Shown piece by piece: positions 1-64,000 of a stretch of DNA of 64,000 nt. The stretch is from Candidatus Kaelpia imicola. Its GTDB lineage: Bacteria; Omnitrophota; Gorgyraeia; Kaelpiales; Kaelpiaceae. Positions within the stretch are counted from its first letter, which is position 1; each line of letters begins with the position of its first letter. The notes below the pieces were generated by a model, which saw nothing but the letters and a program-made list of their open reading frames with translations, made no database searches and was not told where the DNA came from. The stretch is from positions 12,306 through 76,305 of the forward strand of contig JAVCCL010000001.1 in assembly GCA_030765505.1 (NCBI GenBank). The letters are read 5' to 3'. The translations under genes were made by a program, and so were the position numbers.

Positions 1-789
1 TGCAAATCCGATAGAGATTGCGGCAAGGTAGAGGTAAGTTTTATTCCCAGACTGATGGGATTGTATCATCAGGTAAATTCCAAGTAGAAGATAGAGAGAG
101 AAGCTTATGTCGAGGTAGGACCAGCCGGCAATCTTTGTTATTGTAGGAGCTGAGAGGAATATTATCCCTGCGATTATACCATATACAGGCTTGGCTTCTC
201 TGTTTAAGATTTTAACAAAGTCCATGATTAAAAAGATACTCATTATAAGGAATAGAGAGTGCATTAATTTAGGCATGATATCGCTAGATAGAGAGAGCAG
301 AAATGAATAGAAGAGCTCCCAGTAAGCGGGGAAGTAGCTATAGATGTTCTCCGTCATTGTAATAATTTGCCCATTTTCTAGATATAATTTGGGTAGGTAG
401 AGGTGGTAGTTTAATGCATCGCGTGAGATTGGGGGAGTTAGGGCATTAAGCTGTATTATGAAAAGATAAGATACTATTAATAATAAAGGTAAGACCAATT
501 CAGTTTTAATGGTTTTTAAGTAGCTGAGCTTCAATAGGCATGATCTGCAGTCTCTAATCATAGTCCGAAGCAGTGATAGCGACAGTATGATTATTAAGGT
601 CAAGATATACTGTGCTTTTAGCAGACCTGTAAATCCCAACAGAGTGGTTGTGAGAGTTATAAGTATAATAGCAACCGGTGTTTTACAATATAATTTGTTA
701 GATATATAAACGGGAATAATACACTTACCCAAATTGCTTAAAAGAAAGATCAGGTAAACATAGATTAGCAGTATTTTAAGTGTATCCAT
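1..789 (-). CDS. Polytopic membrane protein, GT-C-like (5' part only; the C-terminus lies beyond the window start)
   Basis: I translated the reverse strand from the ATG at 789 to position 1 and found an open frame throughout (263 codons). It reads MDTLKILLIYVYLIFLLSNLGKC... through a run of hydrophobic helices. The loop ...ISRDALNYHLYLPKLYLENGQ resembles the paralogous GT-C genes downstream. It is missing from the ORF track because there is no stop codon inside the window. Confidence 0.45.
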   Translation of the reverse strand, partial: MDTLKILLIYVYLIFLLSNLGKCIIPVYISNKLYCKTPVAIILITLTTTLLGFTGLLKAQYILTLIIILSLSLLRTMIRDCRSCLLKLSYLKTIKTELVLPLLLIVSYLFIIQLNALTPPISRDALNYHLYLPKLYLENGQIITMTENIYSYFPAYWELFYSFLLSLSSDIMPKLMHSLFLIMSIFLIMDFVKILNREAKPVYGIIAGIIFLSAPTITKIAGWSYLDISFSLYLLLGIYLMIQSHQSGNKTYLYLAAISIGFA

Positions 790-954
790 CTCTTTTAAAT
801 ATTGAAAAGTGAATTATGTTATATGAATATATTAGCAGATCTGCATTGTTTATTGAGTTAAACTTATTATAAAAAATTTTAAGATTATATTATATAATAT
901 CTTGACAGCTTTGCGACAAGCCCCAATGCTTAACATCGGGGTGTTCCTTCGTAC

Positions 955-983
955 TTGACATGAAGGAGGTTTTTTGTTTAAAT
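955..983 (+). promoter_or_regulatory. Sigma70-like promoter for the pilin gene (TTGACA, 17-nt spacer, TTAAAT)
   Basis: TTGACA at 955-960 and TTAAAT at 978-983 are separated by 17 nt. They lie just upstream of the AAAGGAGG RBS and the ATG at 1013. An imperfect palindrome ccccaatg-cttaa-catcgggg at 926-946 sits between the divergent genes. Confidence 0.35.
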
Positions 984-1012
984 GTAAGAAATCAGTTAAA
1001 GGAGGTGTTAGT

Positions 1013-1339
1013 ATGAAACATGGTTTTACACTAATTGAGTTGGTTATGGTTATAGTTGTTATATCTATTTTGGCGGCAATAGCAGTGCCTAAGTTTATTG
1101 ACTTACAGGCAAATGCAAAACAGGCTGCTTGTGATGGAAATATTGCTACCGTAAGATCGGCAATTGCTGCATACTATGCAAAGACGGCGGTTGATGGCAG
1201 CGCGGAATTTCCTACAACCTTGGCTTTAACTACTTTTGTGCATAACTATTTTGCTGCTCAAGCGGCGCCGGCCTGTCCTTACGCTTGTAGTTATACCTAT
1301 AATGCAACCACAGGTGTTGCAACATCTCATAGCCATTAG
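1013..1339 (+). CDS. Type IV pilin / pseudopilin with a prepilin N-terminal methylation domain
   Basis: MKHG|FTLIELVMVIVVISILAAIAVP is the classic class III signal peptide with Glu at +5. AAAGGAGG precedes ATG 1013. The track start at 974 falls inside the predicted -10 element. The C-terminus is Ser/Thr-rich (YTYNATTGVATSHSH). Confidence 0.8.
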   Translation: MKHGFTLIELVMVIVVISILAAIAVPKFIDLQANAKQAACDGNIATVRSAIAAYYAKTAVDGSAEFPTTLALTTFVHNYFAAQAAPACPYACSYTYNATTGVATSHSH

Positions 1340-1352
1340 TATATAAATTTAT

Positions 1353-1394
1353 ATACGGCTTGTAGAGAGACTATGGTTTCCCTATAAGCCGTAT
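1353..1394 (+). terminator. Hairpin between the pilin and GT2 genes (possible attenuator or terminator)
   Basis: ATACGGCTT (1353-1361) pairs with AAGCCGTAT (1386-1394) as a 9-bp stem around a large loop. T-rich sequence follows. Confidence 0.25.
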
Positions 1395-1402
1395 TTCATT
1401 AA

Positions 1403-2263
1403 ATGAAGCTTTCCATTGTAATACCTGTCTATAATGAATCAGAGAATCTCCTCAAGCTTTTGGAAGAGATAGATAGAGAGCTCTCTGGATATGATAAAGA
1501 GATTATAGTGGTTGATGATGGCTCTGAAGATGAAATATCCCATCGGCTGGATCACGGTTTAGATTGTGTTAAATTGATTCAGCACCCTTATAATATAGGC
1601 AATGGTGCTGCGGTAAAGAGTGGTATTAGAGCCTCGAGCGGTGACTGGATATTATTGATGGACGCAGATTTGCAGCATCCCCCAAAAGAGATTACCAAGC
1701 TGCTTCAAGGGTTAGGTTCTTATGATATGATTGTCGGTTCAAGAGTTGGATATAAAGGTCCTTGGTATAGAAAGGTTGCAAACCATATATTTAATCGTCT
1801 ATCAAGTTATGTTACAGCTACAAAGATAGTCGATTTGACCTCAGGCTTTAGGCTTATCAGGGCAGATCTATGTAGGCGGTTTCTATATCTTTTACCCAAC
1901 GGGTTCTCTTATCCAACTACCTTAACGCTGGCTCTGCTTAAAACAGGTAGAAGTATAAAATTTCAAAAGGTTGACATGTTAAAAAGAGAGAAAGGACTAA
2001 GCAAGATAAATCCTTTAAAAGATGGAATGAAATTCATGCTTATTATTATAAAGATAGCCACTATCTATTCTCCATTCAAGGTGTTTTTACCTATCTCATC
2101 TCTGTTTTTCATTACAGGATTGCTTTATTATATCTACACTTATATTGACAGGCACAGTTTTACCAATATGAGCCTGCTGCTCTTCTCTACCTCTGTCATC
2201 ATATTTATGCTTTCGCTTATCGCTGAACAGGTTGCACAGCTTTACATAAAAGAGGATAGTTGA
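1403..2263 (+). CDS. GT2 polyprenol-phosphate sugar synthase (DPM1/GtrB/ArnC-like) with a C-terminal membrane domain
   Basis: VIPVYNESENL, VVDDGSED and LMDADLQHPP are GT-A DXD motifs. The C-terminus carries about three hydrophobic helices. Confidence 0.8.
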   Translation: MKLSIVIPVYNESENLLKLLEEIDRELSGYDKEIIVVDDGSEDEISHRLDHGLDCVKLIQHPYNIGNGAAVKSGIRASSGDWILLMDADLQHPPKEITKLLQGLGSYDMIVGSRVGYKGPWYRKVANHIFNRLSSYVTATKIVDLTSGFRLIRADLCRRFLYLLPNGFSYPTTLTLALLKTGRSIKFQKVDMLKREKGLSKINPLKDGMKFMLIIIKIATIYSPFKVFLPISSLFFITGLLYYIYTYIDRHSFTNMSLLLFSTSVIIFMLSLIAEQVAQLYIKEDS

Positions 2264-2283
2264 ACAGGGCTATGATATGAATT

Positions 2284-3762
2284 TTGGGAAGTCTGTTTAT
2301 CAAAGATAAAATCTGGATTCAATTCTCTATAATCTTTATTCTCGTCTTGATTGTATTTTTCAAAAGCTTGAGCTTTGAATTTAGCTGGCTGGACAATGCT
2401 CAGATTGAGGAAGAAAGCTGTATTATTCAAAGTCAGCAGGAGCTTGAAGACCTGTTATTTCAGCCGCTGCTTAATCCTAAAGGCCAGGGTAATTATTATC
2501 GGCCTCTATTTAAAATTTCGTACACATTGGATTTTTTACTCTACGGGAAAAACCCGCTGGGTTTTCGTATAACCAATATCCTGCTGCATATATTTAATTT
2601 AATATTGCTCTATGTTATTTTATTGAAATTTAAAATAGCTAAAGAGATATCTTTACTATCCACGCTTCTTTATGGTTTTTTGCCACTCAATACCTCAGCA
2701 GTGGTCTGTCTAGGGGCAAGGGCTGACCTGCTGGCTGCCTTCTTTGTTCTATTTGCGTTTCTGTCATATCTGACATTCCAGGAAAAGGGTAAGGCGGTCT
2801 ATTTTATCTGCTCTCTTTTAGGGTATATCTTAGCCTTAATGAGCAAGGAGATTGCCTTTCCATTTTTTTTGGTGATCTTTATCATTGCAAAAGCTAAAAA
2901 TCAGTTCAAGATCTGTAATATCTGGTATCTCTTACTTGCTTCGGGGTATCTGTTTATCAGGTTTAAAATCTTTGGTTATATCGGCAGTAGTCTATCTCTT
3001 TTGCGCGGCGAACCGTTTATAACTATTCTATCTTCTTTTGCAGGGTTTTTTAGGTATCTGTTTAAGTTCTTTATGCCTTTCAACCTTTCTTTAAGCGATG
3101 CTTTTCCAAAATATAGTTCTATCTTTAACTTTGAGGTTATTTTTGGATTAATCTTATTCTTCATGATAGCCCTATTCTTTATCCGTTCTGTAAGAAGAGA
3201 AAACTTAACCCTCTCTCTGTTTTTAGGATGGTTGCTGTTCTTCTATATTCCTATATCGAATATTGTCCCGGCTTTACATTTTTGGGCCGAGAGGTTTTTC
3301 TATCTCCCTGGCATTGGATTGATTGGGGTCGTTGGGTATCTTATCTCAAAGAGAAAAAGTCTTAAAATACCATTGGTAGCGGTTGTTCTATTTTACGGTC
3401 TTTTTAATCTTAAATATCAGGAGTATTTTAAAAATAACGAGCTGCTCTTTAGGAGGGCGATTGATATCTCTACAAAGAGTGAAGAGGCATATAATATGCT
3501 GGGCTATCATCATCTTTTAAATAATGACTATTTCCGGACAATATATTATTATCATTTGGCAACACAGGATTTCAGCGGTTATTATACTTACTCTTCTCTG
3601 GATGAGACCTGTAACAATTTAGGTGTAGTATTCTTGAGATTGAAACAGTATAAAGAGGCTAGAAAATGGTTCCAGTCTGCAGTAGCATTAGATGGAGATG
3701 ACAGTAAGGCTGTTTTAAATTTAAAAATATTGGATTTCATTGAGAGTGCTGATGTTAAATAG
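2284..3762 (+). CDS. TMTC-like GT-C glycosyltransferase (DUF1736 membrane domain + C-terminal TPR), paralog 1
   Basis: The first loop has a WLDN..EEE acidic motif and YRPLFKISYTLDF. It also has NILLHIFNLILLY and GARADLL. C-terminal TPR-like repeats are present. The start is TTG, so the start position is uncertain. Confidence 0.65.
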   Translation: MGSLFIKDKIWIQFSIIFILVLIVFFKSLSFEFSWLDNAQIEEESCIIQSQQELEDLLFQPLLNPKGQGNYYRPLFKISYTLDFLLYGKNPLGFRITNILLHIFNLILLYVILLKFKIAKEISLLSTLLYGFLPLNTSAVVCLGARADLLAAFFVLFAFLSYLTFQEKGKAVYFICSLLGYILALMSKEIAFPFFLVIFIIAKAKNQFKICNIWYLLLASGYLFIRFKIFGYIGSSLSLLRGEPFITILSSFAGFFRYLFKFFMPFNLSLSDAFPKYSSIFNFEVIFGLILFFMIALFFIRSVRRENLTLSLFLGWLLFFYIPISNIVPALHFWAERFFYLPGIGLIGVVGYLISKRKSLKIPLVAVVLFYGLFNLKYQEYFKNNELLFRRAIDISTKSEEAYNMLGYHHLLNNDYFRTIYYYHLATQDFSGYYTYSSLDETCNNLGVVFLRLKQYKEARKWFQSAVALDGDDSKAVLNLKILDFIESADVK

Positions 3763-5212
3763 AGATGATATCCTGCCTTTACTAATAATTGTAGCTGCAG
3801 GACTGATTGTCTATATAGGTATTTTAGATGCCCCCTTTATCTATGATGATATCCACCTTGTATTAAACAATGAGCTGATAACCTCTTTTAAGTATATCCC
3901 CGAGCTTTTTAAGACTATATTCAATTCTGATATCTTGAGATTACCTTTTAGGCCCTTGCAGATTATCTCCTATATGTTTGACTATAAGCTCTGGACTTTT
4001 GACCCTAGAGGCTACCATCTTATCAACGTCTTACTTCACGTATTTAATAGCTTGCTATTATACGGTTTAAGTCTACGATTCTTCAAAAGAAGAAAAGAGG
4101 CTTTCTTAATAGCACTTCTGTTTGTAATTCATCCTCTCAATACTGGTGCGGTAAGCTATATATCTGGTAGAGCCGATCTATTAGCAGGATATTTCTCTTT
4201 TCTATCTCTGATCTTATTTTTCAGGTTCTTGGATAGTCATAAGAATATTGCTCTTATTTTAAGCATGCTGTCTTTTGTAGCTGCAATCTTATCTAAAGAG
4301 ATAGCTTTGATAGTACCTCTATTACTTTTGACCTATGTAGTTATCTTCTATCGCCCTTCTTTGCGTTATCTTATTTGCCATCTGGTTATTGCTGCTATTT
4401 ACATGCTGTTGAGATTGCCGGGTTTTCTAGCCGCTACTTTTTTTAAGCCTACGTTAAGCGGAAGATTTTTAACTGCACCCTATCTATTTTTTAGATATTT
4501 AAAAATAATATTTTTTCCTCACAACCTTAGGCTGTCCTATGCTATCAGTTATATAGATTCACCCAAAGACCCTGCATTTATTCTATACTTTATATTGCTC
4601 TCTTTAGTCGTCTGCCTTGGACTCTATTCAATTAGAAAGAGCAAGAGAATGGTATTTTTCTCTATATGGTATATCCTGAACTTTCTGCTTATATCCGGGG
4701 TAGTAGTTGCATTGAATGCTCCTTGTGCCGAGCATTGGCTCTATCTGGGATTGCCTGCAATATTTGCTTTAATGGTATCGTTAATATATAGTCTCTTTTA
4801 CAGGGGAGCAGTATATAGGTATGCCGGTTATATCTTTATAACAGGTATGCTTATATACTATGGATTTTCAACTCTAGAGCGCAATAAAGAGTGGGGGACT
4901 CCTGAAGATTTTTATAAGAACGAGATTGAACATACCCCGTCTAATTACAAAGCTCATTATAATCTGGGCATAATATATTTTAATGAAGGAAGATATCTGG
5001 ATGCCGAAGAAGAGTTCAAAAAAACTATTACGATATTTCCTGAACTTCACCTGGCCTATTATGGCCTTGCTTTAACTGCTGAAGAGAGAGGAGATATGGA
5101 TGAGGCCATCAGCTGCTATTGTAAGAGCTTGGATATAGCTCCGGAATTTGATCTGGGAAGAGAGAGACTCAAAATTTTAAAAGGGAGCTATCTTGGTGAT
5201 GTTAAAAAATAG
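3740..5212 (+). CDS. TMTC-like GT-C glycosyltransferase (DUF1736 + TPR), paralog 2
   Basis: FIYDDIHLVLNNELI (a DD loop motif), FRPLQIISYMFDY, INVLLHVFNSLLLY and SGRADLL are present. The C-terminus has TPR repeats (AHYNLGIIYFNEGRYLDAEEEF...). Confidence 0.75.
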   Translation: MRVLMLNRDDILPLLIIVAAGLIVYIGILDAPFIYDDIHLVLNNELITSFKYIPELFKTIFNSDILRLPFRPLQIISYMFDYKLWTFDPRGYHLINVLLHVFNSLLLYGLSLRFFKRRKEAFLIALLFVIHPLNTGAVSYISGRADLLAGYFSFLSLILFFRFLDSHKNIALILSMLSFVAAILSKEIALIVPLLLLTYVVIFYRPSLRYLICHLVIAAIYMLLRLPGFLAATFFKPTLSGRFLTAPYLFFRYLKIIFFPHNLRLSYAISYIDSPKDPAFILYFILLSLVVCLGLYSIRKSKRMVFFSIWYILNFLLISGVVVALNAPCAEHWLYLGLPAIFALMVSLIYSLFYRGAVYRYAGYIFITGMLIYYGFSTLERNKEWGTPEDFYKNEIEHTPSNYKAHYNLGIIYFNEGRYLDAEEEFKKTITIFPELHLAYYGLALTAEERGDMDEAISCYCKSLDIAPEFDLGRERLKILKGSYLGDVKK

Positions 5213-7139
5213 ATGGTGCATTCTTTTGCTTTTTTTGATTTTAGGTTTTGGTCTCTATTCAACTTCGTTGAATAATGGATTTATATTTAGCGATCATTAT
5301 TTAATAGGAGAGAATTGTTTGATAAAAAGTTTCTCTTTTACCCCCTATTACTTTCTGGGCTATATATCTCAAGATGTTAAAAAAGCATTCAGGCCTTTAT
5401 TTATGCTTAGCTATAATTTGAGTTATAGCTTATCGAATTATAATGCTTCAGGGTATAGAGCTTTTAATATTCTGCTCCATGTTCTCTCTGCGTTTTTTCT
5501 GTATAGAATATTATGTCTATTCTTTAGAGAGTCTAATTCAAAAATAGCGCTCTTACTATCTATCTTTTTTTTGGTTCATCCCATTAATCTTGACGCGGTA
5601 GTGCATATTATGGCAAGGTCTACTTTGCTTTTCAGTCTCTTTATACTTCTCTCTTTCCATTCTTATCTAAAGTATAGTCTGTCTAAAGCTAAACATCTAT
5701 TCTATCTTTCCATCGTATTTTATCTATTTGCTGCTTTAACCAAAGAGCATTTTGTTTTGTATATTCCAATTTTATTCTCATACATTCTGTTGTTTGATAA
5801 GAGAGGGTTAAAAAAGTTTACCTGTTTGATTTCTTATCTTTTAATCTCAATCTCTGTCTTTATCTATTGGAAAATAATGAGACTGGCTGTTTTTGCAGAA
5901 GCTGCAGTAGATATTCAGTTTAGAACCTGGGGGCTAAATCTTCTGACCCAACTTAAAGCTCTGCTTCTCTTTATAAAGCTTTTCTTTGTCCCGGCAGGAT
6001 TTTCTTTTGATCATCAGAACATAGAGGTTCTATCGTACTTCGATGCGGCAGGCTGGATTACGGTCTCTATTCTTACCGCTTCTTTGATAGTCTTTTTAAG
6101 AACCGATAACAGAATAAAATTTGGAATTCTGTGGGGAGTATCTTTTTATTTTTGGAGATTTTGTATTCAACTGGAATCAATAGCCAGAGAGCGCCATTTC
6201 TATTTAACCCAGATAGGCATTATATTTCTTCTCTATATATTTTTAAGCAGAGTGAAGATTAGAAGATATATTTTAAATCTGCTTCTAGTTATGTTTTTAA
6301 TTGGACTTGGACTAATTACATATTTGAGAAACCCGCTTTATAAAGATGAGCTTATCATATCCTGTGATATTATGGAGTGTTATCCGGATTCTGAGATTGC
6401 TAATTTTCAAATCGGAACATATTTTAAAACGGAAAAAAGATATTCTGCTGCAGAAGAGCGATTTAATCGATTAATATTAAATGCTAGAAATCCCCAGCTT
6501 AAAGCAAAAGCGCTTCTTAGCTTAGCCCAGATAAGAATTGATGAAGCTCGATACGAAGAAGCAGAGGAGATTGCCATAAAGACTTTTAAGGAGTTTCCTT
6601 ATATTAATGACGTTTACAGCTTGCTTGGATTTTTATATTTAAAGAGCGGTAAATCTGGCTTTGAGAGGTTGATTAAAATCTACCCTTACAATGCGAAGCT
6701 TCTGTTCTATGCCGGAGACTATATGTTTAGGAAGGGTAATCTGGATGAGGCCCGCAACTATTTGAACAGATCTTATAATTTAGGTTTAGATTGTCCGGGG
6801 TATTATTTTCTTTTTGGTAGAATAAGCGAGTTTGAGGGTGAGAGAGATGAGGCTATAGATTACTATAAGAAGCTTTTTTCAGTCTACCCTTTTCATAGAG
6901 AAGGGTGTTTCTATTTAGGCTCTCTTTTGGCTCAGAAAGATTCAGAAGAAGCCGATATTTACCTGAAGAGAGCTTTAAAGATTGACTCTTCATTTGCTGC
7001 TTCTTATTACAATTTAGGGTTATATTATCTGAGTCGGGGTAATAGAGATGGGGCGGTTAGGTTGATAAAGAGAGCAGAATCTCTGGGGTATGGTATACCT
7101 CCTGAAGTAGAGGCAGTTATAGCTAAAGGGATATTATGA
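5193..7139 (+). CDS. TMTC-like GT-C glycosyltransferase (DUF1736 + extended TPR array), paralog 3
   Basis: FIFSDHYLIGEN, FRPLFMLSYNLSY, NILLHVLSAFFLY and MARSTLL are present. There are at least six C-terminal TPR units. Confidence 0.75.
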   Translation: MVMLKNRWCILLLFLILGFGLYSTSLNNGFIFSDHYLIGENCLIKSFSFTPYYFLGYISQDVKKAFRPLFMLSYNLSYSLSNYNASGYRAFNILLHVLSAFFLYRILCLFFRESNSKIALLLSIFFLVHPINLDAVVHIMARSTLLFSLFILLSFHSYLKYSLSKAKHLFYLSIVFYLFAALTKEHFVLYIPILFSYILLFDKRGLKKFTCLISYLLISISVFIYWKIMRLAVFAEAAVDIQFRTWGLNLLTQLKALLLFIKLFFVPAGFSFDHQNIEVLSYFDAAGWITVSILTASLIVFLRTDNRIKFGILWGVSFYFWRFCIQLESIARERHFYLTQIGIIFLLYIFLSRVKIRRYILNLLLVMFLIGLGLITYLRNPLYKDELIISCDIMECYPDSEIANFQIGTYFKTEKRYSAAEERFNRLILNARNPQLKAKALLSLAQIRIDEARYEEAEEIAIKTFKEFPYINDVYSLLGFLYLKSGKSGFERLIKIYPYNAKLLFYAGDYMFRKGNLDEARNYLNRSYNLGLDCPGYYFLFGRISEFEGERDEAIDYYKKLFSVYPFHREGCFYLGSLLAQKDSEEADIYLKRALKIDSSFAASYYNLGLYYLSRGNRDGAVRLIKRAESLGYGIPPEVEAVIAKGIL

Positions 7140-7230
7140 AAACCTTGCTCTTAAATCCGCTTCTCAGAGAGAGGCTCGGCTCTAAATACGAAAGATATTA
7201 TATAAGGTCTGAATTCCGAAAAGAATCTCT

Positions 7231-8742
7231 ATGTTTAAATTTAAAAAAATAAGAACATATCATCTTATCATTCTTCTCAGTATTCTCTTTTGGTGTTTTG
7301 CATTGAGTAATATAAGTATTGATTTTTCGGAAACAGGTGGCGATAGTGCGCAGTATCTTATTCTTGCCAAAAGCATTTTGAGCGGTTGCGGGTATCGTGC
7401 TTTAAACCTGCCTGGTGAACCCCTTTTTGATCACTATCCGCCGGTCTTCCCGACTTTTCTTTCTTTTATTATAGCTATTTTTGGTCTTAATTATCAGGTT
7501 ATCTATATTTTTATTGCGATTGTGGGGTATATTAGCCTCATTTTAACATACTATTTGATGAGGAATTATTTAGACAGGAGAGGTTCTCTTCTAATATGCC
7601 TTTTAACAGCTTCAAACCTCTTCTTTTTTATTTATATAACTATGCATATATTGACCGAAGCGCTATATCTTTTTTTATCTCTTTTAAGTTTTTTATTAAT
7701 TTTGAAGTACTTTAGTTTTTACGATAAAAAGAGATATATTGTTTTAATACTATCTTTTATTTCAATTATTCTTAGTTATTTTACACGCTATATAGGTATC
7801 AGTCTTTTTTTAGCTGTCATTCTATTTCTTATTAAAACAGAACGTGATTATAAAGCAGCATTAAACCTCTCGGTTTTATTTTTTATATTTTTTCTTATCT
7901 GGAGATTTATCCCTTCGAGCTTGGATATTAACAGCAGCTATATTACAGGGCAGTTTTGGCTAATAGACCCCTACAAACCTTTCTTGGGCAGCATATTTAC
8001 GGATCCGGGCACATTTATTTTAAGAATTATAGAAGGAGTTAATATATATTGTAGGGATATAGCAGTTATTATTATTCCTCTCATAGGTTTAAAAAATTAT
8101 TCCATTTTCAATTTTATATGGTTATCTGTAGTATTGTTTATTCTATTTGGATTATGTTCAAGTTTTAAGGATAAGAAAAAGCCTATATTTAACTACTATT
8201 TTATTATCTATATGGTTATTTTAGTTGTCTGGCCCTATAGAGAGACTTATAGGTTTCTTATGCCGATAATTCCTTTTCTCTATTATTATTTCATAAAAGG
8301 TGTAACTAAGGCCTTGTTTTTTATTAAAATTAAATATACCTCTTCCATCCTTTGCCTTATATTGGTTGTGGTTTTACTGATAAATATAACCAGCGATTTT
8401 TTTATAATTCCAGATCTGACTAAAATATCGGAAGCAAAAAAGGAGTTCATAGCTCTTCATGATTGGATAAATGATAATATAGTAAACGATAAGATAATAC
8501 TATCACGTAAGCCGACCGTGAGTTATTTACTTACAAAGCACAAGTCGTTAATATTTCCCTATAGTAAAGATTCAAACGATATCTGGAATAGGGTTGTTGA
8601 AGAAGAGATAGGCTATATAGTAGTAGATAATTTCTCACCGCAGACCCGTATATATCTAGGGCCGTTTCTATATCAGTTTAAAGATAAAATAAAACTTATT
8701 TATATGAAAGGTGAATCTGGAGTCTTTGAGGTGCTGCGTTGA
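7231..8742 (+). CDS. GT-C family polytopic membrane glycosyltransferase-like protein
   Basis: About 12 predicted TM helices. The N-terminal loop GGDSAQYLILAKSILSGCGY is paralogous to the 52093..53535 protein (DSPRYITTADSIASGNGY). Confidence 0.5.
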   Translation: MFKFKKIRTYHLIILLSILFWCFALSNISIDFSETGGDSAQYLILAKSILSGCGYRALNLPGEPLFDHYPPVFPTFLSFIIAIFGLNYQVIYIFIAIVGYISLILTYYLMRNYLDRRGSLLICLLTASNLFFFIYITMHILTEALYLFLSLLSFLLILKYFSFYDKKRYIVLILSFISIILSYFTRYIGISLFLAVILFLIKTERDYKAALNLSVLFFIFFLIWRFIPSSLDINSSYITGQFWLIDPYKPFLGSIFTDPGTFILRIIEGVNIYCRDIAVIIIPLIGLKNYSIFNFIWLSVVLFILFGLCSSFKDKKKPIFNYYFIIYMVILVVWPYRETYRFLMPIIPFLYYYFIKGVTKALFFIKIKYTSSILCLILVVVLLINITSDFFIIPDLTKISEAKKEFIALHDWINDNIVNDKIILSRKPTVSYLLTKHKSLIFPYSKDSNDIWNRVVEEEIGYIVVDNFSPQTRIYLGPFLYQFKDKIKLIYMKGESGVFEVLR

Positions 8743-10166
8743 TGGATAGAAGAGAGAGGGGATATCTTGCTCTCGTTGTATTAATAGCTCTCGGATTGAG
8801 GTTGTATTATATCTGTCAGCCTATGCGTTACGATGAGGCATTTGGATTTTTATTCTTTTTCTCTCAGCCGCTGTCGTTTTCGTTGTCACATTATATTGCA
8901 CCCAACAATCACCTTCTCTATAATCTCTTTGCTCACCCTCTATATGTTTTACTAGGGGATTCTGAATGGGTTATGCGTATACCTTCTTTTCTCTTTGGAC
9001 TTCTATTAATTCCTGCAGGTTATTATTTGATATCATCTTTGTTTAATAAAGAGTCTGGCTTGCTCTCTGCCGTACTCCTTGCAACTTCATCTCTCCTTAT
9101 AGAGTATTCTACTAATGCCAGAGGCTATACTCTCTATCTGTTGCTGGCTATTGTTTTTTTCTATTCTATAGAGCTTATATTTAAAAAGCAGAAAGGGGGT
9201 TGGGTATATTTTATACTCTCGGCAACCTTGGGTCTATATACTATTCCGGTTATGGTTTACCCTATTATAGTAGGATTATTTTGGTTTTTGACCAGGATTA
9301 TTCAAGATAGATTTAAAAAACATAAAATTAAAATGTTGATTATTTCAATGATAATTGTATCGTTGCTAAGTTTAGGGTTATATCTTCCGGTTATTCTGCA
9401 ATCTGGACTGGCTTCTATTTTTGCAAATAGATTTGTTAGTCTCGGATGCTCTTTTGGTTTTATAGAGGATTTGCCCCGATATTTATCTAATCTTTGGTCA
9501 AGCTGGATGAGGGATTTTCCTGGCTGGGATAGATTGGCATTAGTTCTAGCGTTATTTGTGGGAACTGTAGGGTCAAAAGAGTTAAGGAAAAAATATATCT
9601 CTATTCTAATACCGTCCGTTTTAGCTATAATGAGCATATTATTTTTAAGCAGAAAGATTCCTCCTCAGAGAGTCTTTATGTTTCTAATTCCGTTATATTT
9701 TGGAGCTGTCTCTTCGGCTTTAGTCTATATTTTTAAATGTGATTTTAAAAAAGTATTGTTCAGAATAATAGTTATATCGATTACCTTATTTCTCTCTTTT
9801 GCGGTTATTAAGGAGGGTGCTGTTATTAAGAGCGAAGAGACAGGGACTTTGAGCGGAGCAGAAGATCTGGTTTTATTTTTAAAAGGACGACTTAAAGAGG
9901 GTGACAATGTGTTATGTTTTATGCCTGTAGACTTTATTCTTGCCTATTATTTTAACCATTATAGTATCTCTTGGAGTTATCTGGGGGCAGATTTGAAGAC
10001 AACAGAGAGAGTCTTTATTGTTTTAAAAAAAGGGCAGGATTTAAGCTCTTTATTGGAGAAAAATAATCTCCCTAGTTTTTTAAATAACAGCAAATATATA
10101 ACGTCATTTAAAGATGCGAATCTCTATAGTTATTTGGATTTTAAATCGACTTTGTTACAATTTTGA
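8739..10166 (+). CDS. GT-C (PMT_2/ArnT-like) membrane glycosyltransferase
   Basis: The N-terminal periplasmic-loop motif PMRYDEAFGF is like the ArnT/PMT DE..Y motif. The protein is multi-TM. Confidence 0.55.
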   Translation: MMDRRERGYLALVVLIALGLRLYYICQPMRYDEAFGFLFFFSQPLSFSLSHYIAPNNHLLYNLFAHPLYVLLGDSEWVMRIPSFLFGLLLIPAGYYLISSLFNKESGLLSAVLLATSSLLIEYSTNARGYTLYLLLAIVFFYSIELIFKKQKGGWVYFILSATLGLYTIPVMVYPIIVGLFWFLTRIIQDRFKKHKIKMLIISMIIVSLLSLGLYLPVILQSGLASIFANRFVSLGCSFGFIEDLPRYLSNLWSSWMRDFPGWDRLALVLALFVGTVGSKELRKKYISILIPSVLAIMSILFLSRKIPPQRVFMFLIPLYFGAVSSALVYIFKCDFKKVLFRIIVISITLFLSFAVIKEGAVIKSEETGTLSGAEDLVLFLKGRLKEGDNVLCFMPVDFILAYYFNHYSISWSYLGADLKTTERVFIVLKKGQDLSSLLEKNNLPSFLNNSKYITSFKDANLYSYLDFKSTLLQF

Positions 10167-10215
10167 AAGAGTGTATTAGGTTTATAAGTTTTATCTAAAG
10201 GCATAGAATTTTATT

Positions 10216-11289
10216 ATGAAGAAGAAAACGGTTATTATCTCTCTTTCCGGTATAGGCAATACTATATTAGCAATACCTTTTTTGAAAAACCTCCGGCATA
10301 TTATTGATACGGATATAAGGTTGGTCCTATTAAATGCAGGTCTTGGAAAGATGCTTAAAGATGCAGGGTTAATAGATGGCTATTCTGTTTTTACAAGAAG
10401 TATATTAGCCAATTTAGTCCTGTTATTTAAATTACACAAGCAGAGGTTTGATTATTCGTTTACTGTTTTTCCTTCGAATAAAACAGCGCTAAATATTCTG
10501 GTGTTTTTAATTGCAGCACAGAATAGAATTTCGCATAGATATAAGGGTGGATTATTTAGGTTTGATTTTTTAATCAATAAGAAGGTAGAGTCAGATGTGA
10601 AGATTCATGATTTAGAACAGAATTTAAATCTCCTCAAAGTCTTAGATGGTAGAGATGGGGGAATAAGTTATGATTTAAACCTTAAACTTAATTATGATAA
10701 TTTTGAAATTGTAAAACGATATATAGAAAATAGAGGTTTAAATAATAAATTTTTAGTAGGGATTCATCCTGGAGGAGGAGGTTCTTGGAATAAGAGCTGG
10801 CAGGGTCATAAAAAAAGGTGGCCTATAGAAAGATTTGCAGAACTATCTCAAAGATTAATTGACGATAAAGATGCATATATTCTTATTTTTGGAGGTAATG
10901 AGGAAAGTTCTTTAAAAAATAGATTAGCAGATTATATAAAAGATAAAGCTAGAGTATTCGTTATGGATAGTCAGTCTTTGGAATTAACAGCACTCTTCAT
11001 AGAGTGTTGTAAGTTATTTATATCCAATGATACTGGGCTTATGCACTTAAGTTCTGCTTTATCAATTCCAACTTTAGGCATTTTTGGACCTAGTAACCAT
11101 GCAAGAACAGCTCCACGTGGCAAGAAGAGCTTTTATATAATGAATAATGTAGTTGATTGTTCACCTTGCCTAAGATACCCCTTCTATTCAAGCAGGAGCA
11201 GCATAGACTGCTCTAGGGGTTTAGCTTGCTTAAAGAGTATAAGCGTTGATGATGTTTATAATAAGTTAAGAACCAAGGGGTTAGTATAA
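10216..11289 (+). CDS. GT9 family glycosyltransferase (ADP-heptose:LPS heptosyltransferase-like)
   Basis: N-terminal ISLSGIGNTILAIPFLKNL, then GIHPGGGGSW, and C-terminal ISNDTGLMHLSSALSIPTLGIFGPS. Confidence 0.8.
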   Translation: MKKKTVIISLSGIGNTILAIPFLKNLRHIIDTDIRLVLLNAGLGKMLKDAGLIDGYSVFTRSILANLVLLFKLHKQRFDYSFTVFPSNKTALNILVFLIAAQNRISHRYKGGLFRFDFLINKKVESDVKIHDLEQNLNLLKVLDGRDGGISYDLNLKLNYDNFEIVKRYIENRGLNNKFLVGIHPGGGGSWNKSWQGHKKRWPIERFAELSQRLIDDKDAYILIFGGNEESSLKNRLADYIKDKARVFVMDSQSLELTALFIECCKLFISNDTGLMHLSSALSIPTLGIFGPSNHARTAPRGKKSFYIMNNVVDCSPCLRYPFYSSRSSIDCSRGLACLKSISVDDVYNKLRTKGLV

Positions 11290-11290
11290 A

Positions 11291-11929
11291 GTGATAAGGA
11301 TTGAAGTTGATTATAAAATAAGCTCGGATCTGGCAGCTATTATAAAAGACCGCATTAAAGGTTACATTTTAGATGTAGGAACTGGAGACGGCTCTAAGCT
11401 TTACCATCTGTTGGAAGGTTCTAAATTTAAAAAAGCCGTAGCCTTAGAGCCAGATTCTTCAAAAATTGATTCTGCAAAAAAATTATTTAAAAAAGATGCT
11501 AGAGTAAAGCTTATAAATACAGATTTAAAACATATGCCTAGACAGATTGGGCAGTTTGATTTAGTCATGATGTTTGAAGTTATAGAACACATACCTCTTG
11601 CTTTGCTTGATGGTTATATCAGGAGGATAAGAGGGCTGCTTGTTAAAGGAGGTATCATAATAGTCTCATCTCCTAATAGGTATATATATCGCATGATATG
11701 CAATTTAAAGCTGGAAAAGAGAGAGTCGACTCACGTATCAGAGATGAATTGGCTAGAACTGAGAAGGTTTATGAAGAATTATTTTAAAGAGCAGGTTTTT
11801 AAAGGAGAGTTTCCAGGTATGAGCATCACAAGAAGATTCCCTGTGTTTTACAATTATTTTTCGCTATTAAACAAAAATTTTGCTCATCCGGCTGTATCGC
11901 GTGCTATATACTGGGTTGGTGAAAAATAG
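11291..11929 (+). CDS. Class I SAM-dependent methyltransferase
   Basis: ILDVGTGDGS is the glycine-rich motif I. The start is GTG. Confidence 0.7.
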   Translation: MIRIEVDYKISSDLAAIIKDRIKGYILDVGTGDGSKLYHLLEGSKFKKAVALEPDSSKIDSAKKLFKKDARVKLINTDLKHMPRQIGQFDLVMMFEVIEHIPLALLDGYIRRIRGLLVKGGIIIVSSPNRYIYRMICNLKLEKRESTHVSEMNWLELRRFMKNYFKEQVFKGEFPGMSITRRFPVFYNYFSLLNKNFAHPAVSRAIYWVGEK

Positions 11930-11936
11930 CTTTGCC

Positions 11937-12749
11937 ATGATAAGTAAAGGTTTTTTAAAAGATAAAAATCTGAAAATAGTCTATTTGCATCCCCATGGTT
12001 TGGGAGATTTAATACTCTCTATGCCTAGTTTGGAATATATTATGGGGAGAGATTCTAATTTCGGCTTGATTGTAAAAGATGCTATATATGATTCTGGATT
12101 CTTTAAAAGCTATCCTTATAAAGAGAGAATTTTCTCTGGATGTTCTTGCATATGGGATAGACTTCAAATCGTCAAAAGCTTTAAAAATATAGATAAAATG
12201 GTAGAAGATATTAAAATTATCGGTATAGATGTTTTCTATCTTAAATTTAATAAAAATATCGATAGAAGGTTACAAATAAATAAAGGCTTAAGCAAATATA
12301 TCGGTATGGATATACCTTTTGATGATAGAGTTCATGGTAAGATCTATGTAGAAGATAAAGATATAAGATGGGCGCAGAGCAATATTAGTTCAGGAGTATT
12401 TTTTCATAGCTATTCTGAATCTGGATTTAAATCAATATTACCTAAAAAATTGAAGAAAATGACAGGCTTAAAAGATACTCCTCTTTTTATACCTACTATA
12501 GGAGATAATATTAATTTGAACTTTGCTGCTCAGAAGATAAGTAAAGTTAATATAGTAATAGATTCTGTCTATATGCATTCTTCAGCTGCTATGGCTAAGG
12601 ATATTGATTTACTATTTGTATCTTTTAAGGTAAAAAAATTCTTCCAAACCTTAAAACCTAAAAATATTAATATAAATAAAATTATCTACGGTAATTTATT
12701 TGATGCTTTAAATTCTTTTTTATTCTATAGATTTAAGAAGTTAAAATGA
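11937..12749 (+). CDS. Divergent GT9-like protein
   Basis: LKIVYLHPHGLGDLILSMPSLEYI resembles the GT9 N-terminal motif, and IVIDSVYMHSSAAMAKDIDLLF resembles the C-terminal one. The track ORF starts at 11880 and overlaps the upstream gene; ATG 11937 is more plausible. Confidence 0.4.
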   Translation: MISKGFLKDKNLKIVYLHPHGLGDLILSMPSLEYIMGRDSNFGLIVKDAIYDSGFFKSYPYKERIFSGCSCIWDRLQIVKSFKNIDKMVEDIKIIGIDVFYLKFNKNIDRRLQINKGLSKYIGMDIPFDDRVHGKIYVEDKDIRWAQSNISSGVFFHSYSESGFKSILPKKLKKMTGLKDTPLFIPTIGDNINLNFAAQKISKVNIVIDSVYMHSSAAMAKDIDLLFVSFKVKKFFQTLKPKNININKIIYGNLFDALNSFLFYRFKKLK

Positions 12750-12753
12750 AATT

Positions 12754-13887
12754 ATGGATTTAAGATTAAAATTGTTACGAAGCGGATTATTAAAACAATT
12801 TATAAGATGGGGTCTAACAGATGCCATTCTCGATCTTTACTGGAGTAGAGATAATAAATCCTTATGGAAAGAAATTAAGAGCAGTGGGTATATAGATAAA
12901 CCTAGAACAGTCTGGTTTGAACCAACAATGCGCTGTAATCTTCGTTGTGATTTTTGCCATCAGAATTCAAGAAGGAGCTTAAATTTTAAAGAACTAAATA
13001 TGCAGGAGATAGAAAAATTTTTAGATTGTGTAAAAGATTGGGGTATAGATTTGATAGAGATGGTAGGGGGAGAGATATTTATGAGAGAGGATATCTTTGA
13101 AATATTAGATCTTATAGAGATTCGGAGTATGAAGGTAAAATTAGGTACTAATGGCTATCTTCTGGATCAAGAGAGGGTAGAGAGGCTGAAAACTTACAAA
13201 TCTATAGAGAGCATAGCAATCTCAATAGATGCGGATAGAGAGCGTCATAATAGCTTAAGAAAATCAGGAGATTCTTTTCAAAGAGCTTGTCGAGCATTAG
13301 AGTTATTATGTGATGCTCCGTTTATAGTTGGACTATATGCCATTATTGTCTCTGAGAGCGTTGATTCTATTGGCTACCTCATTGATTTGGCCTCTAAATT
13401 AAAAGTCGATAGGCTTACATTTATGCCTGAAATGTTTTATTCAAAAAATGATATTGAAGAGGCGTCTGATATTTTGCATTTTAATCAGAGTGACAGGTTC
13501 TTTATACAGCAAAAAGAGCTTAGCGATAAAAAAACATATTTGCAAAAAAATACCGCTGCTATTTATGAGATAAGGAATTTAAGAAAAAGAAGTGCTGTAT
13601 TTACAGCTATATACCCAAGGATTGCAGCGAAATATCCACTTGAATTCTTTCAAGGTCGAGTGCAGAAAGAGAAGAGTTTGATATGTAAGAATCTCTGCTC
13701 CTTGACAGTTATAGAGAATGGAGATGTGCTGGTATGCCCTTTTATATACAAAAAGATTGGCAATGTAACTGAAAATAGCCCATTTGAATTTTGGAATAGC
13801 AAACTCATGCAGAGTTTACGTAAAGATATATTAAATAATAATCTATTACCTATATGCAAAAAGTGTTGTTCGTTAGCTTACATCTGA
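12754..13887 (+). CDS. Radical SAM protein with a C-terminal SPASM/twitch-like Cys cluster
   Basis: CNLRCDFCHQ is a CxxxCxxC motif. The C-terminus has CKNLCS..VCPF..CKKCC cysteines. Confidence 0.75.
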   Translation: MDLRLKLLRSGLLKQFIRWGLTDAILDLYWSRDNKSLWKEIKSSGYIDKPRTVWFEPTMRCNLRCDFCHQNSRRSLNFKELNMQEIEKFLDCVKDWGIDLIEMVGGEIFMREDIFEILDLIEIRSMKVKLGTNGYLLDQERVERLKTYKSIESIAISIDADRERHNSLRKSGDSFQRACRALELLCDAPFIVGLYAIIVSESVDSIGYLIDLASKLKVDRLTFMPEMFYSKNDIEEASDILHFNQSDRFFIQQKELSDKKTYLQKNTAAIYEIRNLRKRSAVFTAIYPRIAAKYPLEFFQGRVQKEKSLICKNLCSLTVIENGDVLVCPFIYKKIGNVTENSPFEFWNSKLMQSLRKDILNNNLLPICKKCCSLAYI

Positions 13888-14298
13888 ATGTAGGTATTTA
13901 ATATAAAAATGTAACACCAATATGATAATGTCATCTAGTCAAATTAGAAATGGCACCTTGTAAAGGTGCTATAATCGTTCCTTTCAGGGCGCTGTGCTAA
14001 GTCTACTAAAACAACCTCTCGAATTGGTATATTTTTCCAGGTTTTTGGCTATCTACATAACGCCTGTTTATAGATCTATGATTCAGAAAGGATATTATAT
14101 CTGATATTTGCATGGGAAGCCATCTATTTTGCTCGGAAATGACGAGCAATAAATCAATAGATTAATAGCGATAATTTATAAAAGGAATTTCTTGTAACCA
14201 GAGAGGAAAAGTATGAGCCTTTTTCGAAGATGTTCAAAACAAGGAATTAAGGTCAAGCAGGGTTAACGAGAGTTAAGATTATAGTTCGAGTTATTTTT

Positions 14299-14307
14299 GG
14301 GGGGGGG
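14299..14307. repeat. G9 homopolymer tract 38 nt downstream of the minus-strand radical SAM gene
   Basis: Nine consecutive G in a genome of ~35% GC. Confidence 0.8.
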
Positions 14308-14344
14308 CATTCTTTTTGTCTTAAAGTTTTCTTCTAAATACAAT

Positions 14345-15825
14345 TTATAGATGTACTTTTCTTTTAAATATAGGATATTTTCTTTGTAAATAGACCATTG
14401 TCTGCAATATGTAATAAATAGGGACAATAATTAGTATTGAAAATTTGTAAAATCTTTTGCTAATAAGTATTTCTTTAAAAGTTTTTGTTAATTTAATATA
14501 TCCGGCTAAGAAATACATAAAACTCCAATAACAATAGTTTTTATTGCTGTTTAACTTAATTAATAATCCGAATTTTTTTAAGGCTTTTTTTGAAATATCT
14601 TCAACATCTTTTCGGGTAATTAGATTATTTTTTAAATGCCTAACTGTTATTTCACAGTTAGGAAAATATAATAAAGATGAAACAGACAACGCTAACGGAT
14701 GAGGCAGTTTTAAAATAAGCTCAAATGACTTTTTCATGTCATTATTGGTTTCTTCGGGATTTCCTATGATGAAATCGTAGTTTACAAATATTTTATGTTT
14801 ATTAAATAAATTAGCGGCTTCTATTATTTGTTTATTTGTTCCATATCTATTGTAACTTTCTTTACGAATTCTCTCTGAGCCACTCTGTATGCCCAAAGTA
14901 ACTTTCTTTATTCCTGCTTCATGTAGTTTATTTACAATATCCTCATTAACGGTTGATGCTTGAGAGTAGCAAAAAGCTGGAAGGTTTACCCTTTTTTTGT
15001 ATTCATCTGTAAATGCTTGCAACCAATTAAGATCTATTGTAAAAACATCATCCCAAAATTCGACATATTGGAACTGGTATATTTTTTTTGCTATTTCTAA
15101 TTCTTGAATGATATTTTCTACGGTTCTGCGTCTGATAGAGGCATTTTTATATTTAAGTTGATTGTTACAACAGAAAGAGCAAGAAAATGGGCAGTCTAAA
15201 GATGACATGATGTGATATTTTTTGTTTATATGATTATTATAATTTGTATAGTAGATTTTATTGTTGTCTATAAATAATTTATTGTCATCACTATAGTCAG
15301 CAAAAGGTATTGTATCTAAATCTTTTATTAGAAAATTTGTTTTATTTTTGATGATGTGCGTTTTGTCTTTGATCCAAATATTAGGTATTGTGACATCATG
15401 CCAATCTTCAGTTATTGACTTGACCAATTTTGGCAATGAAATATAGCCCTCTCCTATGTTTATTATATCAGCATATTTTATGCAGTCCTCTGGGTTCATG
15501 GTAGGATGTATCCCCCCCCCCAAACAATTTTTATATCCATCTTTTGTTTAATTGTTATAGTAATTTGTTTTGCAATATCAGCGATGGTTGAAAATACGCT
15601 TATACAAAGTAAATCAGGTTGTATTTTACTTATCGAACTATAAAGTAATTCGTATTCTTTTTTAGAGGGCAATCTGTTTTTAAGATAACTGTATGTTTTA
15701 AAAAATATGGTAGTAGTGTCTACATTTTGTTTTTTAAGTATCTGTTGAAATTGCCTTATTGCTATTGAAGTATACTTGTATGAATATAAACTTAGTAGCA
15801 CAACTTTTAATTCAGGTTTTTTCAT
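14345..15825 (-). pseudogene. B12-binding radical SAM enzyme split into two ORFs by a G10 tract
   Basis: ORF 15825..15496 is a cobalamin-binding-type N-terminal domain ending ...KIVWGGGYILP*. ORF 15523..14345 starts TTG-GGGGGGGGG and carries CPFSCSFCCNNQ (CxxxCxxC). The two frames overlap on the G10 run at 15512-15521. Adding one G or removing two fuses them into a ~495-aa protein. Confidence 0.7.
15512..15521. repeat. C10 (plus strand) / G10 (coding strand) homopolymer inside the radical SAM gene
   Basis: Counted directly: ten C at 15512-15521. Confidence 0.85.
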
Positions 15826-16112
15826 ATCTAAAAGTATTTTGCTTTATGGATGTAATGTATGCAAGTTAATAATTGTATCTTCAATATTATAAAGGGGAAA
15901 GGCCGTATTTAATAAACCTCCGTTTTTCACTTGGAGCAACAATGATGCGACCTTTGATTTTCTTGTGCAGGATCTGGTTTTCCACTTTGAGGTATTCTGT
16001 CTGTTTGATTAACCGGCTGTATACCGGATGCCCCAGAAGCAGCAAAAATTCTTTAATATAAAACTTTAATATAAAACTTGTAAAAAACAACCAGTTTAAC
16101 TAATATTTTTAT

Positions 16113-16610
16113 ATGCGGCAAAACAAGGCCTTTACTTTGATTGAGCTTATAATTCTTATCACAATCTTAGGTTTTGTAGTACTGATATCTGTGCCTAATA
16201 TTGATTCTTATTTGGATGCCAGGATATATTCCTGTGCTCAGAAGATAAGTTCTGACATAAGATATACTCAGTATCTCTCTATCGCAGAGCATGAGAGCTA
16301 TGGCTTGGAGTTCAATGCTGCGGCTAATTATTATCGAGTCTATGAGGTTGATACAGGCAATCCGGCTACAGATCCTTATAGCCGGGCTAATATGGAATTA
16401 GATTTGGATACAACAGGGGAGTATAAAGGGGTTAGCATTAGTTCTGTAAATATAGATGCTTCAAATGAGTTAAGGTTTTCATCTTTGGGTGAGCCTTTGG
16501 ATTCATCCGGTAATGATTTATCGGCAGTAGGCACGATAGCTTTAAATTATAGGGGCAGGTCTAAAACAATTATGATATATCCTGTAACAGGGTGGGTGGA
16601 GGTTCAGTGA
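16113..16610 (+). CDS. Pseudopilin (GspH-like) with a prepilin N-terminal domain
   Basis: MRQNKA|FTLIELIILITILGFVVLISVP. Confidence 0.7.
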   Translation: MRQNKAFTLIELIILITILGFVVLISVPNIDSYLDARIYSCAQKISSDIRYTQYLSIAEHESYGLEFNAAANYYRVYEVDTGNPATDPYSRANMELDLDTTGEYKGVSISSVNIDASNELRFSSLGEPLDSSGNDLSAVGTIALNYRGRSKTIMIYPVTGWVEVQ

Positions 16611-17092
16611 AAGGTCTAACTCTTATAGAGATAATAATCTCAATAGTGGTCTTTGTCCTTATTGCAATTCCTCTTATGAATATATTTGCTACTGTTTCTC
16701 GGGATACCGATGTTGGTATCTATATTAATCGCGCTTCTAGCATGGCTGCATCTTGTATGGAGTTGATCTTAAGTAGATCCTTTGACGAAGAGTCTTCCTC
16801 TCCATTTACAAATCCTGTTGACCTCGGGCCAGATAGCGGTGAGATTACATTGACTGATTATGATGATGTGGATGATTTTGACGACTACTCTTTTACAGAT
16901 TCAGACTATCCCGGCATTACAACCACTGTATCTGTTTATTATGTGGATAATCCTGATTCCTCAGCTGATTGGGATAATACAGCTGCAGCTGCAACAGATT
17001 ATAAGAGGATAGATATATCGGCTGCTCATGCTCAACTTGGTACTGTAACTCTATCTAACGGAGTTAGTTATGCAGGGCATAATACGAAATAA
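16607..17092 (+). CDS. Pseudopilin (GspI-like)
   Basis: The GTG at 16607 is preceded by GGAGGT, giving MKGLTLIEIIISIVVFVLIAIPL. A GTGA overlap joins it to the upstream gene. Confidence 0.65.
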   Translation: MKGLTLIEIIISIVVFVLIAIPLMNIFATVSRDTDVGIYINRASSMAASCMELILSRSFDEESSSPFTNPVDLGPDSGEITLTDYDDVDDFDDYSFTDSDYPGITTTVSVYYVDNPDSSADWDNTAAAATDYKRIDISAAHAQLGTVTLSNGVSYAGHNTK

Positions 17093-17600
17093 AAAGTCAT
17101 TTACAATAATAGAGATAGTAATGGTCATCGTTCTTGTAGGAGTCTTCTCTTACGGTGTCTCACTCTATGTACTTAGAGTAGTTGATTCTTGGAAATTTTT
17201 AACTCAGAGATATGAACTGGAGCAGGATTCTAAATTAGCACTTGATTTTATGAGCCGGGATTTAAAAGAGATAGATATAGACTCATCATCCAATCCTACC
17301 ATAAGTTCTGCAAAAGATGATGCTGTAACCTTTACAAATACTGGTGCAGAAAGCATTGTCTATACATATAGCAGTAACGTTATCTATAAAAACTCTCAAC
17401 CCTTAACGAAGAATATAAGTAGTTTCGAGATAAAGTATTATAATCAGAGCAATGTTGAACTTGTTCCTGCTGCTGGGGTCCTATCTGCTGCACAGATTAA
17501 AGATATCTGGTATCTATACTTAAGATTCAGCGCTTCCAAGGGTGATCAGAGCAGTCTTTATAACTCTTATATTTTTCCGAGAAACTTTTTATCCAGATGA
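17070..17600 (+). CDS. Pseudopilin (GspJ-like)
   Basis: KKS|FTIIEIVMVIVLVGVF is a prepilin motif. Confidence 0.65.
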   Translation: MQGIIRNKKSFTIIEIVMVIVLVGVFSYGVSLYVLRVVDSWKFLTQRYELEQDSKLALDFMSRDLKEIDIDSSSNPTISSAKDDAVTFTNTGAESIVYTYSSNVIYKNSQPLTKNISSFEIKYYNQSNVELVPAAGVLSAAQIKDIWYLYLRFSASKGDQSSLYNSYIFPRNFLSR

Positions 17601-17929
17601 ATAATTTAATTAAAAAAGATGGGTTGGCTCTTCTCTTGGTAATCTTTGTAATGATGCTATTTTCTATTTTTGGAATGATGCTTGCCTCTATTTTTGCTAA
17701 TAGAACTGAAGTAGCAAAAGGGTTTTACCGCATGGCTCAGACTATGTTTGTAAATGATATGGGAATTGAGAGGGCAAAGCAGAAACTCTATGATGATTGG
17801 AGCTATAGGACGGCAGGCTTAAATGAAAGCGTAGATATAGCGGGACTTAATAGCAGTTATACAATCATAATTGCTGGAGCTTCTGGAGATCCGGTTGAGA
17901 TAAGCGTTGAAAGTGAAATATTGGATTAG
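17597..17929 (+). CDS. Minor pilin (GspK/PilX-like, short)
   Basis: N-terminal GLALLLVIFVMMLFSIFGMMLASIF. It is translationally coupled to the upstream gene. Confidence 0.45.
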   Translation: MNNLIKKDGLALLLVIFVMMLFSIFGMMLASIFANRTEVAKGFYRMAQTMFVNDMGIERAKQKLYDDWSYRTAGLNESVDIAGLNSSYTIIIAGASGDPVEISVESEILD

Positions 17930-17980
17930 TCTATTTAGGCTTGATTTTATTACGGTTAAACACTAAAATCCAATAACCTT

Positions 17981-18691
17981 ATGAAAATCTCATTTGTAAT
18001 CCCGGTATATAATGAAGAAGAGAATATACCGATTCTCTATGGAGAGCTTAAAGATGTTATAAATTCTGCTGGCGTTGAGCCTGAGATTATCTTCATAGAT
18101 GATGGTTCTACTGATAAGAGCTTGGATATTATCAAAAGTATAAAGAGAGAAGACCAAACCGTTAAGGTCATATCTTTTAAAAAGAATTATGGACAATCCA
18201 GCGCTTTAAAAGTAGGTTTCGACAGAGCAAGCGGTGATATTATAGCGACTATGGATTCAGATTTGCAGAATGATCCTGCTGAAATTCTAAAGTTGATCTC
18301 TTATCTTGAGAAAGGTTATGATGTTGTTTCAGGGTGGAGGAAAAATAGAGCGGACTCTTTTAAAAAGAGATTTGCGTCAAAAATAGCAAACAATATAAGA
18401 AACAAAATTATAAAAGATGGTATCAAAGATACAGGCTGCATGCTTAAAGTATACAGAAGGGATGTTTTGACTAGAATAGAGATGTTTCGCGGTTTTCACA
18501 GATTTCTTCCTATCTTGCTTAAGCTCCACGGGGCATCTGTTGTAGAGGTTGAGGTCAATCATAGGAAGAGAAAGTTCGGTAAGAGCAAATATGGAATAAA
18601 GAATAGGATATTTAAATCTCTAGTAGATACATTTATTGTTCTCTGGATGAAGAAGAATTACATTGAACCTCATATTAAGGAGGAGTTATGA
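17981..18691 (+). CDS. GT2 polyprenol-phosphate glycosyltransferase (ArnC/GtrB-like)
   Basis: ISFVIPVYNEEENI, IFIDDGSTDKS and ATMDSDLQNDP. Confidence 0.8.
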   Translation: MKISFVIPVYNEEENIPILYGELKDVINSAGVEPEIIFIDDGSTDKSLDIIKSIKREDQTVKVISFKKNYGQSSALKVGFDRASGDIIATMDSDLQNDPAEILKLISYLEKGYDVVSGWRKNRADSFKKRFASKIANNIRNKIIKDGIKDTGCMLKVYRRDVLTRIEMFRGFHRFLPILLKLHGASVVEVEVNHRKRKFGKSKYGIKNRIFKSLVDTFIVLWMKKNYIEPHIKEEL

Positions 18692-18954
18692 ATATAAAGT
18701 TCTGGCTTCTGGTGGGTTTCTTGGGGCAGATAATGTTCTCTATGCGTTTTTTAATTCAGTGGCTTGCATCTGAGAAAAAGAAGAAGAGTATAGTTCCGAT
18801 ATCTTTCTGGTATTTTAGCATAGCAGGAGGAATATTACTTCTAAGTTATGCTATATTCCGCAAAGACCCTGTTTTTATATTAGGACAGTCAATGGGTGTA
18901 ATCATATATTCGCGTAACCTGTATCTAATACATAAGAAATATCAAGTCGATTAA
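18688..18954 (+). CDS. LAB_N (lipid-A-biosynthesis N-terminal domain) small membrane protein
   Basis: WLLVGFLGQIMFSMRFLIQWLASEKKKKSIVPISFWYFSIAGGILLLSYAIFRKDPVFILGQSMGVIIYSRNL matches the LAB_N signature as I remember it. Confidence 0.6.
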   Translation: MNIKFWLLVGFLGQIMFSMRFLIQWLASEKKKKSIVPISFWYFSIAGGILLLSYAIFRKDPVFILGQSMGVIIYSRNLYLIHKKYQVD

Positions 18955-20442
18955 GTGAAAACAATAGGCCTTGTTTTAATCTCTGCATCTATCCTCTTTT
19001 TTTTCCTGGGTCATCTCTCTTTGATAGATCCCGACGAGGGCCGTTATGCAGAGTCTGCCCGAGAGATGATGAATTCCAATCAATATCTTATTCCTCTTCT
19101 TAACTCAGCTCCGCGGATTAATAAGCCGATACTTTTCTACTGGACGATTGTAGCATCTTATAAAATATTCGGTGTTAATGAGTTTGCAGCTCGTTTTCCC
19201 TCGGCTTTGTCAGGTTTGGGTCTCATTTTGGGACTATACTTGTTTGTAAAAGAAGAGAAAAAAGAGAAGAGGTCTTTTATCCCGATGTTGGTATTATTAA
19301 GCTCGCCTGCTTTCTTAATAAGTTCGCGTATCGCTATAACAGATATGCTTTTTACGACTTTTATTATTTTTTCTATCTTCACTTTTTGGCTTGGCTTGGG
19401 TAATAAGAAGTTTATATTTTTGTCTTTTATCTTTGCCGGGCTATCCTTGGCTACTAAAGGTCCGGCAGGGGTGCTGTTAATTTTTCTCTCTATCTTACTA
19501 TTCTCTATTATTGAAAGAGATAGGTCTTATTTCAAAAGGCTCTTCAATCCCTGGGGAATTATGATTATGCTTTTGATAGGGGGAGGATGGTATTTGATGC
19601 TTTTCTTTAAAATAGGCCAAGCCGATTTTTTTGAGCTTATAAGAGAAGAGACATTAGGGAGGTTTCAAGAGGGTTTTGTGCATAGAGAGCCTTTCTACTA
19701 TTATATTCCTTTGATATTTGCAGGTTTTATACCTTGGTCTTTCTTTTTTTTCAGGTTAAGAAAATCTGATTTATCAACAAGATTGAATAGATTTTTAATC
19801 TGTTATGTTTTTGTAGCAGTTCTGTTTTTCAGTCTCTGCAAAAGTAAACTTCCAACCTATATTCTATCTATCTTCCCGCTATTAGCCATAGTGCTTGGCG
19901 ATAGTATAGAGAGGGCTTGGGAGAAAAGGACAAAAGCGGGATTGTTTTTCTTTTTCACGTTGACAGCTGTTAGCTTGGCTCTTAGATTCATCCCCCCGAA
20001 TTTTATAGATGTCGGGGTAAGTCTGTCTTTCTACAGCATAGCTTTGATAATCTTTCTCATAGCCGTCCCTCTATTGATGCTGTATAAAAAAAAGCTTAAG
20101 ATCCAGTTTCTATACCTTTTTCTATCCCCTGTTCTGATATACTTTTATCTCTTGCTATCTTACGGAGATGCATTCTCTAATTACCGCTCGACTGAGAGTC
20201 TCTTTAGAGAGAGAGATTTAAATGCTGAGACTATATATACTTGGAAATTCTTTAAACCCAGCATTCTCTTTTATTCCAAGTCTAAAGTGAAGGAGATAGA
20301 AGGAATAGAGGATTTTAAAGGTAACTATATTATAACCCCTAAGAAAGAGCTCTCTTTTTTGAAGGAGAGATTGCCCTCTTTTGAGATAATATCCGAGACA
20401 GATAAATATTATTTGGTTAAGGTACAAAAGTTACAAAAATAG
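18955..20442 (+). CDS. ArnT-like GT83/GT39 polyprenol-P-sugar-dependent glycosyltransferase
   Basis: DPDEGRYAESAREMM is the canonical ArnT/PMT_2 loop motif. About 12 TM helices. The start is GTG. Confidence 0.8.
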   Translation: MKTIGLVLISASILFFFLGHLSLIDPDEGRYAESAREMMNSNQYLIPLLNSAPRINKPILFYWTIVASYKIFGVNEFAARFPSALSGLGLILGLYLFVKEEKKEKRSFIPMLVLLSSPAFLISSRIAITDMLFTTFIIFSIFTFWLGLGNKKFIFLSFIFAGLSLATKGPAGVLLIFLSILLFSIIERDRSYFKRLFNPWGIMIMLLIGGGWYLMLFFKIGQADFFELIREETLGRFQEGFVHREPFYYYIPLIFAGFIPWSFFFFRLRKSDLSTRLNRFLICYVFVAVLFFSLCKSKLPTYILSIFPLLAIVLGDSIERAWEKRTKAGLFFFFTLTAVSLALRFIPPNFIDVGVSLSFYSIALIIFLIAVPLLMLYKKKLKIQFLYLFLSPVLIYFYLLLSYGDAFSNYRSTESLFRERDLNAETIYTWKFFKPSILFYSKSKVKEIEGIEDFKGNYIITPKKELSFLKERLPSFEIISETDKYYLVKVQKLQK

Positions 20443-20478
20443 TTTGATTCTGTAACCCAAAAGATATAAAATCCCTCT

Positions 20479-21582
20479 ATGGCTGAAATACTGACCAATC
20501 CTTTTACTCCGCAATCAGGTCTTGAACCAAAAATCTTAGGCGGGAGAGAGCAGCTGGTTAAAGATTTCTCTAGCCTCTTGCAAAGGAGGAGAGAGAGAGA
20601 GTATTTTCATCTACTACTTTTAGGAGAGTGGGGAAGAGGTAAGACTTCTCTTCTTAAATGTTACAAGAGAGTCTCTCAGAATGAAGCTTCTAAAGCAGTG
20701 TATACCTCTTTAGCTAAAAGCGGTCCTAGAGATTCTTATAGAGATGTTCTGTCGTCAATTGTTGAGGAGATATCTTTTGGGCTCGGTTTAAATATCGACC
20801 TCTCTCTTTTTCAGAATAGATCAAAAAATATAGCCATCTTGCTTGTTGAAGTGTTGAAGAATATTTTTAAAGGTTCAAACTCCCAGATGTTGGTAGTTCT
20901 AGTCGACGATATTCAGAATATCTCTGATATGCCTAAAGTTTTAGATCTCTTGAGGCTTGCCCTCTCAAATGAAGATTTGATAAAAGAGACTAATATTCTT
21001 TTTGTGCTTGCCTCAACCCCTTCGGGCTGGGCTAATTTTTTAAAGAGATATGATCCTATAGGTAGATTTTTTCGAAAAAAACAGATACTAAATAAACTCT
21101 CAAAAGATAGCCTTACAACTACAGTAAAGAATACTCTTAGTGGTACAGGGGTTATCTTTGAAGGCAGCATTATAGCTAATTGCTGGGATTACTCTGAAGG
21201 CCATCCATATGAGCTGCAGCTTCTGGCGAATCATCTTTATGATAATCAGATAAAAGGGGTTGTGAGTGAAGAGTGCTGGGAGGTTTCGTTGCTCAATACA
21301 TTAAAAGACCTTGGGATTGAATACTTCTCTTCACTATATGATAAGGCCAGCGAGAGAGAGAAAGAACTGCTTTATATATTTGCAGAGAAAAGAGATTACC
21401 TTAGCCTCTCTCAGCTAAGAGATGTAATTATATTTGAGAAGAAGATAAAAAACTACCCTGTCTCCAATATTAAGAACTTTGTCTATAGGTTAGTAGATAA
21501 GGATCTTATTCTACGGCGGAATGATAAAAAATATAGAATCTTAGATAGGATGTTTGCAGAATATATTTTAAGGTTTAGATAA
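20479..21582 (+). CDS. AAA+ ATPase (archaeal-ATPase/ORC-like P-loop protein)
   Basis: The Walker A motif is GEWGRGKTSLL. A Walker B-like motif is VVLVDDIQ. Confidence 0.6.
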   Translation: MAEILTNPFTPQSGLEPKILGGREQLVKDFSSLLQRRREREYFHLLLLGEWGRGKTSLLKCYKRVSQNEASKAVYTSLAKSGPRDSYRDVLSSIVEEISFGLGLNIDLSLFQNRSKNIAILLVEVLKNIFKGSNSQMLVVLVDDIQNISDMPKVLDLLRLALSNEDLIKETNILFVLASTPSGWANFLKRYDPIGRFFRKKQILNKLSKDSLTTTVKNTLSGTGVIFEGSIIANCWDYSEGHPYELQLLANHLYDNQIKGVVSEECWEVSLLNTLKDLGIEYFSSLYDKASEREKELLYIFAEKRDYLSLSQLRDVIIFEKKIKNYPVSNIKNFVYRLVDKDLILRRNDKKYRILDRMFAEYILRFR

Positions 21583-21586
21583 GAAG

Positions 21587-22498
21587 ATGAATTGTAAAAT
21601 CTGCGGTAACAAAGCTTCTTTTAAATTAAAGAGTCATAATTTAAAACTCTGTGAAGAGGATTTTAAAGTTTTTCTGGACAGACAGTTTAGGCGTGCAATA
21701 ACAGATATGAAGATGTTTAACAGGCAGGAGTCTATTCTTGTTGCTGTCTCAGGAGGTAAAGATTCGCTTCTCTGCTGGCATCTCATTAACAAGCTGGCCT
21801 ACAGGAGTGAGGGTGTTTTTTTAGACTTAGGCATAGAAGGCTTTTCCAGTGCCAGCAAAGATAAAATATTTAAGTTTGCAAAAGAGAGAGAGCTTAAGTT
21901 TAAAGTATTAAAAGTTGAAGAGTTGACAGGACTTGATATAAGAATGATGCTGAAAAAGAAAAGGTTCTGTGCAGTATGCGGGATGGTTAAAAGATATTGG
22001 TTGAATAGATATGCTTATGAGAATGGCTTTAGTGTTATAGCTACAGGACATAATTTGGAAGATGAGAGTGCAGTTCTTCTTGGCAATATACTGCACTGGC
22101 AGTTGGGCTATATCAGAAGGCAGTCTCCCAGGCTTGATGCAGTTGGTTCTAAGCTTATCAGGCGGGTAAAGCCGCTCTATAAGATGAGCGAATATGAGAT
22201 AAGGACTTACGCTAGATTAGAAGGCATAGATTACCTTAGTGATAGTTGCCCGTTCAAAAAAGGTAATACTCAGGATATATATAAAGAAGCCCTCTCTTTA
22301 ATAGAAGAATATTCTCCAGGTACAAGAAACAATTTCCTATTTCAGTTTTTGGATAAAAAGGAAGATATATTTGAGAAAGAGGAGAGTGTTCAATTAAATG
22401 AATGTTCTAAGTGTGGTATGTTGACAACTCAAGAGACCTGTTCATATTGTAAATTGATAGGAAAGGAGAAAGCTAGATATGAGCTTCAAGAAAAATGA
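21587..22498 (+). CDS. ttuA: TtuA-like PP-loop tRNA 2-thiolation ATPase
   Basis: The PP-loop SGGKDS is present. The N-terminal Zn finger is CKICGN..C. The C-terminal Zn finger is CSKCG..CSYC. Confidence 0.65.
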   Translation: MNCKICGNKASFKLKSHNLKLCEEDFKVFLDRQFRRAITDMKMFNRQESILVAVSGGKDSLLCWHLINKLAYRSEGVFLDLGIEGFSSASKDKIFKFAKERELKFKVLKVEELTGLDIRMMLKKKRFCAVCGMVKRYWLNRYAYENGFSVIATGHNLEDESAVLLGNILHWQLGYIRRQSPRLDAVGSKLIRRVKPLYKMSEYEIRTYARLEGIDYLSDSCPFKKGNTQDIYKEALSLIEEYSPGTRNNFLFQFLDKKEDIFEKEESVQLNECSKCGMLTTQETCSYCKLIGKEKARYELQEK

Positions 22499-23270
22499 AC
22501 TTGTTATAGTGAGGGATGATAAAAATAAAACCTATCTCCAGAGACTGGATATTAAGGGCAGGTTTCAGTCTCACGTGGGCATAGTCTATCATAAGGATAT
22601 AATCGGGAAGGAAGAGGGGGAGGCGTTTTTAACGTCTACAAATAGAGAGGTTACGGTATTCTACCCCACCTTAAATGATTTTATACAGAAGATGAGCAGG
22701 AAGACAGCCATAATACATCCTAAGGATATAGGGGTGATACTTTTCTGGGCGGATATTAAGCCGGGAGACAGAATAGTTGAAGCAGGCACAGGTTCCGGAG
22801 CGCTGCTTTTAGCGTTGAGTCGTTATGTAGGCAGGGAAGGTCATATATATTCATATGACAACCGTTCTGAGTTGCAGGATGTTGCACGGAAAAATTTAGA
22901 GAAGTTCTATAATAAATTCCCCGGCAATGTGACCTTAAAACAGCAGGATATTGCCAATGGGATAGACGAGGATAGTTTGGATGCTATAGTACTGGATTTC
23001 TCTCAACCCTGGGAGGTTATACCTGAAGCAGTTAACTCCTTACGAAGAGGAGGGAGCTTCTCCTCTTATGTACCGACCATTATTCAGGCTGAGAGGTTTG
23101 TTAAAGAGATAGAAGTAACTGAATCTTTCCTGGACATAGAGATAGTTGAGGTATTAATTAGGCCTTGGCAGATAAAGGGTTATAGCGTTAGGCCGCAGCA
23201 TAGGATGGTAGGCCATACAGGTTTTATGGTCTTTGCCAGATTTAAAGGCTCTTTGAATACTAAAAAATAA
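22479..23270 (+). CDS. trmI: tRNA (adenine58-N1)-methyltransferase TrmI/Gcd14-like
   Basis: DIKPGDRIVEAGTGSGALLLALSRYVGREGHIYSYD. Confidence 0.75.
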   Translation: MSFKKNELVIVRDDKNKTYLQRLDIKGRFQSHVGIVYHKDIIGKEEGEAFLTSTNREVTVFYPTLNDFIQKMSRKTAIIHPKDIGVILFWADIKPGDRIVEAGTGSGALLLALSRYVGREGHIYSYDNRSELQDVARKNLEKFYNKFPGNVTLKQQDIANGIDEDSLDAIVLDFSQPWEVIPEAVNSLRRGGSFSSYVPTIIQAERFVKEIEVTESFLDIEIVEVLIRPWQIKGYSVRPQHRMVGHTGFMVFARFKGSLNTKK

Positions 23271-23299
23271 GATTGATTATTTAATTTTTAATCTTTGAC

Positions 23300-25267
23300 G
23301 TGAAGATACTTATTATAACTTTAAGCAATATAGGCGATGCTGTCCTAACGACAGGAGTATTAGAAGCTTTAAAGACTAAATTTCCTAACCTTATTTTAGA
23401 TATTGCGGTTGATGAAAGAGCTCAGAGTGTATTCTCTTGCGATGAGAGGGTCAACCGGATTCATCTATATAAGAAGGGCTTCTCTTTCTTAGATAAGTTT
23501 AGATTTTTTATAGATTTAAGAGAGGAGAAATATAATTTAGTAGTGGATTTAAAGAATATCTTCGCATCTTTTTTGATAACATTCCGACCTTTAAAAAGCA
23601 AAAAAATCAAGGCCCATACTTATTTTAAACATAATATGGTTTTAAGAAGGTTTTTTAACAGAGAGGAACTTAGTAACTTTAAGCCTAAGGTTTTATGGAG
23701 CGAGAAAGAGAGAGAGTATATAGATTCGTTTGGATTGAATAAGTATTTAATAATATCTGCTATTGCAAAGAGCTCCACTAAGTCTTGGCCTTTAGAGCAT
23801 TTTAAAGTTCTGATAACACTTCTTTTAAAGAAGTATCCCGACTTAGATATTGTTTTAACAGGCAGCGATGAGGAGAGAAGTATTTTAGAAGAGTTGGTTA
23901 TAGATGATAGAGTTAAGAACTTTGGAGCTAAGACTACGATACCTCAGTTAGCCTGTTTAATAGCGGGGGCAGGGGTAGTTATAACAAACGATAGTGCATC
24001 TTTGCACCTGGCTTCGAGCTCAAATACACCTACGGCTGCAATCTTCGGCCCTACGTCTGCAGTCAAATACGGGCCGTTAGCAGATAACTCAGCTCTTATC
24101 AAAAGAGGTTATCCCTGCTCGCCTTGCGAGAGAGCTCAATGTATCTTTTCCGATAAGAGATGTCTGGAGTCTATTAAGCCAGGTTATATTTTAAATGTTG
24201 TCGAGAAGATATTAAAAGGAAAAGAAAGAAATAAGAACGACGAATACAACAGGATTCTTCTTAGCCGCACAGATAGGATCGGCGATCTCCTGCTTACTAC
24301 TCCGGCTATTGAAGCGGTGCGAGATAAATTCCCCAATACATATATCTGTTTTCTCTCTAGCTCTAAGACGAAGGCGCTTTTAAAAGATAATCCTTATATT
24401 GATGAAATAATCGGTTTAGATAAAGATAAAAATCATAAAGGTATCTTAGGATTTTTAAGGCTGCTTAGAGAGATCAAAAAAAAGAAGTTTGATCTGGTTA
24501 TTCATTTTCATCCTACAAATAGAAATCATCTGCTCTCTTTTTTTGGGGGTATTCCGAAAAGAGCGGGCTATGATTGTAAATTAGGTTTATTTAATAACAT
24601 AAGAGTTGAACACAAGAAGCAGGAAGGTAAAGAGTCAGAAGCAGAGTATAATTTTGATCTTCTTGAAAAAATAGGAATTGATAAGGTGTCTTTAAATCAA
24701 TTTGTAACTCCTGATAGAGATGCTTTAGAGTGGGTAGATAATGAGCTTCAAAGTAAAAATATAGCCCGCTTTATTGTTATCCATCCCGGAGCGTCTTGTA
24801 AATCAAAACTCTGGGATTTAGAAAATTTTGTAGAACTTTCAAAAAGAATAAAACTTGAAAATAACTTAGAGGTTGTATTTATATTAGGCCCTGATGATGA
24901 AGAGTTGAAAGATAGATTGAATCAATGTTTAGATTCAGGCTTGTATCTTTATTGCGATATTACTTTAGAGAGACTGGTAGCTTTAATATCAAGGGCCTCT
25001 TTTATGATATCCAATGATTCAGGCCCCATGCATATAGCCGATAGTCTATGCAAGCCTTTGATTGTGATATTCGGGAGGAATCAGGCCGGACTTTCGTATA
25101 GACGCTGGGGTCCTTTAGGAGAGAATGCTAAAGTAATATATGAAGATTCAGGGTGCGTAGAGTGCCTTGCTCATAACTGTAAAAAAGGTTTTATCTGTCT
25201 TAAGAATATTAGAGTCGATAGAGTCTATGATCAATTTGTAAAGATGGTAAGCGAGATTCATCTATGA
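23300..25267 (+). CDS. Tandem double GT9 (heptosyltransferase-like) fusion protein
   Basis: Two complete GT9 units. The first has ITLSNIGDAVLTTGVLEAL ... TNDSASLHLASS. The second has RIGDLLLTTPAIEAV ... SNDSGPMHIADS. The start is GTG. Confidence 0.75.
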   Translation: MKILIITLSNIGDAVLTTGVLEALKTKFPNLILDIAVDERAQSVFSCDERVNRIHLYKKGFSFLDKFRFFIDLREEKYNLVVDLKNIFASFLITFRPLKSKKIKAHTYFKHNMVLRRFFNREELSNFKPKVLWSEKEREYIDSFGLNKYLIISAIAKSSTKSWPLEHFKVLITLLLKKYPDLDIVLTGSDEERSILEELVIDDRVKNFGAKTTIPQLACLIAGAGVVITNDSASLHLASSSNTPTAAIFGPTSAVKYGPLADNSALIKRGYPCSPCERAQCIFSDKRCLESIKPGYILNVVEKILKGKERNKNDEYNRILLSRTDRIGDLLLTTPAIEAVRDKFPNTYICFLSSSKTKALLKDNPYIDEIIGLDKDKNHKGILGFLRLLREIKKKKFDLVIHFHPTNRNHLLSFFGGIPKRAGYDCKLGLFNNIRVEHKKQEGKESEAEYNFDLLEKIGIDKVSLNQFVTPDRDALEWVDNELQSKNIARFIVIHPGASCKSKLWDLENFVELSKRIKLENNLEVVFILGPDDEELKDRLNQCLDSGLYLYCDITLERLVALISRASFMISNDSGPMHIADSLCKPLIVIFGRNQAGLSYRRWGPLGENAKVIYEDSGCVECLAHNCKKGFICLKNIRVDRVYDQFVKMVSEIHL

Positions 25268-26061
25268 AAAGATTGCTATTGGTTTTTATCTTAATTCTAA
25301 ATATCTCTTGTGCCAGAAGAATGGCTATGAGACCTCCAGCTATCTACAATAGAGAGTGGCAAGAGAAAGATATTGTTATACCAAAAAGCGAGATGGCCGA
25401 TTTTATTCATGAGAAGTTTTTCTATAAGATTCGCTGGTTTGGATTGACTGTTGCCGAGGCTGAATTTAAAAATTTAGGATTAGAAGAGTATAACGAAGTT
25501 GAATGCTACCATATAGTTATAAAAGTACGGACACATAAGGTTTTAAGTTTTATATTTAAGGTTAGAGATGAGTTCCATTCTTATATTGACAGCGAGAGCT
25601 TAAAACCCTTGGCCTATATAGTCAAAAGAAGAGAGGGTGGGTATCGCTCTGAATCAGAGACAATATTTGATTATGAAAATAATAAGTTAATATACCGTTC
25701 TCTTCTTGATGATTCTGAAAAAGAGATAGATCTAGAACCTGACTATTATGATTTTTTCAGCTGCTTCTATAAATTTAGAACCTCTGATTTCAATGAAGAT
25801 CTCTATAGTTTTAAAGTGGTTCAAAGGGCAAAAATATGGCAGGTAGATATTAACGTCGTGAAGAAAGGTCTTCTTGAGTTGCGCGGGCATGGTACTCCGG
25901 ATGTTATCTTAGTCAATATTAAAGCATCAAGTGGACAGGAGAAGGCAAGAGGAGAGGCCTGGATCTGGTTCTCCGGGGATAAAAATAAGGTTCCTTTACT
26001 GGGCCAGTTTAATATTGATATACCTGTTGTAGGGACTGTAAGAGCGGCACTTGAGCCCTGA
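25264..26061 (+). CDS. Lipoprotein, DUF3108-like
   Basis: Signal peptide plus lipobox (LNISC). KIRWFGLTVAEAEF is the pattern I associate with DUF3108. Confidence 0.45.
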   Translation: MKRLLLVFILILNISCARRMAMRPPAIYNREWQEKDIVIPKSEMADFIHEKFFYKIRWFGLTVAEAEFKNLGLEEYNEVECYHIVIKVRTHKVLSFIFKVRDEFHSYIDSESLKPLAYIVKRREGGYRSESETIFDYENNKLIYRSLLDDSEKEIDLEPDYYDFFSCFYKFRTSDFNEDLYSFKVVQRAKIWQVDINVVKKGLLELRGHGTPDVILVNIKASSGQEKARGEAWIWFSGDKNKVPLLGQFNIDIPVVGTVRAALEP

Positions 26062-26082
26062 CGCTTATTTAGACCTCTTTTC

Positions 26083-27135
26083 TTGAATAATGAGTTCTAC
26101 AATGCTATTATCTTAGGCATGGCTAATAAAGCTATCCCAGACTGGGTTTTAAAGAACGGGGATTCGGTTAAATCTATTCTTGAGCGGTTTAGGAAAAAGA
26201 GAATTCTTATTATCGGTGATTTGATTTTAGATCAGTTTATCTGGGGTGATGTCTCGCGTATCTCGCCTGAGGCTCCGGTGCCTGTTGTCTGGGTAAAGAG
26301 AGAGTCTTATATGCCCGGAGGAGCTTGTAATGTTGCCCATAATCTATCTGAGCTGGGTTCTAAGGTATCTGTTGTGGGTATAGTTGGTGATGATGCCAAT
26401 GGAGGTATACTTTTGTCGGAGCTCAATAATATAGGAATAGATACAGCTAAAATTATCAGAGATTCCTCACGTCCCACAACACATAAGGTGAGGGTTATTG
26501 CTCACTCTCAGCAGGTTGTCAGGATAGATAGAGAGAACCCTGAGGCTGTGAGCAGAAAATCAATCAACTCTATTTTGGATATGCTAGAGGAAGAGGTTAA
26601 GGAGGCAGACGCAGTCATTATAGAAGATTATGGTAAGGGACTAATAACCTCTCAGCTTGTAAAAAGAGTAGTTGAGTTAGGCAAGAAGTTTAAAAAAGTT
26701 ATAACAGTTGATCCCAAGAAAGAGCATTTTAAATACTATAAAGGTATCACTGCGATCACTCCCAACAGAGCAGAAGCAGAAGAGGCTGTTGGTTTTAAGA
26801 TAGAAGACGAGGAGAGTCTTAAGAGAGCAGGCGGTAAATTGATAAAAAAATTGAATGCTAAGTCAGCCCTGATTACATTGGGAGATAAAGGAATCTATCT
26901 CTTTGAGAGTAGAAAAAGACCGCTGCATATTCCTACTATGGCTCGCCAGGTCTATGATGTCTCTGGTGCAGGAGATACTGTGATTGCAGTCTTTACTCTT
27001 ACAGTTGCCTCTGGTGCAAGTTTGGCTCAGGCGGCATATATCGCTAATCAAGCAGCAGGGATAGTTGTAGGCAAGATAGGAACAGCAACGGTGAGCAAGA
27101 GAGAGCTCTGGGGAGAGATAAGGAAGTGGAAGTAG
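26083..27135 (+). CDS. D-glycero-beta-D-manno-heptose 7-phosphate kinase (HldE domain I / RfaE-I, pfkB family)
   Basis: ILIIGDLILDQFIWGDVSRISPEAPVPVV and DVSGAGDT (ribokinase motif). The adenylyltransferase domain is absent. Confidence 0.8.
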   Translation: MNNEFYNAIILGMANKAIPDWVLKNGDSVKSILERFRKKRILIIGDLILDQFIWGDVSRISPEAPVPVVWVKRESYMPGGACNVAHNLSELGSKVSVVGIVGDDANGGILLSELNNIGIDTAKIIRDSSRPTTHKVRVIAHSQQVVRIDRENPEAVSRKSINSILDMLEEEVKEADAVIIEDYGKGLITSQLVKRVVELGKKFKKVITVDPKKEHFKYYKGITAITPNRAEAEEAVGFKIEDEESLKRAGGKLIKKLNAKSALITLGDKGIYLFESRKRPLHIPTMARQVYDVSGAGDTVIAVFTLTVASGASLAQAAYIANQAAGIVVGKIGTATVSKRELWGEIRKWK

Positions 27136-27833
27136 CAGCTGTTATACCCGCACATCTTGATTCAAAGCGGCTCTATAGGAAAGTCTTAAGAAAGATAAAA
27201 GGTAAGAGTTTAATTGAGCATGTATATTATCGTGTTAAAGAATCCAAATATATTGAGAAGGTCTATGTTGCCTCATCGGATAGAGAGATAATAGATGAGG
27301 TAGTCTCTTTTGGGGGAGAATTTATAAAGACAACCAAAATTCACAACTGCGGAACTTCGAGGGTCTCAGAGGCGTCTTCCTCTCTGGATGCAGCTGTTAT
27401 TATAAATGTTCAGGCCGATGAACCTTTAATATCTCATGAGTTGCTTGATGAGATGGCAAGATATATGACGGATAACAGAGATATAGAGATATTGACTCCG
27501 GTTAGAAAGATTACAGAGTTTGATGAGATTGATAATAAGAACGTTGTTAAGGTTGTGTTTAATAAAGATAATAAAGCATTGTACTTCTCTCGTTTACCTA
27601 TACCTCATGGCGGAGAGGAGTATTATAAGCATATAGGCAGCTACTGTTTTAGGAAGAGTTTTCTGCTCTCTTATTCTGAGCTAGAAGAGAGCAGTATTGA
27701 TAAAGCTGAGAAATTAGAACAGTTGAGATTTTTGTATAATGGTTATAGAATAGCTGTATTTGTTACAGAGCATGAGACTATTGGTGTTGATACAGAAGAA
27801 GATTTAAGAAGAGTAGAGGAGATATTGGGTTGA
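27126..27833 (+). CDS. kdsB: 3-deoxy-manno-octulosonate cytidylyltransferase (CMP-Kdo synthetase)
   Basis: AVIPAHLDSKRLYRKVL and VINVQADEPLI. The start is GTG. Confidence 0.8.
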   Translation: MEVAAVIPAHLDSKRLYRKVLRKIKGKSLIEHVYYRVKESKYIEKVYVASSDREIIDEVVSFGGEFIKTTKIHNCGTSRVSEASSSLDAAVIINVQADEPLISHELLDEMARYMTDNRDIEILTPVRKITEFDEIDNKNVVKVVFNKDNKALYFSRLPIPHGGEEYYKHIGSYCFRKSFLLSYSELEESSIDKAEKLEQLRFLYNGYRIAVFVTEHETIGVDTEEDLRRVEEILG

Positions 27834-29344
27834 AAAAAATAGGTTTTGATAATGATAAATATCTGGATCAGCAGAGCAAAGAGATTTTAAGCCGGATAGA
27901 GAATTACGGTAATAAGCTCTATTTAGAGTTTGGAGGGAAATTACTCTACGACTATCATGCTGCCAGAGTTCTGCCCGGTTATGACCCTAATGTTAAGATA
28001 AGGTTACTCCAGAAACTGAAAGAGAAAGCAGAGATCATACTCTGTATATATGCGGGTCATATTGAGCAGAGAAAGATAAGGGCAGATTTTGGTTTTACCT
28101 ATGATGTTGATGTCTTAAAGATAATAGATGATTTAAAAGGATGGGGTCTTAATGTGTCGGGTGTTGTTATTACGCGCTATAAAGAGCAGCCTGCGGCAAA
28201 GATCTTTAAGAATAAGCTTCAGAGAAGAGGTGTTTCCGTCTACACGCATAGTTATACAGAGGGTTATCCTAATAATATTAATCTTATCGTAAGCGATAAA
28301 GGTTACGGTGTGAATCCTTATATTGAGACTAAAAAACCACTTGTTATTGTTACGGCTCCCGGTCCAGGTAGCGGTAAGTTAGCGACTTGTCTATCTCAGC
28401 TTTACCATGAATATAAAAGAGGTATTCAGGCGGGTTATGCAAAGTTTGAGACTTTTCCTATTTGGAATATACCGCTTGAACATCCTGTAAATGTTGCTTA
28501 TGAGGCCGCAACAGCAGATATAGGGGATTATAATTTAATAGACCCTTTTCACCTTAAAGTTTACGGGAAAGAGGTTGTCAATTACAATAGAGATGTTGAG
28601 ACTTTTCCTATTGTAGAGAGAATTTTAGAGAAGATAACCGGGAAGAGTTCAATATATAGATCACCAACTGATATGGGTGTTAATAGATGCGGTTTTGGGA
28701 TTACGGATAATGAGGTTGCGAGTAAAGCAGCATCACAGGAGATAATTAGAAGGTATTTTAGATATAGATGTGAGTATATGCTCGGCTTAGTCGACAGAGA
28801 TACTGTAATTAGAGTAGAGAAGCTTATGGAGAAGGTCGGAGTCAAAGAGGAGGACAGGAGTGTGGTCTCTGCTGCAAGAGCTGCGGCAGCTGGAGCTGAA
28901 GAGACAGGCAAGGGACATAAAGGTGTTTTCTGCGGTGCGGCAATTCAATTGCCGAGTGGTGATATAGTTACAGGTAAGAACTCACCGCTTATGCATGCAG
29001 CTTCCAGCGTTGTTTTAAATGCAGCGAAGACACTTACCTCTATGCCTGATAATATTCACCTTCTATCTCCTAATATAATAGATTCTATCAAGAGCTTCAA
29101 AAAGGATGTTATGGATGTAAAGTCTGCCAATCTTAATCTTGAAGAGACTTTAATCGCCTTAAGTATTTCTACGGCAACTAATCCTGCAGCACAGTCTGCT
29201 ATGGAGAGCTTGAATAAATTAAAAGGTGCTGAGATTCATATGACGTATATGCCTACAGCCGGAGATGAGTCAGGGTTGAGGACTCTCTCTTTGAATTTAA
29301 CAAGCGACCCTAATTTTTCACCCCACAATGTCTATCTGGCTTAA
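27830..29344 (+). CDS. DUF1846 / UPF0371 family protein
   Basis: KLYLEFGGKLLYDYHAARVLPGYDP, VTAPGPGSGKLATC, YAKFETFPIWN, HPVNVAYEAATAD and SPTDMGVN are collinear with the UPF0371 family. Confidence 0.8.
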   Translation: MKKIGFDNDKYLDQQSKEILSRIENYGNKLYLEFGGKLLYDYHAARVLPGYDPNVKIRLLQKLKEKAEIILCIYAGHIEQRKIRADFGFTYDVDVLKIIDDLKGWGLNVSGVVITRYKEQPAAKIFKNKLQRRGVSVYTHSYTEGYPNNINLIVSDKGYGVNPYIETKKPLVIVTAPGPGSGKLATCLSQLYHEYKRGIQAGYAKFETFPIWNIPLEHPVNVAYEAATADIGDYNLIDPFHLKVYGKEVVNYNRDVETFPIVERILEKITGKSSIYRSPTDMGVNRCGFGITDNEVASKAASQEIIRRYFRYRCEYMLGLVDRDTVIRVEKLMEKVGVKEEDRSVVSAARAAAAGAEETGKGHKGVFCGAAIQLPSGDIVTGKNSPLMHAASSVVLNAAKTLTSMPDNIHLLSPNIIDSIKSFKKDVMDVKSANLNLEETLIALSISTATNPAAQSAMESLNKLKGAEIHMTYMPTAGDESGLRTLSLNLTSDPNFSPHNVYLA

Positions 29345-29347
29345 GAT

Positions 29348-30169
29348 ATGAAAAAGAGAACTATAAAGATAACTGATTTTAACGTAGGCGAAGGATCTGA
29401 TTTATTATTTATTCTTGGGCCCTGCGTTATTAAAGACTATGCTTCGCTATTTGAGAATGCAAAACAGATAAAATCTATAGCTGAGAGTGAACAGATAAGC
29501 TTCATATTTAAGGCAAGTTATGACAAAGCTAACAGAACATCATTAGACTCTTTTCGCGGAGTGGGTTTAAAGGAGGGTCTCTCAATACTCTCTGAGATTA
29601 AAAAAACTCTTGGTATTCTCATAACCTCTGATATCCATTCACCTTATGAAGCTGAAGAGGCAGCCTCAGTGCTGGACTTGATTCAGATTCCTGCATTGCT
29701 CTGTCGTCAGACCGATATTATAGTCGAAGCCGCAAAGACAGGAAAACCTGTAAATATAAAGAAAGGTCAGTTCATGGCCCCCTGGGATGTTTTAAAGGCG
29801 GTTGATAAGGTTTATCAGCAAGGTAATAAGAATGTTATTGTAACAGAGCGGGGAAGTTGTTTTGGTTACAACTATCTCATAAATGATTTTAAAGCAATTC
29901 CCCGAATGCAGAAAGATGATCTCATAGTTATCTTTGATGCAACCCATAGCGTTCAGCTTCCTTCAAAGGGAGTCAGGAGCGGCGGAGAGCAGGAATATGT
30001 TTCCTATCTCAGCCGGGCAGCAGCAGCGGTTGGAGTAGACGGATTCTTTTTGGAAGTACATGAGAATCCCGAAGAAGCCCTATCGGATGCTTCTTCTATG
30101 ATAGATTTTAAACAGCTCCAGGAGATAATAAGAGTGGTTAAAAAGATAAAGGGTGCGGCAGATGGATAG
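29348..30169 (+). CDS. kdsA: 3-deoxy-8-phosphooctulonate synthase
   Basis: LFILGPCVIKD and FKASYDKANRTS (KdsA/DAHP synthase I fold). Confidence 0.9.
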   Translation: MKKRTIKITDFNVGEGSDLLFILGPCVIKDYASLFENAKQIKSIAESEQISFIFKASYDKANRTSLDSFRGVGLKEGLSILSEIKKTLGILITSDIHSPYEAEEAASVLDLIQIPALLCRQTDIIVEAAKTGKPVNIKKGQFMAPWDVLKAVDKVYQQGNKNVIVTERGSCFGYNYLINDFKAIPRMQKDDLIVIFDATHSVQLPSKGVRSGGEQEYVSYLSRAAAAVGVDGFFLEVHENPEEALSDASSMIDFKQLQEIIRVVKKIKGAADG

Positions 30170-31127
30170 AGATAGAGTCTTAAAAAGAGTAAAAGATATT
30201 TTAAAGATTGAGACTGAAGCAATTCAAAATTTAAACGTAGGAAATGAATATATAGAAGCAGCCCAGATGTTATTAGATTGTAAAGGAAGGGTTGTAGTCA
30301 CAGGCATGGGTAAGCCCGGTATTATTGCTCAAAAGATTTCTGCAACTATGTCTTCGACAGGTACGCCGAGTCTCTGCCTTCACCCTGCAGAGGCAGTCCA
30401 TGGGGATTTAGGCAGGGTTACAGCCGAAGATGTTGTAATAGCCCTTTCAAATAGCGGAGAGACGGATGAGATAAAGAATCTTTTACCTGTTATTAAACGC
30501 ATTGGCGCAAAACTTATTGCAATAACAGGTAATCTTAAATCTACTTTAGCCCAGATGAGCGATGTAGTTATAGGTGCTAAAGTAGATAGAGAGGCTTGCC
30601 CTTTTAATCTTGCTCCTACTGCCAGTACGACAGCTATGCTTGCTATCGGAGATGTTTTAGCTATTACACTTCTGGAATTGAAAGGTTTTGATCAGGACGA
30701 TTATGCGCTCTACCACCCGGCAGGTATCTTAGGTAAAAAACTGTTGCTTAAAGTCGAAGATATTATGAGAAAAGGTAATAACCACCCTATTGTTAAAATT
30801 GACGCTTCTGTAAAAGATGTTTTAATTGAGATTACTAAGTCCCATGCCGGTTCAGCCACGATTGTAGATTTGGGGGGTAAATTGAAAGGTATATTTACTG
30901 ACGGAGACCTAAGGCGTTGGTTAGGTAAAAAGGGTGATATTTTAAACAGAGAGGTTGGTTCTATTATGAGCGAGAACCCAAAAAGGATTAAACTGGGAAA
31001 TTTAGCTGTTGAAGCAGGTAAGATTATGCAAGAGTTTAGAATAGATGAACTTGTTGTTATAGACAGAGATAATCGCCCGGTCGGGCTTATCGATATTCAA
31101 GATTTATTAAAGGCGGGGTTAGTCTAA
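30153..31127 (+). CDS. kdsD: Arabinose-5-phosphate isomerase (SIS + tandem CBS)
   Basis: GRVVVTGMGKPGIIAQKISATMSSTGTP. The C-terminus has a CBS pair. Confidence 0.85.
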   Translation: MRQMDRDRVLKRVKDILKIETEAIQNLNVGNEYIEAAQMLLDCKGRVVVTGMGKPGIIAQKISATMSSTGTPSLCLHPAEAVHGDLGRVTAEDVVIALSNSGETDEIKNLLPVIKRIGAKLIAITGNLKSTLAQMSDVVIGAKVDREACPFNLAPTASTTAMLAIGDVLAITLLELKGFDQDDYALYHPAGILGKKLLLKVEDIMRKGNNHPIVKIDASVKDVLIEITKSHAGSATIVDLGGKLKGIFTDGDLRRWLGKKGDILNREVGSIMSENPKRIKLGNLAVEAGKIMQEFRIDELVVIDRDNRPVGLIDIQDLLKAGLV

Positions 31128-31130
31128 ATT

Positions 31131-31664
31131 ATGATTGATGAAAACGTAAAACAAAAATTAAAAGATGTTAAACTTTTAATATTAGATGCAGATGGTGTTT
31201 TAACAGATGGAAAGATTTATTATGGCAGTTATGGTGATGAGATTAAGGCTTTTGATGTTAAAGATGGTCTGGGTTTAAGCCTCTGGAAGAGGGCTGGAAA
31301 GATATCCTGTATATTGACTGCAAAAAAGTCACCGCTCTTAAAGAGAAGAGCGAAAGATGTTAAGATTTTTAAAGTCTATCAGAATGTGTATAGAAAAATA
31401 GATATTTATAAGAAGTTAAAAAAGAAGTTTAAATTAACCGATTCAAATATCTGTTATATTGGAGATGATCTTATAGATATAAGAGTTTTAAAGAAGGCTG
31501 GATTTGCGGCAACTGTTCCAAGTGCGCCCTCTGAGGTTAAAGAAGCTTCAAACTATATTACAGAGAATCCCGGAGGTTCTGGAGCTGTAAGAGAGATTGT
31601 AGAGCTCGTTCTTAAAGAGCAAGGCTTATGGGATAACCTGGTTCAAGATTTGATCAGTGATTAA
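31131..31664 (+). CDS. kdsC: Kdo-8-phosphate phosphatase (HAD family)
   Basis: LLILDADGVLTDGKIYY and GDDLIDI. Confidence 0.8.
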   Translation: MIDENVKQKLKDVKLLILDADGVLTDGKIYYGSYGDEIKAFDVKDGLGLSLWKRAGKISCILTAKKSPLLKRRAKDVKIFKVYQNVYRKIDIYKKLKKKFKLTDSNICYIGDDLIDIRVLKKAGFAATVPSAPSEVKEASNYITENPGGSGAVREIVELVLKEQGLWDNLVQDLISD

Positions 31665-32268
31665 CAGAGAAGATTGGCATATCCATAGCATCTATTCCGG
31701 TGATTCAAAGACTTCTCCTATTAAGATTGTAGATACTTCTATAAAGAGAGGCTTGAAGAAGATATGTGTGCTTGATCATAATACAATAAGAGGCGGTCTA
31801 GAAGCTAGGGAGCATGCTCGGGGTAAAGATATAGAGATTTTAGTTGGAGCTGAGATTAAAACAGACAAAGGAGAGATTGCAGGTGTAGGGCTTGAGAGAG
31901 AGATAGAGTCCAGGGAGCTTTTCTCTGTGATTAAAGAGATAAAATCTCAGGGTGCTAAGATCTTAATACCCCATCCCTATGGAGGCATAAGGTACACAAA
32001 GAGAGATTATAGCTTGGAAGAGGTTGGGCCCTTTGCAGACTATATAGAGGTTTTTAATGGAAGGAGTTTCTTTAATTTTTATCAGAAGAGAATTTTAGGT
32101 TTTGCAAAGAGATTCGATATAATACCTATTCGTGGAAGTGATGCCCATTTTGCATTTGAGATAGGCAATCTTAGCATAAGGTCAATTTATAAAGGAATAG
32201 TAGGGTTTTTTACAACGGGATTTTTCAATGTGATCTTTGCAAATAGAAAAAGATTAAAAAGAAAATGA
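31657..32268 (+). CDS. PHP-domain metal-dependent phosphoesterase
   Basis: WHIHSIYSGDS (the HxH motif) and CVLDHN. Confidence 0.6.
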   Translation: MINREDWHIHSIYSGDSKTSPIKIVDTSIKRGLKKICVLDHNTIRGGLEAREHARGKDIEILVGAEIKTDKGEIAGVGLEREIESRELFSVIKEIKSQGAKILIPHPYGGIRYTKRDYSLEEVGPFADYIEVFNGRSFFNFYQKRILGFAKRFDIIPIRGSDAHFAFEIGNLSIRSIYKGIVGFFTTGFFNVIFANRKRLKRK

Positions 32269-32753
32269 AAGCTGTAATAATTTTCTATTCTTTTACAGGG
32301 AATACGAGAAAGGTTGCTTTTGCTATAAAAGATTTTTTAATTCAACAGAGCATAGAAGTCGAGTCTTTAGAACTTAAGCCAGAAGTAGAGAGCAAGAGTT
32401 TTATCAAGCAGGCTTCCCAGTCTTTATTTGCTATGAAAGTTAAACTGTCTGGGGAAGATATGCCGGATCTATCTATCTACGACTATATCTTTTTAGGTAC
32501 TCCGGTCTGGGCTTTTGCTCCTGCTCCTGCTCTAAGGAGTTTTATCCAAGATTGTGAGACATTGAGAGGTAAAAAGATCTGCCTTTTTGCAACTTATGGA
32601 AGTGGATTGGGTAAGAAAAAGTGTCTGGATAAAATGGAGAGTCTATTATCTAAAAAAGCCAAATCTATTGTAATGAGATTTACGATCTCTGATAAAAAAG
32701 TGGATAATAATGAGTATCTGCTGGATGTTCTATCTAGTAATATTAAATTATGA
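32265..32753 (+). CDS. Flavodoxin-like protein
   Basis: MKAVIIFYSFTGNTRKVA (S/TxTGNT). Confidence 0.6.
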   Translation: MKAVIIFYSFTGNTRKVAFAIKDFLIQQSIEVESLELKPEVESKSFIKQASQSLFAMKVKLSGEDMPDLSIYDYIFLGTPVWAFAPAPALRSFIQDCETLRGKKICLFATYGSGLGKKKCLDKMESLLSKKAKSIVMRFTISDKKVDNNEYLLDVLSSNIKL

Positions 32754-34147
32754 AGGTAGCAATACTTGCAGGCGGTAGCGGAACCAGGCTCTGGCCTCTG
32801 TCACGTCCGAGTTATCCTAAGCAGTTTCTCAGAATAAACTCAGAATATTCATTTTTTCAAAATACAATCCTAAGGTGTTTGAATAACGTAAAAATTCAAG
32901 ATTTAATAATTTCAGCCCACAGGAATTATAAGTTTCATGTTTTATCTGATATCATGAAGATTTCATCTAAAGGTCAAGGGTTACCGCACTTAATATTTGA
33001 ACCCCAAAGCAGAAATACTTTTTCGGCGCTTCTTGGTATTTTAAACTACTCTTTAAATGAGTTGAAGCTTAGGGAAGATGAAGTTATTGCAATATTGCCA
33101 TCAGACCATCTTATCTCGCCAGCTGATAAGTTCTATGGTTTTTTAGAACTTGCTCAAAAACATGCTCAGGATGATAAGATAGTGATATTTGGTATAAAAC
33201 CCAGCAACAATAGCAGCGGTTATGGTTATATAAAGACTGAAGGTGAGAATGAAGATATCTTGGCAGTTAAGAGTTTTATTGAAAAGCCTGACAGCGATAA
33301 GGTTAAGGCTTTGATAGCGGAGGGGAGCTGTTTCTGGAACTCTGGTATGTTCTGCTTTAAGATAGCTACGATTGTCGCAGAGATCAAAAAACATATGCCT
33401 GATGTAGCCAGGTTTTTAGAGCTCAGTTGGAGCAATTTTATAAATAAGTTTAGTGAGCTCCCTAATATATCGATAGATAATGCGATAATGGAGAAGACAG
33501 GTAGTGCAGCTTTGATCCCGCTTAATGGTATAAGCTGGAGCGATATCGGCTCTTTCGGAGCCCTTTATGATGTTATGGATAAGGATGAGTCTAGAAATGT
33601 ATTATTAGGAGATGTAGTGGCCGAAGATACCGAAGGCTCCTTTTTGATAAGTGAAAAGAGGCTTATATCTGCTATAGGCCTTAAAGATATGCTTGTAATT
33701 GAAACTGAAGATGCTGTTCTGATTGCTCCAAAATCAGAGTCTCAGAAGGTTAAAAATATTGTCCAGAGATTAAAAGAGAAGAAAAGGAGTGAGGCTTCTG
33801 AGCATAAGACTCACTATAGGCCTTGGGGCAGCTTTAGTATATTAGAGGAAGGAGAGAGTTATAAGATAAAGCATGTGACTGTAAATCCCAAAGAGAGCCT
33901 AAGTCTGCAACTCCATGACAATAGAAGCGAACACTGGGTTGTAGTCAAAGGCAGGGCAAGGGTGGTAATAGGAGATAAAGAGAAGGTTATAGAGAAGAAT
34001 GAATCTATATACGTTCCCAAAAAGACAAAGCATAGGCTGAAAAACCCGGAAAACGAAATTTTAGAGATAATAGAGGTTCAAAACGGAACTTATCTTGGAG
34101 AAGATGATATTGTAAGGTTTGATGATAAGTATAAGGATTTAAGGTAG
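32750..34147 (+). CDS. manC: Mannose-1-phosphate guanylyltransferase / mannose-6-phosphate isomerase (type II, cupin C-terminus)
   Basis: VAILAGGSGTRLWPLSR..YPKQF. The C-terminal cupin is WGSFSILEEGESYKIKHVTVNPKESLSLQLH. Confidence 0.85.
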   Translation: MKVAILAGGSGTRLWPLSRPSYPKQFLRINSEYSFFQNTILRCLNNVKIQDLIISAHRNYKFHVLSDIMKISSKGQGLPHLIFEPQSRNTFSALLGILNYSLNELKLREDEVIAILPSDHLISPADKFYGFLELAQKHAQDDKIVIFGIKPSNNSSGYGYIKTEGENEDILAVKSFIEKPDSDKVKALIAEGSCFWNSGMFCFKIATIVAEIKKHMPDVARFLELSWSNFINKFSELPNISIDNAIMEKTGSAALIPLNGISWSDIGSFGALYDVMDKDESRNVLLGDVVAEDTEGSFLISEKRLISAIGLKDMLVIETEDAVLIAPKSESQKVKNIVQRLKEKKRSEASEHKTHYRPWGSFSILEEGESYKIKHVTVNPKESLSLQLHDNRSEHWVVVKGRARVVIGDKEKVIEKNESIYVPKKTKHRLKNPENEILEIIEVQNGTYLGEDDIVRFDDKYKDLR

Positions 34148-34148
34148 T

Positions 34149-34520
34149 CTATTTAAGAAGAAACTCGATTAACTTTGTTGCCAGAAACTTCCTGAAGGTA
34201 TCTTTCTTGTCTCCCTTGATGCTAGTTATAAGAATACCATGATGGTACTCTTTCTCTTTCTTTTTCATCTTCCAGACAACTTTGCCCTGAATAGGAATCA
34301 AGATAGGCTCTTCGTCATCTATGGCGAGTTTCATTTTGATAATAGAATTCTCTTTAAGCGGCATCGGAGTTATAAGACAGATGCCTCTTATCGATATATC
34401 CCTTGTCCGGACATTCTTTATCTTTCTAGGGTCTGTTACTTCTACTGAGTACTCTATAGGCATTCTGCCGTATTTTCTTCTATTGTTCTTTACTTTCATC
34501 ATAGTTAAATTATAACACAA
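34149..34520 (-). CDS. PilZ-domain c-di-GMP binding protein
   Basis: The RxxxR motif is NRRKYGR. The D/NxSxxG motif is RTRDISIRGICL. Confidence 0.7.
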   Translation of the reverse strand: MCYNLTMMKVKNNRRKYGRMPIEYSVEVTDPRKIKNVRTRDISIRGICLITPMPLKENSIIKMKLAIDDEEPILIPIQGKVVWKMKKKEKEYHHGILITSIKGDKKDTFRKFLATKLIEFLLK

Positions 34521-34610
34521 TATGTTCTCTTTTCCAAAAATTATTGCCCGGATTAATATATAAAACTCAGTTTACGCAGCAGTTTTAAAATAGTATAATT
34601 ACTTTATATT

Positions 34611-36317
34611 ATGCAGGATAATAATACTTCAGACCAGATAGTGAATGAAATTAAGAGCCTTAAGAGGCAGATTGATGAATTTAAAAAGCTGCAGAGAGAG
34701 TGGAAGAGAGCTGAAGAGAATTTAAAAACGAGTGAAGAGAACTACAAAAAGCGTACTCAATCTATATATGATGTTGTCTATGAGATAGATTTAGGCGGTA
34801 TCTTTACCTTCATTAGTAATTCTATTGAAAGATACGGTTATAAACCCAACAATTTAGTAGGAAAACATTTTAAATCTTTAATCCATCCTCAAGATATAGA
34901 AAAAGTAAGCCGAGAGGTAGTTCTACCTCATTATTTAGGCAAAGTTACAGGTGATGATAAGTCTCCTAAGCTATTTGATGAGCGTAGGACAGGAGATAGG
35001 ATGACTAAATATTTAGAAATCAGAATTACTCCTAAAGATGCCCAAGGCGACAAAAATTATAGAATAGTTGAATTGCATGCAGCCGGGAAGTGGGGCGCAA
35101 ATGAGAAGGGAGAGAGTAAATTCGTGGGCAGCATTGGAATAATAAGAGATATTACCGAGCGCAAAAAAGCAGAAAAAGAACTCAAGTCTACTTATAGCCG
35201 CGCAGAGCATCTTTACAAAGAGTTAGAAGAAGAGAATAAAAAACTGGATGAGTTAAGTGAATTGAAATCTGGATTTGTTGCTAACGCGTCTCATGAGATA
35301 AGAGCGCCGCTTGCTATTATCAAAGAGTCTGTAAGTCTATTTCTTGATCACATGTCGAAAGACTTAGCTGAGGAACAGAAGAGTATATTATCTATGACCA
35401 AAGTTAATATAGATAGGCTTGCCAAGATGGTAAACTCTTTGCTGGATGCATCTAAGATAGAGGCGGGTAAACTCGAGATAGATAAAGAAGAAATAAATAT
35501 AAAAGAGATTATTTTGGATGTTGTAGTTGAGATGGGGTATCTTACAGATAAAAGAGGTATTGCTATTATCGAAAAATTGCCTCAAGAAGATCTCTATGCT
35601 TTCTGCGATAAAGAAAAGATAAGAAGAGTGCTTACCAACCTGGTATCTAACGCTCTTAAGTTTACCGACTCAGGGGGTAGTATTAAGGTTGAATGCAGCA
35701 AGAACAGTGAGGAGGTAAGAATATCTGTCTCAGATACAGGCTGCGGGATAGCCCAAGAGGATATATCGAAACTATTTGATAAATATAGCCAGTTCGGGAA
35801 GAAGAAAGATAAGGATATCAAAGGTACAGGTTTAGGCCTCTCAATAGTTAAAGGGATAGTCCAGATGCATGGGGGTAAGGTATGGGTTGAGAGTAAGCCG
35901 GGTGAGGGTAGTAGATTCTGTTTTACCCTGCCTAGGTTAACAAAGGAGGCTATTCTTAAGGATATTTTAAGTAAAGAGATATCTGTTACAAAAACCAGGA
36001 AGAGTTGTTTCTCTGTTTTATCTATTAGTTTTGACGATAATGATCAAGACAGGTCTTTGATACAAAAATTAAAAGAAGCAATTGATGATACATTACGCAG
36101 AAAGAATGATATTGTTTATGAACTTAATAATAAAATTATAGTAATATTACCAGATACTGATAAACGTAATGCTTTTACGGTTTTAGCCAGAATAAAAGAA
36201 AACTTAAACAAGCTTGTTTCCGGTAAAAATTTTAATATAAAAGATGCCGTTGTTATCTATCCTGGTGAAGCAAATAGCGTGGATGAAATTTTGAATAAGC
36301 TGAAAAAAATCTTATGA
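34611..36317 (+). CDS. Cytoplasmic PAS-sensor histidine kinase with an extra C-terminal (pseudo-receiver-like) domain
   Basis: HisKA is NASHEIRAPLAI. HATPase_c has the N, G1 and G2 boxes (DTGCGIAQE..GTGLGLSIVK). About 130 aa follow the ATPase domain. Confidence 0.8.
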   Translation: MQDNNTSDQIVNEIKSLKRQIDEFKKLQREWKRAEENLKTSEENYKKRTQSIYDVVYEIDLGGIFTFISNSIERYGYKPNNLVGKHFKSLIHPQDIEKVSREVVLPHYLGKVTGDDKSPKLFDERRTGDRMTKYLEIRITPKDAQGDKNYRIVELHAAGKWGANEKGESKFVGSIGIIRDITERKKAEKELKSTYSRAEHLYKELEEENKKLDELSELKSGFVANASHEIRAPLAIIKESVSLFLDHMSKDLAEEQKSILSMTKVNIDRLAKMVNSLLDASKIEAGKLEIDKEEINIKEIILDVVVEMGYLTDKRGIAIIEKLPQEDLYAFCDKEKIRRVLTNLVSNALKFTDSGGSIKVECSKNSEEVRISVSDTGCGIAQEDISKLFDKYSQFGKKKDKDIKGTGLGLSIVKGIVQMHGGKVWVESKPGEGSRFCFTLPRLTKEAILKDILSKEISVTKTRKSCFSVLSISFDDNDQDRSLIQKLKEAIDDTLRRKNDIVYELNNKIIVILPDTDKRNAFTVLARIKENLNKLVSGKNFNIKDAVVIYPGEANSVDEILNKLKKIL

Positions 36318-36694
36318 AAATAAGAGATAAAATAAGTTTATACTTTTTGGCAATAGTTTCAGTATTTGTGATTATTGCATCCTCTATTTTCTATAACACT
36401 GCCAAAGAGAATCTAAAGAGAGCAATATTTGAACATTTAAAAACAACTGCCATCTCAAGAGCGCACCATATAGAGACATTTCTTGAAGAACGTGAACAGG
36501 CTGTTAGGCTAACAGCAGAAGAAAATATTTTTAAAGAATTTTCAGGAGCTATTGCTGTGTATCTTAAAGCAGAAGAATTATTTAAAATTACATTAGACAG
36601 GACAGGCTTAGGTGAGACAGGAGAGATATACCTGGTAAACAAAGATAAATATATGATCAGCCCTTCTATCTTTCAAGAGCGTTTAATAAGATGA
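36314..36694 (+). CDS. Sensor N-terminal fragment (TM helix + partial Cache-like domain), separate from the downstream kinase
   Basis: One TM helix, then ...GETGEIYLVNKDKYMISPS (a Cache-like motif), terminating early. There is an ATGA overlap with the next ORF. Confidence 0.4.
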   Translation: MKIRDKISLYFLAIVSVFVIIASSIFYNTAKENLKRAIFEHLKTTAISRAHHIETFLEEREQAVRLTAEENIFKEFSGAIAVYLKAEELFKITLDRTGLGETGEIYLVNKDKYMISPSIFQERLIR

Positions 36695-37827
36695 CAGAGG
36701 ATTTAAAGAAAACAACTATATCAGCGAAGAGATTAAATGAAGAGATTGCCGAACGTAAGAAGATGGAAGTAAACCTACAGCAGGCAACAGAAGAATGGGA
36801 AAGGACTTTTAATGCTATTTCAGATTTAGTTTTTATTCAAGATAAAGATTTTATTATTACGAAAGTTAACAAAGCTTTTGTCGATGTGCTTAAGATGAAG
36901 CCTGAAGATATTATAGGTAAAAAATGTTATCAGATATTTCATCATAGAGATACGCCTTGGTCGGGATGTCTTTTCAAAAAGACTCAAGAGAGTAAAGCCG
37001 TCCATACTGAAGAAGTGGATGACTTCATAACAGGTATTCCTCTTTCAGTGACCATTTCCCCGGTCTTTGATGAGAGCGGTAATGTGATAGCCAGCGTCCA
37101 TATTGCGAGAGATATTTCAGAATGTAAGCAGGCAGAACGAATCAAAGACGAATTTATCAGTACAGTCTCTCATGAGCTGCGCACTCCGCTTTCAATAATC
37201 AAGGAAGGGGTAAGTCTTGTGCTGGATCAGATTCCGGGTAAAATAAATAAAGAGCAGGACGACATTCTTAAAACTGCAAAAGAGAATATTAATAGACTTG
37301 CAAAGATTATAAATGGTCTTTTGGATATATCAAAGATAGAGGCTAAAAAAGTCGAATTAGAAAAAAAAGAGGTAGAGATTTCAGTATTATTAAGTAAAAT
37401 ATCCAGTATATTTAAAAACTCTGCGCGTGAACGTGAAATTAATTTAGAAGTAAAGAGTTTTCAAGAAGATGTCAAACTTTATATAGATGAAGATAAGATA
37501 ATTCAGGTATTTACAAATCTTATAGATAATGCTTTAAAATTTACGGAGAAAGGTAAGGTAGAGATAGCTATTTATGATATCGGTAAAGATGTTGAGTGTA
37601 GTGTTTCCGATACAGGTAGAGGTATATCAAAAGAAGACCTTCCAAAATTATTTGATAAATTTCAACAGTTCGGTAGAACCCCTGGTCCTGGTGCTAAAGG
37701 AACAGGTCTTGGGCTCTCTATATCTAAAGGTATAGTTGAGATACATGGAGGCCGGGTCTGGGTTGAGAGTAAGCTGGGTAAAGGTACTAAATTCATTTTT
37801 ACTTTACCGAAAATAGCCGTTAAATAG
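36691..37827 (+). CDS. PAS-sensor histidine kinase
   Basis: A coiled-coil, a PAS domain, HisKA (SHELRTPLSII) and HATPase_c (DTGRGISKE..GTGLGLSISKGIV). Confidence 0.8.
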   Translation: MTEDLKKTTISAKRLNEEIAERKKMEVNLQQATEEWERTFNAISDLVFIQDKDFIITKVNKAFVDVLKMKPEDIIGKKCYQIFHHRDTPWSGCLFKKTQESKAVHTEEVDDFITGIPLSVTISPVFDESGNVIASVHIARDISECKQAERIKDEFISTVSHELRTPLSIIKEGVSLVLDQIPGKINKEQDDILKTAKENINRLAKIINGLLDISKIEAKKVELEKKEVEISVLLSKISSIFKNSAREREINLEVKSFQEDVKLYIDEDKIIQVFTNLIDNALKFTEKGKVEIAIYDIGKDVECSVSDTGRGISKEDLPKLFDKFQQFGRTPGPGAKGTGLGLSISKGIVEIHGGRVWVESKLGKGTKFIFTLPKIAVK

Positions 37828-37838
37828 GAGGTGGTTTT

Positions 37839-38204
37839 ATGAACAAGATTCTTATTATTGAAGATGAACCCGAGCAAATTAAATTAATATCTATAAGGCT
37901 TAAAGCTAATGGTTATGATATTATATCCGCATCTACAGCTCAAGAAGGATTGAGAATTGCAGAAGAAGAGAAGCCAGATTTAATACTTTTAGATATTCTT
38001 CTCCCGGATATGAGCGGTTTAGAAGTTGCAGAGAGTCTAAAATCAGATATTACAACAAAAGATATCCCTATAATAGCTATTACTGCAGTTGGTACTCTTG
38101 ATATTGAAGAGCAATGCAAGGAGGCTGGAATATCTGGTTTTTTGCGTAAGCCTTATGAATCTCAAGATTTAATAGATAAAATTAAAAAACAATTGGAGGC
38201 ATAG
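37839..38204 (+). CDS. Single-domain response regulator (CheY-like receiver)
   Basis: ILIIEDEP, the phospho-acceptor LLDILLPDMSG, and a conserved Lys. Confidence 0.85.
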   Translation: MNKILIIEDEPEQIKLISIRLKANGYDIISASTAQEGLRIAEEEKPDLILLDILLPDMSGLEVAESLKSDITTKDIPIIAITAVGTLDIEEQCKEAGISGFLRKPYESQDLIDKIKKQLEA

Positions 38205-38207
38205 AAT

Positions 38208-38576
38208 ATGGCTAAGAAGATATTGATAGTAGATGATGAGCCTGATGTAATAAAGGTGCTTGGGATGAGGCTTAAGGCAAACAATTATGAAGTTATATCG
38301 GCTCAAGACGGAATTCAGGCTGTCTCTATAGCACATAGAGAGAAACCGGATCTAATAATTCTTGATATAAAGATGCCTGCTCAGGATGGTTATGCTGTCT
38401 ATGAGAATTTGAGGATGGCTGTCAGTACTAATCTGATACCGATAATATTTTTAACAGCTCTTCCGCCTGAAGAAGTCGAAAAGAGAGTCCAGGAGTTAGA
38501 CGCAGACGGGTATATATCCAAGCCTTTTGATACAGAGAATATTTTAAATAAAATAAAAGAGTTAATACCAGATTAA
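38208..38576 (+). CDS. Single-domain response regulator (CheY-like receiver)
   Basis: ILIVDDEP and ILDIKMPAQDG. Confidence 0.85.
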   Translation: MAKKILIVDDEPDVIKVLGMRLKANNYEVISAQDGIQAVSIAHREKPDLIILDIKMPAQDGYAVYENLRMAVSTNLIPIIFLTALPPEEVEKRVQELDADGYISKPFDTENILNKIKELIPD

Positions 38577-38591
38577 ACTCAGGAGGTTAAG

Positions 38592-39353
38592 ATGAAGATA
38601 CTTATAGCTGATGATGAGAAGGATTTAGTATTTCTGCTTAAGATGCGCCTTGAATCGGTAGGATTTGAGATAGCAACAGCTTATGATGGTATTGAAGCAC
38701 TGCAGAAAGCTCACAGCGAGAGTCCGGATTTAATCATATTGGATATTATGATGCCTGCAGGGGACGGTTTTAGGATATGTGAGAAGCTTAAGTCGGAAGA
38801 AGATACATCATCTATTCCGGTTATATTTCTTACAGCAAAGACCCTTGATAAAGATGAGAGAAAAGGTTTAAGTATAGGTGCAGAGTATTATTTTAAAAAG
38901 CCTTTTGAGGCGGAAGATTTGATTGAGACTATAAATAAAGTTTTAAAGAAACCCCAGCAGCTTAGAGAAGAGATTAAGCACTCAAAAGTCTGGAAACTAT
39001 TTTTAATTACAGATAATATAGATGTATTACAATTGCTTGAGCCAAAACTAAAAGAGGAGAATTTTCAATATCAGATTGCTCAAAAGAGAGAAGATATTTT
39101 AAGTAAATTAAATCTTTTTGATCCCCAGCTGATAGTATTTGATGTTTATGCAAAGAGCATAGATGCTCTAAGGTTTTTAGAAGAAATGAAAGATGAAGAA
39201 AGTATTAAGAAGGCACCTTTTGTCTTGCTTGCAGCGCCTGGAGATAAGGGCAGGTTAGAAGATTATAAAAATATTGTTCAGATTATAGATATAGTTGAAA
39301 ACCCTTATGATATCTTAGAGCTTATAGCTGTTATTAAAGCCCATTTTAAATAA
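38592..39353 (+). CDS. Response regulator receiver with a C-terminal degenerate second receiver-like domain
   Basis: ILIADDEKD and ILDIMMPAGDG, plus ~120 aa that look like a pseudo-receiver. Confidence 0.7.
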   Translation: MKILIADDEKDLVFLLKMRLESVGFEIATAYDGIEALQKAHSESPDLIILDIMMPAGDGFRICEKLKSEEDTSSIPVIFLTAKTLDKDERKGLSIGAEYYFKKPFEAEDLIETINKVLKKPQQLREEIKHSKVWKLFLITDNIDVLQLLEPKLKEENFQYQIAQKREDILSKLNLFDPQLIVFDVYAKSIDALRFLEEMKDEESIKKAPFVLLAAPGDKGRLEDYKNIVQIIDIVENPYDILELIAVIKAHFK

Positions 39354-39356
39354 AAG

Positions 39357-39557
39357 TTATTTATTATCGTAGAATAGAGTCTCCCTGTCGGATAGTCTGC
39401 CTTTTTCTATTAGCTCATCTATTAAAGTTTGTCTAACAGTATCTTTTTCATTTTCATAATAGCTTCTCGTAGCTGTTTTTAAATTAGAGAGTATGGATAA
39501 AAATATTAACAGAGATGTTATTAAGACCGATATTTTTAAAAAACTATCTTTTTTCAT
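39357..39557 (-). CDS. Possible small membrane-anchored protein downstream of the giant fusion gene
   Basis: Internal ATG giving MKKDSFLKISVLITSLLIFLSILSNL... (66 aa). It is largely 3' of the stop of the 1161-aa ORF. The call is weak. Confidence 0.2.
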   Translation of the reverse strand: MKKDSFLKISVLITSLLIFLSILSNLKTATRSYYENEKDTVRQTLIDELIEKGRLSDRETLFYDNK

Positions 39558-42500
39558 AACACTCAATCTTACACTGTATGCATTCTGGGTCTTTAGAGTT
39601 ATTATTTTGTAATTCACAATAGCTGAATCTTTTTTTAAATATTTTATTAAATAACGAGATTTTATTAAACATTGATAGTAATGCTCCAACAACACAGAAA
39701 TATCTGCACCAGAATCTCGGTATAAATAGCGAGAAGAGCAACGCTATATATAATAATAAACTATTAAATCCAGGTTTTGAGAATATTGAAGTTAATCGAG
39801 ATAGTGGCTCTTGTTGAAAAATATAATTATTCTTTGTTATAGAGAATAATATTATTACTATTGAGAGTAGAATATATTTTATATACCTGATCTTATTATC
39901 TAGCTCTTTAGAAGGTTTGACTTCTATTTTTTTTATGTTTAACAACTTCTGCAAAGCTCCAAAAGGGCAAAGAAATCCACAATATATCCTTCCGTATATT
40001 AATGCTAATATAAAAGGCATAAAAGTTATGGTCCAAAGAGAGAGGTTTTTGATAGAGGGTAAATTTAGATTTAATATATTAAATATATGAAATAGAGATA
40101 GCTGTAACTGTAATATTAATCCCAATATTATTACAACCAGCAACTGGTATAATATCTCTATCTTTGAGTTTAGACTTCTATGGAAGATATAGAGACCAGT
40201 CAGTATAAAAAGTATAAATATAATACTTTTAAGTATTTCAGTTAAAGGTGGTGTTAAATCTATTTGAGGCTCTTTTTCAATAAAATCTTTTGATATCTTT
40301 TGAGCGGTTTTCTTGACCGTTTCAATTATAGCTTTTGATGTATAGGTTGCAGAGGTCACAGCATCTATATCGTTTATTCTATAAAGCTCTGTTAATAATC
40401 TACCTTTAAAGCTATTAAGCCAGGGTTCTACTCTTTTTAAATAACTGGGCGTCTCTTTAGGATCAATTATTTTTAAATCTATTATCCTGTAATTACTATC
40501 TGTTCTGATCTCTATATCAACCAATCCAGCAAAACCTTTAGATGATACACCTAATTCTCTGGAATTAAATATGTGGTATCTCTTCTCTTCTCTTTTTTCT
40601 TGGATTCTAATAGAGGTTGCTACTCTATTGTCTTCTGCAATGTAAGGTCTGCTTTTGATGTAGCTTGACCCTATTAACACTAATAGAGATATTCCAAATA
40701 GGAAATAGGATGTCTTTATATAAGGGAAAGATAATCTACCTAAACTGAATATACGTTTTTTTAATATTCTAGCGTTTGTTCCCAGTTTAATCAGCAATAA
40801 GATAACAAAGGTTAAAATGCTTAAGAAGAGCAGTGTTTTAGATATGCCCAGAAGAGGTATCAATATTATTCCTGTTATAGTTGAACCGATTGCCGCACCC
40901 CAGTGATCTAGCGATTGAAGTATACCTGCTAAACTAAGTAAACTCAGTTGCTTGTTTTCTAAAACCCTGGCTGTCAATGGGTAGGATGCCCCAGTTAGTA
41001 TGCCTGAGAATAGAAAGAGAGATGAAAATATCGGTATAGATAGTTGATAGGAGAGGTTATTTATTACCTCTTTGAATAGATAAAAACTAAATAGATATAT
41101 CAGCAGTTGTATTGATAGTATCAATATTATAATTTTAAATGGCTCTGTCTTATCAACAATTTTTTTAATAGAGAGACTGCCTATCGCCAGCCCCAACATA
41201 AAGAGGCTGCTTAATAACCCTATATAGATATATATGGTTCCGAAGATGTTCTGGAATAGAAATAGCAATACTATATGATAGATAAAAGCAGAAGACCCAG
41301 AAAAAAGCTGGTAGAGTTTAGCATTAAATACGGCTTCTACTTGAGGTTCGTTAGCTATAAATTTAAGGTAGTGTACTCTTAAGATAAAAAATATTAAAAT
41401 TGCTATAAAGAATAAAGGGAATCCGTATATAAACAGTAATTTCATTGTTTGAGTAATTTTTAAACCGCTATATTCTGTAAAGACCAATAGATTTAGAAAA
41501 TAAGATAAAGGTTTTTTGTCCGAATTGATTAAAAGATTATAAGTACTATTTTGATAGCTATCTTTTATAAATTGTACCCGGTCTTTATCTATAAGGCTAT
41601 AGAAGCTCTCAGGAGAGAAGGTATAGTCATCTGGAATATATATCAGCCCTCTCCTGTAGAGTTCATCGGCTGATTGAGTGATATTAGAATTTCTTGAGCC
41701 TGCAAAAAACCATAAATTATCTCCTGGGATGAGCACAATCTTTTTAAATTCCGTTTGCAGGGTATGGTAGATTGAAGAGCCATAATTCTTTAGCTCCTTT
41801 GATAGAAAGTTCTCAGCAGAAGTTATCTTTACTGCAACGCCACCGTTATTTTTAAGGTTATCTTTAAGCAATCTGTAAAACTCTTCTGTATAGAGTTTAT
41901 TTGCATAGGCGCTTGATGGTTCAGGTTCGTTGATTATTATAAGGTCATATCTCTCTTTATGTTCTTTGATGTAGTTTCTGGGGTCTTTGAAGATAAACTT
42001 AACTTTTTCTTCTTTAAATATTCTCTCTATCTCAGGTGGAGCGTGTCTTTTTATAAAGTCAAAATAGTCGCTATCTTTATATACATTGACTATCTTTTTA
42101 ATATTAAAATCTAAGAGAGACTCTATCTGATTTTCAAAACCTTCGCCCAGTATCAGAATATCTTCAGGCATATCTAACATTGCAATAAAGAGGCTTACAC
42201 TCTCTTGGGATGATATCTTATCAGGTAAGGTTTGGATTGCCTCTCCGTTTGACAGGAGTATTATTTTCTCTTTGTATCTACCGATGCTTATCTGTTGATA
42301 GGGAGTATCGATTGTTTCGATTAATTCTGCATCTGGAATAATCTGTTTAAAGCGTATATCGTTAAGATACTTTTCAAGAGGTTTTTGATAGATAAATAGT
42401 AGAGAGAATAATATCAAAGATAGAGAAGATAGAATTTTATTTGTTTTAGTTTTTCTATAGATACTTTCAAAGCTCGTTATAATAGCAAAAAGAAGACAGC

Positions 42501-43029
42501 AAGTTATTAAAATTATTGTTGCGGGGAATAGATTTATCAGAAGTAACGTTATTAAGATTCCGGCTATTACACTGCCCAGAGATTCAAATATATAGGCATC
42601 TGAGATTATGTTTTTAGATGATTTTTTATGGTTTTTTAATAGTTGGCAGCCGGATGTAAATAAGATACCTGTGAATAAAGCTAGAGGTCCATTAAATAGG
42701 ATGCTTAAGGGTATGGCTTTCTGGAGTGGAAATAACTCCCAAGCTTCTATAGATGCAAGGGGTTTAAAGAAACGAAAGAGCAGGAATTGAAAGATTGCAA
42801 GAAAAGGGTAGAGCTTCAGTAGTTTAGGAAACAGTTTTGATATTTTTTGATATTTTCTTGTTAAAGTTGCTCCAATCGCAATCCATAGAAACCAGGAAGC
42901 GTAAAATATTCCTATTGAGAGCTCATTTCCGTTAAATGATACCAGGTATTCTCTTAAGAGTATTGTCTGCAAAAGGATTGTGAATGCTCCGAGTGCAAAA
43001 AAGATGATTTTATAGATACTTTTTTTCAT
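39544..43029 (-). CDS. 1161-aa multidomain membrane protein: N-terminal TM bundle, spermidine-synthase-like domain, second TM bundle, FMN_bind domain, NapH/NosR-like polyferredoxin TM domain
   Basis: The PABS-like region is ILILGEGFENQ...YDLIIINEPEPSSAYANKLYTEEFYRLLKDNLKNNGGVAV. The FMN_bind motif is IDAVTSATYTSKAI. The NapH-type motifs are RIYCGFLCPFGALQ and FWCRYFCVVGALL. The C-terminus has C-x10-C-x2-C-x3-C. Confidence 0.75.
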   Translation of the reverse strand: MKKSIYKIIFFALGAFTILLQTILLREYLVSFNGNELSIGIFYASWFLWIAIGATLTRKYQKISKLFPKLLKLYPFLAIFQFLLFRFFKPLASIEAWELFPLQKAIPLSILFNGPLALFTGILFTSGCQLLKNHKKSSKNIISDAYIFESLGSVIAGILITLLLINLFPATIILITCCLLFAIITSFESIYRKTKTNKILSSLSLILFSLLFIYQKPLEKYLNDIRFKQIIPDAELIETIDTPYQQISIGRYKEKIILLSNGEAIQTLPDKISSQESVSLFIAMLDMPEDILILGEGFENQIESLLDFNIKKIVNVYKDSDYFDFIKRHAPPEIERIFKEEKVKFIFKDPRNYIKEHKERYDLIIINEPEPSSAYANKLYTEEFYRLLKDNLKNNGGVAVKITSAENFLSKELKNYGSSIYHTLQTEFKKIVLIPGDNLWFFAGSRNSNITQSADELYRRGLIYIPDDYTFSPESFYSLIDKDRVQFIKDSYQNSTYNLLINSDKKPLSYFLNLLVFTEYSGLKITQTMKLLFIYGFPLFFIAILIFFILRVHYLKFIANEPQVEAVFNAKLYQLFSGSSAFIYHIVLLFLFQNIFGTIYIYIGLLSSLFMLGLAIGSLSIKKIVDKTEPFKIIILILSIQLLIYLFSFYLFKEVINNLSYQLSIPIFSSLFLFSGILTGASYPLTARVLENKQLSLLSLAGILQSLDHWGAAIGSTITGIILIPLLGISKTLLFLSILTFVILLLIKLGTNARILKKRIFSLGRLSFPYIKTSYFLFGISLLVLIGSSYIKSRPYIAEDNRVATSIRIQEKREEKRYHIFNSRELGVSSKGFAGLVDIEIRTDSNYRIIDLKIIDPKETPSYLKRVEPWLNSFKGRLLTELYRINDIDAVTSATYTSKAIIETVKKTAQKISKDFIEKEPQIDLTPPLTEILKSIIFILFILTGLYIFHRSLNSKIEILYQLLVVIILGLILQLQLSLFHIFNILNLNLPSIKNLSLWTITFMPFILALIYGRIYCGFLCPFGALQKLLNIKKIEVKPSKELDNKIRYIKYILLSIVIILFSITKNNYIFQQEPLSRLTSIFSKPGFNSLLLYIALLFSLFIPRFWCRYFCVVGALLSMFNKISLFNKIFKKRFSYCELQNNNSKDPECIQCKIECYEKR

Positions 43030-44510
43030 TCTTCGGAGAAGACCTCAGCTTGAAATACTTCAAAGCTTGTACCTTCTTTATAGGCGTGGGGTGAGAGCCC
43101 AGCTTTATAGGAGAGATGAGAGAGGGTGGTATCTAAGTCCCAGCCTTGTTCTGGTGCAACTTGAGGCAAGAAGACTGCGCCTCTTGAACCTTTCTTTAAT
43201 AATATCCCATCTCTACCTATTACTATATCTTTGTAATCATCTATTTTCCGGGGCGGTGTTAGGGCAGATATCTCTATCTCGATTTTATCCAATTCCCCTG
43301 CTGTAACTTGAGTAAATCTAAAGTCATTGACTGCTGCATCAATTGTTCTTTCAATTACGACTTGATATAGATGTTTTCTTGGAAGTATCTCGCCAATACA
43401 ACCTCTGAGCTGCCCTTTTTTGTGCAAGGTTACAAATGCCCCGCGGTTCTTTTTGAGGTTCTCTGTCAGTTTAATTCCTAGATCCTCTATCTTTGGAATC
43501 TTTTTCTCTCTGATATAACTCTCCAAGACTGCGCGGGATAGTTTAAGTAAAGATTTCTTCTCCTCTTCTGTCAATCTGTTTTCTGGTATGCCTTCATTTA
43601 GATCAGAATTGTTATTGTAAAACCCTATAGTTACATAGCTTATAGAGGTTGAGAAATCACCGGTCATCTCACCCAAAGTGTCATAGCGTATAACTCTTGC
43701 TTTAGTATCTTTAGGTAACATTGAGAGTAATATTGCTATCGGGATACGTCCGCATATAGTTGCCTGGGTCTTCTGGATATATTTTAGAAAGCCATTATGA
43801 TCTAAGTTTTCTATTTTCTCTATAGCTCCATAGTCCAACCTTCTTATATTCTCTTTTATATTGTCATTAAACGGAACATAATCGTAGCGATAGCCGTAAT
43901 GAGTGAAATCAGAACTTATTATAAATATTGAATCTCCAGAGACATAATTTTTTAATATCTCTGCTGCCTTCTCTACTCTTTCTATGTTTAACTGTCCTAC
44001 TACTATAGGGATTATTTTAAAGTCTGAGAGAATGACCTGTAGAAAAGGAATTTGTAACTCTATACTGTTCTCATTATAAAAAGCCTCATCAGTTGCTTGG
44101 AATATTTCTGTTTCAAGTAGCTCTTCTTTAATTTTTTTATCTATCTCTATTTTGCCCAGAGGTGTTTTAAAATAATCGCTTTGAGGCAGTATAAGTTTAT
44201 CTGTATGTAATCTATGAGATGGGCCAAGTATAAATACATATTTAATTTCTCTAGATAACAGTTCTTTGTATCCATAAGCAGCTGTCTGTCCAGACCAAGC
44301 TAGACCTGCATGAGGTTCTATTAATGCAATAGGCCTCTCGCAAGGCGTGGTCTCTACTTTATCTAAGAAAGAGTAAACCATATCTTTGAGTTCATTTGGT
44401 TCCTCAGGATACCAGCCGTGACAGCTGGCATTTAATGTCTTTGCATCTGTTTCTTTTGACATGGTATTTACCCCCAGTAATAATATTAGGATTATAAATA
44501 TCTTCTTCAT
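43026..44510 (-). CDS. AmmeMemoRadiSam system fusion protein: Memo-like (protein B) + AMMECR1 (protein A), with an N-terminal signal or anchor sequence
   Basis: The Memo region is HGWYPEEPNEL...LIEPHAGLAWSG...ILGPSH. The AMMECR1 region is GAFVTLHKKGQLRGCIGEI. The N-terminus MKKIFIILILLLGVNTMS is hydrophobic. There is a 4-nt overlap with the downstream giant ORF. Confidence 0.8.
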   Translation of the reverse strand: MKKIFIILILLLGVNTMSKETDAKTLNASCHGWYPEEPNELKDMVYSFLDKVETTPCERPIALIEPHAGLAWSGQTAAYGYKELLSREIKYVFILGPSHRLHTDKLILPQSDYFKTPLGKIEIDKKIKEELLETEIFQATDEAFYNENSIELQIPFLQVILSDFKIIPIVVGQLNIERVEKAAEILKNYVSGDSIFIISSDFTHYGYRYDYVPFNDNIKENIRRLDYGAIEKIENLDHNGFLKYIQKTQATICGRIPIAILLSMLPKDTKARVIRYDTLGEMTGDFSTSISYVTIGFYNNNSDLNEGIPENRLTEEEKKSLLKLSRAVLESYIREKKIPKIEDLGIKLTENLKKNRGAFVTLHKKGQLRGCIGEILPRKHLYQVVIERTIDAAVNDFRFTQVTAGELDKIEIEISALTPPRKIDDYKDIVIGRDGILLKKGSRGAVFLPQVAPEQGWDLDTTLSHLSYKAGLSPHAYKEGTSFEVFQAEVFSEE

Positions 44511-44752
44511 CCTGCCAGATTATGTTTTAAATATATATCTTTTTTAGACAATACCCTTCTTCTCATTTTAGATATAGAAGAGTTCTCTCTACTCCATTTA
44601 ATCGGAATAAAGCTTAAAATAATAGTCAAAAAAAGAAATTTAGTGCTTAAGGCCAAGAATCTCTTTCTCGTTATCTCTGAATGTAATAAATTTTCTAATT
44701 TAGATGTCAGTGTTTCTATGCTTCTATACATTATCTCTCCACTCTCCTGCAA
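44507..44752 (-). CDS. Small single-TM ORF between the rSAM and Memo-AMMECR1 genes
   Basis: 81 aa with one hydrophobic helix. It overlaps both neighbours. Weak. Confidence 0.2.
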   Translation of the reverse strand: MQESGEIMYRSIETLTSKLENLLHSEITRKRFLALSTKFLFLTIILSFIPIKWSRENSSISKMRRRVLSKKDIYLKHNLAG

Positions 44753-45707
44753 TTATTTCTAAGCAATTAGGGCATTTATTATCTTCTATCTTATAATTTA
44801 TTATTTTGTAACCTGCTCTTTCAACCAATAGATTGTTACAATTTGGACAATAAGTGTTCTCTTCTTTTACTCCATATACATTGCCTATATATACATACTT
44901 GAGTCCGATATTCCGGGCTATTGAGTGGGCTTTTTTGAGCATCTCATACTGTGTGACAGGGATATTTTTCATCAGATAGTGAGGTTGAAATCTAGAGAAA
45001 TGTAAAGGGGTATCTGCTCCGAGGTTCTCTTTTATCCAGAGAGCCATTCTCTCTATCTCTTTTGGATCATCATTCAATGTGGGTATTATCAGATTTGTTA
45101 TCTCAAGCCAGAGGCCGATCTCTTTTGCTATTAAGAGTGCATTTAAAACCGGCTTTAGAGTACCGGTTGTTATCTTTCGATACATTTCATCATTAAAGAA
45201 TTTTAAGTCTATGTTGGCTGCATCTATATAGCGGTATAGTTTACGCAGTGGTTTCTCATTACAATATCCTGCAGTTACAAGTACATTCTGTAAGCCGTAA
45301 GAGTTAGCTATTATAGAGGTGTCCAAGGTATACTCATAGTAGGATAGTGGTTCGGTATAAGTATAAGCTATCATATTAGAACCATTCTTTCTTGTTAGGG
45401 AGACTACATCCTGGGGCTGTAGTGAATAAGAAGGTATATCCTCAGGATTACTTTGAGATATCTGCCAGTTCTGGCAGTTTTTGCAGTGTAAGTTACAACC
45501 TGCGGTTGCAATAGATAGTATCTTTTCTCCGGGATTAAAATGAAAGAGTGGTTTCTTCTCAATGGGATCCATATGTATTGAGCAGGGCCGGCCATAAGTA
45601 AGCAAGATCAACTTACCGTTCTGATTGTAACGGACCTTGCAATCCCCTCTTGAGCCGGGTTTTATCAAGCATTGTTTAGGGCAGAGTTTACACTGAACAG
45701 TATTCAT
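44724..45707 (-). CDS. AmmeMemoRadiSam system radical SAM enzyme (PFL-activase-like)
   Basis: CNLHCKNCQNW is a CxxxCxxC motif. The N-terminal CKLCPKQC..C cluster and the C-terminal CPNCNN..CPNC are typical of this subfamily. Confidence 0.8.
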   Translation of the reverse strand: MNTVQCKLCPKQCLIKPGSRGDCKVRYNQNGKLILLTYGRPCSIHMDPIEKKPLFHFNPGEKILSIATAGCNLHCKNCQNWQISQSNPEDIPSYSLQPQDVVSLTRKNGSNMIAYTYTEPLSYYEYTLDTSIIANSYGLQNVLVTAGYCNEKPLRKLYRYIDAANIDLKFFNDEMYRKITTGTLKPVLNALLIAKEIGLWLEITNLIIPTLNDDPKEIERMALWIKENLGADTPLHFSRFQPHYLMKNIPVTQYEMLKKAHSIARNIGLKYVYIGNVYGVKEENTYCPNCNNLLVERAGYKIINYKIEDNKCPNCLEIIAGEWRDNV

Positions 45708-45775
45708 AGGATTATTGTATTAATATAGTAAATTATATTGAATTCTTTACACTGCTGCCACTATAATCTACGGTA

Positions 45776-46786
45776 ATGAAGAGATTAGGTATTATATCTG
45801 TTTTTCTTCTGCTCTCAGGTTGTGTTACAACTGGGCCTCCGGTCTATAAGGGGGAGATCTATCAGACTCAGGAAAAGCTTAAAGTCAAAGTCTTAAAGTA
45901 TCAACTTGAAAAAGAGAGAGATGTCGTGGCAGTGGGCTATGAGCTTCTCAAGGCTTTGCCGGATAACGGTAAAAGTTTCCCCTATCTAGGTGCTCGTTTT
46001 ATTAAAATTGATCAATATTCAAAGGAACTTTTTAATATTGTAAATAATTATGGTATTACAGTTGCTTATGTAGTTAAAGAGTCTCCGGCGGATAAAGCTG
46101 GAATAAAGAGAGCGGATGTTATCAAAAAGATTAACGGACGCATTATAAATACAGAGAGAGATTTAAAATATACTTTGAATAATTTAAGGCCTGGAGAGAA
46201 GTTGGATTTTGAATTGATAAGAGCTCATAATCTCATAAGATCAACAGTTATCTTAGAGAGAGTTGGACTTGATATAAATTTTGGTATGTTGAACGAAGAG
46301 TCTGTTAATGCCGGGGCATCGTTGAAGGAGGTGGTCGTGACATATGGCTTAATGAGGTTTATTGAATCGGAAGATGAGCTAGCTATTATTTTAGGTCATG
46401 AACTTGCTCATATTGTCCGAGGCCATATTGGGAAACGCATCGGAACCGATCTTTTCTCCGTTTTGCTGGGAGTAGCAGCTGGATATGGAGCAGAGAGTAT
46501 ATCTCCTGGTAGCGGTGATGTTGTAATGCGAGGTATTGGCGGTGCATTCAGCAGCTTGTATTCCCGGGAGTTTGAGAGAGAAGCCGACTATTTTGGTGTT
46601 CTTTATGCTTATAAGGCAGGTTATGATGTCAGAGCCGGAATTGATATCTGGGAGAGATTTGCTATAGAGATGCCTGAATCAATGGTTCGAGATTTCTACA
46701 GTAGCCATCCTACTTCAACAGAGCGGTTATTAAGGATAGAGAAGATTGTAAGAGATTTAGAAGAGGGCAGGATTACTGTTGATTAG
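45776..46786 (+). CDS. Lipoprotein M48-family metalloprotease with a PDZ domain
   Basis: Lipobox LLSGC. The PDZ domain is GITVAYVVKESPADKAGIKRADVI. The HExxH motif is GHELAHIVRGH. Confidence 0.75.
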   Translation: MKRLGIISVFLLLSGCVTTGPPVYKGEIYQTQEKLKVKVLKYQLEKERDVVAVGYELLKALPDNGKSFPYLGARFIKIDQYSKELFNIVNNYGITVAYVVKESPADKAGIKRADVIKKINGRIINTERDLKYTLNNLRPGEKLDFELIRAHNLIRSTVILERVGLDINFGMLNEESVNAGASLKEVVVTYGLMRFIESEDELAIILGHELAHIVRGHIGKRIGTDLFSVLLGVAAGYGAESISPGSGDVVMRGIGGAFSSLYSREFEREADYFGVLYAYKAGYDVRAGIDIWERFAIEMPESMVRDFYSSHPTSTERLLRIEKIVRDLEEGRITVD

Positions 46787-46861
46787 CGCTGCCATTTTAT
46801 AGTTATATTGAACATTGTTTCTTGATAGAATATGGTTTAACTCAAAAGATTTATTTAAATT

Positions 46862-47377
46862 ATGGAAGCATTAATCACAGTATTTTTTTTAATTTTGGTT
46901 TTAATTTCCCTTCTGTTTACTCTCTTTGGAAATTTTGGCAACCTGTTGATTTTGGTATTCTCTTTCATCTATTCTGCCCTAACAAGTTTTGAGATAATAC
47001 TGCCCAAGGTTCTTCTGGCCCTGGCTTTGATATATCTAACAGGTGAGCTGTTTGAATATATATTTATAATACTTGGAGTTAGAATCTCAGGGGCTACCAA
47101 GAGGGCCGGCTGGGGGGCTATTATAGGCGGTTTAGTAGCGGTTGCTGTCTCACTTGCATTTTTGGGCGCAGGTTTTATTCCTTTGACAATAGCAGGAGTC
47201 TTCCTTGGGGCTTTCATTGTTGAACTTAAAGAGAAGAAAGATATATTTAAGGCTCTACGTGCAGGGTTAGGCTCTTTTCTGGGCAGGCTTGGAGCAGTAG
47301 TATTTAAGCTGATACTGGGTATTTTAATGATCTGTATCATAGTAGGTCATATCTTAAGTTACTTAAATATAATTTAA
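46862..47377 (+). CDS. DUF456-like small integral membrane protein
   Basis: Four predicted TM helices rich in glycine. Confidence 0.5.
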   Translation: MEALITVFFLILVLISLLFTLFGNFGNLLILVFSFIYSALTSFEIILPKVLLALALIYLTGELFEYIFIILGVRISGATKRAGWGAIIGGLVAVAVSLAFLGAGFIPLTIAGVFLGAFIVELKEKKDIFKALRAGLGSFLGRLGAVVFKLILGILMICIIVGHILSYLNII

Positions 47378-47393
47378 TATCTGAAATATTTTT

Positions 47394-48140
47394 ATGAAAT
47401 GTGTAGTTTTTGATTGTGAGACTACGGGTTTAAGTTCTTATTCAGGTGATAAAATCTGTGAGATTGGAGCGATTAAGTTAAAGGGTGATAAGATTATAGA
47501 TAAATATTGGCATCTGATCAATCCCGGAAGAGATATATCTTATGCAGCTTATATGGTAAACAAGATAACTCCAAGCATGTTAAGAGATGCTCCAACAATA
47601 GGGGAGATACTGCCGTCATTTTTAAAGTTTATAGAAGGTAATAAGCTTGCTGCCTATAATGCAGGGTTTGATATCTCTTTTCTGAATTCGGCGCTCCATG
47701 ACTGCGGTTATAAAGATATCGATTCCAAGGAAGTCGTAGATATTTATATTTTAGCAAAGAAGATGTTGCCTGATTTAGACAAGTATCCTCTTTGGAATGT
47801 AGCTAAAAGTCTCCAGTTGCCAGTTATTGCGACTCACCGTGCTTTAGCCGATGCTCAGCTTACTGCAGATGTTTTTTTAAAGCTGATTGAAATGGGGGCT
47901 GATAAGTTTTTAAAGAGAGTATATTTAGATTATACTCAGAAGATAAAGGTTATTGAAAGTGCAATACGCAGTAAGCAGTCTCTTAAGATTAGATTTGCCA
48001 ACAACAGCGGTAATATTTCAGAAAAGAATATAGTGCCTTACAGAATAAAAGAGCTTAATGGAGAAGAGGTTTTGGATTTTGAATCTGAATATCCGCCTAA
48101 CTCTATAGCTTTACACCTTATTGAGGAAGCGGTGTTATGA
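47394..48140 (+). CDS. DnaQ-like DEDDh 3'-5' exonuclease with a ~80-aa C-terminal extension
   Basis: Exo I is VVFDCETTGL. Exo II is AYNAGFDISFL. Exo III is HRALADAQLTADVF. Confidence 0.75.
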   Translation: MKCVVFDCETTGLSSYSGDKICEIGAIKLKGDKIIDKYWHLINPGRDISYAAYMVNKITPSMLRDAPTIGEILPSFLKFIEGNKLAAYNAGFDISFLNSALHDCGYKDIDSKEVVDIYILAKKMLPDLDKYPLWNVAKSLQLPVIATHRALADAQLTADVFLKLIEMGADKFLKRVYLDYTQKIKVIESAIRSKQSLKIRFANNSGNISEKNIVPYRIKELNGEEVLDFESEYPPNSIALHLIEEAVL

Positions 48141-48952
48141 TTTTAGCTTCGATTACAATGCTCTCTATAGCGGTATTTTTTGCTTTTATTGTCTGGTTAG
48201 TCTATAAAAGATTTTGGATTAAGATTAACCCTGAACTAGAGAAAGCCATAGAGATGCTTACTGGTTTAAATTGCGGTGCCTGCGGTTTCTCCAGTTGTGA
48301 AAGTTTTGCCAGAGCTCTCTCTGAAAGTAAAGAGGTGCGATGTCCAATGCTTGATAGTGACAAGATGTCAAAACTCTGTAATATATTAGGAACTAAGGGC
48401 GTTGAATCAACTCTTAAGAGAGCCGTAGTGCTTTGCAAGGGTACTGATAAAGATAAGAAGTTTTATGCTCGGTATAGAGGGATAGAGAGTTGCCATGCTG
48501 CAAGTCTCAATGCTGCTTATCAGGGATGTAGTTATGGCTGCCTTGGTTTTGGCGATTGCAGCAAGGTCTGCCCTGTATCTGCAATATCGATAAAAGATGG
48601 TCTTGCTATTATTGATATAAACAGATGTATCGGTTGCGGACTCTGTATCAAAGAATGTTCCAGGGGTATTATTACACTTGTTGATTATAACGGAAAGTTT
48701 ATTGTTTATGTAGCCTGTTCTAATAAAGATAGCGCTTTAGAAGTTAAGGAGGTTTGCAAGGTTGGCTGTATTGGCTGTAATCTATGTGTTAAGTTGTTAT
48801 CTGAGGGTAGTTTTAAGATAGAAGATAACCTTGCCAGGGTGAGTTGTGGCGGTAACGGTTTGGATAGAGAGGAAGAGTATAAAAAAGTGATAGATAAGTG
48901 CCCTACGCATACTATAGAGATAGAATATTCAAAAAAGAGAGCAGGGATTTAA
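48137..48952 (+). CDS. RnfB-like Fe-S protein (N-terminal TM, CxxCGxxxC cluster, two 4Fe-4S ferredoxin motifs)
   Basis: LNCGACGFSSCESFARAL (RnfB-type), CIGCGLCIKEC and CIGCNLCVKL. There is an ATGA overlap with the exonuclease gene. Confidence 0.7.
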   Translation: MILASITMLSIAVFFAFIVWLVYKRFWIKINPELEKAIEMLTGLNCGACGFSSCESFARALSESKEVRCPMLDSDKMSKLCNILGTKGVESTLKRAVVLCKGTDKDKKFYARYRGIESCHAASLNAAYQGCSYGCLGFGDCSKVCPVSAISIKDGLAIIDINRCIGCGLCIKECSRGIITLVDYNGKFIVYVACSNKDSALEVKEVCKVGCIGCNLCVKLLSEGSFKIEDNLARVSCGGNGLDREEEYKKVIDKCPTHTIEIEYSKKRAGI

Positions 48953-48953
48953 A

Positions 48954-51104
<2,151 letters not shown>

Positions 51105-51111
51105 AAATGAT

Positions 51112-51188
<77 letters not shown>

Positions 51189-51254
51189 CCTTTCATTTAC
51201 TTGACATAATTTTATGAATATGGTAGTTTTTAAAATTACCTTTATATTAAGGCA

Positions 51255-51686
51255 ATGAAAACATATATGAAAAGAAAAGAAGATGTGGTGAGTAGGAAAT
51301 GCTACCTTGTTGATGCCGAGGACAAAATATTGGGTAGACTTAGTACTGCTATAGCTAAACTGCTGATGGGTAAAGACTCTCCGGATTACACCCCTCATGT
51401 TGATTCTGGGGCTACCGTGATTGTAGTAAATGCTGAAAAAGTTAAGCTTAGCGGTAAAAAATCTATGACTAAGAGTTACCAGAGCTATAGCGGTTATCCT
51501 GGAGGGTTAAAAGAGACCAATATAAGAGATATGCTTGTCCGTAAACCTGGATATGTTATAAGACATGCTGTTAAAGGCATGATATCTAAAAATAAGCTCT
51601 CAGCGCGTAGGATGGCTAGGCTTAAGGTCTATAAAGGGTCTGAACATCCTCATAGAGCTCAAAATCCGATACCTTTGGAGGATTAA
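51255..51686 (+). CDS. rplM: 50S ribosomal protein L13
   Basis: YLVDAEDKILGRLSTAIAKLLMGK and VVNAEKVKLSGKK. Confidence 0.9.
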   Translation: MKTYMKRKEDVVSRKCYLVDAEDKILGRLSTAIAKLLMGKDSPDYTPHVDSGATVIVVNAEKVKLSGKKSMTKSYQSYSGYPGGLKETNIRDMLVRKPGYVIRHAVKGMISKNKLSARRMARLKVYKGSEHPHRAQNPIPLED

Positions 51687-51688
51687 GT

Positions 51689-52096
51689 ATGGCGAATACA
51701 GAAGTCCAAAAGATAAAAGTGCTTGCGACTGGTAAGAGAAAGACTTCGGTAGCCAGGGTACACCTAAAAGAAGGTAGCGGTAAGATTATTGTAAACGGTA
51801 AAGGGCTTAGCGAGTATTTTCCAAGATTACTATATAGACAGCAGGTAACGGCACCCCTAGAGGCAGTCGGAGCTTTAAAGAGGTTTGATGTAAAAGCGAA
51901 GGCAGAAGGGGGAGGACTTACCGGGCAAGCTGGAGCTGTTGGTTTGGGTGTTGCACGGGCGCTTGTTCTCTATGATGAATCACACCGAGTGCTATTAAGA
52001 GAGAAAAACCTCTTAACTCGCGATCCCAGAATGGTAGAGAGAAAAAAATACGGACTTAGAAAAGCAAGACGGGCGCCTCAGTATTCGAAACGTTAG
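51689..52096 (+). CDS. rpsI: 30S ribosomal protein S9
   Basis: GKRKTSVARV and a C-terminal RRAPQYSKR. Confidence 0.9.
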   Translation: MANTEVQKIKVLATGKRKTSVARVHLKEGSGKIIVNGKGLSEYFPRLLYRQQVTAPLEAVGALKRFDVKAKAEGGGLTGQAGAVGLGVARALVLYDESHRVLLREKNLLTRDPRMVERKKYGLRKARRAPQYSKR

Positions 52097-53535
52097 TCTA
52101 ATTCGAAAAGAACAGTTCCGCCGTCGATCTTAATGATTCTTAATCTCTCCTTATTTTTGTTTATCCAAGGATAGATATATTTTATCATCTCAGAGTTAAG
52201 TCTATCAGCCAATATATGGGTTACCCCTTTTTTTTCTATATGAGTTGTTATCTTTTTCATGTCGTAGCTATAAGGTATATAGGTGCCTTTTCTTGATGAG
52301 AGCATATATATTAAGGCAGTATTTTTAGATAGTATTACAGATTCTTGAGAAGTATTCTCTTTAATCCAACTGCTTAATTGAACTACTTCATTGACCTCTG
52401 CCGGATATATCTTATTTACGGTTATTTCAAGTAACAGTTCTTTAAGCCCGGAGTAAAGGATGGATAGTATAATCGTTAGGTATATTATTCTTTTGATAGT
52501 TGAGGGGATTCTTATGATCAGCGATTTGAGTCCCCAATATAGGTAGATAAGTATTATAAATAAGATAGGATATATAAATCTTGTGCTTTGCCATGGCCAG
52601 ACAATAAAGAAAAAGAGATAAGTAGCAAAAAAAACAAAGAAGCTCTTTTTATAAAAATTAGGTTTTATGCTATATATACCCGAACATAGTAATGTCCAGA
52701 ACAATGTTGCATAGAGCAATATTCCCGAAGAGGGAAGATTAAATATTTCTCTGGGTATATTTAGAAAATAAAATTTAATATTATCTATTACTCTGGCTAT
52801 TAAACATTCAATATCGATATATCCTTGTTGAGGCGTAAAATCATCTTTGTATAAAAGATATTTAATATGGTAAAGATTGTTTTCTGGAGCTGTTCTTGAT
52901 TGAATGATATATATGGTTATTATGGTTATTGTAGTTAAGATTGCCGTAGTTATGAAAAGGTTTCGATCTTTTTTGGCGTAGCTATAGATAAAGAGAGGTA
53001 CCAATATGATAATGCCTATCGTACGAGTGAATATCAAAGAATACATTGTTGCCAAAAGTAGCCCCAAATATATTTTTTTATCTTTTTGGAAGTATCGGTT
53101 TAGCAACCATAAAGATAATAATAAAAAAAACATAAAAGGAGCTTCCGTAAGTATTTTATTGCTAAATCTAATAAAGATAGGCATGCTCATTAAAGATACT
53201 GAAAGCAGGAGCGCCTCTTTTTTGTTAAATAATTCTAAGGTTAAACTAAAAAACAGTAATATAGATAAGAGGCTGAAAACAAGCATAAGTATTTTTAATG
53301 GATAAGGGTTTAAACCAAATATTTTTATTAAAGGAGCTATGATGTATGGAAATATATAGTTATTATAAAAAACAGGATTATTATCTATTTCAGATATTGT
53401 TCTATAACCGTTACCGGATGCTATTGAATCTGCTGTTGTTATATATCTTGGACTATCAAAAGATATTTCTATGGCTGGGTCTACAAGCATTGCTCCGTAG
53501 AGAAGGATAAAGAAAAGGATGAGAAATCTTTTCAT
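52093..53535 (-). CDS. GT-C family polytopic membrane glycosyltransferase-like protein (paralog of 7231..8742)
   Basis: DSPRYITTADSIASGNGY loop and ~12 TM helices. Confidence 0.5.
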   Translation of the reverse strand: MKRFLILFFILLYGAMLVDPAIEISFDSPRYITTADSIASGNGYRTISEIDNNPVFYNNYIFPYIIAPLIKIFGLNPYPLKILMLVFSLLSILLFFSLTLELFNKKEALLLSVSLMSMPIFIRFSNKILTEAPFMFFLLLSLWLLNRYFQKDKKIYLGLLLATMYSLIFTRTIGIIILVPLFIYSYAKKDRNLFITTAILTTITIITIYIIQSRTAPENNLYHIKYLLYKDDFTPQQGYIDIECLIARVIDNIKFYFLNIPREIFNLPSSGILLYATLFWTLLCSGIYSIKPNFYKKSFFVFFATYLFFFIVWPWQSTRFIYPILFIILIYLYWGLKSLIIRIPSTIKRIIYLTIILSILYSGLKELLLEITVNKIYPAEVNEVVQLSSWIKENTSQESVILSKNTALIYMLSSRKGTYIPYSYDMKKITTHIEKKGVTHILADRLNSEMIKYIYPWINKNKERLRIIKIDGGTVLFELD

Positions 53536-53576
53536 CTAATTGGAGTAATAGATGAACATTGAAAATAGGCTGCTGG

Positions 53577-53954
53577 TTAACTTATCTCGAGTACTCTCTC
53601 TATGCATTTAATAAGCTCTTCCGGTGTTACTGGCTTGGCAAGGAAAGTTCTTCCCCCTATGGTTCCGTAGTGGGAGTCAACCTCTTTTTTGCGTGTTAGG
53701 GCTGTCACGAATACGATAGGAATGTTCTTTGTAATTTCGTCTTTTAGGAGATGTTCTGCAACCTCTGAGCCATCCATAACAGGCATTAGAAGATCTAGCA
53801 GTATAAGGTCTGGTTTTTCTTCTTTTGCTATCTCTATTCCTTCAGTACCGCTAATTACTGTTGAGACTTCAAATTTACCAGTATCTTCCAGATTCAGTTT
53901 CACAAAATGACAAAAATCTTCTTCGTCATCGATTAAAAGTATTTTTTTACTCAT
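53577..53954 (-). CDS. Single-domain response regulator receiver
   Basis: ILLIDDEED and LLDLLMPVMDG. Confidence 0.85.
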   Translation of the reverse strand: MSKKILLIDDEEDFCHFVKLNLEDTGKFEVSTVISGTEGIEIAKEEKPDLILLDLLMPVMDGSEVAEHLLKDEITKNIPIVFVTALTRKKEVDSHYGTIGGRTFLAKPVTPEELIKCIERVLEIS

Positions 53955-53968
53955 CTCTCTCCTCCTTT

Positions 53969-55405
53969 TTAAACCGGCAGTTTAATTCTTACTTCTGTGC
54001 CTTCCCTGTATTTACTCTTTATATCTATTGTACCATGATGCCTTCTTATTATACCTCTAGTTACCGGGAGCCCTAATCCGGCTGACTCTCTACTTCTTTT
54101 AGTAGTGAAGAAAGGATCAAATATTTTGTCGAGATTATCTTCCGAGATTCCGCAACCATTATCATTAAATATTATTTCAACAAAGTTCTGTTTATCTTCA
54201 GTTGTTTTATCAACAGATATATTTAAATTACCCCCGTCTCTCATAGCGTCCACAGCGTTCATGACTATATTTAAAAAAACCTGCTTCATCGGGTTTTCGT
54301 CTATATTTACCTTGGGTATCCCAGGGGTGAATTTTGTTTCTACTGTTATACTCTTAATGTCCATCTGATATTTTGTTAGAGATAGGGTCTCTTTAACAAG
54401 GTACACAATATCCGATTTTTTAAATTTCGGAAATGCCGGCTGTGAATAATCTAAAAGATCTATTATTATCTTATCTGCTCTTAAGGCAGCCTTCTTTATT
54501 CTATCCGCTGCATCTATTAGCTTGGGGTCGACAGAAATTTTCTTAAGATATTCAATCCCTTGGATAATAATAGTAAGAGGGTTTTTAATTTCATGGGCAA
54601 CACCTGCAGATAGTTGGCCTAAAGATGCCATCTTCTCTGCTTGGACAAGTTGGTTTTGCGCTTCTTTTAAATCATCTATCATTTTGTTGAAGGCATTTGC
54701 TAAATCGCCAATTTCATCCGTTGATTTTATAGATACCTTTTTTTCAAATCTACCTTTTCCTATCTCTAAAATATTATCTCTTAATTTGGATAGAGGCGTT
54801 GTTATCGTATCCCTGAAATAAATCACACTAAACAATATTAGAAGTATATTGATAAATAATCCTCCCAGTGCTATCACATAGAGGAGATATTTTGTCCTCT
54901 CTTGGCCTGAGCGCATCATTAATATTTCTTCGTAAACAAATTGATGAAATTTCTCAGAGATCATTAAAGTGTTGGATAGCTTAAACTCTAGTTTTTTAAG
55001 TAAGGCTTCGGTTTCAAACAGAGGCCTATCTTCCTCTATATTAAATATTTCAAAGGCAATTTTCTTAGCCTGAGCATATTCTGTTGTGACATAGTTTAAA
55101 AGCTGTCTGCCTTCAATTTTGCCTATTTCAAGCTGATATGTTTTATCCAGGAGTTCTTCTACATTGATACTTGTTTGTTGGAAGCTGTTCTTCTTCTGGT
55201 TAAAATCTTCAGTTGGTATTATTAGTTGTGCAAAAGAACGCTCTAAGTTTTTCGCTAAATTGAGTATCTCGATATCATTCTGTAGTTCCTCAATGTAGTA
55301 TTCATGGTGGTTGGCGATATATATGTAGCTAATTGTAATAATTGCTATTTCAATGATGAAGATAGTGAAGAAAATTCCAAATTTAAAACTTAATTTAATT
55401 CGCAT
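53969..55405 (-). CDS. Membrane sensor histidine kinase (TM-sensor-TM-HAMP-HisKA-HATPase_c)
   Basis: HisKA is VAHEIKNPLTII. HATPase is DNGCGISED..GLGLPVTRGII. Confidence 0.8.
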   Translation of the reverse strand: MRIKLSFKFGIFFTIFIIEIAIITISYIYIANHHEYYIEELQNDIEILNLAKNLERSFAQLIIPTEDFNQKKNSFQQTSINVEELLDKTYQLEIGKIEGRQLLNYVTTEYAQAKKIAFEIFNIEEDRPLFETEALLKKLEFKLSNTLMISEKFHQFVYEEILMMRSGQERTKYLLYVIALGGLFINILLILFSVIYFRDTITTPLSKLRDNILEIGKGRFEKKVSIKSTDEIGDLANAFNKMIDDLKEAQNQLVQAEKMASLGQLSAGVAHEIKNPLTIIIQGIEYLKKISVDPKLIDAADRIKKAALRADKIIIDLLDYSQPAFPKFKKSDIVYLVKETLSLTKYQMDIKSITVETKFTPGIPKVNIDENPMKQVFLNIVMNAVDAMRDGGNLNISVDKTTEDKQNFVEIIFNDNGCGISEDNLDKIFDPFFTTKRSRESAGLGLPVTRGIIRRHHGTIDIKSKYREGTEVRIKLPV

Positions 55406-55547
55406 TTCTTATATTTACAATATGTACAATAATATAAACTAAACTATTATATACCTTTATTTTATTTCTTCAAAATGTAAAATGTATATAAGGCTATGTT
55501 GCTTGAAATAATTTCTTTTATCTGGTATAAGGATAGAACCCTAATAT

Positions 55548-55623
55548 CGGGGTGTGGCTCAGCTTGGTTTAGAGCGCCTGGTTTGGGACCAGGAGGTCGG
55601 GAGTTCGAATCTCCCCACCCCGA
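55548..55623 (+). tRNA. tRNA-Pro (UGG)
   Basis: Hand-folded: acceptor CGGGGTG/CACCCCG, D arm GCTC..GAGC, anticodon stem CCTGG/CCAGG with loop TTTGGGA, and T arm GGGAG-TTCGAAT-CTCCC. Confidence 0.85.
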
Positions 55624-55662
55624 TTGCAATATTATAGAATAGAGCTACAATATGTTAAATAT

Positions 55663-55850
55663 GCGCCTGTAGCTCAATCGGATAGAGCATCTGCCTTCTA
55701 AGCCGAACCAGCCCATTTCCCTAACCCTTTGATTTAACTGTAAATGTATTATCTATCAAGTAATTGTCCCAAAATCCAAAGTACACTGAAGTACATTGAC
55801 GTACATCTAAATTGTCCCCAGATTGTCCCCCAAGGAGAGGCTATGATGTA
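55663..55850 (+). repeat. Direct repeat copy 1 (~190 bp), beginning with a 5' half of a tRNA-Arg(UCU)-like sequence (acceptor, D arm, anticodon arm) and lacking the T arm
   Basis: GCGCCTGTAGCTCAATCGGATAGAGCATCTGCCTTCTAAGC... followed by internal GTACA(T/C)TGA and ATTGTCCCCA sub-repeats. It is ~90% identical to copy 2. Confidence 0.7.
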
Positions 55851-56011
55851 TGCCATAAGTAATAAGATTTTGTCGTAGTTACTAAATAAGGAGCTGGCGA
55901 AGGTTGATTGGGTAAGTGTATTAATAATTGTTTAAGCAACGTTTATACTTGTAGCTTTAGTGATCCAAGCCTATCCATAACTAGAGAATCTGTTATTTTT
56001 TAATTTTGTTA

Positions 56012-56038
56012 TTGACAACTATAAATTAGGTGTATAAT
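56012..56038 (+). promoter_or_regulatory. Sigma70-like promoter upstream of the 56068 ORF (TTGACA, 15-nt spacer, TATAAT)
   Basis: TTGACA at 56012-56017 and TATAAT at 56033-56038. Confidence 0.3.
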
Positions 56039-56067
56039 TACGCATTAAATTTAACTTATACTTAAAT

Positions 56068-56709
56068 ATGTCAAAATTTAGTTTTATAGGGTGTATTGAA
56101 ATTAAAGAATTGCTTGGTAAGAGAGCAGGGGATGAATTAAAGCTGCTTGAATACATCGAGGAAGTCTCTCTAGATTGCATATATTATCATACTCATAGTT
56201 ATTTTTTAAGGCATTATTATCTTGCAGGATCTTATCCCAATGATTTTGCTAATTGGGTTGCAATTCAAGTAAGAGATAGAGTTTTAGGTGAAAAACTGGC
56301 CTCCGTAACCCCCCATGGATTTAAAAGCTTAGAAGATGTAAGAGCAGAGTTAATAGAGATTATAGATAGGCATTTATCTTCAATTGAAATAATACCCCGA
56401 GTTGTATATGGTGAATCTTTTTATTTTATGAAGTCTAGAATAATTGAAATTCCCATAGGTGTTGAAGTGAATAATTTTGAAGAGTTTAAAGGTGTTTTAA
56501 AAACAGTAGATGCAAGTTCCATTTATTACCATATTTTTGAGTCAAGATTGAGAAATAAAAAAGGTAGTAGTGATTTTGCAATCTGGCTTAAAGATGAGTT
56601 AGGTCTAAATGTGCTCGCTGAACAGATTGAATTATTAGATTGTTATATGTATAGTTTGGAAGATCTAAGATCTAAATTGATAGATTTATGCAATCAAGTC
56701 GAAGAATAG
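56068..56709 (+). CDS. Hypothetical protein (213 aa), coupled to the downstream TreT-like gene
   Basis: Intact ORF with no motif I recognise. It ends 3 nt before the GT4 gene start. Confidence 0.5.
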   Translation: MSKFSFIGCIEIKELLGKRAGDELKLLEYIEEVSLDCIYYHTHSYFLRHYYLAGSYPNDFANWVAIQVRDRVLGEKLASVTPHGFKSLEDVRAELIEIIDRHLSSIEIIPRVVYGESFYFMKSRIIEIPIGVEVNNFEEFKGVLKTVDASSIYYHIFESRLRNKKGSSDFAIWLKDELGLNVLAEQIELLDCYMYSLEDLRSKLIDLCNQVEE

Positions 56710-56712
56710 ATT

Positions 56713-57924
56713 ATGAATGATAAATTGACAATTGAATTATATAAAGATATAGCTCCAGCCGGTACGGTTGATTTAATTAAGAGGCTTGTAGAAAAATTAC
56801 AAGGTAAGTCTGTTTTACATGTTAATTCTACTCGTTTAGGTGGTGGTGTAGCTGAAATGTTATTGAGGCTTGTACCTATGTTTAATGAGCTTGGAGTAAA
56901 ATCTAATTGGGATGTGGTAAAAGGTTCAGACCTTTTTTATAAAACAACGAAATGTTTTCATAATGCTCTGCAGGGAGATGAGCAGAATATAACTGCAGAT
57001 ATGTATGAAGAATATCTAAGAGTCAACAGGGAGAATGCAGATAATATGAATTTTAATGATGATATAATTGTAATACACGATCCTCAACCAGCAGCGTTTA
57101 TAAAAAATAGAAACAATAGTTCGAAATGGATATGGAGATGTCATATAGACATATCAAGGCCACAGAGAAAAGTATGGCAATTTTTAAAAGAGTTTGTAAA
57201 TAGTTATGATGCAGCTATATTCTCTTTACCCAAGTTTGCACAGAATATTAATATTCCGCAGTTTTTGATATATCCATCAATAGATCCGTTAAGTGATAAA
57301 AATAAAGAGATTTCTCGTAAGGAGATTAATCAGGTATTAAAAAAATTCAACATTCCTATGGATAAGCCCATTATTTTACAGGTATCGCGGTTTGATAAAT
57401 TTAAAGATCCTATAGGAGTTATTAAGGCGTACCAAATGGTTAAAAAATTTAATGATTGCTACCTTATTCTTGCTGGCGGAGGGGCTAGCGATGACCCTGA
57501 AGGTCAAGAGGTTTTGAATAGAGTGTACGAGGAAGCATCTCATGACAAAGACATATATGTTCTGGATTTACCACCAGATGCAAATATAGAAATAAATGCA
57601 TTGCAACGGTCTGCCTCTGTAGTATTGCAAAAATCTACAAAGGAGGGATTTGGCTTAACTGTTGCCGAAGCTATGTGGAAAGGAAAACCTGTTATAGGAG
57701 GCGCTGTAGGTGGTATTGCAACTCAAATAGTTTACGGGATAACTGGATTTACTGTTAATTCCATAGAAGGTTGTGCTTATAGGATACGTTATCTTTTAAA
57801 CAACCCTGTGATTGCCAAAAAAATAGGTAAAGATGCTAAAGAGTATACAAGGAGAAATTTTTTAATAACAAGACATATGTTGGATTATATAGCTCTTATG
57901 TACTCTGTTTTGAACGGAAAATAA
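56713..57924 (+). CDS. GT4 retaining glycosyltransferase, TreT-like (trehalose glycosyltransferring synthase family)
   Basis: VLHVNSTRLGGGVAEML..LVP, TTKCFHNALQG, HDPQPAAF, WIWRCHIDIS and EGFGLTVAEAMWKGKPVIGG are collinear with archaeal/bacterial TreT as I recall it. Confidence 0.7.
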   Translation: MNDKLTIELYKDIAPAGTVDLIKRLVEKLQGKSVLHVNSTRLGGGVAEMLLRLVPMFNELGVKSNWDVVKGSDLFYKTTKCFHNALQGDEQNITADMYEEYLRVNRENADNMNFNDDIIVIHDPQPAAFIKNRNNSSKWIWRCHIDISRPQRKVWQFLKEFVNSYDAAIFSLPKFAQNINIPQFLIYPSIDPLSDKNKEISRKEINQVLKKFNIPMDKPIILQVSRFDKFKDPIGVIKAYQMVKKFNDCYLILAGGGASDDPEGQEVLNRVYEEASHDKDIYVLDLPPDANIEINALQRSASVVLQKSTKEGFGLTVAEAMWKGKPVIGGAVGGIATQIVYGITGFTVNSIEGCAYRIRYLLNNPVIAKKIGKDAKEYTRRNFLITRHMLDYIALMYSVLNGK

Positions 57925-58130
57925 AGAATGAGTGAAGAAATAAAGAAAGCCCAAGCAAGATAGGGGAGAGCGTAAAAAGTGGCTAGGAGTATGAGTGTTA
58001 TTATTGGAGTTCCGTGCCTCCGGTAAGCCTAACAATTTTCTCCAATTTTCGTCTACTGTAAGGTAGTTTCAGTTTTAATTTAAAAGTATAAGATTGAAAT
58101 TCCCTTTTCTTTATGTTATTAAATTACAAT

Positions 58131-58326
58131 GCGCCTGTAGCTCAATCGGACAGAGCATCTGCCTTCTAAGCAGAACCAGCCCAATTCCCTAACTCATTGA
58201 TTTAACTGTAAATGTATTATCTATCAAACAATTATCCTAAAATCCAAAGTACACTGAAGTACATTGACGTACATCTACGTACATTTAAATTGTCCCCATA
58301 TTGTCCCCAGGGTAGAGGGTGGTGTA
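58131..58326 (+). repeat. Direct repeat copy 2 (~190 bp), beginning with a 5' half of a tRNA-Arg(UCU)-like sequence
   Basis: GCGCCTGTAGCTCAATCGGACAGAGCATCTGCCTTCTAAGCAGAACC... Here the anticodon stem pairs properly (TCTGC/GCAGA). The same internal sub-repeats occur as in copy 1. Confidence 0.7.
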
Positions 58327-58499
58327 CTTGCTAAAGCTTTGCTCTAACAATAATTCAGAGTAACAGTTCAGCTATCAAAAGTAACTCATCCCTTTTAATA
58401 TAGCACTATATCTTTAAACCCTCCTTTTGCCACTCTGTAATAGCTCCGTAATAGTGCTTGACAGAGCCTATCTTTTAGACTATAATCTGATATGTTGAT

Positions 58500-58832
58500 A
58501 TGATATCAGATAAGGTAAAGCTTATGGATGAAAAGAAGATACTTAAAGAACGCCGTAAGATATATGGTCAAATGCCCATGGTTGAGGAGTCTATCCGCGG
58601 TTCATTAGTTGTAATGAGAAGAACCTGCGGGAAAGCTAATTGCCGCTGTCAAAAGGGCCAAAAACACAGAGCAATGTACTTATCTCAAAGTCACAACGGT
58701 AAGACACGCATGATATATATCCCGAAGAACATGGAAAAGAGGGTGGATCAGTATATTAAGAATTACCAAAAGATAAAAAGTGTTTTGAACCGCTTATCAG
58801 ATATTAATATAAAATTGCTTACCAAAAGGTAA
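58500..58832 (+). CDS. Hypothetical small protein inside the IS66-like element (Cys-rich CGKANCRCQKG)
   Basis: 110-aa ORF immediately upstream of the transposase. It is not similar to the canonical IS66 TnpB. Confidence 0.4.
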   Translation: MISDKVKLMDEKKILKERRKIYGQMPMVEESIRGSLVVMRRTCGKANCRCQKGQKHRAMYLSQSHNGKTRMIYIPKNMEKRVDQYIKNYQKIKSVLNRLSDINIKLLTKR

Positions 58833-58838
58833 TAGAGG

Positions 58839-60077
58839 ATGAGTAAAAAGAATCTTTACAAAAGGCTCTTAGAACTTGAAGAAGAGAATAAAAGACTAAA
58901 AGAAGAGAATGCATATCTAAGATTTGAATTGGAAGAGTTCAAATCCAAAAGATACAAATCCAATAAGGAAAAACCGCCTGACCATGGAGGACCCAAACTT
59001 CAGCCTAAGAAAAAAGGCGGTTTGTTTGGTCATATAGGCTGGTTCAGGAAGAAGCCTCAAAGAATAGATAGAATCGAAGAAGTAAAGATAGATAAGTGTC
59101 CAGAGTGCGGTTCTATTGAGATAACAGAATGTAAAGCTATAGAAGAACACCTACAGGAAGATATTCTGATACCTATAGTCCAGGCAACACTTTACCGTAA
59201 ACACAAATATTACTGCAGGAATTGTAAGAAAATAGTCGTCGGTAAAGGCAGAGCTGAACTCCCTAAAAGCTATATAGGCCCAACAGCAAAGTCATGGGCA
59301 GTCTTTTTGAAATACGCAGTCAAGGTATCTGATAGAGATATTAAAAATATATTCCAGAAGATGTTCAATTTAAGAATAGCAGACTCTTCTTTATCGGGTT
59401 TTAGAGACCAGCTGAAACGAGAGGCGTTTCCGATATATAAGAAGCTGCAGAAGGCATTGAAACAAGGCAGCTTTATACACGCCGATGAGACAGGCTGGAA
59501 GGTAGAAGGAGAGAAGCACTGGCTCTGGAAGTTCTCCAATAAAAAGATATCTCTAACTCACATAGACAGAAGCCGCGGACAGAAGGTTGTTGAGGATATT
59601 GTAGGCAGGGAATATGACGGCATAATAATATCGGATTTTTTATCTGCATATAATAAGATTGCTGCTAAAGGGAAACAACGCTGTCTTGTTCATATCTTAA
59701 GAGATTTGAAGAAAGTAATCGAGTATTGGCATGACGATAAAGAGGTTCTAAGATACTGCAGGAGGCTTAAGAAGGTATTTGAAGATGCCATAAAATTATA
59801 CGAAGAATACAGAGATAGAGAATGGGATCAGGATTACTATCGAAAAAGGATCTTGATCACCCAAAGGTTGAAAGACTTCTGCTTCCCAAATCCCAACAAA
59901 AGAATATTGCAGAGATTTGTTAAAAGGCTTAATCGCCATAAAGATGAACTGTTTACCTTCTTATATGAAAAAGATATAGATTATCATAATAATCATGCCG
60001 AACAGCAGATAAGGCCTGATGTGATGAGCGACAATTATAATTACCGGCCAACGACAATTGAAATTCCCGAAAAATAG
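58839..60077 (+). pseudogene. IS66-family transposase (TnpC-like), truncated by the IS21 insertion near codon 395
   Basis: N-terminal leucine zipper, a CPECG..C..YCRNCKK zinc finger, and IHADETGWKV (the IS66 DETxxxV motif). It ends NNHAEQQIRPDV, and the frame then runs into IS21 sequence. Confidence 0.8.
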
Positions 60078-60121
60078 GCTGGAGATGGTAATCTATTTAG
60101 ACTAAAGATAAGGAGGTCTAA

Positions 60122-61612
60122 ATGGTTACCGATCAACAGGTAAGGAGGTTGTTGTTACTCATGAAAAGCGAAAGAACTAAAGCAATAGCAGCGGCTAAGG
60201 CTGGCATGGACGAAAAGACTGCTCGAAAATACGTAAGAATAGGCAAACTGCCTAGTGAAATCGGGAAGAATCATAACTGGCAAACACGTCAAGATTCGTT
60301 TGAGGCAGACTGGAAGCAAATAAAGGAACTTCTAAAAGCTAATCCCGGCTTGGAAGCTAAAACAATCTTTGAGTATTTACAGCGAGAGAAGATAGGCGAA
60401 TATCAAGATGGCCAGTTACGAACGCTTCAACGCAGAGTAAAATACTGGCGGGCCACTGAAGGACCGGCCAAAGAAGTATTTTTCCCTCAGGTACACCGAC
60501 CGGGAGAATTATCAGAGTCTGATTTTACACATATGGAAAAATTAGGGATAACTATTCAAAGAGAACTGTTTGAGCATTTACTTTACCATTTTGTATTAAC
60601 CTATTCAAATTGGGAAACTGGTACAGTATGTTTTTCCGAAAGTTTTGAAAGCTTATCTGCTGGATACCAAAACGCGGTTTGGGAATTAGGCGGAGCAACT
60701 AAAAAACATCGTACTGACCGAATGAGTTCAGCGGTAAATAAAGACTGTAATCCGGAGAAATTTACCAAAAGGTATAAATCTTTGTTACGTCATTATAGAG
60801 TTGAGCCTGAACGTACTAATCCTGCCCGGGCTAATGAAAACGGCGATGTAGAACAGCGGCATTACCGGTTTAAAAAAGCCGTAAGTCAGGCATTAATGTT
60901 ACGCGGCAGCCGTGATTTTAATTCACGACAGGAATATAAACAATTCCTGCGTAGAATATTTGAGCAGCTGAATGCCGGACGGCAAAAGAGATTAGAAGAA
61001 GAACTCACTGTGCTGCGGCGTCTTCCTGCAAGGAAATTAGATGACTATAAGCCTTTGGAGGTTACAGTAAGCCCTTCAAGCACCATTCATGTCCAACATA
61101 ACACCTATTCTGTCCATAGCCGGTTGATCGGCGAAAGAGTTATAGTTAAAATTTATGTGGATTATTTGGAAGTCTGGTATGCTCAGCGTAAGGTAGAACA
61201 TATCCCCCGCCTGCGGGGAGAAGGCAAATACCGTATATACTACCGGCATATCATAGATTGGCTGGTACGCAAACCGGGAGCGTTTGAAAACTATCGTTAT
61301 AAGTCAGAAATGTTCCCTTCGAGCTATTTTAGGATGGCATACGATTATTTGAAGCGTGAGAATCCTCTTAGAGCCAATAAAGAATATGTAGCTGTACTTT
61401 ATATGGCTCATAAAGAAGGAGAAACCCGTACAGAGTCAGCTATACGGCATCTTTTATCTCAAGAACAGCCTCTCTCAGCTGAAAACATGCGGCAGGCAGT
61501 AATTAGAGAGAATAAAATACCTCTGGTTACTGACATAGTCATAGACGATGTCTCTCTAAAAATTTACGATGAACTTTTAAACATTAGAGAGGAGGTAACT
61601 GTTTATGGATAA
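60122..61612 (+). CDS. istA: IS21-family transposase IstA
   Basis: N-terminal HTH followed by a DDE integrase core. The typical 8-nt overlap with istB is present. Confidence 0.85.
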   Translation: MVTDQQVRRLLLLMKSERTKAIAAAKAGMDEKTARKYVRIGKLPSEIGKNHNWQTRQDSFEADWKQIKELLKANPGLEAKTIFEYLQREKIGEYQDGQLRTLQRRVKYWRATEGPAKEVFFPQVHRPGELSESDFTHMEKLGITIQRELFEHLLYHFVLTYSNWETGTVCFSESFESLSAGYQNAVWELGGATKKHRTDRMSSAVNKDCNPEKFTKRYKSLLRHYRVEPERTNPARANENGDVEQRHYRFKKAVSQALMLRGSRDFNSRQEYKQFLRRIFEQLNAGRQKRLEEELTVLRRLPARKLDDYKPLEVTVSPSSTIHVQHNTYSVHSRLIGERVIVKIYVDYLEVWYAQRKVEHIPRLRGEGKYRIYYRHIIDWLVRKPGAFENYRYKSEMFPSSYFRMAYDYLKRENPLRANKEYVAVLYMAHKEGETRTESAIRHLLSQEQPLSAENMRQAVIRENKIPLVTDIVIDDVSLKIYDELLNIREEVTVYG

Positions 61613-62369
61613 AAGCACACAATCCCGGTTACACGGTTATTTAGACGAGTTACGTTTGACCACAACTCGGAAACGTTATTCTGATATCGCTCAGAAGGCA
61701 CGTAAAGATATCTGGGGATATGAAGAATATCTGTTAAGCGTAGTTCAAGAGGAAAGCGAAACCAGAAGAGCTAAGCGTATAGAACGTCTATTACGCCAAT
61801 CCGGCTTGCCTCTTGAGAAAAGTTTAGACACCTTTGAACTAAAACGCCTGCCAAATAAGGTCAGACAGCAGCTAAATGTACTTCTGGAAGGCAGATTCCT
61901 TGACTATAGCGAAAACATTCTGATATTTGGCAATCCCGGCAGTGGAAAAACTCATTTAATTTGTGCTGTAGGCCAAGAGCTTATTCGGCAGGATAAACGA
62001 GTTTATTTTATTACTTGTGCCCTGCTGTTACAGGAATTGCTGGCAGCTAAACGTGATTTGAAACTGCCGAAGCTATTTAAAAAACTAAACCATTATCACG
62101 CTATTATTATTGACGATATCGGTTATGTACATCAGGCTAAAGAAGAAATGGAAGTATTATTTACGCTTTTGGCCCAACGCTATGAGCAAGGCAGCGTTAT
62201 GATTACCAGCAATCTGCCTTTTTCCAAATGGGAAAAAATATTCAAGGACCCTGTAATGACTGCTGCGGCTATTGACCGTATCGTGCATCATAGCATTATC
62301 CTTGAACTCAATATACCGAGTTATCGTATGGCTATGGCTAAAAACCGGAAAATTCAAGAAAGGAGGTAA
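61605..62369 (+). CDS. istB: IS21-family helper ATPase IstB
   Basis: Walker A GNPGSGKTHL. Walker B IIIDDIGYV. DnaC-like. Confidence 0.9.
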   Translation: MDKSTQSRLHGYLDELRLTTTRKRYSDIAQKARKDIWGYEEYLLSVVQEESETRRAKRIERLLRQSGLPLEKSLDTFELKRLPNKVRQQLNVLLEGRFLDYSENILIFGNPGSGKTHLICAVGQELIRQDKRVYFITCALLLQELLAAKRDLKLPKLFKKLNHYHAIIIDDIGYVHQAKEEMEVLFTLLAQRYEQGSVMITSNLPFSKWEKIFKDPVMTAAAIDRIVHHSIILELNIPSYRMAMAKNRKIQERR

Positions 62370-62445
62370 TTTTTTTTAACTCAGGCATCGGGAAAAATAA
62401 TTGTCGTTGAAGGGAAAAAATAGTTGACGTCCATCACTGATGTGA

Positions 62446-62717
62446 TATTTAGAAAGATCACATTCCAGAATAGGTCATGCAGAGGAGCAGAAAACCACAG
62501 TATCCTCATGAGCATACTGCAGACAGCAAAATTGAACGGATTAGACCCCATAAAAACTTTTGAGAAAATATTGCTCTGCACTGACAAGCTGTCTATCTTA
62601 AAACCTGCCTTTGAAAAACTGACGCCTGCTTACCATGATATTTCAATACTGCAGAAGGTATTTTCACTACCGCCTAAGACCAAAGATATGCAGTTAACTA
62701 CAGCAGCCCCTCCTTAA
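62446..62717 (+). pseudogene. C-terminal fragment of the interrupted IS66-family transposase
   Basis: ...IFRKITFQNRSCRGAENHSILMSILQTAKLNGLDP is the IS66 C-terminal signature. When the IS21 element is removed in silico, it is in frame with the upstream fragment, giving IRPDVIFRKITFQN. Confidence 0.75.
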
Positions 62718-62892
62718 ACATTATCATTATTTTTGTAATTTAGGTTAAACCAGGATAAGATTGCTTCCCCCGAAACTTTGGAGCTGCAAAGAGAGCTGAG
62801 TTATTCTCTGCGGATAGCTGAACTGTTACAATTCAGATGTTATTTTTGTACTCAGTTTGTAAAATAGTTTAATAAGTGGTATAAATATAGAT

Positions 62893-64000
62893 ATGAAGAT
62901 AAGAGGTAAAAATTTTATATTGCTATTATATGTGATGCCACTGTTTCTATTTATTTCTTTTATAAGCTCTACGCTTGAAGCAAGTTTTGTTCCTCAAGGA
63001 AATAAAAAGCCATTTGGGAAAATTGATTCAATTTTTATTCCAAACTCCAATCAAAACAATTTGTCCTATCCCAATTCTGTGGAATCAGAAGATGCTGATA
63101 ACGCCCTGCAAGGTTCATCCACAATGGTTTCTGACATATGGATAAACAGCCTGCAGATCGAAGCCCTGAAACATTTGGATATAATGATTAGTGATTTTCA
63201 ACCAGTCAATGAACGAATTGATTCTGCATTAAGACTTGTAGAATTGTTGAATCAAGATTTGTTGGAATATTCTTTAAATTTTACTTCTGAAAATGGAAAA
63301 AATATTATTTTAGGTCTCAGAAATTTTTGTATTGATAACACAACAAATGAAGAGCTTATTGAAAAAATTCCTATTGCATTAGAAAATATATTCCTCACAA
63401 CACAGTATGAAGATATAGCTAAATTTGCAAACGATAGCTTGCTATATATGCAAAAAGAAGGCGTCGAGCTTTCTCAGTTTTTTGCTTTTGAAGCTTCTGA
63501 GTTTGCAAGGCCTTTGTTTACGGAAAGTGACAAAGGAATTTTACCAGAAATATCTAATTTGATATCAGGAGATAATATAAAACTTCATACAGAAGTCATC
63601 CAAGACATAAGAACCGTCGACAGTAATATTCCATCATTACAATCTGACATCAGCGATCAATATGAAAATACAATTGATTATTTATGGGAGTATCTAAGCG
63701 ATTTAGGCATCGATGTAAAATTAGACCTTGCTCTATATGTAAATAACATCTTTGGAGAAATTTCTCCGCCTTTTGAGAATATAGTAGCTGTTATTCCAGG
63801 AGAAACTTATCCGGAGAAAAAAATAGTTATCTGCGCCCATTATGATTCTATAAATCATTCAGATGGAGGTATAGCCCCTGGGGCAAATGATAATGCCAGT
63901 GGTGTAGCAATAGCATTGGAAGTAATACGTGCTTTAAAAGATTCTAAAATTTTATTGGATTATACGGTTGAAATTGTTTTATTTGATGCTGAGGAAATAG
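62893..64000 (+). CDS. Secreted M28-family peptidase (3' end beyond the window)
   Basis: I translated it by hand from ATG 62893. It has a signal peptide, and the frame is open to the window end. The motifs are ICAHYDSINHSDGGIAPGANDNASGVAIALE and ...VLFDAEE. It is missing from the track because no stop codon lies in the window. Confidence 0.65.
   Translation, partial: MKIRGKNFILLLYVMPLFLFISFISSTLEASFVPQGNKKPFGKIDSIFIPNSNQNNLSYPNSVESEDADNALQGSSTMVSDIWINSLQIEALKHLDIMISDFQPVNERIDSALRLVELLNQDLLEYSLNFTSENGKNIILGLRNFCIDNTTNEELIEKIPIALENIFLTTQYEDIAKFANDSLLYMQKEGVELSQFFAFEASEFARPLFTESDKGILPEISNLISGDNIKLHTEVIQDIRTVDSNIPSLQSDISDQYENTIDYLWEYLSDLGIDVKLDLALYVNNIFGEISPPFENIVAVIPGETYPEKKIVICAHYDSINHSDGGIAPGANDNASGVAIALEVIRALKDSKILLDYTVEIVLFDAEEI

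Follow-up and report, generated by a model that had tools for sequence, protein, structure and literature searches.

The locus described here, in a 64-kb window (the whole stretch of DNA analysed) from Candidatus Kaelpia imicola (Omnitrophota), is probably a glycosylation cassette accessory to the pilin, set within a type IV pilus gene cluster. A major pilin gene is followed by a GT2 gene and by three tandem genes encoding GT-C membrane proteins with C-terminal TPRs (TPR-GT-Cs), and the arrangement is conserved in three related genomes (L001, L002, and L003). An earlier note had proposed that the GT2 donor synthase and the GT-C/TPR transferases serve the adjacent pilin; with the transferase acting in the periplasm, this is on synteny the best reading.

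Gene content of the pilin cluster

All five ORFs lie on the plus strand at the coordinates first claimed for them (Table 1), and the TPR-GT-C cassette is flanked by the major pilin gene on one side and the minor pilin genes on the other. The pilin has a class III signal (leader MKHG, then FTLIE), and it shares 74-81% identity with its orthologues in L001-L003. In L012 and L076-L088, homologous pilins are located 3' of PilB/PilC. The C-terminal tail (...YTYNATTGVATSHSH) is Ser/Thr-rich in this pilin, as had been noticed before, but such richness is not kept among homologues; the conserved tail pattern is Y-x3-T-G...H-x-H, and one Thr only, inside the Y-x3-T-G motif, is nearly invariant. The stem-loop after the pilin stop folds with -25.2 kcal/mol (z -6.5) when 1335-1410 is considered and with -24.1 kcal/mol (z -7.2) for 1340-1402. 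Hairpins occur at the same site in L001, L002, and L003 (z -5.7, -6.4, and -4.2, respectively), although their sequences differ. The element probably works as an attenuating terminator that fixes how strongly the pilin is expressed relative to the accessory genes. In Pseudomonas pilin-accessory cassettes, a terminator between pilin and accessory gene has also been described, and the hairpin here resembles the pilin-terminator-accessory order in P. aeruginosa (PMC11841053).

Table 1. Features of the pilin cluster and neighboring genes in the window.
Feature	Position	Strand	Basis or remark
Divergently transcribed multi-pass membrane protein, 5' part	1..789	-	runs off window
Type IV major pilin, 108 aa (mature 104 aa)	1013..1339	+	PF07963 29.5 bits; TIGR02532
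Stem-loop, then U-rich tract	1353..1394	+	between pilin stop and GT2 start
GT2 polyprenol-phosphate sugar synthase, GtrB/ArnC/DPM1 type	1403..2263	+	PF00535 2.5e-31
TPR-GT-C paralogue 1, 492 aa, about 2-3 TPRs	2284..3762	+	homology; divergent active-site motifs
TPR-GT-C paralogue 2, 486 aa, canonical enzyme, periplasmic TPR tail	3752..5212	+	motifs; model
TPR-GT-C paralogue 3, 648 aa, about 7 TPRs	5193..7139	+	homology; divergent motifs
Two PMT_2-type GT-Cs without TPRs (7231-8742, 8739-10166)	7231..10166	+	PMT_2 40.1 and 49 bits
GT9, SAM methyltransferase, 289-aa protein, radical-SAM/SPASM protein	10216..13887	+	Pfam
Four minor-pilin genes (FimT/GspH-like, PilV-like, PilW-like, PilX-like)	16113..17929	+	prepilin motifs
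Second three-gene module: soluble GT2 / LAB_N / PMT_2 GT-C	17981..20442	+	kept in L003
Soluble GT2, second module	17981-18691	+	PF00535 3.7e-33
Small LAB_N membrane protein	18688-18954	+	PF07578 119.5 bits
PMT_2 GT-C, second module	18955-20442	+	PMT_2 58.4 bits

The divergently transcribed gene at 1..789 is, by its sequence (44% identical, E 2e-61), the orthologue of a weakly PMT_2-like membrane protein of Ca. Saelkia (L003 5189-7024, minus strand; PMT_2 sub-threshold at 23.6 bits vs 26.1), which PilB, PilC, PilZ, and a GT2 precede in the L003 gene order. The two PMT_2-type GT-Cs without TPRs belong to the same operon as the TPR-GT-Cs and have orthologues in L001-L003. Gene content in the remainder of the co-oriented island differs among relatives: L001 and L002 have an additional radical-SAM/B12 gene and a GT4 gene, while in L003 GT4 is present and GT9 is missing. 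The minor-pilin genes, which form the end of the pilin cluster, have L003 orthologues at E 1e-54 to 1e-75; in L012 their homologues lie 3' of the glycosylation genes (first three genes, E ~1e-18 to 1e-21; last gene, 8.5e-07). The first module (pilin-GT2-TPR-GT-C) contains no flippase gene, and the LAB_N protein of the second module is a candidate lipid-sugar flippase. The window is GT-C-rich (eight GT-C genes in 64 kb, an unusually high number), with LPS core/Kdo genes 10-20 kb downstream, and proximity in this one genome alone is therefore weak evidence.

The donor synthase and the TPR-GT-C proteins

The description of the GT2 as DPM1/GtrB-like with a membrane anchor is borne out by PF00535, by two C-terminal hydrophobic (TM) helices, and by PDB matches to GtrB (5ekp, aligned full length), ArnC (9hwj, 3e-21), and the Pyrococcus Dol-P-Man synthase (5mlz, 4e-22). 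Its best NCBIfam matches are AglJ, ArnC, PgfS, and PpgS, each under its cut-off. GT2 orthologues are also found in the pilin loci L079, L081, L082, and L086 (E 1e-78 to 1e-90).

The three tandem ORFs after the GT2 are homologous to one another and encode, as had been claimed, multi-pass membrane proteins that end in TPRs; they match a family membrane-domain profile that itself includes all three (E 8e-113, 9e-138, and 4e-104 in gene order). A confident structure model of paralogue 2 shows a GT-C transferase of 11 helices whose TPR tail is periplasmic. In the model, two TM helices lie between the ExxxY loop and the TPRs, and the K/R-rich loops fall on the opposite side. Paralogue 2 has 11 TM helices and carries the motifs FIYDD, FRPL, GRAD, SKE, and AEHWLY. 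Paralogue 1 has WLDN for WDD, LP for HP, and AERFFY, substitutions kept in the L001, L002, and L003 orthologues; paralogue 3 has FSD for xDD and has lost RxD (ARST), and its substitutions are likewise kept in orthologues. Without the canonical first-loop DD, these two proteins may be inactive. Across the family, whose members range from 486 to >800 aa with widely varying TPR length, DD, RxD, KE, and ExxxY are invariant or near-invariant, also in every pilin-adjacent member, and the canonical FxxDD motif is carried by all pilin-adjacent homologues.

The DUF1736 label given to these ORFs did not hold. PF08409 reaches 17.5-18.2 bits in paralogue 2 (cut-off 27) and is absent from paralogues 1 and 3; it appears in the precomputed Pfam lists of 0/120 listed homologues and is sub-threshold in 2/16 family members. 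In the HMM comparison that the note itself had made decisive, DUF1736 does not outscore PMT_2: in paralogue 2, PMT_2 gives 30 bits (above its cut-off of 26.1, and higher than PF08409), and the other two ORFs score to neither. Hence the likeness to eukaryotic TMTCs noted earlier stands for architecture and for motifs in collinear order, but not for PF08409 family membership.

Recurrence beside related pilins

L001 and L002 keep the gene order, with the middle ORF (3752-5212) 73% and 72% identical, as does L003, where it is 43% identical. The L003 cluster runs PilB, PilC, PilZ, GT2, the minus-strand weakly PMT_2-like protein, pilin, GT2, three TPR-GT-Cs, PMT_2, GT4, methyltransferase, four minor pilins, GT2, LAB_N, and PMT_2. 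Searching with the GT-C as query gave four independent cases. In L007 the order is PilT, PilB, PilB, PilC, TPR-GT-C, and pilin, with an 8-nt overlap; in L012, PilC, two pilins, Wzy_C/TPR, TPR-GT-C, minor pilins, and PilM; in L013, PilM, two pilins, TPR-GT-C, PilM, and PilN; and in L031, pilin, Wzy_C/TPR, PMT_2/TPR, and TPR-GT-C. In this GT-C-centred scan most family members were not near pilins: 62/72 analysable loci had no pilin-like ORF within the available flanks, and many of the pilin-free loci are tandem arrays of up to eight paralogues. The reciprocal test used the pilin as query and took as informative those loci with a full-length pilin ≥43% identical to that of the window. The next downstream gene was a glycosylation gene at 10/11 such loci (TPR-GT-C in eight, GT2 in one, Wzy_C+TPR in one), vs 2/45 for generic pilins matching in the N-terminus only (Fisher p 2e-8). 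Clustered at 70% identity, the pilins with a cassette (the related-pilin cases, the window group, and L012) form 10 lineages. Conserved pilin-GT2-TMTC synteny, suggested earlier as a check, was thus strongly positive in relatives, and the arrangement is far from chance. Because it recurs across related pilins, a pilin-glycosylating cassette is most likely; it is gene context that points to the pilin as acceptor.

A general periplasmic O-glycosylation system with many targets, of which the pilin is one or a minor one and the operon merely convenient, is unlikely but deserves consideration. Expansion of the family in Omnitrophota is massive and includes arrays of up to eight tandem paralogues that have no pilin within 10 kb; its variation in TPR length suggests many different clients, and in eukaryotes TMTCs act on an entire class of domains (PMC7801869). 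Against such generality, a TPR-GT-C directly follows the pilin at most related-pilin loci, the L007 genes overlap, the cassette sits between major and minor pilin genes, and in the tree the pilin-adjacent copies are basal, apart from the crown of tandem arrays. Rather improbable, in our view, is a cassette directed at LPS (lipid A/core) or another envelope glycan, with the pilin as bystander. ArnC/ArnT, Rhizobium RgtE/RgtA-D, and GtrABC are examples of such modification. The GT2 is equally similar to ArnC and to Dol-P-Man synthase, and the operon has PMT_2/ArnT-like GT-Cs as well as a GT9, a member of the heptosyltransferase family. Further along, at 23-34 kb, there are Kdo, heptose, and GT9 genes, and the second module includes LAB_N. 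However, pilins and type IV pilus machinery, not LPS genes, are what is conserved beside TPR-GT-Cs elsewhere, and the island itself lies inside the pilin cluster. Moreover, Wzy_C/TPR proteins fill the same slot in L012, L031, and L088, Wzy_C being the domain found in TfpO and PglL, which are pilin O-oligosaccharyltransferases. An LPS/envelope-glycan target is plausible for the TPR-less PMT_2 enzymes and the second module. Finally, that the TPR membrane proteins are mainly non-enzymatic pilus-assembly/stability factors (TPR scaffolds like PilF/PilW), or that synteny was inherited without functional link, is very improbable: a weak PilW match (TIGR02521, 24.6-35.2 bits vs a cut-off of 154) and the degenerate motifs of two paralogues are outweighed by the near-invariant catalytic motifs, a dedicated donor synthase co-encoded at at least eight loci, and adjacency in so many pilin lineages.

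Relation to known systems and proposed pathway

The statement that bacterial homologues lack a described function overlooked TfpW of P. aeruginosa, an experimentally shown pilin O-glycosyltransferase. This 646-aa GT-C has 11 TM helices and ends in a TPR domain; its gene comes next after pilA, and pilin O-arabinosylation depends on TfpW (bioRxiv 10.1101/2020.04.19.049825). The likeness to TfpW (Pa5196/PA7, group IV pilin accessory glycosyltransferase) is drawn from its published description. In each case the gene comes straight after the major pilin gene, co-oriented with it and with a terminator in between. Both proteins have about 500-650 aa, 11 TM helices, a periplasmic C-terminal TPR domain, DDx in periplasmic loop 1, and, in loop 4, a motif resembling Y-x6-P-F. 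ArnT counts among the structural relatives, and TfpW uses a polyprenyl-monophosphate sugar, the type of donor proposed here as well. Unlike the TfpW system, the locus has no D-arabinofuranose (DprE1/DprE2/PRTase) genes and co-encodes a DPM1/GtrB-type GT2, which implies a different sugar. It also has three paralogues in tandem (the catalytic motifs of two are altered), additional GT-C, GT9, methyltransferase, and radical-SAM genes, and a host in Omnitrophota rather than Proteobacteria.

The eukaryotic protein O-mannosyltransferases TMTC1-4 (CAZy GT105; PF08409 plus TPR) share with the TPR-GT-Cs an N-terminal 11-TM GT-C followed by extracytoplasmic TPRs. The order of motifs M1 DD, M2 ..YRP, M3 RxD, M4 KE, and M7 E(R/H)xxY is also shared, with near-identical M2-M3 distances (73 residues vs 72-74) and similar M1-M2 and M3-M4 distances (PMC7801869). 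Full-length prokaryotic TMTC homologues have been noted in the literature as uncharacterised, and three homologues are named "protein O-mannosyl-transferase" by JGI. In contrast to TMTC1-4, PF08409 is below threshold or absent here, M5 DW and M6 PxxP are not recognised, the M4-M7 segment is ~40 residues shorter, and acceptor and donor lipid would be pilin and undecaprenol instead of cadherin domains and dolichol. GtrA/B/C, ArnC/ArnEF/ArnT, and Ppm1/Pmt likewise combine a GT2-made polyprenol-P-sugar with extracytoplasmic GT-C transfer (PMC11194591), but their GT-Cs lack TPR domains and target O-antigen, lipid A, or, broadly, secreted proteins, and the first module here differs in having no flippase gene. 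TfpO/PilO and PglL (Wzy_C-type) are also pilin-adjacent accessory glycosylation genes, but they have another fold and transfer an Und-PP-oligosaccharide en bloc; no Wzy_C protein is encoded in the 64-kb window.

In the pathway that we propose, the pilin would be strongly transcribed, with a fraction of transcripts reading through the hairpin terminator into the accessory genes. The GT2 would transfer sugar from a nucleotide sugar to undecaprenyl phosphate at the cytoplasmic face, and the lipid-linked sugar would then be flipped, possibly by the LAB_N protein. Paralogue 2, with its DD/RxD/KE/ExxxY site and TPR domain both predicted to face the periplasm, would move the sugar to Ser/Thr of the membrane-anchored pilin before assembly, the TPR domain probably docking the conserved pilin tail. 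Paralogues 1 and 3 may lengthen the glycan or add branches to it, modify other sites, or be partner subunits, and the PMT_2, GT9, methyltransferase, and radical-SAM genes could elaborate a lineage-variable glycan. Overall, our analysis suggests that this is most likely a cassette of a type already described in Pseudomonas (pilA-tfpW) and not an entirely new system.

Gene identities in the pilin-adjacent cluster

The best reading of this locus is a pilin-accessory glycosylation cassette, in which the adjacent type IV pilin would be the acceptor, as suggested by the gene set and by known systems of the same class. The five open reading frames named in the earlier note (a pilin, a GT2 and three TPR membrane proteins, here called TPR-GT-Cs for GT-C membrane glycosyltransferases with C-terminal TPRs) were all found where it had placed them, on the plus strand, and its description of them stood in every part except a DUF1736 label.

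Features of the Candidatus Kaelpia imicola window, with coordinates and supporting matches
Feature	Coordinates	Strand	Content or evidence
Type IV pilin, 108 aa	1013-1339	+	Leader MKHG then FTLIELVMVIVV...; PF07963 29.5 bits; TIGR02532
Post-pilin hairpin with U-rich tail	1335-1410		-25.2 kcal/mol, z -6.5
Same hairpin, shorter span	1340-1402		-24.1 kcal/mol, z -7.2
GT2	1403-2263	+	PF00535 2.5e-31; hydrophobic two-helix C-terminus
TPR-GT-C, first paralogue (ORF1)	2284-3762	+	Pfam: TPRs only
TPR-GT-C, middle paralogue (ORF2)	3752-5212	+	Pfam: TPRs; PMT_2 30 bits (cut-off 26.1); PF08409/DUF1736 17.5-18.2 bits (cut-off 27)
TPR-GT-C, third paralogue (ORF3)	5193-7139	+	Pfam: TPRs only
Putative non-TPR GT-C-type, partial ORF	1-789	-	No Pfam match
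Non-TPR GT-C-type	7231-10166 (two genes)		
Four minor-pilin genes	16113-17929		
Second module	17981-20442		Soluble GT2; 88-aa LAB_N protein (PF07578, 119.5 bits); PMT_2 GT-C
Non-TPR GT-C-type	18955-20442		
LPS core/Kdo block	23300-34147		Double GT9 fusion (655 aa), DUF3108, PfkB kinase, KdsB, DUF1846, KdsA, KdsD, KdsC-like HAD, ManC
1161-aa ORF, unusual fusion	39544-43029	-	Spermine-synthase-like, FMN_bind and 4Fe-4S (Fer4_5) domains
Non-TPR GT-C-type	52093-53535	-	
IS66-family transposase adjoining Mu-type transposase/integrase, near window end	58839-61612		

The pilin has a class III signal peptide (G|F-T-L-I-E) followed by a hydrophobic helix, and F, Y and W together make up 10.6% of the mature protein. 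Its C-terminal tail is conserved across the pilin family as Y-x3-[TS]-G...H-x-H (window positions 1300-1339; orthologous loci L001-L003; loci L076-L079 and L088, retrieved in the scans described below) and could be a metal-binding or TPR-recognition tag. More speculatively, the sugar might be attached at the near-invariant tail Thr, and the TPRs might bind the tail itself. Ser/Thr richness as such, which the earlier note had stressed in this tail, is not conserved in the pilin family. Assignment of the protein as a type II secretion pseudopilin, raised by a weak GspG N-terminal match, was set aside; the homologues sit with PilB(MshEN), PilC, PilM, PilZ and minor pilins. Directly 3′ of the pilin stop codon lies a hairpin with a U-rich tail, and L001, L002 and L003 each have a hairpin at this point too, with sequences that differ (z -5.7, -6.4 and -4.2, respectively). 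A sigma-70 promoter scan gave hits no commoner than in shuffled sequence.

The GT2 belongs, as had been proposed, to the polyprenol-phosphate sugar synthases with a membrane anchor. In addition to PF00535, its best curated matches are exclusively to synthases of this class (AglJ, ArnC, PgfS and PpgS), and among PDB entries it aligns over its full length with GtrB (5ekp, residues 2-281), with ArnC over residues 2-249 (9hwj), and also with the Pyrococcus Dol-P-Man synthase (5mlz, 4e-22). Its sugar cannot be named, because no equivalog cut-off was reached: scores (cut-offs in parentheses) were 94.7 (325) for AglJ, 81.8 (529) for ArnC, 80 (500) for PgfS and 66.8 (370) for PpgS.

The three TPR-GT-Cs are paralogues with pairwise identities of 25-28%, and the middle one is 100% identical to an NCBI Candidatus Kaelpia imicola protein named "tetratricopeptide repeat protein," which places the window on a contig of an Omnitrophota MAG. 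The family is very large: of the candidates scored, 679 were hits at E ≤ 1e-5, and the first 600 pattern matches to one-genome-per-species contigs included 581 relatives, nearly all from Omnitrophota. The DUF1736 label did not survive the HMM search that the earlier note had itself set as a check, PF08409 being below its gathering score in ORF2 and without a match in ORF1 or ORF3. Precomputed Pfam annotation of the listed homologues likewise contained no PF08409 (0/120), and of 16 membrane domains scanned alone, two touched PMT_2 and two DUF1736, the latter below threshold. A PDB sequence search with the family membrane-domain profile found no relative even at E 10, while one with the full-length profile was dominated by TPR proteins.

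Despite the failed DUF1736 assignment, the three proteins are GT-C enzymes. F-x-W-D-D, Y-R-P-L, H-P, G-R-A-D, S-K-E and A-E-H-W-L-Y are invariant or nearly so in the family alignment. In the model of the middle paralogue, two TM helices separate the loop bearing ExxxY from the TPRs that come after it, and K/R-rich loops fall on the opposite side; the predicted protein would span the membrane 11 times and end in a periplasmic TPR tail, like the eukaryotic TMTC O-mannosyltransferases, the side of the TPRs being set by GT-C topology. The full motif set is present in ORF2 only. ORF1 has W-L-D-N and L-P and no DD, and ORF3 has F-S-D, with A-R-S-T in place of RxD, so that both DD and RxD are lost. 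Orthologues from three other genomes carry the same changes, which are therefore selected states, not decay, and suggest that the chemistry is altered or that these paralogues are partner subunits without catalytic activity.

Gene neighborhood in the window and in orthologous loci

The genes between 1403 and 13887 all point the same way and either overlap or are separated by short gaps; their order is GT2, three TPR-GT-Cs, two PMT_2 GT-Cs without TPRs, GT9, methyltransferase, an uncharacterized protein and radical-SAM/SPASM. One divergent radical-SAM gene separates this run from the minor pilins, and directly 3′ of those lies the second module, which is kept in Ca. Saelkia and may act on lipid A or on the pilins. 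With eight genes for GT-C-type membrane proteins in 64 kb, the density of such genes is unusually high; the count takes in the three TPR-GT-Cs and the putative partial ORF at 1-789.

The order pilin, GT2, three TPR-GT-Cs, PMT_2 is kept in L001 (73% identity), L002 (72%) and L003 (43% at the middle ORF). The complete neighborhood is visible in L003, from Ca. Saelkia tenebricola, where it reads PilB (T2SSE+MshEN), PilC (T2SSF), PilZ, GT2, a minus-strand membrane protein, pilin, GT2, three TPR-GT-Cs, PMT_2, GT4, methyltransferase, four minor pilins, GT2, LAB_N and PMT_2. The glycosylation island is therefore part of a type IV pilus cluster, with the major pilin gene on one side and the minor pilin genes on the other. 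The minus-strand membrane protein is weakly PMT_2-like (23.6 bits, sub-threshold against a cut-off of 26.1), and the partial ORF at the start of the window, counted among the eight GT-C-type proteins, is its orthologue (44% identity, E 2e-61). No pilus machinery genes fall inside the 64-kb window; by analogy with L003, PilB and PilC would lie upstream of its pilin cluster. Accessory genes vary, with radical-SAM/B12 and GT4 in L001 and L002, and GT4 but no GT9 in L003.

Association of the family with pilin genes at other loci

Two scans examined the pilin link more widely, one with the GT-C as query (75 genome loci, 72 analysable) and one with the pilin as query (80 metagenome loci). In the first, no pilin-like ORF occurred within the available flanks of 62 of the 72 analysable loci, and most family members lay in tandem arrays of up to eight paralogues. 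Arrays of up to eight TPR-GT-Cs, lacking both a pilin and a GT2 within 10 kb, were seen in the Omnitrophota loci L005 (CP070807.1, 1,446,082-1,468,221), L009, L041 and L055. Four further, diverged loci did show a pilin link: L007 (PilT-PilB-PilB-PilC-TPR-GT-C-pilin, with the TPR-GT-C upstream of the pilin and an 8-nt overlap), L012 (PilC-pilin-pilin-Wzy_C/TPR-TPR-GT-C-minor pilins...PilM), L013 (PilM-pilin-pilin-TPR-GT-C-PilM-PilN) and L031 (pilin-Wzy_C/TPR-PMT_2/TPR-TPR-GT-C). In a neighbor-joining tree the members from these four loci and the ORF2 clade are basal and the tandem arrays form the crown.

Because GT-C-centered loci are enriched in GT-Cs by construction, a strict count of immediate neighbors in them is uninformative, and it was therefore replaced by the reciprocal, pilin-centered scan. 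Where the pilin was related to that of the window (at least 43% identity across a match of 95 or more of the 108 residues), the next gene was a glycosylation gene in 10/11 informative loci: a TPR-GT-C in L076-L081, L083 and L086, a GT2 in L082 and a Wzy_C/TPR gene in L088. For generic pilins, matched by the N-terminus alone, the figure was 2/45 (Fisher p 2e-8). This is a convincingly positive outcome for the synteny check attached to the earlier pilin-glycosylation proposal. Once the window group and L012 are added, the cases represent 10 pilin lineages at 70% identity.

The TPR-GT-C stands immediately beside the pilin in L076-L081, L083, L086 (minus strand) and L013, and in the window only the GT2 intervenes. 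The canonical FxxDD is present in all of the pilin-adjacent TPR-GT-Cs, and for most of them the window's middle paralogue is the closest or joint closest. GT2 orthologues recur in pilin loci L079, L081, L082 and L086 (E 1e-78 to 1e-90), and pilus machinery accompanies the pilin homologues in L003, L007, L012, L013 and L079-L117. Furthermore, proteins in which Wzy_C, an O-antigen-ligase domain, is fused to TPRs directly follow homologous pilins in L012 (7996-9969), L031 (6476-8293) and L088 (10492-12597); TfpO and PglL, which are pilin O-oligosaccharyltransferases, have Wzy_C as their domain.

Known systems, proposed mechanism and significance

By its published description, the closest experimentally characterized analogue of the Kaelpia cassette is TfpW of P. 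aeruginosa. TfpW has 646 aa, 11 predicted TM helices, a periplasmic TPR domain, DDx in loop 1, Y-x6-P-F-x7-P in loop 4 and ArnT as its best template; its gene lies immediately after pilA, and it is needed for O-arabinosylation of pilin from a polyprenyl-P-sugar (bioRxiv 10.1101/2020.04.19.049825). The GT-C type, the 11 TM helices, the periplasmic TPR domain and DDx in periplasmic loop 1 are shared on that description, as are the placement of the enzyme gene beside the pilin gene and the terminator-like hairpin after the pilin, a Rho-independent terminator in this position being common in such Pseudomonas cassettes (PMC11841053). In loop 4 the family consensus is Y-x6-P-[FI]-N-L-H-M-E-Y, in which the spacing of the second Pro differs from TfpW; ORF1 has Y-x6-P-F-x8-P and ORF2 Y-x6-P-H. 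Unlike the TfpW system, the Kaelpia cassette co-encodes a DPM1/GtrB-type GT2, has three paralogues and belongs to Omnitrophota, and Pfam scans of most window ORFs of at least 100 aa found no TfpW-type D-Araf pathway (DprE1/DprE2/phosphoribosyltransferase). As well as the HMM family assignment, one other element of the earlier interpretation has to be given up: the remark that bacterial TMTC homologues have no described function overlooks TfpW, which is required for pilin O-arabinosylation.

The likeness to animal TMTCs, which constitute GT105 (PMC10214176), is one of architecture and motifs. Both combine an N-terminal 11-TM GT-C module with a C-terminal TPR array. Of the TMTC motifs M1-M7 (DD, SHKSYRP, RxD, KE(T/Q)xxT, DW, PxxP and ERxxY; Eisenhaber et al. 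2021, PMC7801869), M1, M2 (YRP/FRP), M3, M4 (KE) and M7 (E[HR]xxY) are collinear in ORF2 and the family consensus, and M2 and M3 are 73 residues apart in the family vs. 72-74 in TMTC1 and TMTC3, whereas M5 and M6 were not recognized. Full-length prokaryotic TMTC homologues are mentioned only as uncharacterized (PMC7801869), and no paper in the literature searched mentions both TMTC and TfpW. The Synechococcus pilin-modifying 'Ogt' proved to be a GT41 enzyme of the cytoplasm instead of a GT-C and was rejected as a relative.

From the observed gene identities, fold, motifs and synteny we infer a scheme for the sugar, its flipping, the acceptor and the paralogue roles. The GT2 would form an undecaprenyl-phosphate sugar, which would then be flipped; the LAB_N protein is a candidate flippase. 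The first module contains no flippase gene, and TfpW is likewise without a known one (bioRxiv 10.1101/2020.04.19.049825). In the periplasm the canonical TPR-GT-C would move the sugar onto Ser/Thr of the membrane-anchored pilin, a lineage-variable glycan may be elaborated by the remaining GT-Cs, GT9, methyltransferase and radical-SAM enzymes, and the terminator hairpin may set the pilin:enzyme expression ratio.

A much broader reading can be put together, which we consider improbable as a whole. The bacterial TMTC-like GT-C/TPR family would originally have been a pilin-dedicated O-glycosyltransferase whose TPRs clamp the pilin tail (Y-x3-T-G...H-x-H) and present a nearby Thr to the active site; one catalytic and two motif-degenerate paralogues would form a hetero-oligomer like Pmt1-Pmt2; the Omnitrophota arrays of up to eight would encode a large, client-specific surface O-glycoproteome; and the family would be the prokaryotic root of animal TMTC and possibly TfpW.

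The pilin-accessory cassette gives bacterial TMTC-like proteins a concrete, testable client in the adjacent type IV pilin. The locus ties together three subjects that no paper in the literature searched brings up jointly: the O-mannosyltransferases of the animal TMTC group, TfpW of Pseudomonas and a large gene family with a striking expansion in Omnitrophota. Pilin, GT2 and GT-C form a compact set that is a candidate minimal system for glyco-engineering. The Omnitrophota papers searched describe type IV pili and do not describe their glycosylation. These bacteria are ultra-small and probably host-dependent, and their type IV pili are thought to serve in attachment to the host (PMC10066038); pilin glycosylation in Pseudomonas guards against pilus-specific phages (PMC11841053). 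Hence, a variable pilin-glycan island would be relevant both to the specificity of attachment and to escape from phages.

Follow-up and report, generated by a model that had tools for sequence, protein, structure and literature searches.

A radical SAM gene that is broken, in its assembled form, at a run of ten G raises the question of whether it is a switchable gene caught in its OFF state, a gene that has recently died, or an intact gene whose tract was miscalled. Open reading frames, tract editing and Pfam together define it as a complete gene for a cobalamin-dependent (class B) radical SAM enzyme, with a frameshift in the allele that was assembled, at 14345..15825 on the minus strand of the 64,000-nt stretch of DNA that was analyzed as a whole and is here called the window. 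The source of the window is MAG 3300035698_1655 of Candidatus Kaelpia imicola (Omnitrophota), which was recovered from Ace Lake in Antarctica. Slipped-strand ON/OFF switching, a kind of regulation already familiar from Campylobacter, is plausibly the most likely reading of this locus, and we give about an even chance to the tract being real, slipping and caught in the OFF state.

The frame break and the two tracts

The ORF list divides the gene into two parts on the minus strand. ORF A (15825..15496, 109 aa, end ...IVWGGGYILP*) holds the first ~105 residues of the B12-binding domain, followed by four out-of-frame residues (YILP) and a TGA stop. ORF B (15523..14345, 392 aa) starts at a TTG within the tract, holds the remainder of the B12 domain together with the radical SAM core (CPFSCSFC) and ends with the TAA stop of the gene at 14347-14345. 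The two meet inside the tract, which by sequence reading and homopolymer census is C10 on the plus strand, G10 on the coding (minus) strand, at 15512-15521; this bears out the sequence-only reading, which had placed the change of frame exactly at these ten G. When the tract was edited in silico, G8 gave a single ORF of 492 aa and G11 a single ORF of 493 aa, and G9, G10 and G12 led to a stop after 109-119 codons. The earlier proposal that either G8 or G11 would yield one enzyme of ~495 aa was right about the fusion, but the size is 492 or 493 aa. The tract is situated in the first fifth of the gene and, as expected of a contingency gene, inside the reading frame, so that non-triplet changes of its length switch translation.

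NCBI annotates only a 384-aa 'radical SAM protein' (MDP8215719.1) from the ATG at 15499, which lies 12 nt downstream of the end of the poly-G and overlaps the TGA stop of ORF A in an ATGA (15496..15499, minus strand, read from the sequence). ORF A carries no NCBI annotation, and its protein has no exact match in the public collection. The genes on either side have consecutive accession numbers, which means that the frameshift went unflagged in the public record. Neither the frameshift nor the B12 domain at the N-terminus can be seen in the public annotation. Looked up as exact sequences, the proteins of ORF A and of both neighbors and the 384-aa product gave no contig on record, and the proteins of the neighboring genes are singletons, each known from one record, that of this assembly. 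In the JGI metagenomes a protein-pattern scan found no close relative, and the homologs from an alignment-based rescan were all at most 37% identical.

A second tract, G9 on the plus strand and C9 on the coding (minus) strand, is found by the same reading and census at 14299-14307, 1.2 kb away. In the whole 64 kb, with a G+C content of 35.7%, these two are the only G/C runs longer than six, just as the sequence-only reading had stated; the next longest are five runs of six, there is none of seven or eight, and the G10 is the longest homopolymer of any kind. A first-order model of the window predicts 0.059 G-runs of at least nine and 0.0019 C-runs of at least ten, and the pair of tracts is not explained by chance. 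Both tracts have the hypermutable length (at least 7-8) of G/C homopolymers in contingency genes and are, as in such genes, longer and more frequent than composition predicts. Codon usage is in line with this: GGG accounts for 15.9% of Gly codons in the other 56 ORFs of the window, and GGG-GGG is used in none of its 58 other Gly-Gly pairs.

The C9 tract begins 38 nt beyond the TAA of the radical SAM gene (37 nt lie between), in the spacer of two convergent genes and downstream of both. No plus-strand ORF of at least 20 aa crosses it, and the sole listed ORF that does, a 54-aa minus-strand ORF with a TTG start (14263..14427) overlapping the end of the radical SAM gene, was judged spurious. There is no Rfam match at the tract, and the nearest promoter-like match (14316-14344, plus strand) is no better than in shuffled sequence. 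A consensus scan, which assigned no strand, gave one terminator-like hairpin in the convergent spacer, GCACCTTGTAAAGGTGC at 13953..13969; if the minus-strand gene uses it, the C9 tract would be part of the 3' UTR. The tract had been called a second slippage-prone site, which is true of its position and its chemistry, but neither an ORF nor a recognizable promoter is present there as a target.

The fused protein, its motif and its ortholog

The domains and the predicted fold of the fused protein place it among the cobalamin-dependent (class B) radical SAM enzymes. The B12-binding domain (PF02310, residues 16-130) runs continuously across the tract and reaches 33 bits (cut-off 32.1), and the Radical_SAM domain (PF04055, residues 210-370) reaches 72 bits (cut-off 29.5). 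The protein thus has the N-terminal B12-binding domain and, within the Radical_SAM domain, the CxxxCxxC cluster motif (CPFSCSFC, residues 211-218) that define the class, and the Cys residues are invariant in the homolog alignment. No named NCBIfam subfamily (BchE, HpnJ, PhpK, MgmA and others) was reached: the best score was 96.7 bits where 251 are required, and all the others fell far short of their cut-offs. The 492-aa G8 form was modeled with AlphaFold from an alignment of 42 sequences, and the model has a mean pLDDT of 89 and a pTM of 0.87. With Foldseek it matches every solved B12-radical SAM enzyme over both domains, with E-values from 1e-21 to 1e-15 and 416-507 alignment columns; the best PDB matches are MgmA (9ccb), TsrM (6wte), TokK (7kdx), AprD4 (6fd2), CysS (9n1b) and OxsB (5ul2). 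The model shares with the solved enzymes an N-terminal Rossmann-type B12 domain followed by the CxxxCxxC radical SAM barrel, although sequence identity to them is just 13-18%.

The G10 tract covers the end of a Trp codon (TGG) and the Gly-Gly codons of a conserved GGxHxT motif (residues 102-104), and encodes the end of strand 99-103 of the model, in a block with a pLDDT of 94. Of the 20 homologs aligned with the protein, 19 cover the site, and each of these has exactly two Gly, many of them as W-GG-I/V-H-P-T, which shows G8 (TGG GGG GGG ATA, W-G-G-I-H) to be the canonical and ancestral in-frame (ON) length. G11 is also in frame and adds a third Gly to the two-Gly motif. Seen from the G10 of the assembly, G11 is a single step away and the canonical G8 two. 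Lengths above G8 need insertions and cannot be reached by choice of codons, which implies at least one indel at the tract after its formation. A functional split enzyme was considered and rejected as unlikely, since the frame breaks within the Rossmann fold, where strand 99-103 ends, and the 384-aa product would be without the conserved I-H-P-T.

The genome collection contains one ortholog only, on contig CAZAPE010000022.1 of a MAG labelled uncultured Planctomycetia (locus L006), with 68% protein and 73% DNA identity. The dN/dS against it is 0.13 for the gene as a whole, 0.155 for the part upstream of the tract and 0.13 for the part downstream, at a dS near saturation (~1.6). This shows the gene to have been under long-term purifying selection on both sides of the tract. 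No other stop or frameshift was seen in the 1.48-kb gene, and the fused protein aligns end to end with its homologs. Low dN/dS on both sides together with the lack of a further lesion suggests that the frameshift is either recent or reversible.

At the site of the tract the ortholog reads TGGGGCGGC (TGG GGC GGC) and has no homopolymer, so the tract is lineage-specific. Comparison with related loci, which the sequence-only reading had put forward as a check, counts against conservation: in addition to the ortholog, no run longer than G6 was seen at GGxHxT among 58 homologous motifs in 86 loci, so that in this respect the locus departs from contingency genes with tracts at the same site in homologs. 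The ortholog also has a run of ten N (2273-2282 of its locus) which begins 3 nt past the W-G-G codons, at the site homologous to the G10, and its ORF is open and in frame across this run. The run is either a scaffold gap or masking, so the assembly of this independent MAG may have had a problem at the corresponding place.

Genomic surroundings

The radical SAM gene is the sole minus-strand gene within a plus-strand block of ~38 kb (1403-39353) and occupies the stretch with the lowest G+C content of the window (29%). It is surrounded by genes for GT2, GT9, six PMT_2 GT-C paralogs, a SAM methyltransferase and a radical SAM/SPASM protein, as well as by prepilin-type genes at 16113-17929, and these glycan/pilin neighbors are all on the opposite strand. 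The ortholog has FloA on one side and DsbD/AhpC-type genes on the other, does not belong to a glycan locus and shows no homology to the window in its flanks. Since its neighborhood is unrelated, the link of the gene to the glycan/pilin locus is one of position only. The earlier description of the gene as antisense to, and embedded in, a surface glycan/pilin locus thus stands for the neighbors and the orientation, but the embedding does not extend to the ortholog. The gene looks like a movable accessory gene, which its isolated minus-strand position and its low G+C content fit.

Directly upstream, on the minus strand, there is a 67-aa ORF (15887-16090), which we took to resemble the N-terminus of a transposase; this reading was dropped, as the ORF has no Pfam or NCBIfam match, no database homolog and no local match. 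The spacers on the two sides of the gene, 457 nt at 13888-14344 and 287 nt at 15826-16112, contain no Rfam family and no meaningful repeats marking the ends of an island, and show no similarity to any other sequence retrieved.

Two other features of the window were observed along the way. Seven ORFs (at 2284-10166, 18955-20442 and 52093-53535), five of them in tandem, form one family of membrane proteins of ~480-650 aa. Six of them have a PMT_2 (ArnT/PMT-like GT-C) match and three have C-terminal TPR repeats; the ORF at 5193-7139 has TPR matches only. In a minus-strand block of three ORFs at 39544-45707 the first is a 1161-aa fusion of spermine/spermidine synthase, FMN-binding and 4Fe-4S parts. 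The other two are a Memo-AMMECR1 fusion and a gene of the radical SAM superfamily (the AmmeMemoRadiSam trio). A candidate second frameshift at 39357-39695 / 39544-43029 was rejected, because the overlapping 112-aa ORF has no family match and appears spurious.

A switch and its alternatives

In Campylobacter, G/C tracts of at least seven are called phase-variable; their lengths peak at 9 (53%) and 10 (26%), and 77% lie within ORFs, of which 5% have poly-C and not poly-G on the coding strand (PMC6321876). Radical SAM genes are among those concerned. The core phasome of C. fetus includes two with G(9-10), CFT03427_1545 and CFT03427_1558 (PhasomeIt, PMC6321876), and in C. jejuni HS:19 a radical SAM gene, an anaerobic sulphatase-maturating enzyme, bears a G/C tract (PMC8743553). 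The Kaelpia gene resembles the Campylobacter poly-G genes in its intragenic coding-strand poly-G within the 9-10 range, in the low G+C content of its genome and in having the frameshift as its sole lesion, and it shares with the two C. fetus genes the superfamily and neighbors that encode methyltransferases and sugar-modifying proteins. It differs in that length variation is documented between Campylobacter isolates, whereas here it is inferred from one consensus, and in that Campylobacter has tens of tracts per genome, against two in the 64 kb of the window. The Kaelpia tract furthermore lies on a conserved motif of a cofactor domain, in an uncultured omnitrophote of an anoxic lake. Homopolymeric tracts are also described as reversible gene inactivators, for example the poly(A) of inlA in L. 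monocytogenes (Orsi et al. 2010, PMC2831843), where a 5'-proximal homopolymer likewise leads to a truncated product and insertion or deletion to reversion; those are A/T tracts with measured reversion rates, while the Kaelpia tract is known from its sequence alone. For the intergenic G9 (14299-14307) an analogy may be sought in the tpr genes of Treponema pallidum, whose transcription is tuned by promoter or intergenic poly-G according to Giacani 2007 as cited in PMC8743553, but the G9 is downstream of both genes. Our literature search found no paper that links Omnitrophota with phase variation.

The switch could have arisen in a few steps. From an ortholog-like TGG GGC GGC, two synonymous GGC-to-GGG changes would give TGGGGGGGG (G8, in frame), and replication slippage would then have altered the length of the tract. 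The assembled G10 allele would be OFF, with a 109-aa fragment as its product at most, and a gain of one base (G11, with an extra Gly) or a loss of two (G8, canonical) would restore the enzyme of 492/493 aa. On the level of the population the outcome would be a stochastic, heritable and reversible ON/OFF switch of the simple-sequence-repeat type. We infer that slippage occurs at a useful rate in Ca. Kaelpia imicola and that both states coexist, and presumably the enzyme modifies a surface structure.

The arrangement that the sequence-only reading had called typical of slipped-strand switching is there in so far as a single lesion sits at a coding-strand G10 of the Campylobacter type. Switching is favored by tracts far above the lengths that composition predicts, by the indel which must have followed the formation of the tract, since G10 is out of reach of codon choice, and by the absence of GGG-GGG from the other 58 Gly-Gly pairs. 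The frameshift is the sole defect of a protein that aligns with its homologs, has both domains and is confidently folded, and dN/dS is low on both sides of the tract. The reading frame is kept at eleven A8/T8 runs in ORFs, a 5'-proximal coding-strand G-run of length ten fits the profile of the Campylobacter phasome, and the lone minus-strand, lowest-G+C gene suits an accessory function. Against it, the locus is found in one assembly only, with its neighbors' proteins in one record, and the tract is absent from the ortholog and from the 58 homologous motifs (longest G6). The canonical ON length is reached from G10 only in two steps, and the ON length within one step (G11) adds a Gly to a two-Gly motif. 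Two tracts in 64 kb are few in comparison with classic phase-varying genomes, the position of the ortholog outside any glycan locus leaves the surface role as one of position, and 454 reads are among the pooled data (PMC7416419).

The broken frame could also be attributed to a recent pseudogene, in which a real tract slipped out of frame in a one-way loss of an accessory gene that has no adaptive reversibility. We regard this as rather unlikely, although an isolated antisense, low-G+C insertion between the glycan block and the pilin genes is what such a loss might leave behind, the ortholog stands in a different context, and G10 is two steps off the canonical G8. The window is without other long tracts, and the NCBI record is already that of a truncated product. 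A decaying gene, however, sits poorly with 1.48 kb free of any second lesion and with similarly low dN/dS in both halves, and as G10 is mechanistically reversible, one consensus cannot separate 'dead' from 'OFF'. It is unlikely, too, that the length was simply miscalled and that the true tract is in frame, most simply as G11, so that the gene would be intact and still carry a long tract. The MAG originates from a MEGAHIT co-assembly of 120 metagenomes (PMC8542988), and the Ace Lake data are mostly Illumina, with Sanger and 454 for the 2006/07 samples, 454 being error-prone at homopolymers (PMC7416419); the G10, as the longest homopolymer of the window, is the site most exposed to such error. 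But Illumina makes up the bulk of the data, and relative to the canonical G8 the error would have to be +2. Moreover, the eleven A8/T8 runs inside long ORFs of the 64 kb all leave their reading frames intact, from which it follows that the assembly is not generally full of homopolymer indels, and no further split genes were seen among the window ORFs inspected. If the frameshift is a miscall or the gene is dead, the finding is an ordinary one; in any case MAG consensus sequences conceal the state of homopolymer tracts.

The remaining two explanations leave the G10 in place and look for a different use of it. The full-length enzyme might be made from the G10 template by recoding, either through -1 ribosomal frameshifting on G GGG GGG or through RNA polymerase slippage. 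Homopolymers are known slippage sites, and a -1 shift on this one would read W-G-G-G-I-H and join both ORFs. Transcriptional slippage is documented chiefly for A/T runs, though, no stimulatory structure was seen in the 3' flank, where folding is no more stable than in shuffled sequence (MFE -25 kcal/mol, z = 0.29), and the ORF of the ortholog is open across its gap without a slippery run. Of the slippery heptamer and conserved downstream structure that mark a programmed -1 frameshift, G GGG GGG alone is present, and we consider recoding very improbable. Still more far-fetched is a device of both tracts, in which a 1.2-kb inversion via 15-nt inverted repeats, or a long-range G10:C9 duplex in the mRNA, would make expression of the enzyme depend on both tract lengths rather than on a simple frameshift. 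It would be a type of switch undescribed among contingency loci. The sole long G/C runs do bracket the radical SAM core, and they lie in a 15-nt inverted repeat that is 93% complementary, 14296-14310 (TTTG9CAT) against 15510-15524 (TTTG10AT, that is, ATC10AAA on the other strand). Many G-runs of the window have a T-rich 5' flank, however, and the match of the flanks may be due to chance. An inversion would merely truncate the gene, no recombinase was seen among the ORFs scanned (part of those in the window), and the ortholog has no homologous flank.

Slipped-strand switching, should the tract indeed occur in mixed lengths, would extend simple-sequence-repeat phase variation, so far known mainly from host-adapted pathogens, to uncultured Omnitrophota of an Antarctic lake, whether free-living or host-associated. 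A modification that depends on a cobalamin-dependent radical SAM enzyme would then be kept switchable by the population, with defense against phage or grazers or a saving of B12 as conceivable benefits. That long G tracts might be enriched in B12-radical SAM genes in general was also considered and dropped, because two of the nine G/C runs of at least eight across 582 kb of homologous loci are located in the homolog gene itself, which is about what gene length would lead one to expect. Both of these are in frame and belong to distant homologs: one, on a contig with 32% G+C (L080), has a G8 on the same GG motif at 1131-1138 (TTG GGG GGG GCG), and the other (L030) has a G10 at 6318-6327, encoding S-G-G-G-E near the C-terminus.

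Follow-up and report, generated by a model that had tools for sequence, protein, structure and literature searches.

Repeats carrying the 5' part of a tRNA gene suggest a tandem array of small integrase-less cassettes in Candidatus Kaelpia imicola

The DNA that follows the tRNA-Pro gene in a 64,000-nt stretch (the window) of Ca. Kaelpia imicola, a member of the Omnitrophota from an Antarctic lake, is probably a tandem array of small integrase-less integrative cassettes lodged in the tRNA-Arg(UCU) gene; we put the probability of this reading at about 0.75. The first of these cassettes is delimited by two direct repeats of about 190 bp, each starting with the 5' part of that tRNA, as stated in the preliminary description of this DNA and as borne out by alignment and by Rfam. 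The features of the locus, all on the + strand, are as follows.

55547..55624, +, intact tRNA-Pro(UGG), chromosomal neighbour at the left site boundary (ARAGORN; Rfam, 67.6 bits)
55625..55662, +, native spacer upstream of tRNA-Arg (alignment to L010 and L021 native spacers, and none to element-borne upstream sequence)
55661-55838 and 58129-58318, +, the two direct repeat copies, ~190 bp, 5' tRNA part plus arm (gapped alignment)
55663..55706, +, copy 1, displaced native tRNA-Arg(UCU) 5' part, positions 1-44 (sequence; L010/L021 comparison)
55707..55840, +, copy 1 arm, P'-type arm of cassette 1 (nhmmer arm profile, E = 2.4e-52)
56003..57924, +, cargo module of cassette 1 (Pfam; L016 comparison)
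56012-56017 (TTGACA) and 56033-56038 (TATAAT), +, promoter-like site of the cassette 1 cargo, 15-nt spacer (sequence)
56068-56709, +, DUF5752 gene (Pfam, E = 2.4e-62)
56713-57924, +, TreT-like GT4 gene, predicted trehalose synthase (Pfam TreT_GT1 and Glycos_transf_1)
58085..58130, +, right end of cassette 1, element-borne promoter-like region (cross-genome conservation)
58131..58174, +, copy 2, element-borne tRNA-Arg(UCU) 5' part with intact anticodon stem (Rfam, alignment)
58175..58318, +, copy 2 arm, P'-type arm of cassette 2 (nhmmer, E = 3.8e-54)
58360..62829, +, IS66-family insertion sequence within cassette 2 (Pfam; inverted repeat I3; sequence)
58500-58832, +, DUF6788 ORF of the IS66 element (Pfam)
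58839-60077, continued at 62424-62717, +, IS66 transposase gene (Pfam)
60022..62436, +, IS21-family element nested in the IS66 transposase gene (Pfam; inverted repeat I1; sequence)
60122-61612 and 61605-62369, +, istA and istB (Pfam)
62893..64000, +, M28-family metallopeptidase gene, cargo of cassette 2, running off the window end (Pfam Peptidase_M28)

The repeat pair and its arms

The direct repeat family D1 (55661-55809 and 58129-58277) is 94% identical at a spacing of 2468 bp, the core-to-core length of cassette 1. Gapped alignment carries the repeat to about 55838 and 58318 with one 10-bp indel, which amounts to one extra GTACAT unit in copy 2. Both copies open with GCGCCTGTAGCTCAATCGGA, a sequence with exactly two occurrences in the window and none in 100 shuffles. 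At the start of each copy stand positions 1-44 of tRNA-Arg(UCU), followed by an arm of 130-150 nt with phased sub-repeats. The Rfam tRNA model fits both copies without a T arm (27.8 bits for copy 2 and 20.3 bits for copy 1, against a gathering score of 29). Both 5' parts have the anticodon loop CTTCTAA; its stem is unbroken in copy 2 (TCTGC/GCAGA) and, as first described, broken in copy 1 (GCCGA). When the window was searched with an nhmmer profile of the arm, exactly 2 copies were returned, and within the window the 190-bp unit is not a high-copy dispersed repeat.

ARAGORN and Rfam detect only two tRNA genes in the whole window, tRNA-Met (51112) and tRNA-Pro (55547-55624). This agrees with the earlier statement that no intact tRNA-Arg(UCU) is present there; the T-arm/3'-acceptor remainder of the gene was likewise not found in the 64 kb. 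Since AGA represents 57% of the Arg codons in 12 sampled genes of the window, an intact tRNA-Arg(UCU) must exist in the genome. Copy 1 does adjoin tRNA-Pro as reported, the spacer being 38 nt long and not 40. This spacer has a promoter-like TTGCAA-16-TACAAT (55624-55651, 9/12 match to consensus), which may act as a promoter.

With a tRNA-like 5' part lying behind promoter-like sequences, the unit could be imagined to be, instead of a recombination site, a functional RNA gene, for example a tRNA-like regulatory RNA or the 5' half of a split tRNA of the Nanoarchaeum kind. We give this next to no credence. A structured RNA was ruled out because the 190-nt unit folds no better than its shuffles (z = -0.30), the Rfam matches are only sub-threshold, truncated tRNA matches, the window is without a 3' half, and stem-breaking substitutions occur in the copies. 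Moreover, at this position relatives have a normal, intact gene, and in K. aquatica a fragment and an intact gene occur together.

The arms contain the internal sub-repeats first described, namely GTACAYYNA units in 10-bp phase, three in copy 1 (55781-55809) and four in copy 2 (58249-58287), and ATTGTCCCC, present twice with a degenerate third copy; ATTRYCCY sites lie at 55763, 55811 and 55822 in the copy 1 arm and at 58231, 58289 and 58300 in the copy 2 arm. The layout of these motifs is the same in every copy known from K. imicola, Ca. K. aquatica, Ca. Saelkia tenebricola and the contigs L014 and L015, and the arms are 84-96% identical among all of them, across genera too (84-95% for the copy 1 arm against those outside K. 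imicola), whereas between K. imicola and Saelkia the adjacent kinase gene is only about 66% identical at the nucleotide level and no alignment of the intergenic flank is possible. Fixed, phased motifs conserved above background therefore indicate protein binding. K. aquatica, L015 and Saelkia have longer arms than K. imicola. On two phage contigs (L001 and L004), TTGTCCCC doublets stand on both sides of a tRNA-fragment core beside a tyrosine integrase gene, and in L003 one such doublet directly follows an integrase gene; the association of ATTGTCCCC doublets with phage att regions (four hits) may reflect att arms being rich in tandem 10-11-bp repeats.

Cargo, right end and second cassette

The cargo of cassette 1 is a two-gene module. 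The 213-aa ORF that had been called unknown is there and belongs to Pfam DUF5752. The product of the next gene is TreT-like, as announced: it has both TreT-type domains, N-terminal and GT4 catalytic (PF21269 TreT_GT1, E = 7.6e-57; PF00534, E = 1.3e-22), its homologues are ~70% identical across phyla and are named trehalose synthase in some sources, and we predict from its sequence a trehalose synthase of the TreT type. These lake bacteria have trehalose as a compatible solute (PMC8542988).

The DUF5752-TreT module recurs in L016 (9291-11212) and L017, 84% identical at the nucleotide level, and is without repeats in both. A cassette without repeats in relatives, which the preliminary description would have taken as counting against its reading, is thus literally observed, but it sits inside a different, conventional tRNA-integrated mobile element and does not show that the repeats are meaningless. 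The presence of one module in two kinds of element instead shows that the cargo is exchangeable between mobile elements.

Directly before the element-borne 5' part, the right end of cassette 1 has TTGAAA (58094-58099), a 17-nt spacer and TG-n-TATTAA (58114-58122), a combination that the consensus scan passed over on account of the final A in its -10 hexamer. The 45 nt ahead of copy 2 match the region before the intact tRNA-Arg of K. aquatica and before the 5' parts of L014 and L015, and are unlike the native spacers; this conserved region is probably a promoter. Further upstream, no motif is common to the four right ends. In L014 alone, two ATTGCCC-type sites lie upstream of the 45-nt region.

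The two copies are real as a repeat pair, yet they are not equivalent. Copy 1 is of the attL type: compared with the intact tRNA-Arg of L010 and L021, its identity, which spans the acceptor 5' strand, the D arm and the anticodon arm, stops right after the anticodon stem. Copy 2 runs from its 5' part into another arm and not into a tRNA 3' part, i.e. it is a P-O-P'-type junction of a tandem array. A captured or a duplicated cassette had both been envisaged; capture stands and simple tandem duplication is ruled out, the upstream sequences of the two copies being unrelated and that of copy 2 matching element ends elsewhere.

Cassette 2 has been entered by insertion sequences. The IS66 element has 17-bp perfect terminal inverted repeats and is flanked by an 8-bp target duplication, AATTCAGA (58352-58359 and 62830-62837); the IS21 element nested in it is flanked by a 6-bp one, CTGATG (60016-60021 and 62437-62442). 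The IS21 ends contain GACAATT, the complement of AATTGTC, an observation that prompted the idea of transposon ends for the cassettes; this was discarded, since the cassette ends are in direct rather than inverted orientation and what is 'duplicated' is 44 nt of tRNA. The M28 peptidase has a full product of 492 aa with no database match at E <= 1e-20 but the K. imicola protein itself, and its gene is not syntenic with the genes after tRNA-His in relatives.

Empty and occupied sites in relatives

The gene order HK - tRNA-Pro - tRNA-Arg - tRNA-His is kept in relatives, and the comparison that had been proposed for finding an empty site succeeded: an intact tRNA-Arg lies beside tRNA-Pro in L010-L012, L019, L021, L023 and L024. 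In five of these lineages (L010-L012, L019 and L023) the site is plainly empty: tRNA-Pro, tRNA-Arg(tct) and tRNA-His are all intact, separated by 14-45 nt. The native tRNA-Arg of L021, which adjoins tRNA-Pro, reads on into the T arm. The same three tRNAs are intact in L024, where the Pro-Arg gap is widened to 294 nt and holds, about 90 nt upstream of the intact tRNA-Arg, a degenerate, scar-like extra 5' fragment. L022, a paralogous kinase locus, was uninformative.

A complete occupied site is found in K. aquatica (L007), where a 1.78-kb insertion gives the order tRNA-Pro, displaced 5' part plus arm, 82-aa ORF, 183-aa ORF, conserved 45 nt, tRNA-Arg, tRNA-His region. Direct repeats of the target-gene segment flank the insert, and the tRNA-Arg at its right end is intact according to ARAGORN, that is, a regenerated gene. 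The left junction in Saelkia (L020), which is another genus, is of the same type. P-O-P' junctions like copy 2 are present in the independent metagenome contigs L014 and L015, with different cargo on either side; both contigs are short and neither has a terminal overlap indicating a circle. Altogether, five junction contexts hold five different cargos, each of one or two genes, and in all six junctions the tRNA is broken at the same nucleotide, right after the anticodon stem. The displaced 5' parts (K. imicola copy 1, K. aquatica and Saelkia) are mutated, with stem-breaking substitutions. A T/C difference in the D loop was dropped as a marker of native versus element-borne copies, both K. aquatica copies having C and L014 having T. 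Three further, independent K. aquatica assemblies (L008, L009 and L013) end exactly at the arm, which suggests population-level variation after it. The empty sites, together with the same arm in the K. aquatica insertion, support the original view of an att-like site with arm-type sub-repeats; along with the regenerated tRNA of K. aquatica, they also uphold capture of the cassette at a tRNA locus.

Wider scans returned little. The junction and arm patterns had no match in a species-representative genome collection that includes neither Kaelpia genome, the metagenome scan matched only three short contigs, and junction and right-end scans of viral contigs gave none. Against phage and plasmid collections, BLAST matched only the tRNA part of the unit, at ordinary tRNA genes.

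We conclude that a cassette would recombine, in the rarely seen reversed orientation, with the tRNA-Arg(UCU) gene of the tRNA-Pro/Arg/His cluster, the exchange falling at the anticodon stem-loop or immediately behind it; the orientation would be the reason why each repeat opens with the 5' part of the tRNA. Its attachment site would consist of a promoter-like region of ~45 nt, the first 44 nt of the tRNA and an arm of 130-260 nt carrying sub-repeats of the protein-binding type (four GTACAYYNA units spaced every 10 bp, and ATTGTCCCC two or three times). Integration would displace the native 5' part, which would stay beside tRNA-Pro fused to the arm and cargo of the cassette, while the promoter-like region and 5' part of the cassette would join the native 3' part into a complete tRNA gene at the far end. 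Copy 1 would then be the attL-type junction (native upstream sequence followed by the displaced native 5' part) and copy 2 the point where cassette 1, at its right end, meets the arm of a second one. Cassette 2 would hold a later IS66::IS21 insertion and the orphan M28 peptidase and would extend past the window; the intact tRNA-Arg in which the array presumably ends is expected beyond it, at the distal end of cassette 2. As the source is a metagenome-assembled genome, it is conceivable that two alternative cassettes were strung together by the assembler through the ~240-bp repeat.

A similar product could arise without a recombinase, if the 44-nt tRNA segment on a circular or linear DNA had directed its RecA-type (Campbell) integration, followed by unequal crossing-over between the ~240-bp repeats, the sub-repeats having no role. 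Campbell integration through 44 bp of identity does give a same-looking product, 190-240 bp at 92-95% identity suffice for homologous exchange once two units are present, and no integrase was found. However, 44 bp are a poor substrate for homologous recombination, a break at the same nucleotide in six junctions is a classical integrase crossover sublocation, and the arm motifs are phased, fixed in every copy and conserved far over background. We consider this route very improbable.

Movement of the cassettes and known systems

The integrase had been surmised to be lost or to lie elsewhere, and indeed none was detected in the window: with two phage integrases as phmmer queries against all ORFs of at least 100 aa, a screen of limited sensitivity, the best E was 0.3. 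Pfam reveals no recombinase among the cassette genes of the window or of L007, and no integrase or other recombinase is linked to these sites in any contig examined. Both complete units (2.47 and 1.78 kb) are without an integrase and keep both ends. We infer that the cassettes are currently mobile and are moved in trans by a tyrosine integrase that binds their arm repeats and whose gene lies elsewhere, in the chromosome or on a helper element.

The array could on the other hand be decaying rather than active, in view of mutations in the displaced 5' parts, the shorter arms of K. imicola and the entry of insertion sequences. Taken further, all these units would be decayed remnants of larger integrase-encoding elements (prophages or integrative islands), immobile fossils resembling CIMEs for which the word 'cassette' says too much. 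In keeping with this are the mutations, the truncated arms and the IS66/IS21 insertions, as well as the scar-like fragment upstream of the intact tRNA-Arg in L024; decay then accretion is also the standard explanation of tandem structures (PMC5704250). We nevertheless find it unlikely: both complete units have kept both ends although they have no integrase, there are five different cargos of one or two genes in five junction contexts, three assemblies break exactly at the arm, and an arm 84-96% identical across genera, against ~66% for the kinase gene, is hard to square with long-dead DNA.

Going beyond the array itself, one may speculate that the Omnitrophota of Ace Lake possess an integron-like platform on a tRNA gene, a proposal we make tentatively and would sooner bet against. 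Recombinase-less cassettes of one or two genes (tRNA promoter, 5' part and protein-binding arm) would be inserted, excised and shuffled by one trans-acting recombinase, every cargo would stand behind a tRNA promoter whether in circle, insert or array, and tRNA-Arg(UCU) would always be regenerated at the array end; this would be a second, independent and cross-genus solution to the capture and expression of cassettes, distinct from that of integrons. Omnitrophota are uncultured and almost nothing is known of their gene exchange. The tRNA-Pro/Arg/His cluster by a conserved two-component system offers a hotspot comparable across genomes, where accessory genes arrive as very small units (a trehalose synthase module, secreted proteins, a peptidase). 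If the cassettes were actively moved in trans, this would be a cassette-capture system analogous to integrons with different parts, and a warning for annotation: an essential tRNA would be rebuilt from foreign DNA and half-tRNA fragments would mark cassette boundaries.

Integrative elements that target tRNA genes in reversed orientation were reportedly described by Zhao and Williams in the Journal of Bacteriology (2002, volume 184, page 859). PMC6563490 cites them (Zhao & Williams 2002) with further archaeal examples. Elements are known to recombine with the 5'-distal part of tRNA genes, though much more rarely than with the 3' part, and those with tyrosine recombinases build arrays by re-using one site (PMC6563490). 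Our units resemble the reversed-orientation elements in recombining 5'-distally, in bringing along the 5' segment and, of necessity, the expression signals ahead of it, and in restoring an intact gene while the native 5' part is pushed aside. Correspondingly, the segment carried here is tRNA positions 1-44, and element-borne upstream sequence precedes the regenerated gene. Those elements are reportedly large and have their own integrase, whereas the complete units here measure 1.8-2.5 kb without one.

CIMEs are integrase-less elements retaining both att sites (PMC5704250), and cassette 1 (55663-58174) and the K. aquatica insert have kept attL and attR while integration and transfer genes are absent. 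Like CIMEs and the tandem accretion at ICE/IME att sites (Pavlovic 2004; Bellanger 2011; PMC5704250), they share one tRNA gene with other elements, arranged in tandem, and are in principle mobilisable by a neighbour's integrase. CIMEs have been described from Firmicutes, where they occupy the 3' ends of target genes, and ICE/IME decay is their presumed origin; the present units have the reversed orientation and one or two genes, and no parental integrase-bearing element is known. Tycheposons are separated only by partial tRNA copies (bioRxiv 10.1101/2020.12.28.424599). They and the tRNA-flanked islands of Prochlorococcus share with our locus niche-adaptation cargo at specific tRNA genes, partial tRNA copies between integrations and the accumulation of degenerate remnants and partial tRNAs, but they possess a recombinase, of the tyrosine or, rarely, the serine type, and in most cases a replication module, neither of which is found in these cassettes, and belong to another host phylum.

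The resemblance to integron cassette arrays is one of analogy only: small, co-oriented, recombinase-less cassettes are bounded by sites at one chromosomal position, with upstream promoter-like sequences placed to read into them. There is no IntI, attI or folded single-stranded attC; the sites are direct, tRNA-derived and ~240 bp long with an arm. Membership among the integrons was accordingly rejected, for want of an integrase and of a significant fold and in view of the tRNA-derived direct repeats.

IMEX elements such as CTX-phi exploit the host XerCD at dif. They too are integrative, have no recombinase of their own and line up in tandem at one place in the chromosome; our cassettes target a tRNA gene instead of dif, and no Xer-type 28-bp site is evident. 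To sum up, the locus unites three features, each known but seldom found with the others: integration in the 5' part, where the element supplies a promoter-like region; complete units that have no recombinase; and tandem arrays.

The repeat pair and its tRNA-Arg 5' parts

The two copies are 94% identical and spaced by 2468 bp, and form a direct repeat found twice in the window. Gapped alignment pushes the repeat ends to about 55838 and 58318, the sole indel being one additional 10-bp GTACAT unit in copy 2. Each copy opens with GCGCCTGTAGCTCAATCGGA; the window has exactly two occurrences of this sequence, and 100 shuffles gave none.

Features of the repeat region (window coordinates)
55661-55809: copy 1
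between copies 1 and 2: genes for a DUF5752 protein and a TreT_GT1/GT4 glycosyltransferase
58129-58277: copy 2
58360-62829: IS66-family element, just downstream of copy 2, with 17-bp perfect terminal inverted repeats
60022-62436: IS21 element (istA/istB), splitting the IS66 transposase gene; target duplication CTGATG, intact
from 62893, running off the window: M28 metallopeptidase gene, beyond the IS66 element

The preliminary description had reported a repeat of ~190 bp carrying a tRNA-Arg 5' half, a substitution in the anticodon stem of copy 1, the lack of an intact tRNA-Arg(UCU) gene in the window and, between the copies, a TreT-like GT4 gene with a second ORF; all these particulars were confirmed. 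The Rfam tRNA model fits both copies without 20 positions (variable loop and T arm), scoring 27.8 bits for copy 2 and 20.3 bits for copy 1 (gathering score 29). CTTCTAA is the anticodon loop (anticodon UCU); its stem remains intact in copy 2 but is disrupted by a change of GCAGA to GCCGA in copy 1. The tRNA genes detected by ARAGORN and Rfam over the 64 kb were limited to tRNA-Met and tRNA-Pro, and a search of the window for the missing T arm and 3' acceptor strand of the tRNA-Arg copies found none.

A sub-threshold match to the Rfam YrlA (Y RNA-like) model at 55578-55714 (25.4 bits versus a gathering score of 69) covers the tRNA-Pro end and the tRNA-Arg 5' part, and almost certainly arises as an artefact, from the tRNA-like module within the YrlA model. 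The 190-nt unit as a structured RNA was rejected because it folds no better than shuffled sequence (z = -0.30).

Empty and occupied sites in relatives

The genome of Candidatus Kaelpia imicola, a member of the Omnitrophota, comes from Ace Lake in Antarctica (PMC8542988), as do the MAGs of K. aquatica (GCA_030765335.1) and Saelkia (GCA_030765145.1). The site was compared with the orthologous histidine kinase loci beside tRNA-Pro in its relatives. An undisturbed tRNA-Pro/tRNA-Arg(UCU)/tRNA-His cluster exists in five lineages. The three tRNA genes are intact, with gaps of 14-45 nt, in loci L010-L012, L019 and L023; in L021 the native tRNA-Arg continues into its own T arm; in L024 all three genes are intact and the Pro-Arg gap is wider (294 nt). 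The latter locus, from a more distant relative, also holds, at 3700-3790 (minus strand), a degenerate additional tRNA-Arg 5' part (GTACCTGTAGCTCAAAAGAGATACCTGCC…) with a similar ATTTGATATG upstream and the intact tRNA-Arg ~90 nt further on; this fragment may be the scar of a past 5'-side insertion.

Candidatus Kaelpia aquatica (L007; also L008, L009 and L013) provides a complete occupied site. In window orientation, tRNA-Pro is followed by the 40-nt native spacer, a tRNA-Arg 5' part with mutations, the same arm that the window has, two small ORFs (82 and 183 aa, without Pfam match), a 45-nt sequence and an intact tRNA-Arg(UCU) detected by ARAGORN. That 45-nt sequence is nearly identical to the 45 nt before window copy 2. 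The left junction recurs in another genus: beside the tRNA-Pro of Candidatus Saelkia tenebricola (L020) lie a 5' part, degenerate, and the arm. The tRNA identity ends at the same nucleotide in all six junctions, directly past the 3' strand of the anticodon stem: ...CTTCTAAGCAGA is followed by ACCAGCC, the native counterpart being GGGTTGG. These comparisons demonstrate integration at the anticodon-stem boundary of tRNA-Arg(UCU), with displacement of the native 5' part, and rebuilding of the tRNA-Arg gene from a 5' part and upstream DNA both brought by the element.

Two further observations concern the neighbourhood of the cluster. At L007 2340-2385 (minus strand), the K. aquatica tRNA-His is cut within its anticodon loop (…GACTGTGGC then GAAGTGACCCC…); ARAGORN found no tRNA-His at the L007 cluster, and the gene is intact in relatives (L010 9600-9675). 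The stub is either a second 5'-part-only remnant, possibly of a reversed-orientation insertion, or the product of a ~370-bp deletion. In addition, a conserved promoter/5'-UTR block, CCAATTTGACTA…TATAAAGAGGGGAATTGGTACAAAATATG, precedes several small genes, coding for signal-peptide proteins, around the tRNA cluster, some with HExxH-like motifs (L007 about 3890-3950, 2250-2310 and 1080-1110; L010 about 9205-9270).

The tandem array and its cargo

Copy 1 is preceded by the native tRNA-Pro/tRNA-Arg spacer, which can be aligned with the empty-site genomes, whereas the 45 nt before copy 2 do not align with native spacers and match the DNA preceding the regenerated K. aquatica tRNA-Arg and the 5' parts of two metagenome contigs (L014 and L015). 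This difference in upstream sequence identifies copy 1 as an attL-type junction, in which the native 5' part runs into an element arm, and copy 2 as a P-O-P'-type junction, in which a cassette's right end abuts the arm of the next cassette. L014 and L015 have the arrangement of copy 2, with unrelated cargo on either side. The window thus holds a tandem array, made up of the native 5' part in its displaced position, cassette 1 (2468 bp core to core, cargo DUF5752 and TreT) and cassette 2, which contains the nested IS66::IS21 elements and the M28 peptidase gene and extends past position 64000. Both complete units are devoid of a recombinase, and no tyrosine-recombinase-like ORF was detectable anywhere in the 64-kb window. 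Since AGA makes up 57% of the Arg codons (12 window genes sampled), an intact tRNA-Arg(UCU) must exist somewhere in the K. imicola genome; under the model, it should lie at the far end of the array, outside the window.

The main rival explanation is that the cassettes are fossil remnants of larger elements. The displaced tRNA halves, the shortened K. imicola arms and the IS invasion of cassette 2 all fit a decaying array, but we consider this origin unlikely, at roughly one chance in five. The source being a MAG, a chimeric join through the repeat is also conceivable.

The 45-nt region before copy 2 displays TTGAAA, 17 nt and TG-n-TATTAA, ending 8 nt short of tRNA position +1; TATTAA lies at 58117-58122. 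It is a plausible extended -10 promoter, a function suggested by its motifs, which the consensus scan overlooked on account of the final A of the hexamer.

Together with the promoter-like site of its own, the DUF5752-TreT module (56003-57924) is 84% identical in nucleotides to a stretch of L016, a related metagenome contig, and the TreT proteins are 88% identical. There (L016 5537-11212) the module forms the last cargo of an integrated element of conventional type, which has genes for a D5_N/DUF5906 (D5-type) primase-helicase, an HTH_3 protein and an S26 peptidase; the L016/L017 element ends with a tRNA 3' fragment (GTCGCTGGTTCGAATCCAGCCACCGCCA; L017 1380-1460), followed by PilZ and tilS-like genes. 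The preliminary description had held that relatives with the cassette and no repeats would speak against it. Taken literally, L016 is such a case, the 190-bp unit being absent around its module, but this does not show the repeats to be meaningless. What the case shows is a cargo common to two types of mobile elements and exchangeable between them. In cassette 2, the IS66 element, whose first ORF codes for a DUF6788 protein, has an intact 8-bp target duplication (AATTCAGA). The only database match of the M28 peptidase at E <= 1e-20 is its own K. imicola entry.

The arm, a possible mechanism and known systems

The internal short repeats of the preliminary description are present: each copy has 3 or 4 GTACAYYNA units in strict 10-bp phase, and two instances of ATTGTCCCC along with a third, degenerate one, at fixed offsets. 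Several observations speak for a functional and mobile arm. ATTRYCCY lies at +101, +159 and +170, and four GTRYAYYBR units at +119 to +149; this layout is constant in every arm copy, except that K. imicola copy 1 and Saelkia each lack one unit. All six copies of the 125-nt arm share 84-96% identity. Between K. imicola and Saelkia, identity is 88-90% for the arm and about 66% (nucleotides) for the kinase gene adjoining the site, and no alignment is possible for the intergenic flank outside the tRNAs. Arm variants cut across species, window copy 1 grouping with L014 and L015, and copy 2 with K. aquatica. A high-copy dispersed repeat, the other finding that would have told against the preliminary description, is not what we see: an arm profile gave exactly 2 matches in the window, and hit nothing away from tRNA positions in the loci that were fetched. 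In K. aquatica, three independent assemblies break exactly at the arm, from which we infer that the DNA after it varies within populations. Every cargo gene seen in Kaelpia cassettes has the same direction as the tRNA.

A scan of viral contigs for ATTGTCCCCANATTGTCCCC matched four of them.

Doublets (A)TTGTCCCC-N2-ATTGTCCCC in viral contigs
L001: 1212-1231, 1467-1486
L004: 5143-5162, 5441-5462
L003: 1978-1997
L002: 439-458

The doublet recurs in attachment regions of unrelated viral contigs of widely different G+C. The related phages L001 and L004 each have a gene for a 338-aa tyrosine integrase, with a first doublet ~300 nt downstream of the gene and 60-80 nt from a tRNA 3' fragment; a second doublet lies ~200 nt beyond the fragment, so that doublets flank the tRNA-fragment core on both sides, with different fragments and opposite orientations in the two phages. 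In high-G+C L003, a tyrosine integrase gene has the doublet immediately after its stop codon; in L002, a tRNA 3' fragment is 130 nt away. Doublets beside an integrase gene and a tRNA fragment are the classical layout of arm-type integrase-binding sites; this favours a reading of the Kaelpia sub-repeats as sites of that type. Because att arms are generally rich in tandem 10-11-bp repeats, the four matches cannot demonstrate a common integrase family. Two other arrays look iteron-like from their sequence: a long one of ~20-bp, GTAGAACATGACGTACATTT-like units (L006 10700-11250) and a short GTACATTGAA run similar to the GTACAY repeats of the arm (L005 9041-9079).

In the mechanism that we propose, a tyrosine integrase encoded elsewhere would bind the arm at its phased repeats, as well as a core within the anticodon stem-loop, and would move the cassettes in trans. 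The 45-nt region would act as promoter, so that each cargo would be preceded by promoter, 5' part and arm, whether the cassette is circular, inserted singly or part of an array.

Recombination at the 5'-distal part of tRNA genes is documented, and described as much rarer than that at the 3' part, in a passage of PMC6563490 citing Zhao & Williams 2002. Tyrosine-recombinase elements build arrays by re-using one site (PMC6563490), and tycheposons form islands of successive insertions with partial tRNA copies between them (bioRxiv 10.1101/2020.12.28.424599). CIMEs are integrase-less units retaining attL and attR (PMC5704250). Unlike autonomous integrative elements, the Kaelpia cassettes do not encode their own integrase; identity with an integron was rejected, the array having neither IntI nor folded attC. 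In the Kaelpia case, these known features, namely 5'-part recombination, arrays and integrase-less units, come together, in a new phylum and with a very small unit size.

What the first reader, a model, noticed from the sequence alone, without database searches (positions are those of the whole stretch)
58352..62837. Nested insertion sequences: an IS21-family element (istAB) inserted into the transposase gene of an IS66-family element, both with intact target-site duplications
The IS66-like element has 17-bp perfect terminal inverted repeats and an 8-bp AATTCAGA duplication. Its TnpC ORF stops at …IRPDV and resumes 2.4 kb later as IFRKITFQN…. Removing the IS21 element and one copy of the CTGATGTGA duplication restores the IS66 C-terminal signature in frame. 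The IS21 block is visibly GC-richer than the host sequence, which suggests recent horizontal acquisition. The IS66 element is therefore disabled, and the order of events can be read off directly.
Basis: seen in the sequence. Interest (0 to 1): 0.55.

Follow-up and report, generated by a model that had tools for sequence, protein, structure and literature searches.

The report
IS21 element nested inside an IS66 element
One jumping gene (an IS21-family insertion sequence) has landed inside the transposase gene of another (a small IS66-family element) in an uncultured Antarctic-lake Omnitrophota bacterium, which is real and cleanly documented but an ordinary kind of event.

Summary
A 2,049-bp IS66-family element occupies 58360-62829. 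It has 17-bp perfect inverted repeats and an 8-bp AATTCAGA duplication. It is split by a 2,415-bp IS21-family element (60022-62436) that carries intact istA and istB. In silico excision restores a 485-aa TnpC that passes NCBI's IS66 model across the junction. An independent metagenome contig (L031) carries a 92%-identical uninterrupted copy with the predicted empty site CCTGATGTGATATT.

Three corrections:
- The IS21 duplication is most likely 6 bp (CTGATG), not 9. Related copies fix the IS21 ends at TGATGAG…CATCA, so the extra TGA is a coincidence between the IS end and the target.
- The IS66 element is of the ISBst12 type.
- The GC argument for recent horizontal acquisition is weak. The element is 40.7% GC against 35.4% for the host, but its third-codon-position GC lies within the host range.

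The order "IS66 first, IS21 second" holds for the element. It does not necessarily hold for this chromosomal site. The host is Candidatus Kaelpia imicola.

Nested insertion sequences are commonplace, so interest is low. The one mildly novel by-product is that DUF6788 proteins are carried by insertion sequences with two unrelated transposase families.

The parts
58352..58359 (.). Left copy of the 8-bp target-site duplication (AATTCAGA) of the IS66-family element
   Evidence: Exact repeat of 62830-62837, directly abutting the terminal inverted repeat. A related element (L023/L025) also has an 8-bp duplication.
58360..58376 (+). Left terminal inverted repeat of the IS66-family element (GTAACAGTTCAGCTATC)
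   Evidence: 100% complementary to 62813-62829 (I6). These are the only two matches in the window. Relatives begin with GTAACAG…. The ISBst12-group element ISDge4 has the repeat GTAACTGCTCAGCA (PMC12898284).
58458..58486 (+). Promoter-like site TTGACA-17-TATAAT (12 of 12 matches) upstream of the DUF6788 ORF. It is followed by the hairpin CTGATAT-n9-ATATCAG at 58487-58509.
   Evidence: Consensus scan. The hairpin was read from the sequence. Function is inferred only.
58524..58832 (+). First ORF of the IS66-like element: a DUF6788 protein of 102 aa (110 aa if started at the ATG at 58500) with a conserved C-x4-C-x-C-x5-H motif
   Evidence: Pfam PF20586 scores 72.6 bits against a cutoff of 27.2. 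Homologues are mostly 102 aa. C35, C40, C42 and H48 are invariant. A homologous ORF lies directly upstream of TnpC in relatives L004-L008, L010, L025 and L027.
58839..60021 (+). 5' part of IS66-family transposase gene tnpC (codons 1-395). As it stands, the ORF runs on to 60077 and gives a 412-aa truncated protein with a 17-aa foreign tail.
   Evidence: ORF list. It is identical to the NCBI protein P0001, 'IS66 family transposase [Candidatus Kaelpia imicola]'. Alignment A1 shows divergence from all homologues after V395.
60016..60021 (.). Left copy of the IS21 target-site duplication (CTGATG).
   Evidence: Direct repeat. The boundary is fixed by homology to independent IS21 relatives that start at TGATGAGCGAC.
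60022..62436 (+). Complete IS21-family insertion sequence, 2,415 bp, with TG…CA termini
   Evidence: Homology at 81-86% nucleotide identity to copies in unrelated contexts (L011, L012, L014) spans exactly 60022-62436. It has imperfect inverted repeats of about 50 nt (I1).
60022..60070 (+). IS21 left inverted repeat, with two internal direct repeats (60029-60046 and 60052-60069, CGACAATT…) 23 bp apart. These are presumed IstA binding sites.
   Evidence: the repeat finder I1, I17 and D20. The binding-site role is inferred from what is known of the IS21 family.
60122..61612 (+). istA, the IS21-family DDE transposase (496 aa, full length)
   Evidence: NCBIfam NF033546 scores 200.2 bits against a cutoff of 160. 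Pfam finds rve and Mu-transpos_C_2. Most homologues are 496 aa.
61605..62369 (+). istB, the IS21 helper AAA+ ATPase (254 aa). It overlaps istA by 8 nt.
   Evidence: NF038214 scores 257.8 bits against a cutoff of 200. PF01695 scores 204.9 bits. It scores 157 bits against IS5376 IstB, PDB 8q3w and 5bq5.
62388..62436 (-). IS21 right inverted repeat, with two internal repeats (62390-62407 and 62413-62430)
   Evidence: the repeat finder I1 and D19. Relatives end in …GTTGACGTTCATCA.
62437..62442 (.). Right copy of the IS21 target-site duplication (CTGATG)
62443..62717 (+). 3' part of tnpC (codons 396-485 plus stop, from 62445; IFRKITFQNRS…)
   Evidence: In-frame restoration. The residues after V395 are nearly invariant in homologues. 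It is 91.9% identical to the uninterrupted relative L031.
62813..62829 (-). Right terminal inverted repeat of the IS66-family element
   Evidence: I6. Homology to L031 stops exactly at 62829.
62830..62837 (.). Right copy of the 8-bp duplication AATTCAGA

Best explanation
This is a two-step nested transposition.

**The outer element.** A 2,049-bp IS66-family element of the ISBst12 type carries a promoter, a DUF6788 ORF and tnpC. It is bounded by 17-bp GTAACAG… inverted repeats. It sits in an intergenic spot between a tRNA relic and a peptidase gene of Candidatus Kaelpia imicola (Omnitrophota). On integration it duplicated 8 bp (AATTCAGA).

**The inner element.** A 2,415-bp IS21-family element (istA transposase plus istB AAA+ helper) later integrated, in the same orientation, into codon 395/396 of tnpC. 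It has TG…CA ends with doubled IstA-site repeats, and it duplicated 6 bp (CTGATG).

**Consequences.**
- TnpC is cut 7 residues after its putative catalytic glutamate. It loses the conserved IFRKITFxNRS motif and the C-terminal 90 residues, so the IS66 element is very probably non-autonomous.
- Its ends are intact, so it could still be moved in trans.
- The IS21 element looks intact and potentially active.
- Both events are recent relative to mutational decay. The duplications and the IS66 inverted repeats are perfect, and there are no stops or frameshifts in either tnpC half.

**Shown versus inferred.** The anatomy, the family membership, the restoration on excision and the natural empty-site homologue are shown. 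Loss of TnpC function, IS21 activity, and the order of events relative to this chromosomal site are inferred.
For: - **IS66 repeats.** The inverted repeats and duplications are exact.
- **Excision.** Removing the insert gives a 485-aa ORF. It matches NF033517 (IS66 family transposase) at 235.5 bits against a cutoff of 180, over residues 70-438, which spans the junction at 395/396.
- **Protein alignment A1.** R392, P393, D394 and V395 are invariant. I396 to F402 are nearly invariant, and only the truncated protein P0001 departs. Homologues are 484-486 aa long.
- **Natural empty site.** L031 aligns to 58896-60025 (92.2%) and to 62437-62829 (91.9%). The two blocks overlap by 10 nt on L031, which has a single CCTGATGTGATATT. 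Homology stops exactly at the right inverted-repeat end.
- **IS21 ends.** They are fixed by independent copies.
- **IS21 genes.** IstA and IstB pass the NCBIfam equivalog cutoffs and have the same lengths as relatives.
- **IS66 relatives.** They share the DUF6788 plus TnpC layout, GTAACAG ends and an 8-bp duplication. L023/L025 has a 22-bp perfect inverted repeat and the duplication TAGGACAC.
- **Independent assemblies.** The same nested junctions occur in two other assemblies.
- **Source organism.** It comes from names and from PMC8542988.
Against: - No chromosomal empty site for the IS66 insertion could be found. The host flank protein is not in the look-up collection, and the species was not found in the genome scan.
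- The two extra assemblies may come from the same lake population, so they are not independent evolutionary samples.
- The one related IS21 copy with a clear duplication has 5 bp (GTAGT, L011), not 6. The duplication length in this lineage is therefore variable or imperfectly known.
- The truncated TnpC retains the putative D216, D266 and E388 residues, so residual activity is not formally excluded.
Confidence: 0.93

Rival explanations
1. The nesting is the same, but the order is different with respect to this site. IS21 entered an IS66 copy elsewhere in the genome or in another host. The 4.47-kb composite IS66::IS21 was then transposed to the AATTCAGA site by TnpC supplied in trans from an intact copy.
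For: Both IS66 inverted repeats are perfect and the 8-bp duplication is intact, so the composite is a competent substrate. Related IS66-type elements are numerous in Omnitrophota metagenomes, with 2,534 homologues at E<=1e-20, many on IS-sized contigs. Intact helpers are therefore plausible.
Against: No second copy of either element is present in the 64-kb window. No intact TnpC more than 91% identical was found in the collections. The only exact IstA matches are this same junction. Direct insertion in situ is the simpler history.
Confidence: 0.12
2. The IS21 duplication really is 9 bp (CTGATGTGA), and the IS21 element is 60025-62436 (2,412 bp).
For: The 9-bp direct repeat is exact. Excision in any register gives the same product, so the sequence alone cannot discriminate.
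Against: All related copies start with TGATGAGCGACAAT, and homology to the window begins at 60022 (60021 for L014), not 60025. The inverted repeat pairs TGATG with CATCA (I1). From memory, IS21-family duplications are 4-8 bp according to ISfinder. The relative L011 has 5 bp.
Confidence: 0.05
3. It is an assembly artefact, or two unrelated IS66 fragments that happen to flank an IS21 element. Examples would be a MAG chimera, or recombination between two different IS66 copies.
For: The source is a metagenome-assembled genome, and repeats are a classic cause of misassembly.
Against: The same junctions occur at 100% identity in two other assemblies made with other pipelines. A perfect short duplication sits exactly at the IS21 ends. 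The ORF is restored in frame to the family-typical length. Both arms diverge equally from one uninterrupted relative, at 92.2% and 91.9%. The IS66 inverted repeats are a perfect pair and are flanked by a matching 8-bp duplication.
Confidence: 0.01

Closest known systems
IS66 family, ISBst12 group (ISBst12 of Geobacillus stearothermophilus; ISDge4 of Deinococcus geothermalis)
   Same: It has a TnpC-type DDE transposase (NF033517 and PF03050 pass) and no tnpA or tnpB. Its inverted repeat begins GTAAC..TCAGC, like ISDge4's GTAACTGCTCAGCA. It makes an 8-bp duplication (PMC12898284).
   Different: It carries an extra conserved upstream ORF (DUF6788, 102 aa), so the element is 2,049 bp, whereas PMC12898284 describes the ISBst12 group as single-ORF elements. 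The host phylum is Omnitrophota. TnpC is only distantly related to named elements. No ISfinder comparison was possible.
Canonical IS66 (tnpA-tnpB-tnpC; IS66, IS679, ISRm14)
   Same: The transposase family, the GTAA-type termini and the 8-bp duplication are the same.
   Different: There are no TnpA or TnpB homologues. The only other ORF is DUF6788.
IS21 family (IS21, IS5376, IS408 and others)
   Same: istA (HTH, rve and Mu-transpos_C_2 domains) and istB (AAA+) overlap in tandem. The termini are TG…CA. The inverted repeats are about 50 bp, imperfect, and each holds two internal repeats. The duplication is short and the length is 2.4 kb.
   Different: IstA belongs to a sub-lineage with a Y4rL_C domain (precomputed PF27155). 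It is too far from solved structures for phmmer to find any. It is an unnamed lineage, common in Omnitrophota, Elusimicrobiota and Nitrospirota metagenomes.
Nested IS insertions in other bacteria (e.g. 18 IS copies split by nested IS insertions in Wolbachia genomes, PMC3205602)
   Same: One IS is split in two by another, and both can be reconstructed.
   Different: Nothing differs in kind. This is simply a very clean, undecayed example in an uncultured phylum.

Membership tests
IS66 family | TnpC-type DDE transposase | tested here: met
   The restored 485-aa protein scores 235.5 bits on NF033517 (cutoff 180) and 133.2 bits on PF03050 (cutoff 23.1).
IS66 family | Terminal inverted repeats beginning 5'-GTAA | tested here: met
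   GTAACAGTTCAGCTATC, a 17-bp perfect repeat. The family rule is recalled from ISfinder and from PMC12898284.
IS66 family | 8-bp target-site duplication | tested here: met
   AATTCAGA is present on both sides. The relative L023/L025 has the 8-bp duplication TAGGACAC.
IS66 family (canonical group) | Accessory genes tnpA and tnpB upstream of tnpC | tested here: not met
   The only other ORF in the 2,049-bp element is DUF6788. It has no match to TnpA or TnpB models. The element is therefore filed with the ISBst12-type group, not canonical IS66.
IS66 family, ISBst12 group | Single transposase ORF, no tnpA or tnpB | tested here: inconclusive
   There is no tnpA or tnpB, but there is a second conserved ORF (DUF6788). 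Whether ISfinder places such two-ORF elements in this group could not be checked.
IS21 family | istA transposase followed by an overlapping istB AAA+ helper | tested here: met
   NF033546 scores 200.2 against 160, and NF038214 scores 257.8 against 200. The ORFs overlap by 8 nt.
IS21 family | Imperfect inverted repeats ending TG…CA, with multiple internal repeats | tested here: met
   The ends are TGATG…CATCA. Two repeats 23 bp apart lie at each end (I1, D19, D20).
IS21 family | Short target-site duplication (4-8 bp) | tested here: met
   6 bp, CTGATG, given the ends fixed by relatives. The range is recalled from ISfinder.
Nested IS insertion | Excising the inner element plus one duplication copy restores the outer element. 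An uninterrupted homologue shows the empty site. | tested here: met
Active (autonomous) IS | Demonstrated transposition or multiple identical copies | not testable with these tools
   There is only one copy of each in the window. The rest of the genome is not available.

The most novel reading that the evidence does not exclude
The by-product, rather than the nesting itself, is the most novel reading. DUF6788 may be a dedicated accessory protein carried by insertion sequences and recruited by at least two unrelated DDE transposase families. It is a roughly 100-aa protein with a CCCH zinc motif, with no fold match above threshold in the PDB (Foldseek) and no mention in the searched literature. 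Here it is the first ORF of ISBst12-like IS66 elements. In another bacterium it is the first ORF of a 1.99-kb IS701/IS4-like element with 9-bp duplications, present at six or more loci. It would then be a portable regulator or DNA-targeting subunit of transposition.
Probability: 0.45. Interest if true: 0.35.

Novelty: new member of a known kind. Interest (0 to 1): 0.13.

Why it matters
In itself it matters little, because insertion sequences landing in other insertion sequences are routine.

It does have some practical value:
- It gives exact ends, duplications and gene content for two unnamed IS lineages that are abundant in Omnitrophota metagenomes. That helps MAG annotation. NCBI currently labels the truncated 412-aa fragment simply as 'IS66 family transposase'.
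- It gives a relative order of IS activity in an uncultured nanobacterial lineage.
- It points to DUF6788 as an uncharacterised component carried by insertion sequences, which may be worth an experiment.

Tried and rejected
- **Exact-sequence look-ups.** The DUF6788 ORF (both starts) and the flanking host glycosyltransferase gave no record. No chromosomal empty site for the IS66 insertion could therefore be obtained.
- **Species-representative genome scan.** It returned only one 55%-identical relative, in another Omnitrophota MAG. The source species was not recovered there.
- **Solved structures.** PDB sequence searches for IstA and for the TnpC profile found nothing. No structural check of the catalytic residues was possible, so D216, D266 and E388 are inferred from invariance in alignment A1.
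- **DUF6788 fold search.** The AlphaFold model (pLDDT 90.6) found no significant match in the PDB; the best E-value was 0.22.
- **Literature.** No paper mentions DUF6788.
- **GC as evidence of recent transfer.** Rejected as weak, because GC3 lies within the host range.
- **Contig ends of L001 and L002.** I considered whether they say anything about copy number. They stop inside the elements, but not at the junctions, so no conclusion follows.
- **L014 and L019.** These related IS21 copies show no matching duplication. That probably reflects collapsed multi-copy assembly, so they were not used for duplication length.


Full report
**1. Observation**

For the outer element:
- AATTCAGA lies at 58352-58359 and again at 62830-62837.
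- Immediately inside these, GTAACAGTTCAGCTATC (58360-76) is the perfect reverse complement of 62813-29.
- With up to three mismatches, the 17-mer occurs nowhere else in the 64-kb window.

For the inner element:
- CTGATGTGA occurs at 60016-24 and 62437-45.
- These repeats bracket a block with 50-nt imperfect (72%) terminal inverted repeats, at 60021-70 and 62388-437. Each arm holds two internal repeats 23 bp apart (I1, D19, D20).

**2. What the genes are**

- The ORF at 60122-61612 (496 aa) passes the NCBIfam equivalog 'IS21 family transposase', at 200.2 bits against a cutoff of 160.
- The overlapping ORF at 61605-62369 (254 aa) passes 'IS21-like element helper ATPase IstB', at 257.8 against 200. 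It also matches IS5376 IstB structures at 157 bits.
- The ORF at 58839-60077 (412 aa) is an IS66 TnpC that departs from all homologues after V395.
- Deleting the insert plus one repeat copy, in any register, yields an open 485-aa ORF.
- That ORF passes 'IS66 family transposase' at 235.5 bits against 180, over residues 70-438, which spans the junction.
- In alignment A1, R392-V395 are invariant. I396-F402 are invariant except in the truncated protein. Homologues are 484-486 aa long.
- The small ORF upstream of tnpC is a DUF6788 protein, at 72.6 bits. It most likely runs 58524-58832 and encodes 102 aa. There are no TnpA or TnpB homologues.

**3. Independent support from other sequences**

*Same nested allele.* Two other assemblies contain the same allele at 100% identity. 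L001 covers 58533-62509 and both junctions. L002 covers 59969-62310. This excludes a MAG chimera, although they may sample the same population.

*Natural empty site.* L031 carries an uninterrupted relative. It aligns to 58896-60025 at 92.2% and to 62437-62829 at 91.9%. It has a single CCTGATGTGATATT at the join, and homology ends exactly at the right inverted-repeat end.

*IS66-type relatives.* Relatives at 61-72% protein identity (L004-L010, L023-L030) have the same DUF6788 plus TnpC layout and GTAACAG… termini. In L023/L025 there is a 22-bp perfect inverted repeat with the 8-bp duplication TAGGACAC.

*IS21 relatives.* Related elements at 81-86% nucleotide identity lie in unrelated contexts. 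They all begin TGATGAGCGACAAT and end …CATCA or …GATCA. Their homology to the window spans exactly 60022-62436.

**4.

*Duplication length.* With the ends fixed at TG(60022)…CA(62436), the duplication is CTGATG, 6 bp. The further TGA is a coincidence between the IS end (TGATGAG) and the target (…CTGATG|TGATATT). A relative (L011) shows 5 bp (GTAGT), so the lineage makes short duplications, as expected for IS21.

*Type of IS66 element.* It is ISBst12-like rather than canonical. Its inverted repeat resembles that of ISDge4 (GTAACTGCTCAGCA, 8-bp duplication; PMC12898284). It also carries the extra DUF6788 ORF and a 12-of-12 consensus promoter at 58458-86.

*GC content.* The IS21 block is 40.7% GC. 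Host 2,415-bp windows average 35.5% with an s.d. of 2.6%, giving z = 2.06, and 0.7% of those windows are as high. However, GC3 of istA and istB (0.356 and 0.373) is inside the host range of 0.25-0.39. The related copy L011 shows the same offset from its own flank, 40.8% against 36.1%. The excess therefore reflects protein composition and lineage, and is not good evidence of recent transfer.

*Order of events.* IS66 certainly predates the IS21 insertion into it. Because both IS66 ends are intact, the composite could have reached this chromosomal site afterwards, using TnpC supplied in trans. I give this about 0.12.

**5. Mechanism and state**

- The insertion lies 7 codons after E388 of the NNHAEQQ motif. 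D216 (DETGW), D266 (SDFLSAYN) and E388 are invariant in A1 and are the inferred catalytic triad.
- The truncated protein loses the conserved IFRKITFxNRSxxGA motif, the ILQTAKLN motif and the C-terminal 90 residues. It gains 17 foreign residues.
- Loss of autonomy is therefore very likely, but it is inferred.
- The IS21 element has full-length genes and complete ends, so it is plausibly active.
- The duplications and inverted repeats are perfect, and both tnpC halves are undecayed. Both events are therefore recent.

**6. Source**

The truncated TnpC and the IstA are identical to NCBI proteins of 'MAG: Candidatus Kaelpia imicola' on a 77,481-bp contig. This is an Omnitrophota genome from Ace Lake, Antarctica (PMC8542988).

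**7. Comparison and novelty**

Nested IS insertions are routine. For example, 18 split IS copies were reported in four Wolbachia genomes (PMC3205602). Both elements here are new, unnamed members of known families. I rate this 'new member of a known kind', with interest of about 0.13.

**8. By-product**

- DUF6788 homologues share an invariant C-x4-C-x-C-x5-H motif.
- The fold is confidently predicted, with pLDDT 90.6: a helix, a three-stranded sheet and a long helix.
- It has no significant PDB match and no mention in the literature searched.
- A distant member, P0313, is the first ORF of a different IS. That element is 1.99 kb, has the inverted repeat CAGCGATTCCGCAA and 9-bp duplications, and encodes an IS701/IS4-like DDE_Tnp_1 transposase. 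It is present at six or more loci at 99.7-99.95% identity.
- DUF6788 thus appears to be a component carried by insertion sequences and shared by unrelated transposase families. This is the most novel reading that the data allow.

Noticed in passing
window 58131-58183 (+): A tRNA-Arg(UCU)-like relic. The acceptor 5' strand, D arm and anticodon arm are intact, but the variable and T arms are missing. It scores 27.8 bits against the Rfam gathering score of 29, and ARAGORN does not call it. It lies 170 bp upstream of the IS66 insertion and may be a remnant attachment site of an integrative element, or a decayed tRNA gene.
   Followed up: partly
window 58249-58309 (+): Four head-to-tail 10-bp units (GTACACTGAA, GTACATTGAC, GTACATCTAC, GTACATTTAA) are followed by two copies of ATTGTCCCCA. 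They lie between the tRNA relic and the IS66 end. They look like protein-binding iterons or arm-type sites. No integrase is nearby (read).
   Followed up: no
L032-L037 (positions 2842-4833 of each locus): A 1.99-kb IS whose first ORF is a DUF6788 protein (127 aa). It is followed by a split IS701/IS4-like DDE_Tnp_1 transposase. It has the inverted repeat CAGCGATTCCGCAA and 9-bp duplications. Six or more loci are 99.7-99.95% identical, in contigs up to 757 kb among the loci fetched (up to 2.2 Mb listed). DUF6788 is therefore carried by insertion sequences with a second, unrelated transposase family.
   Followed up: partly
L016 1-4197 (also L015): A related IS21 element (78% IstA identity) carries a 531-aa rve-type transposase gene in reverse orientation between its left inverted repeat and istA, about 1.8 kb extra. 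This is another apparent nested insertion, or a passenger gene, in this IS21 lineage.
   Followed up: partly
L013 positions 30 and 3015: The same IS21 right end (…GGTTGACGTTCATCA) appears twice on one 3,015-bp contig, and the left end was not recognisable. This could be a tandem or circular junction, or an assembly wrap-around.
   Followed up: no
window 58458-58509 (+): A perfect sigma-70 consensus promoter (TTGACA-17-TATAAT) lies inside the IS66-type element. It is immediately followed by a 7-bp-stem hairpin (CTGATAT n9 ATATCAG) that overlaps the first in-frame ATG of the DUF6788 ORF. This may be an operator or a leader structure.
   Followed up: partly
window 60016-60028 and 62432-62445: The IS21 target (CTGATGTGAT) itself contains TGATG, the first five bases of the IS21 end. 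This produces the misleading 9-bp repeat. It is probably coincidence, because the relative L011 inserted at an unrelated GTAGT site.
   Followed up: yes
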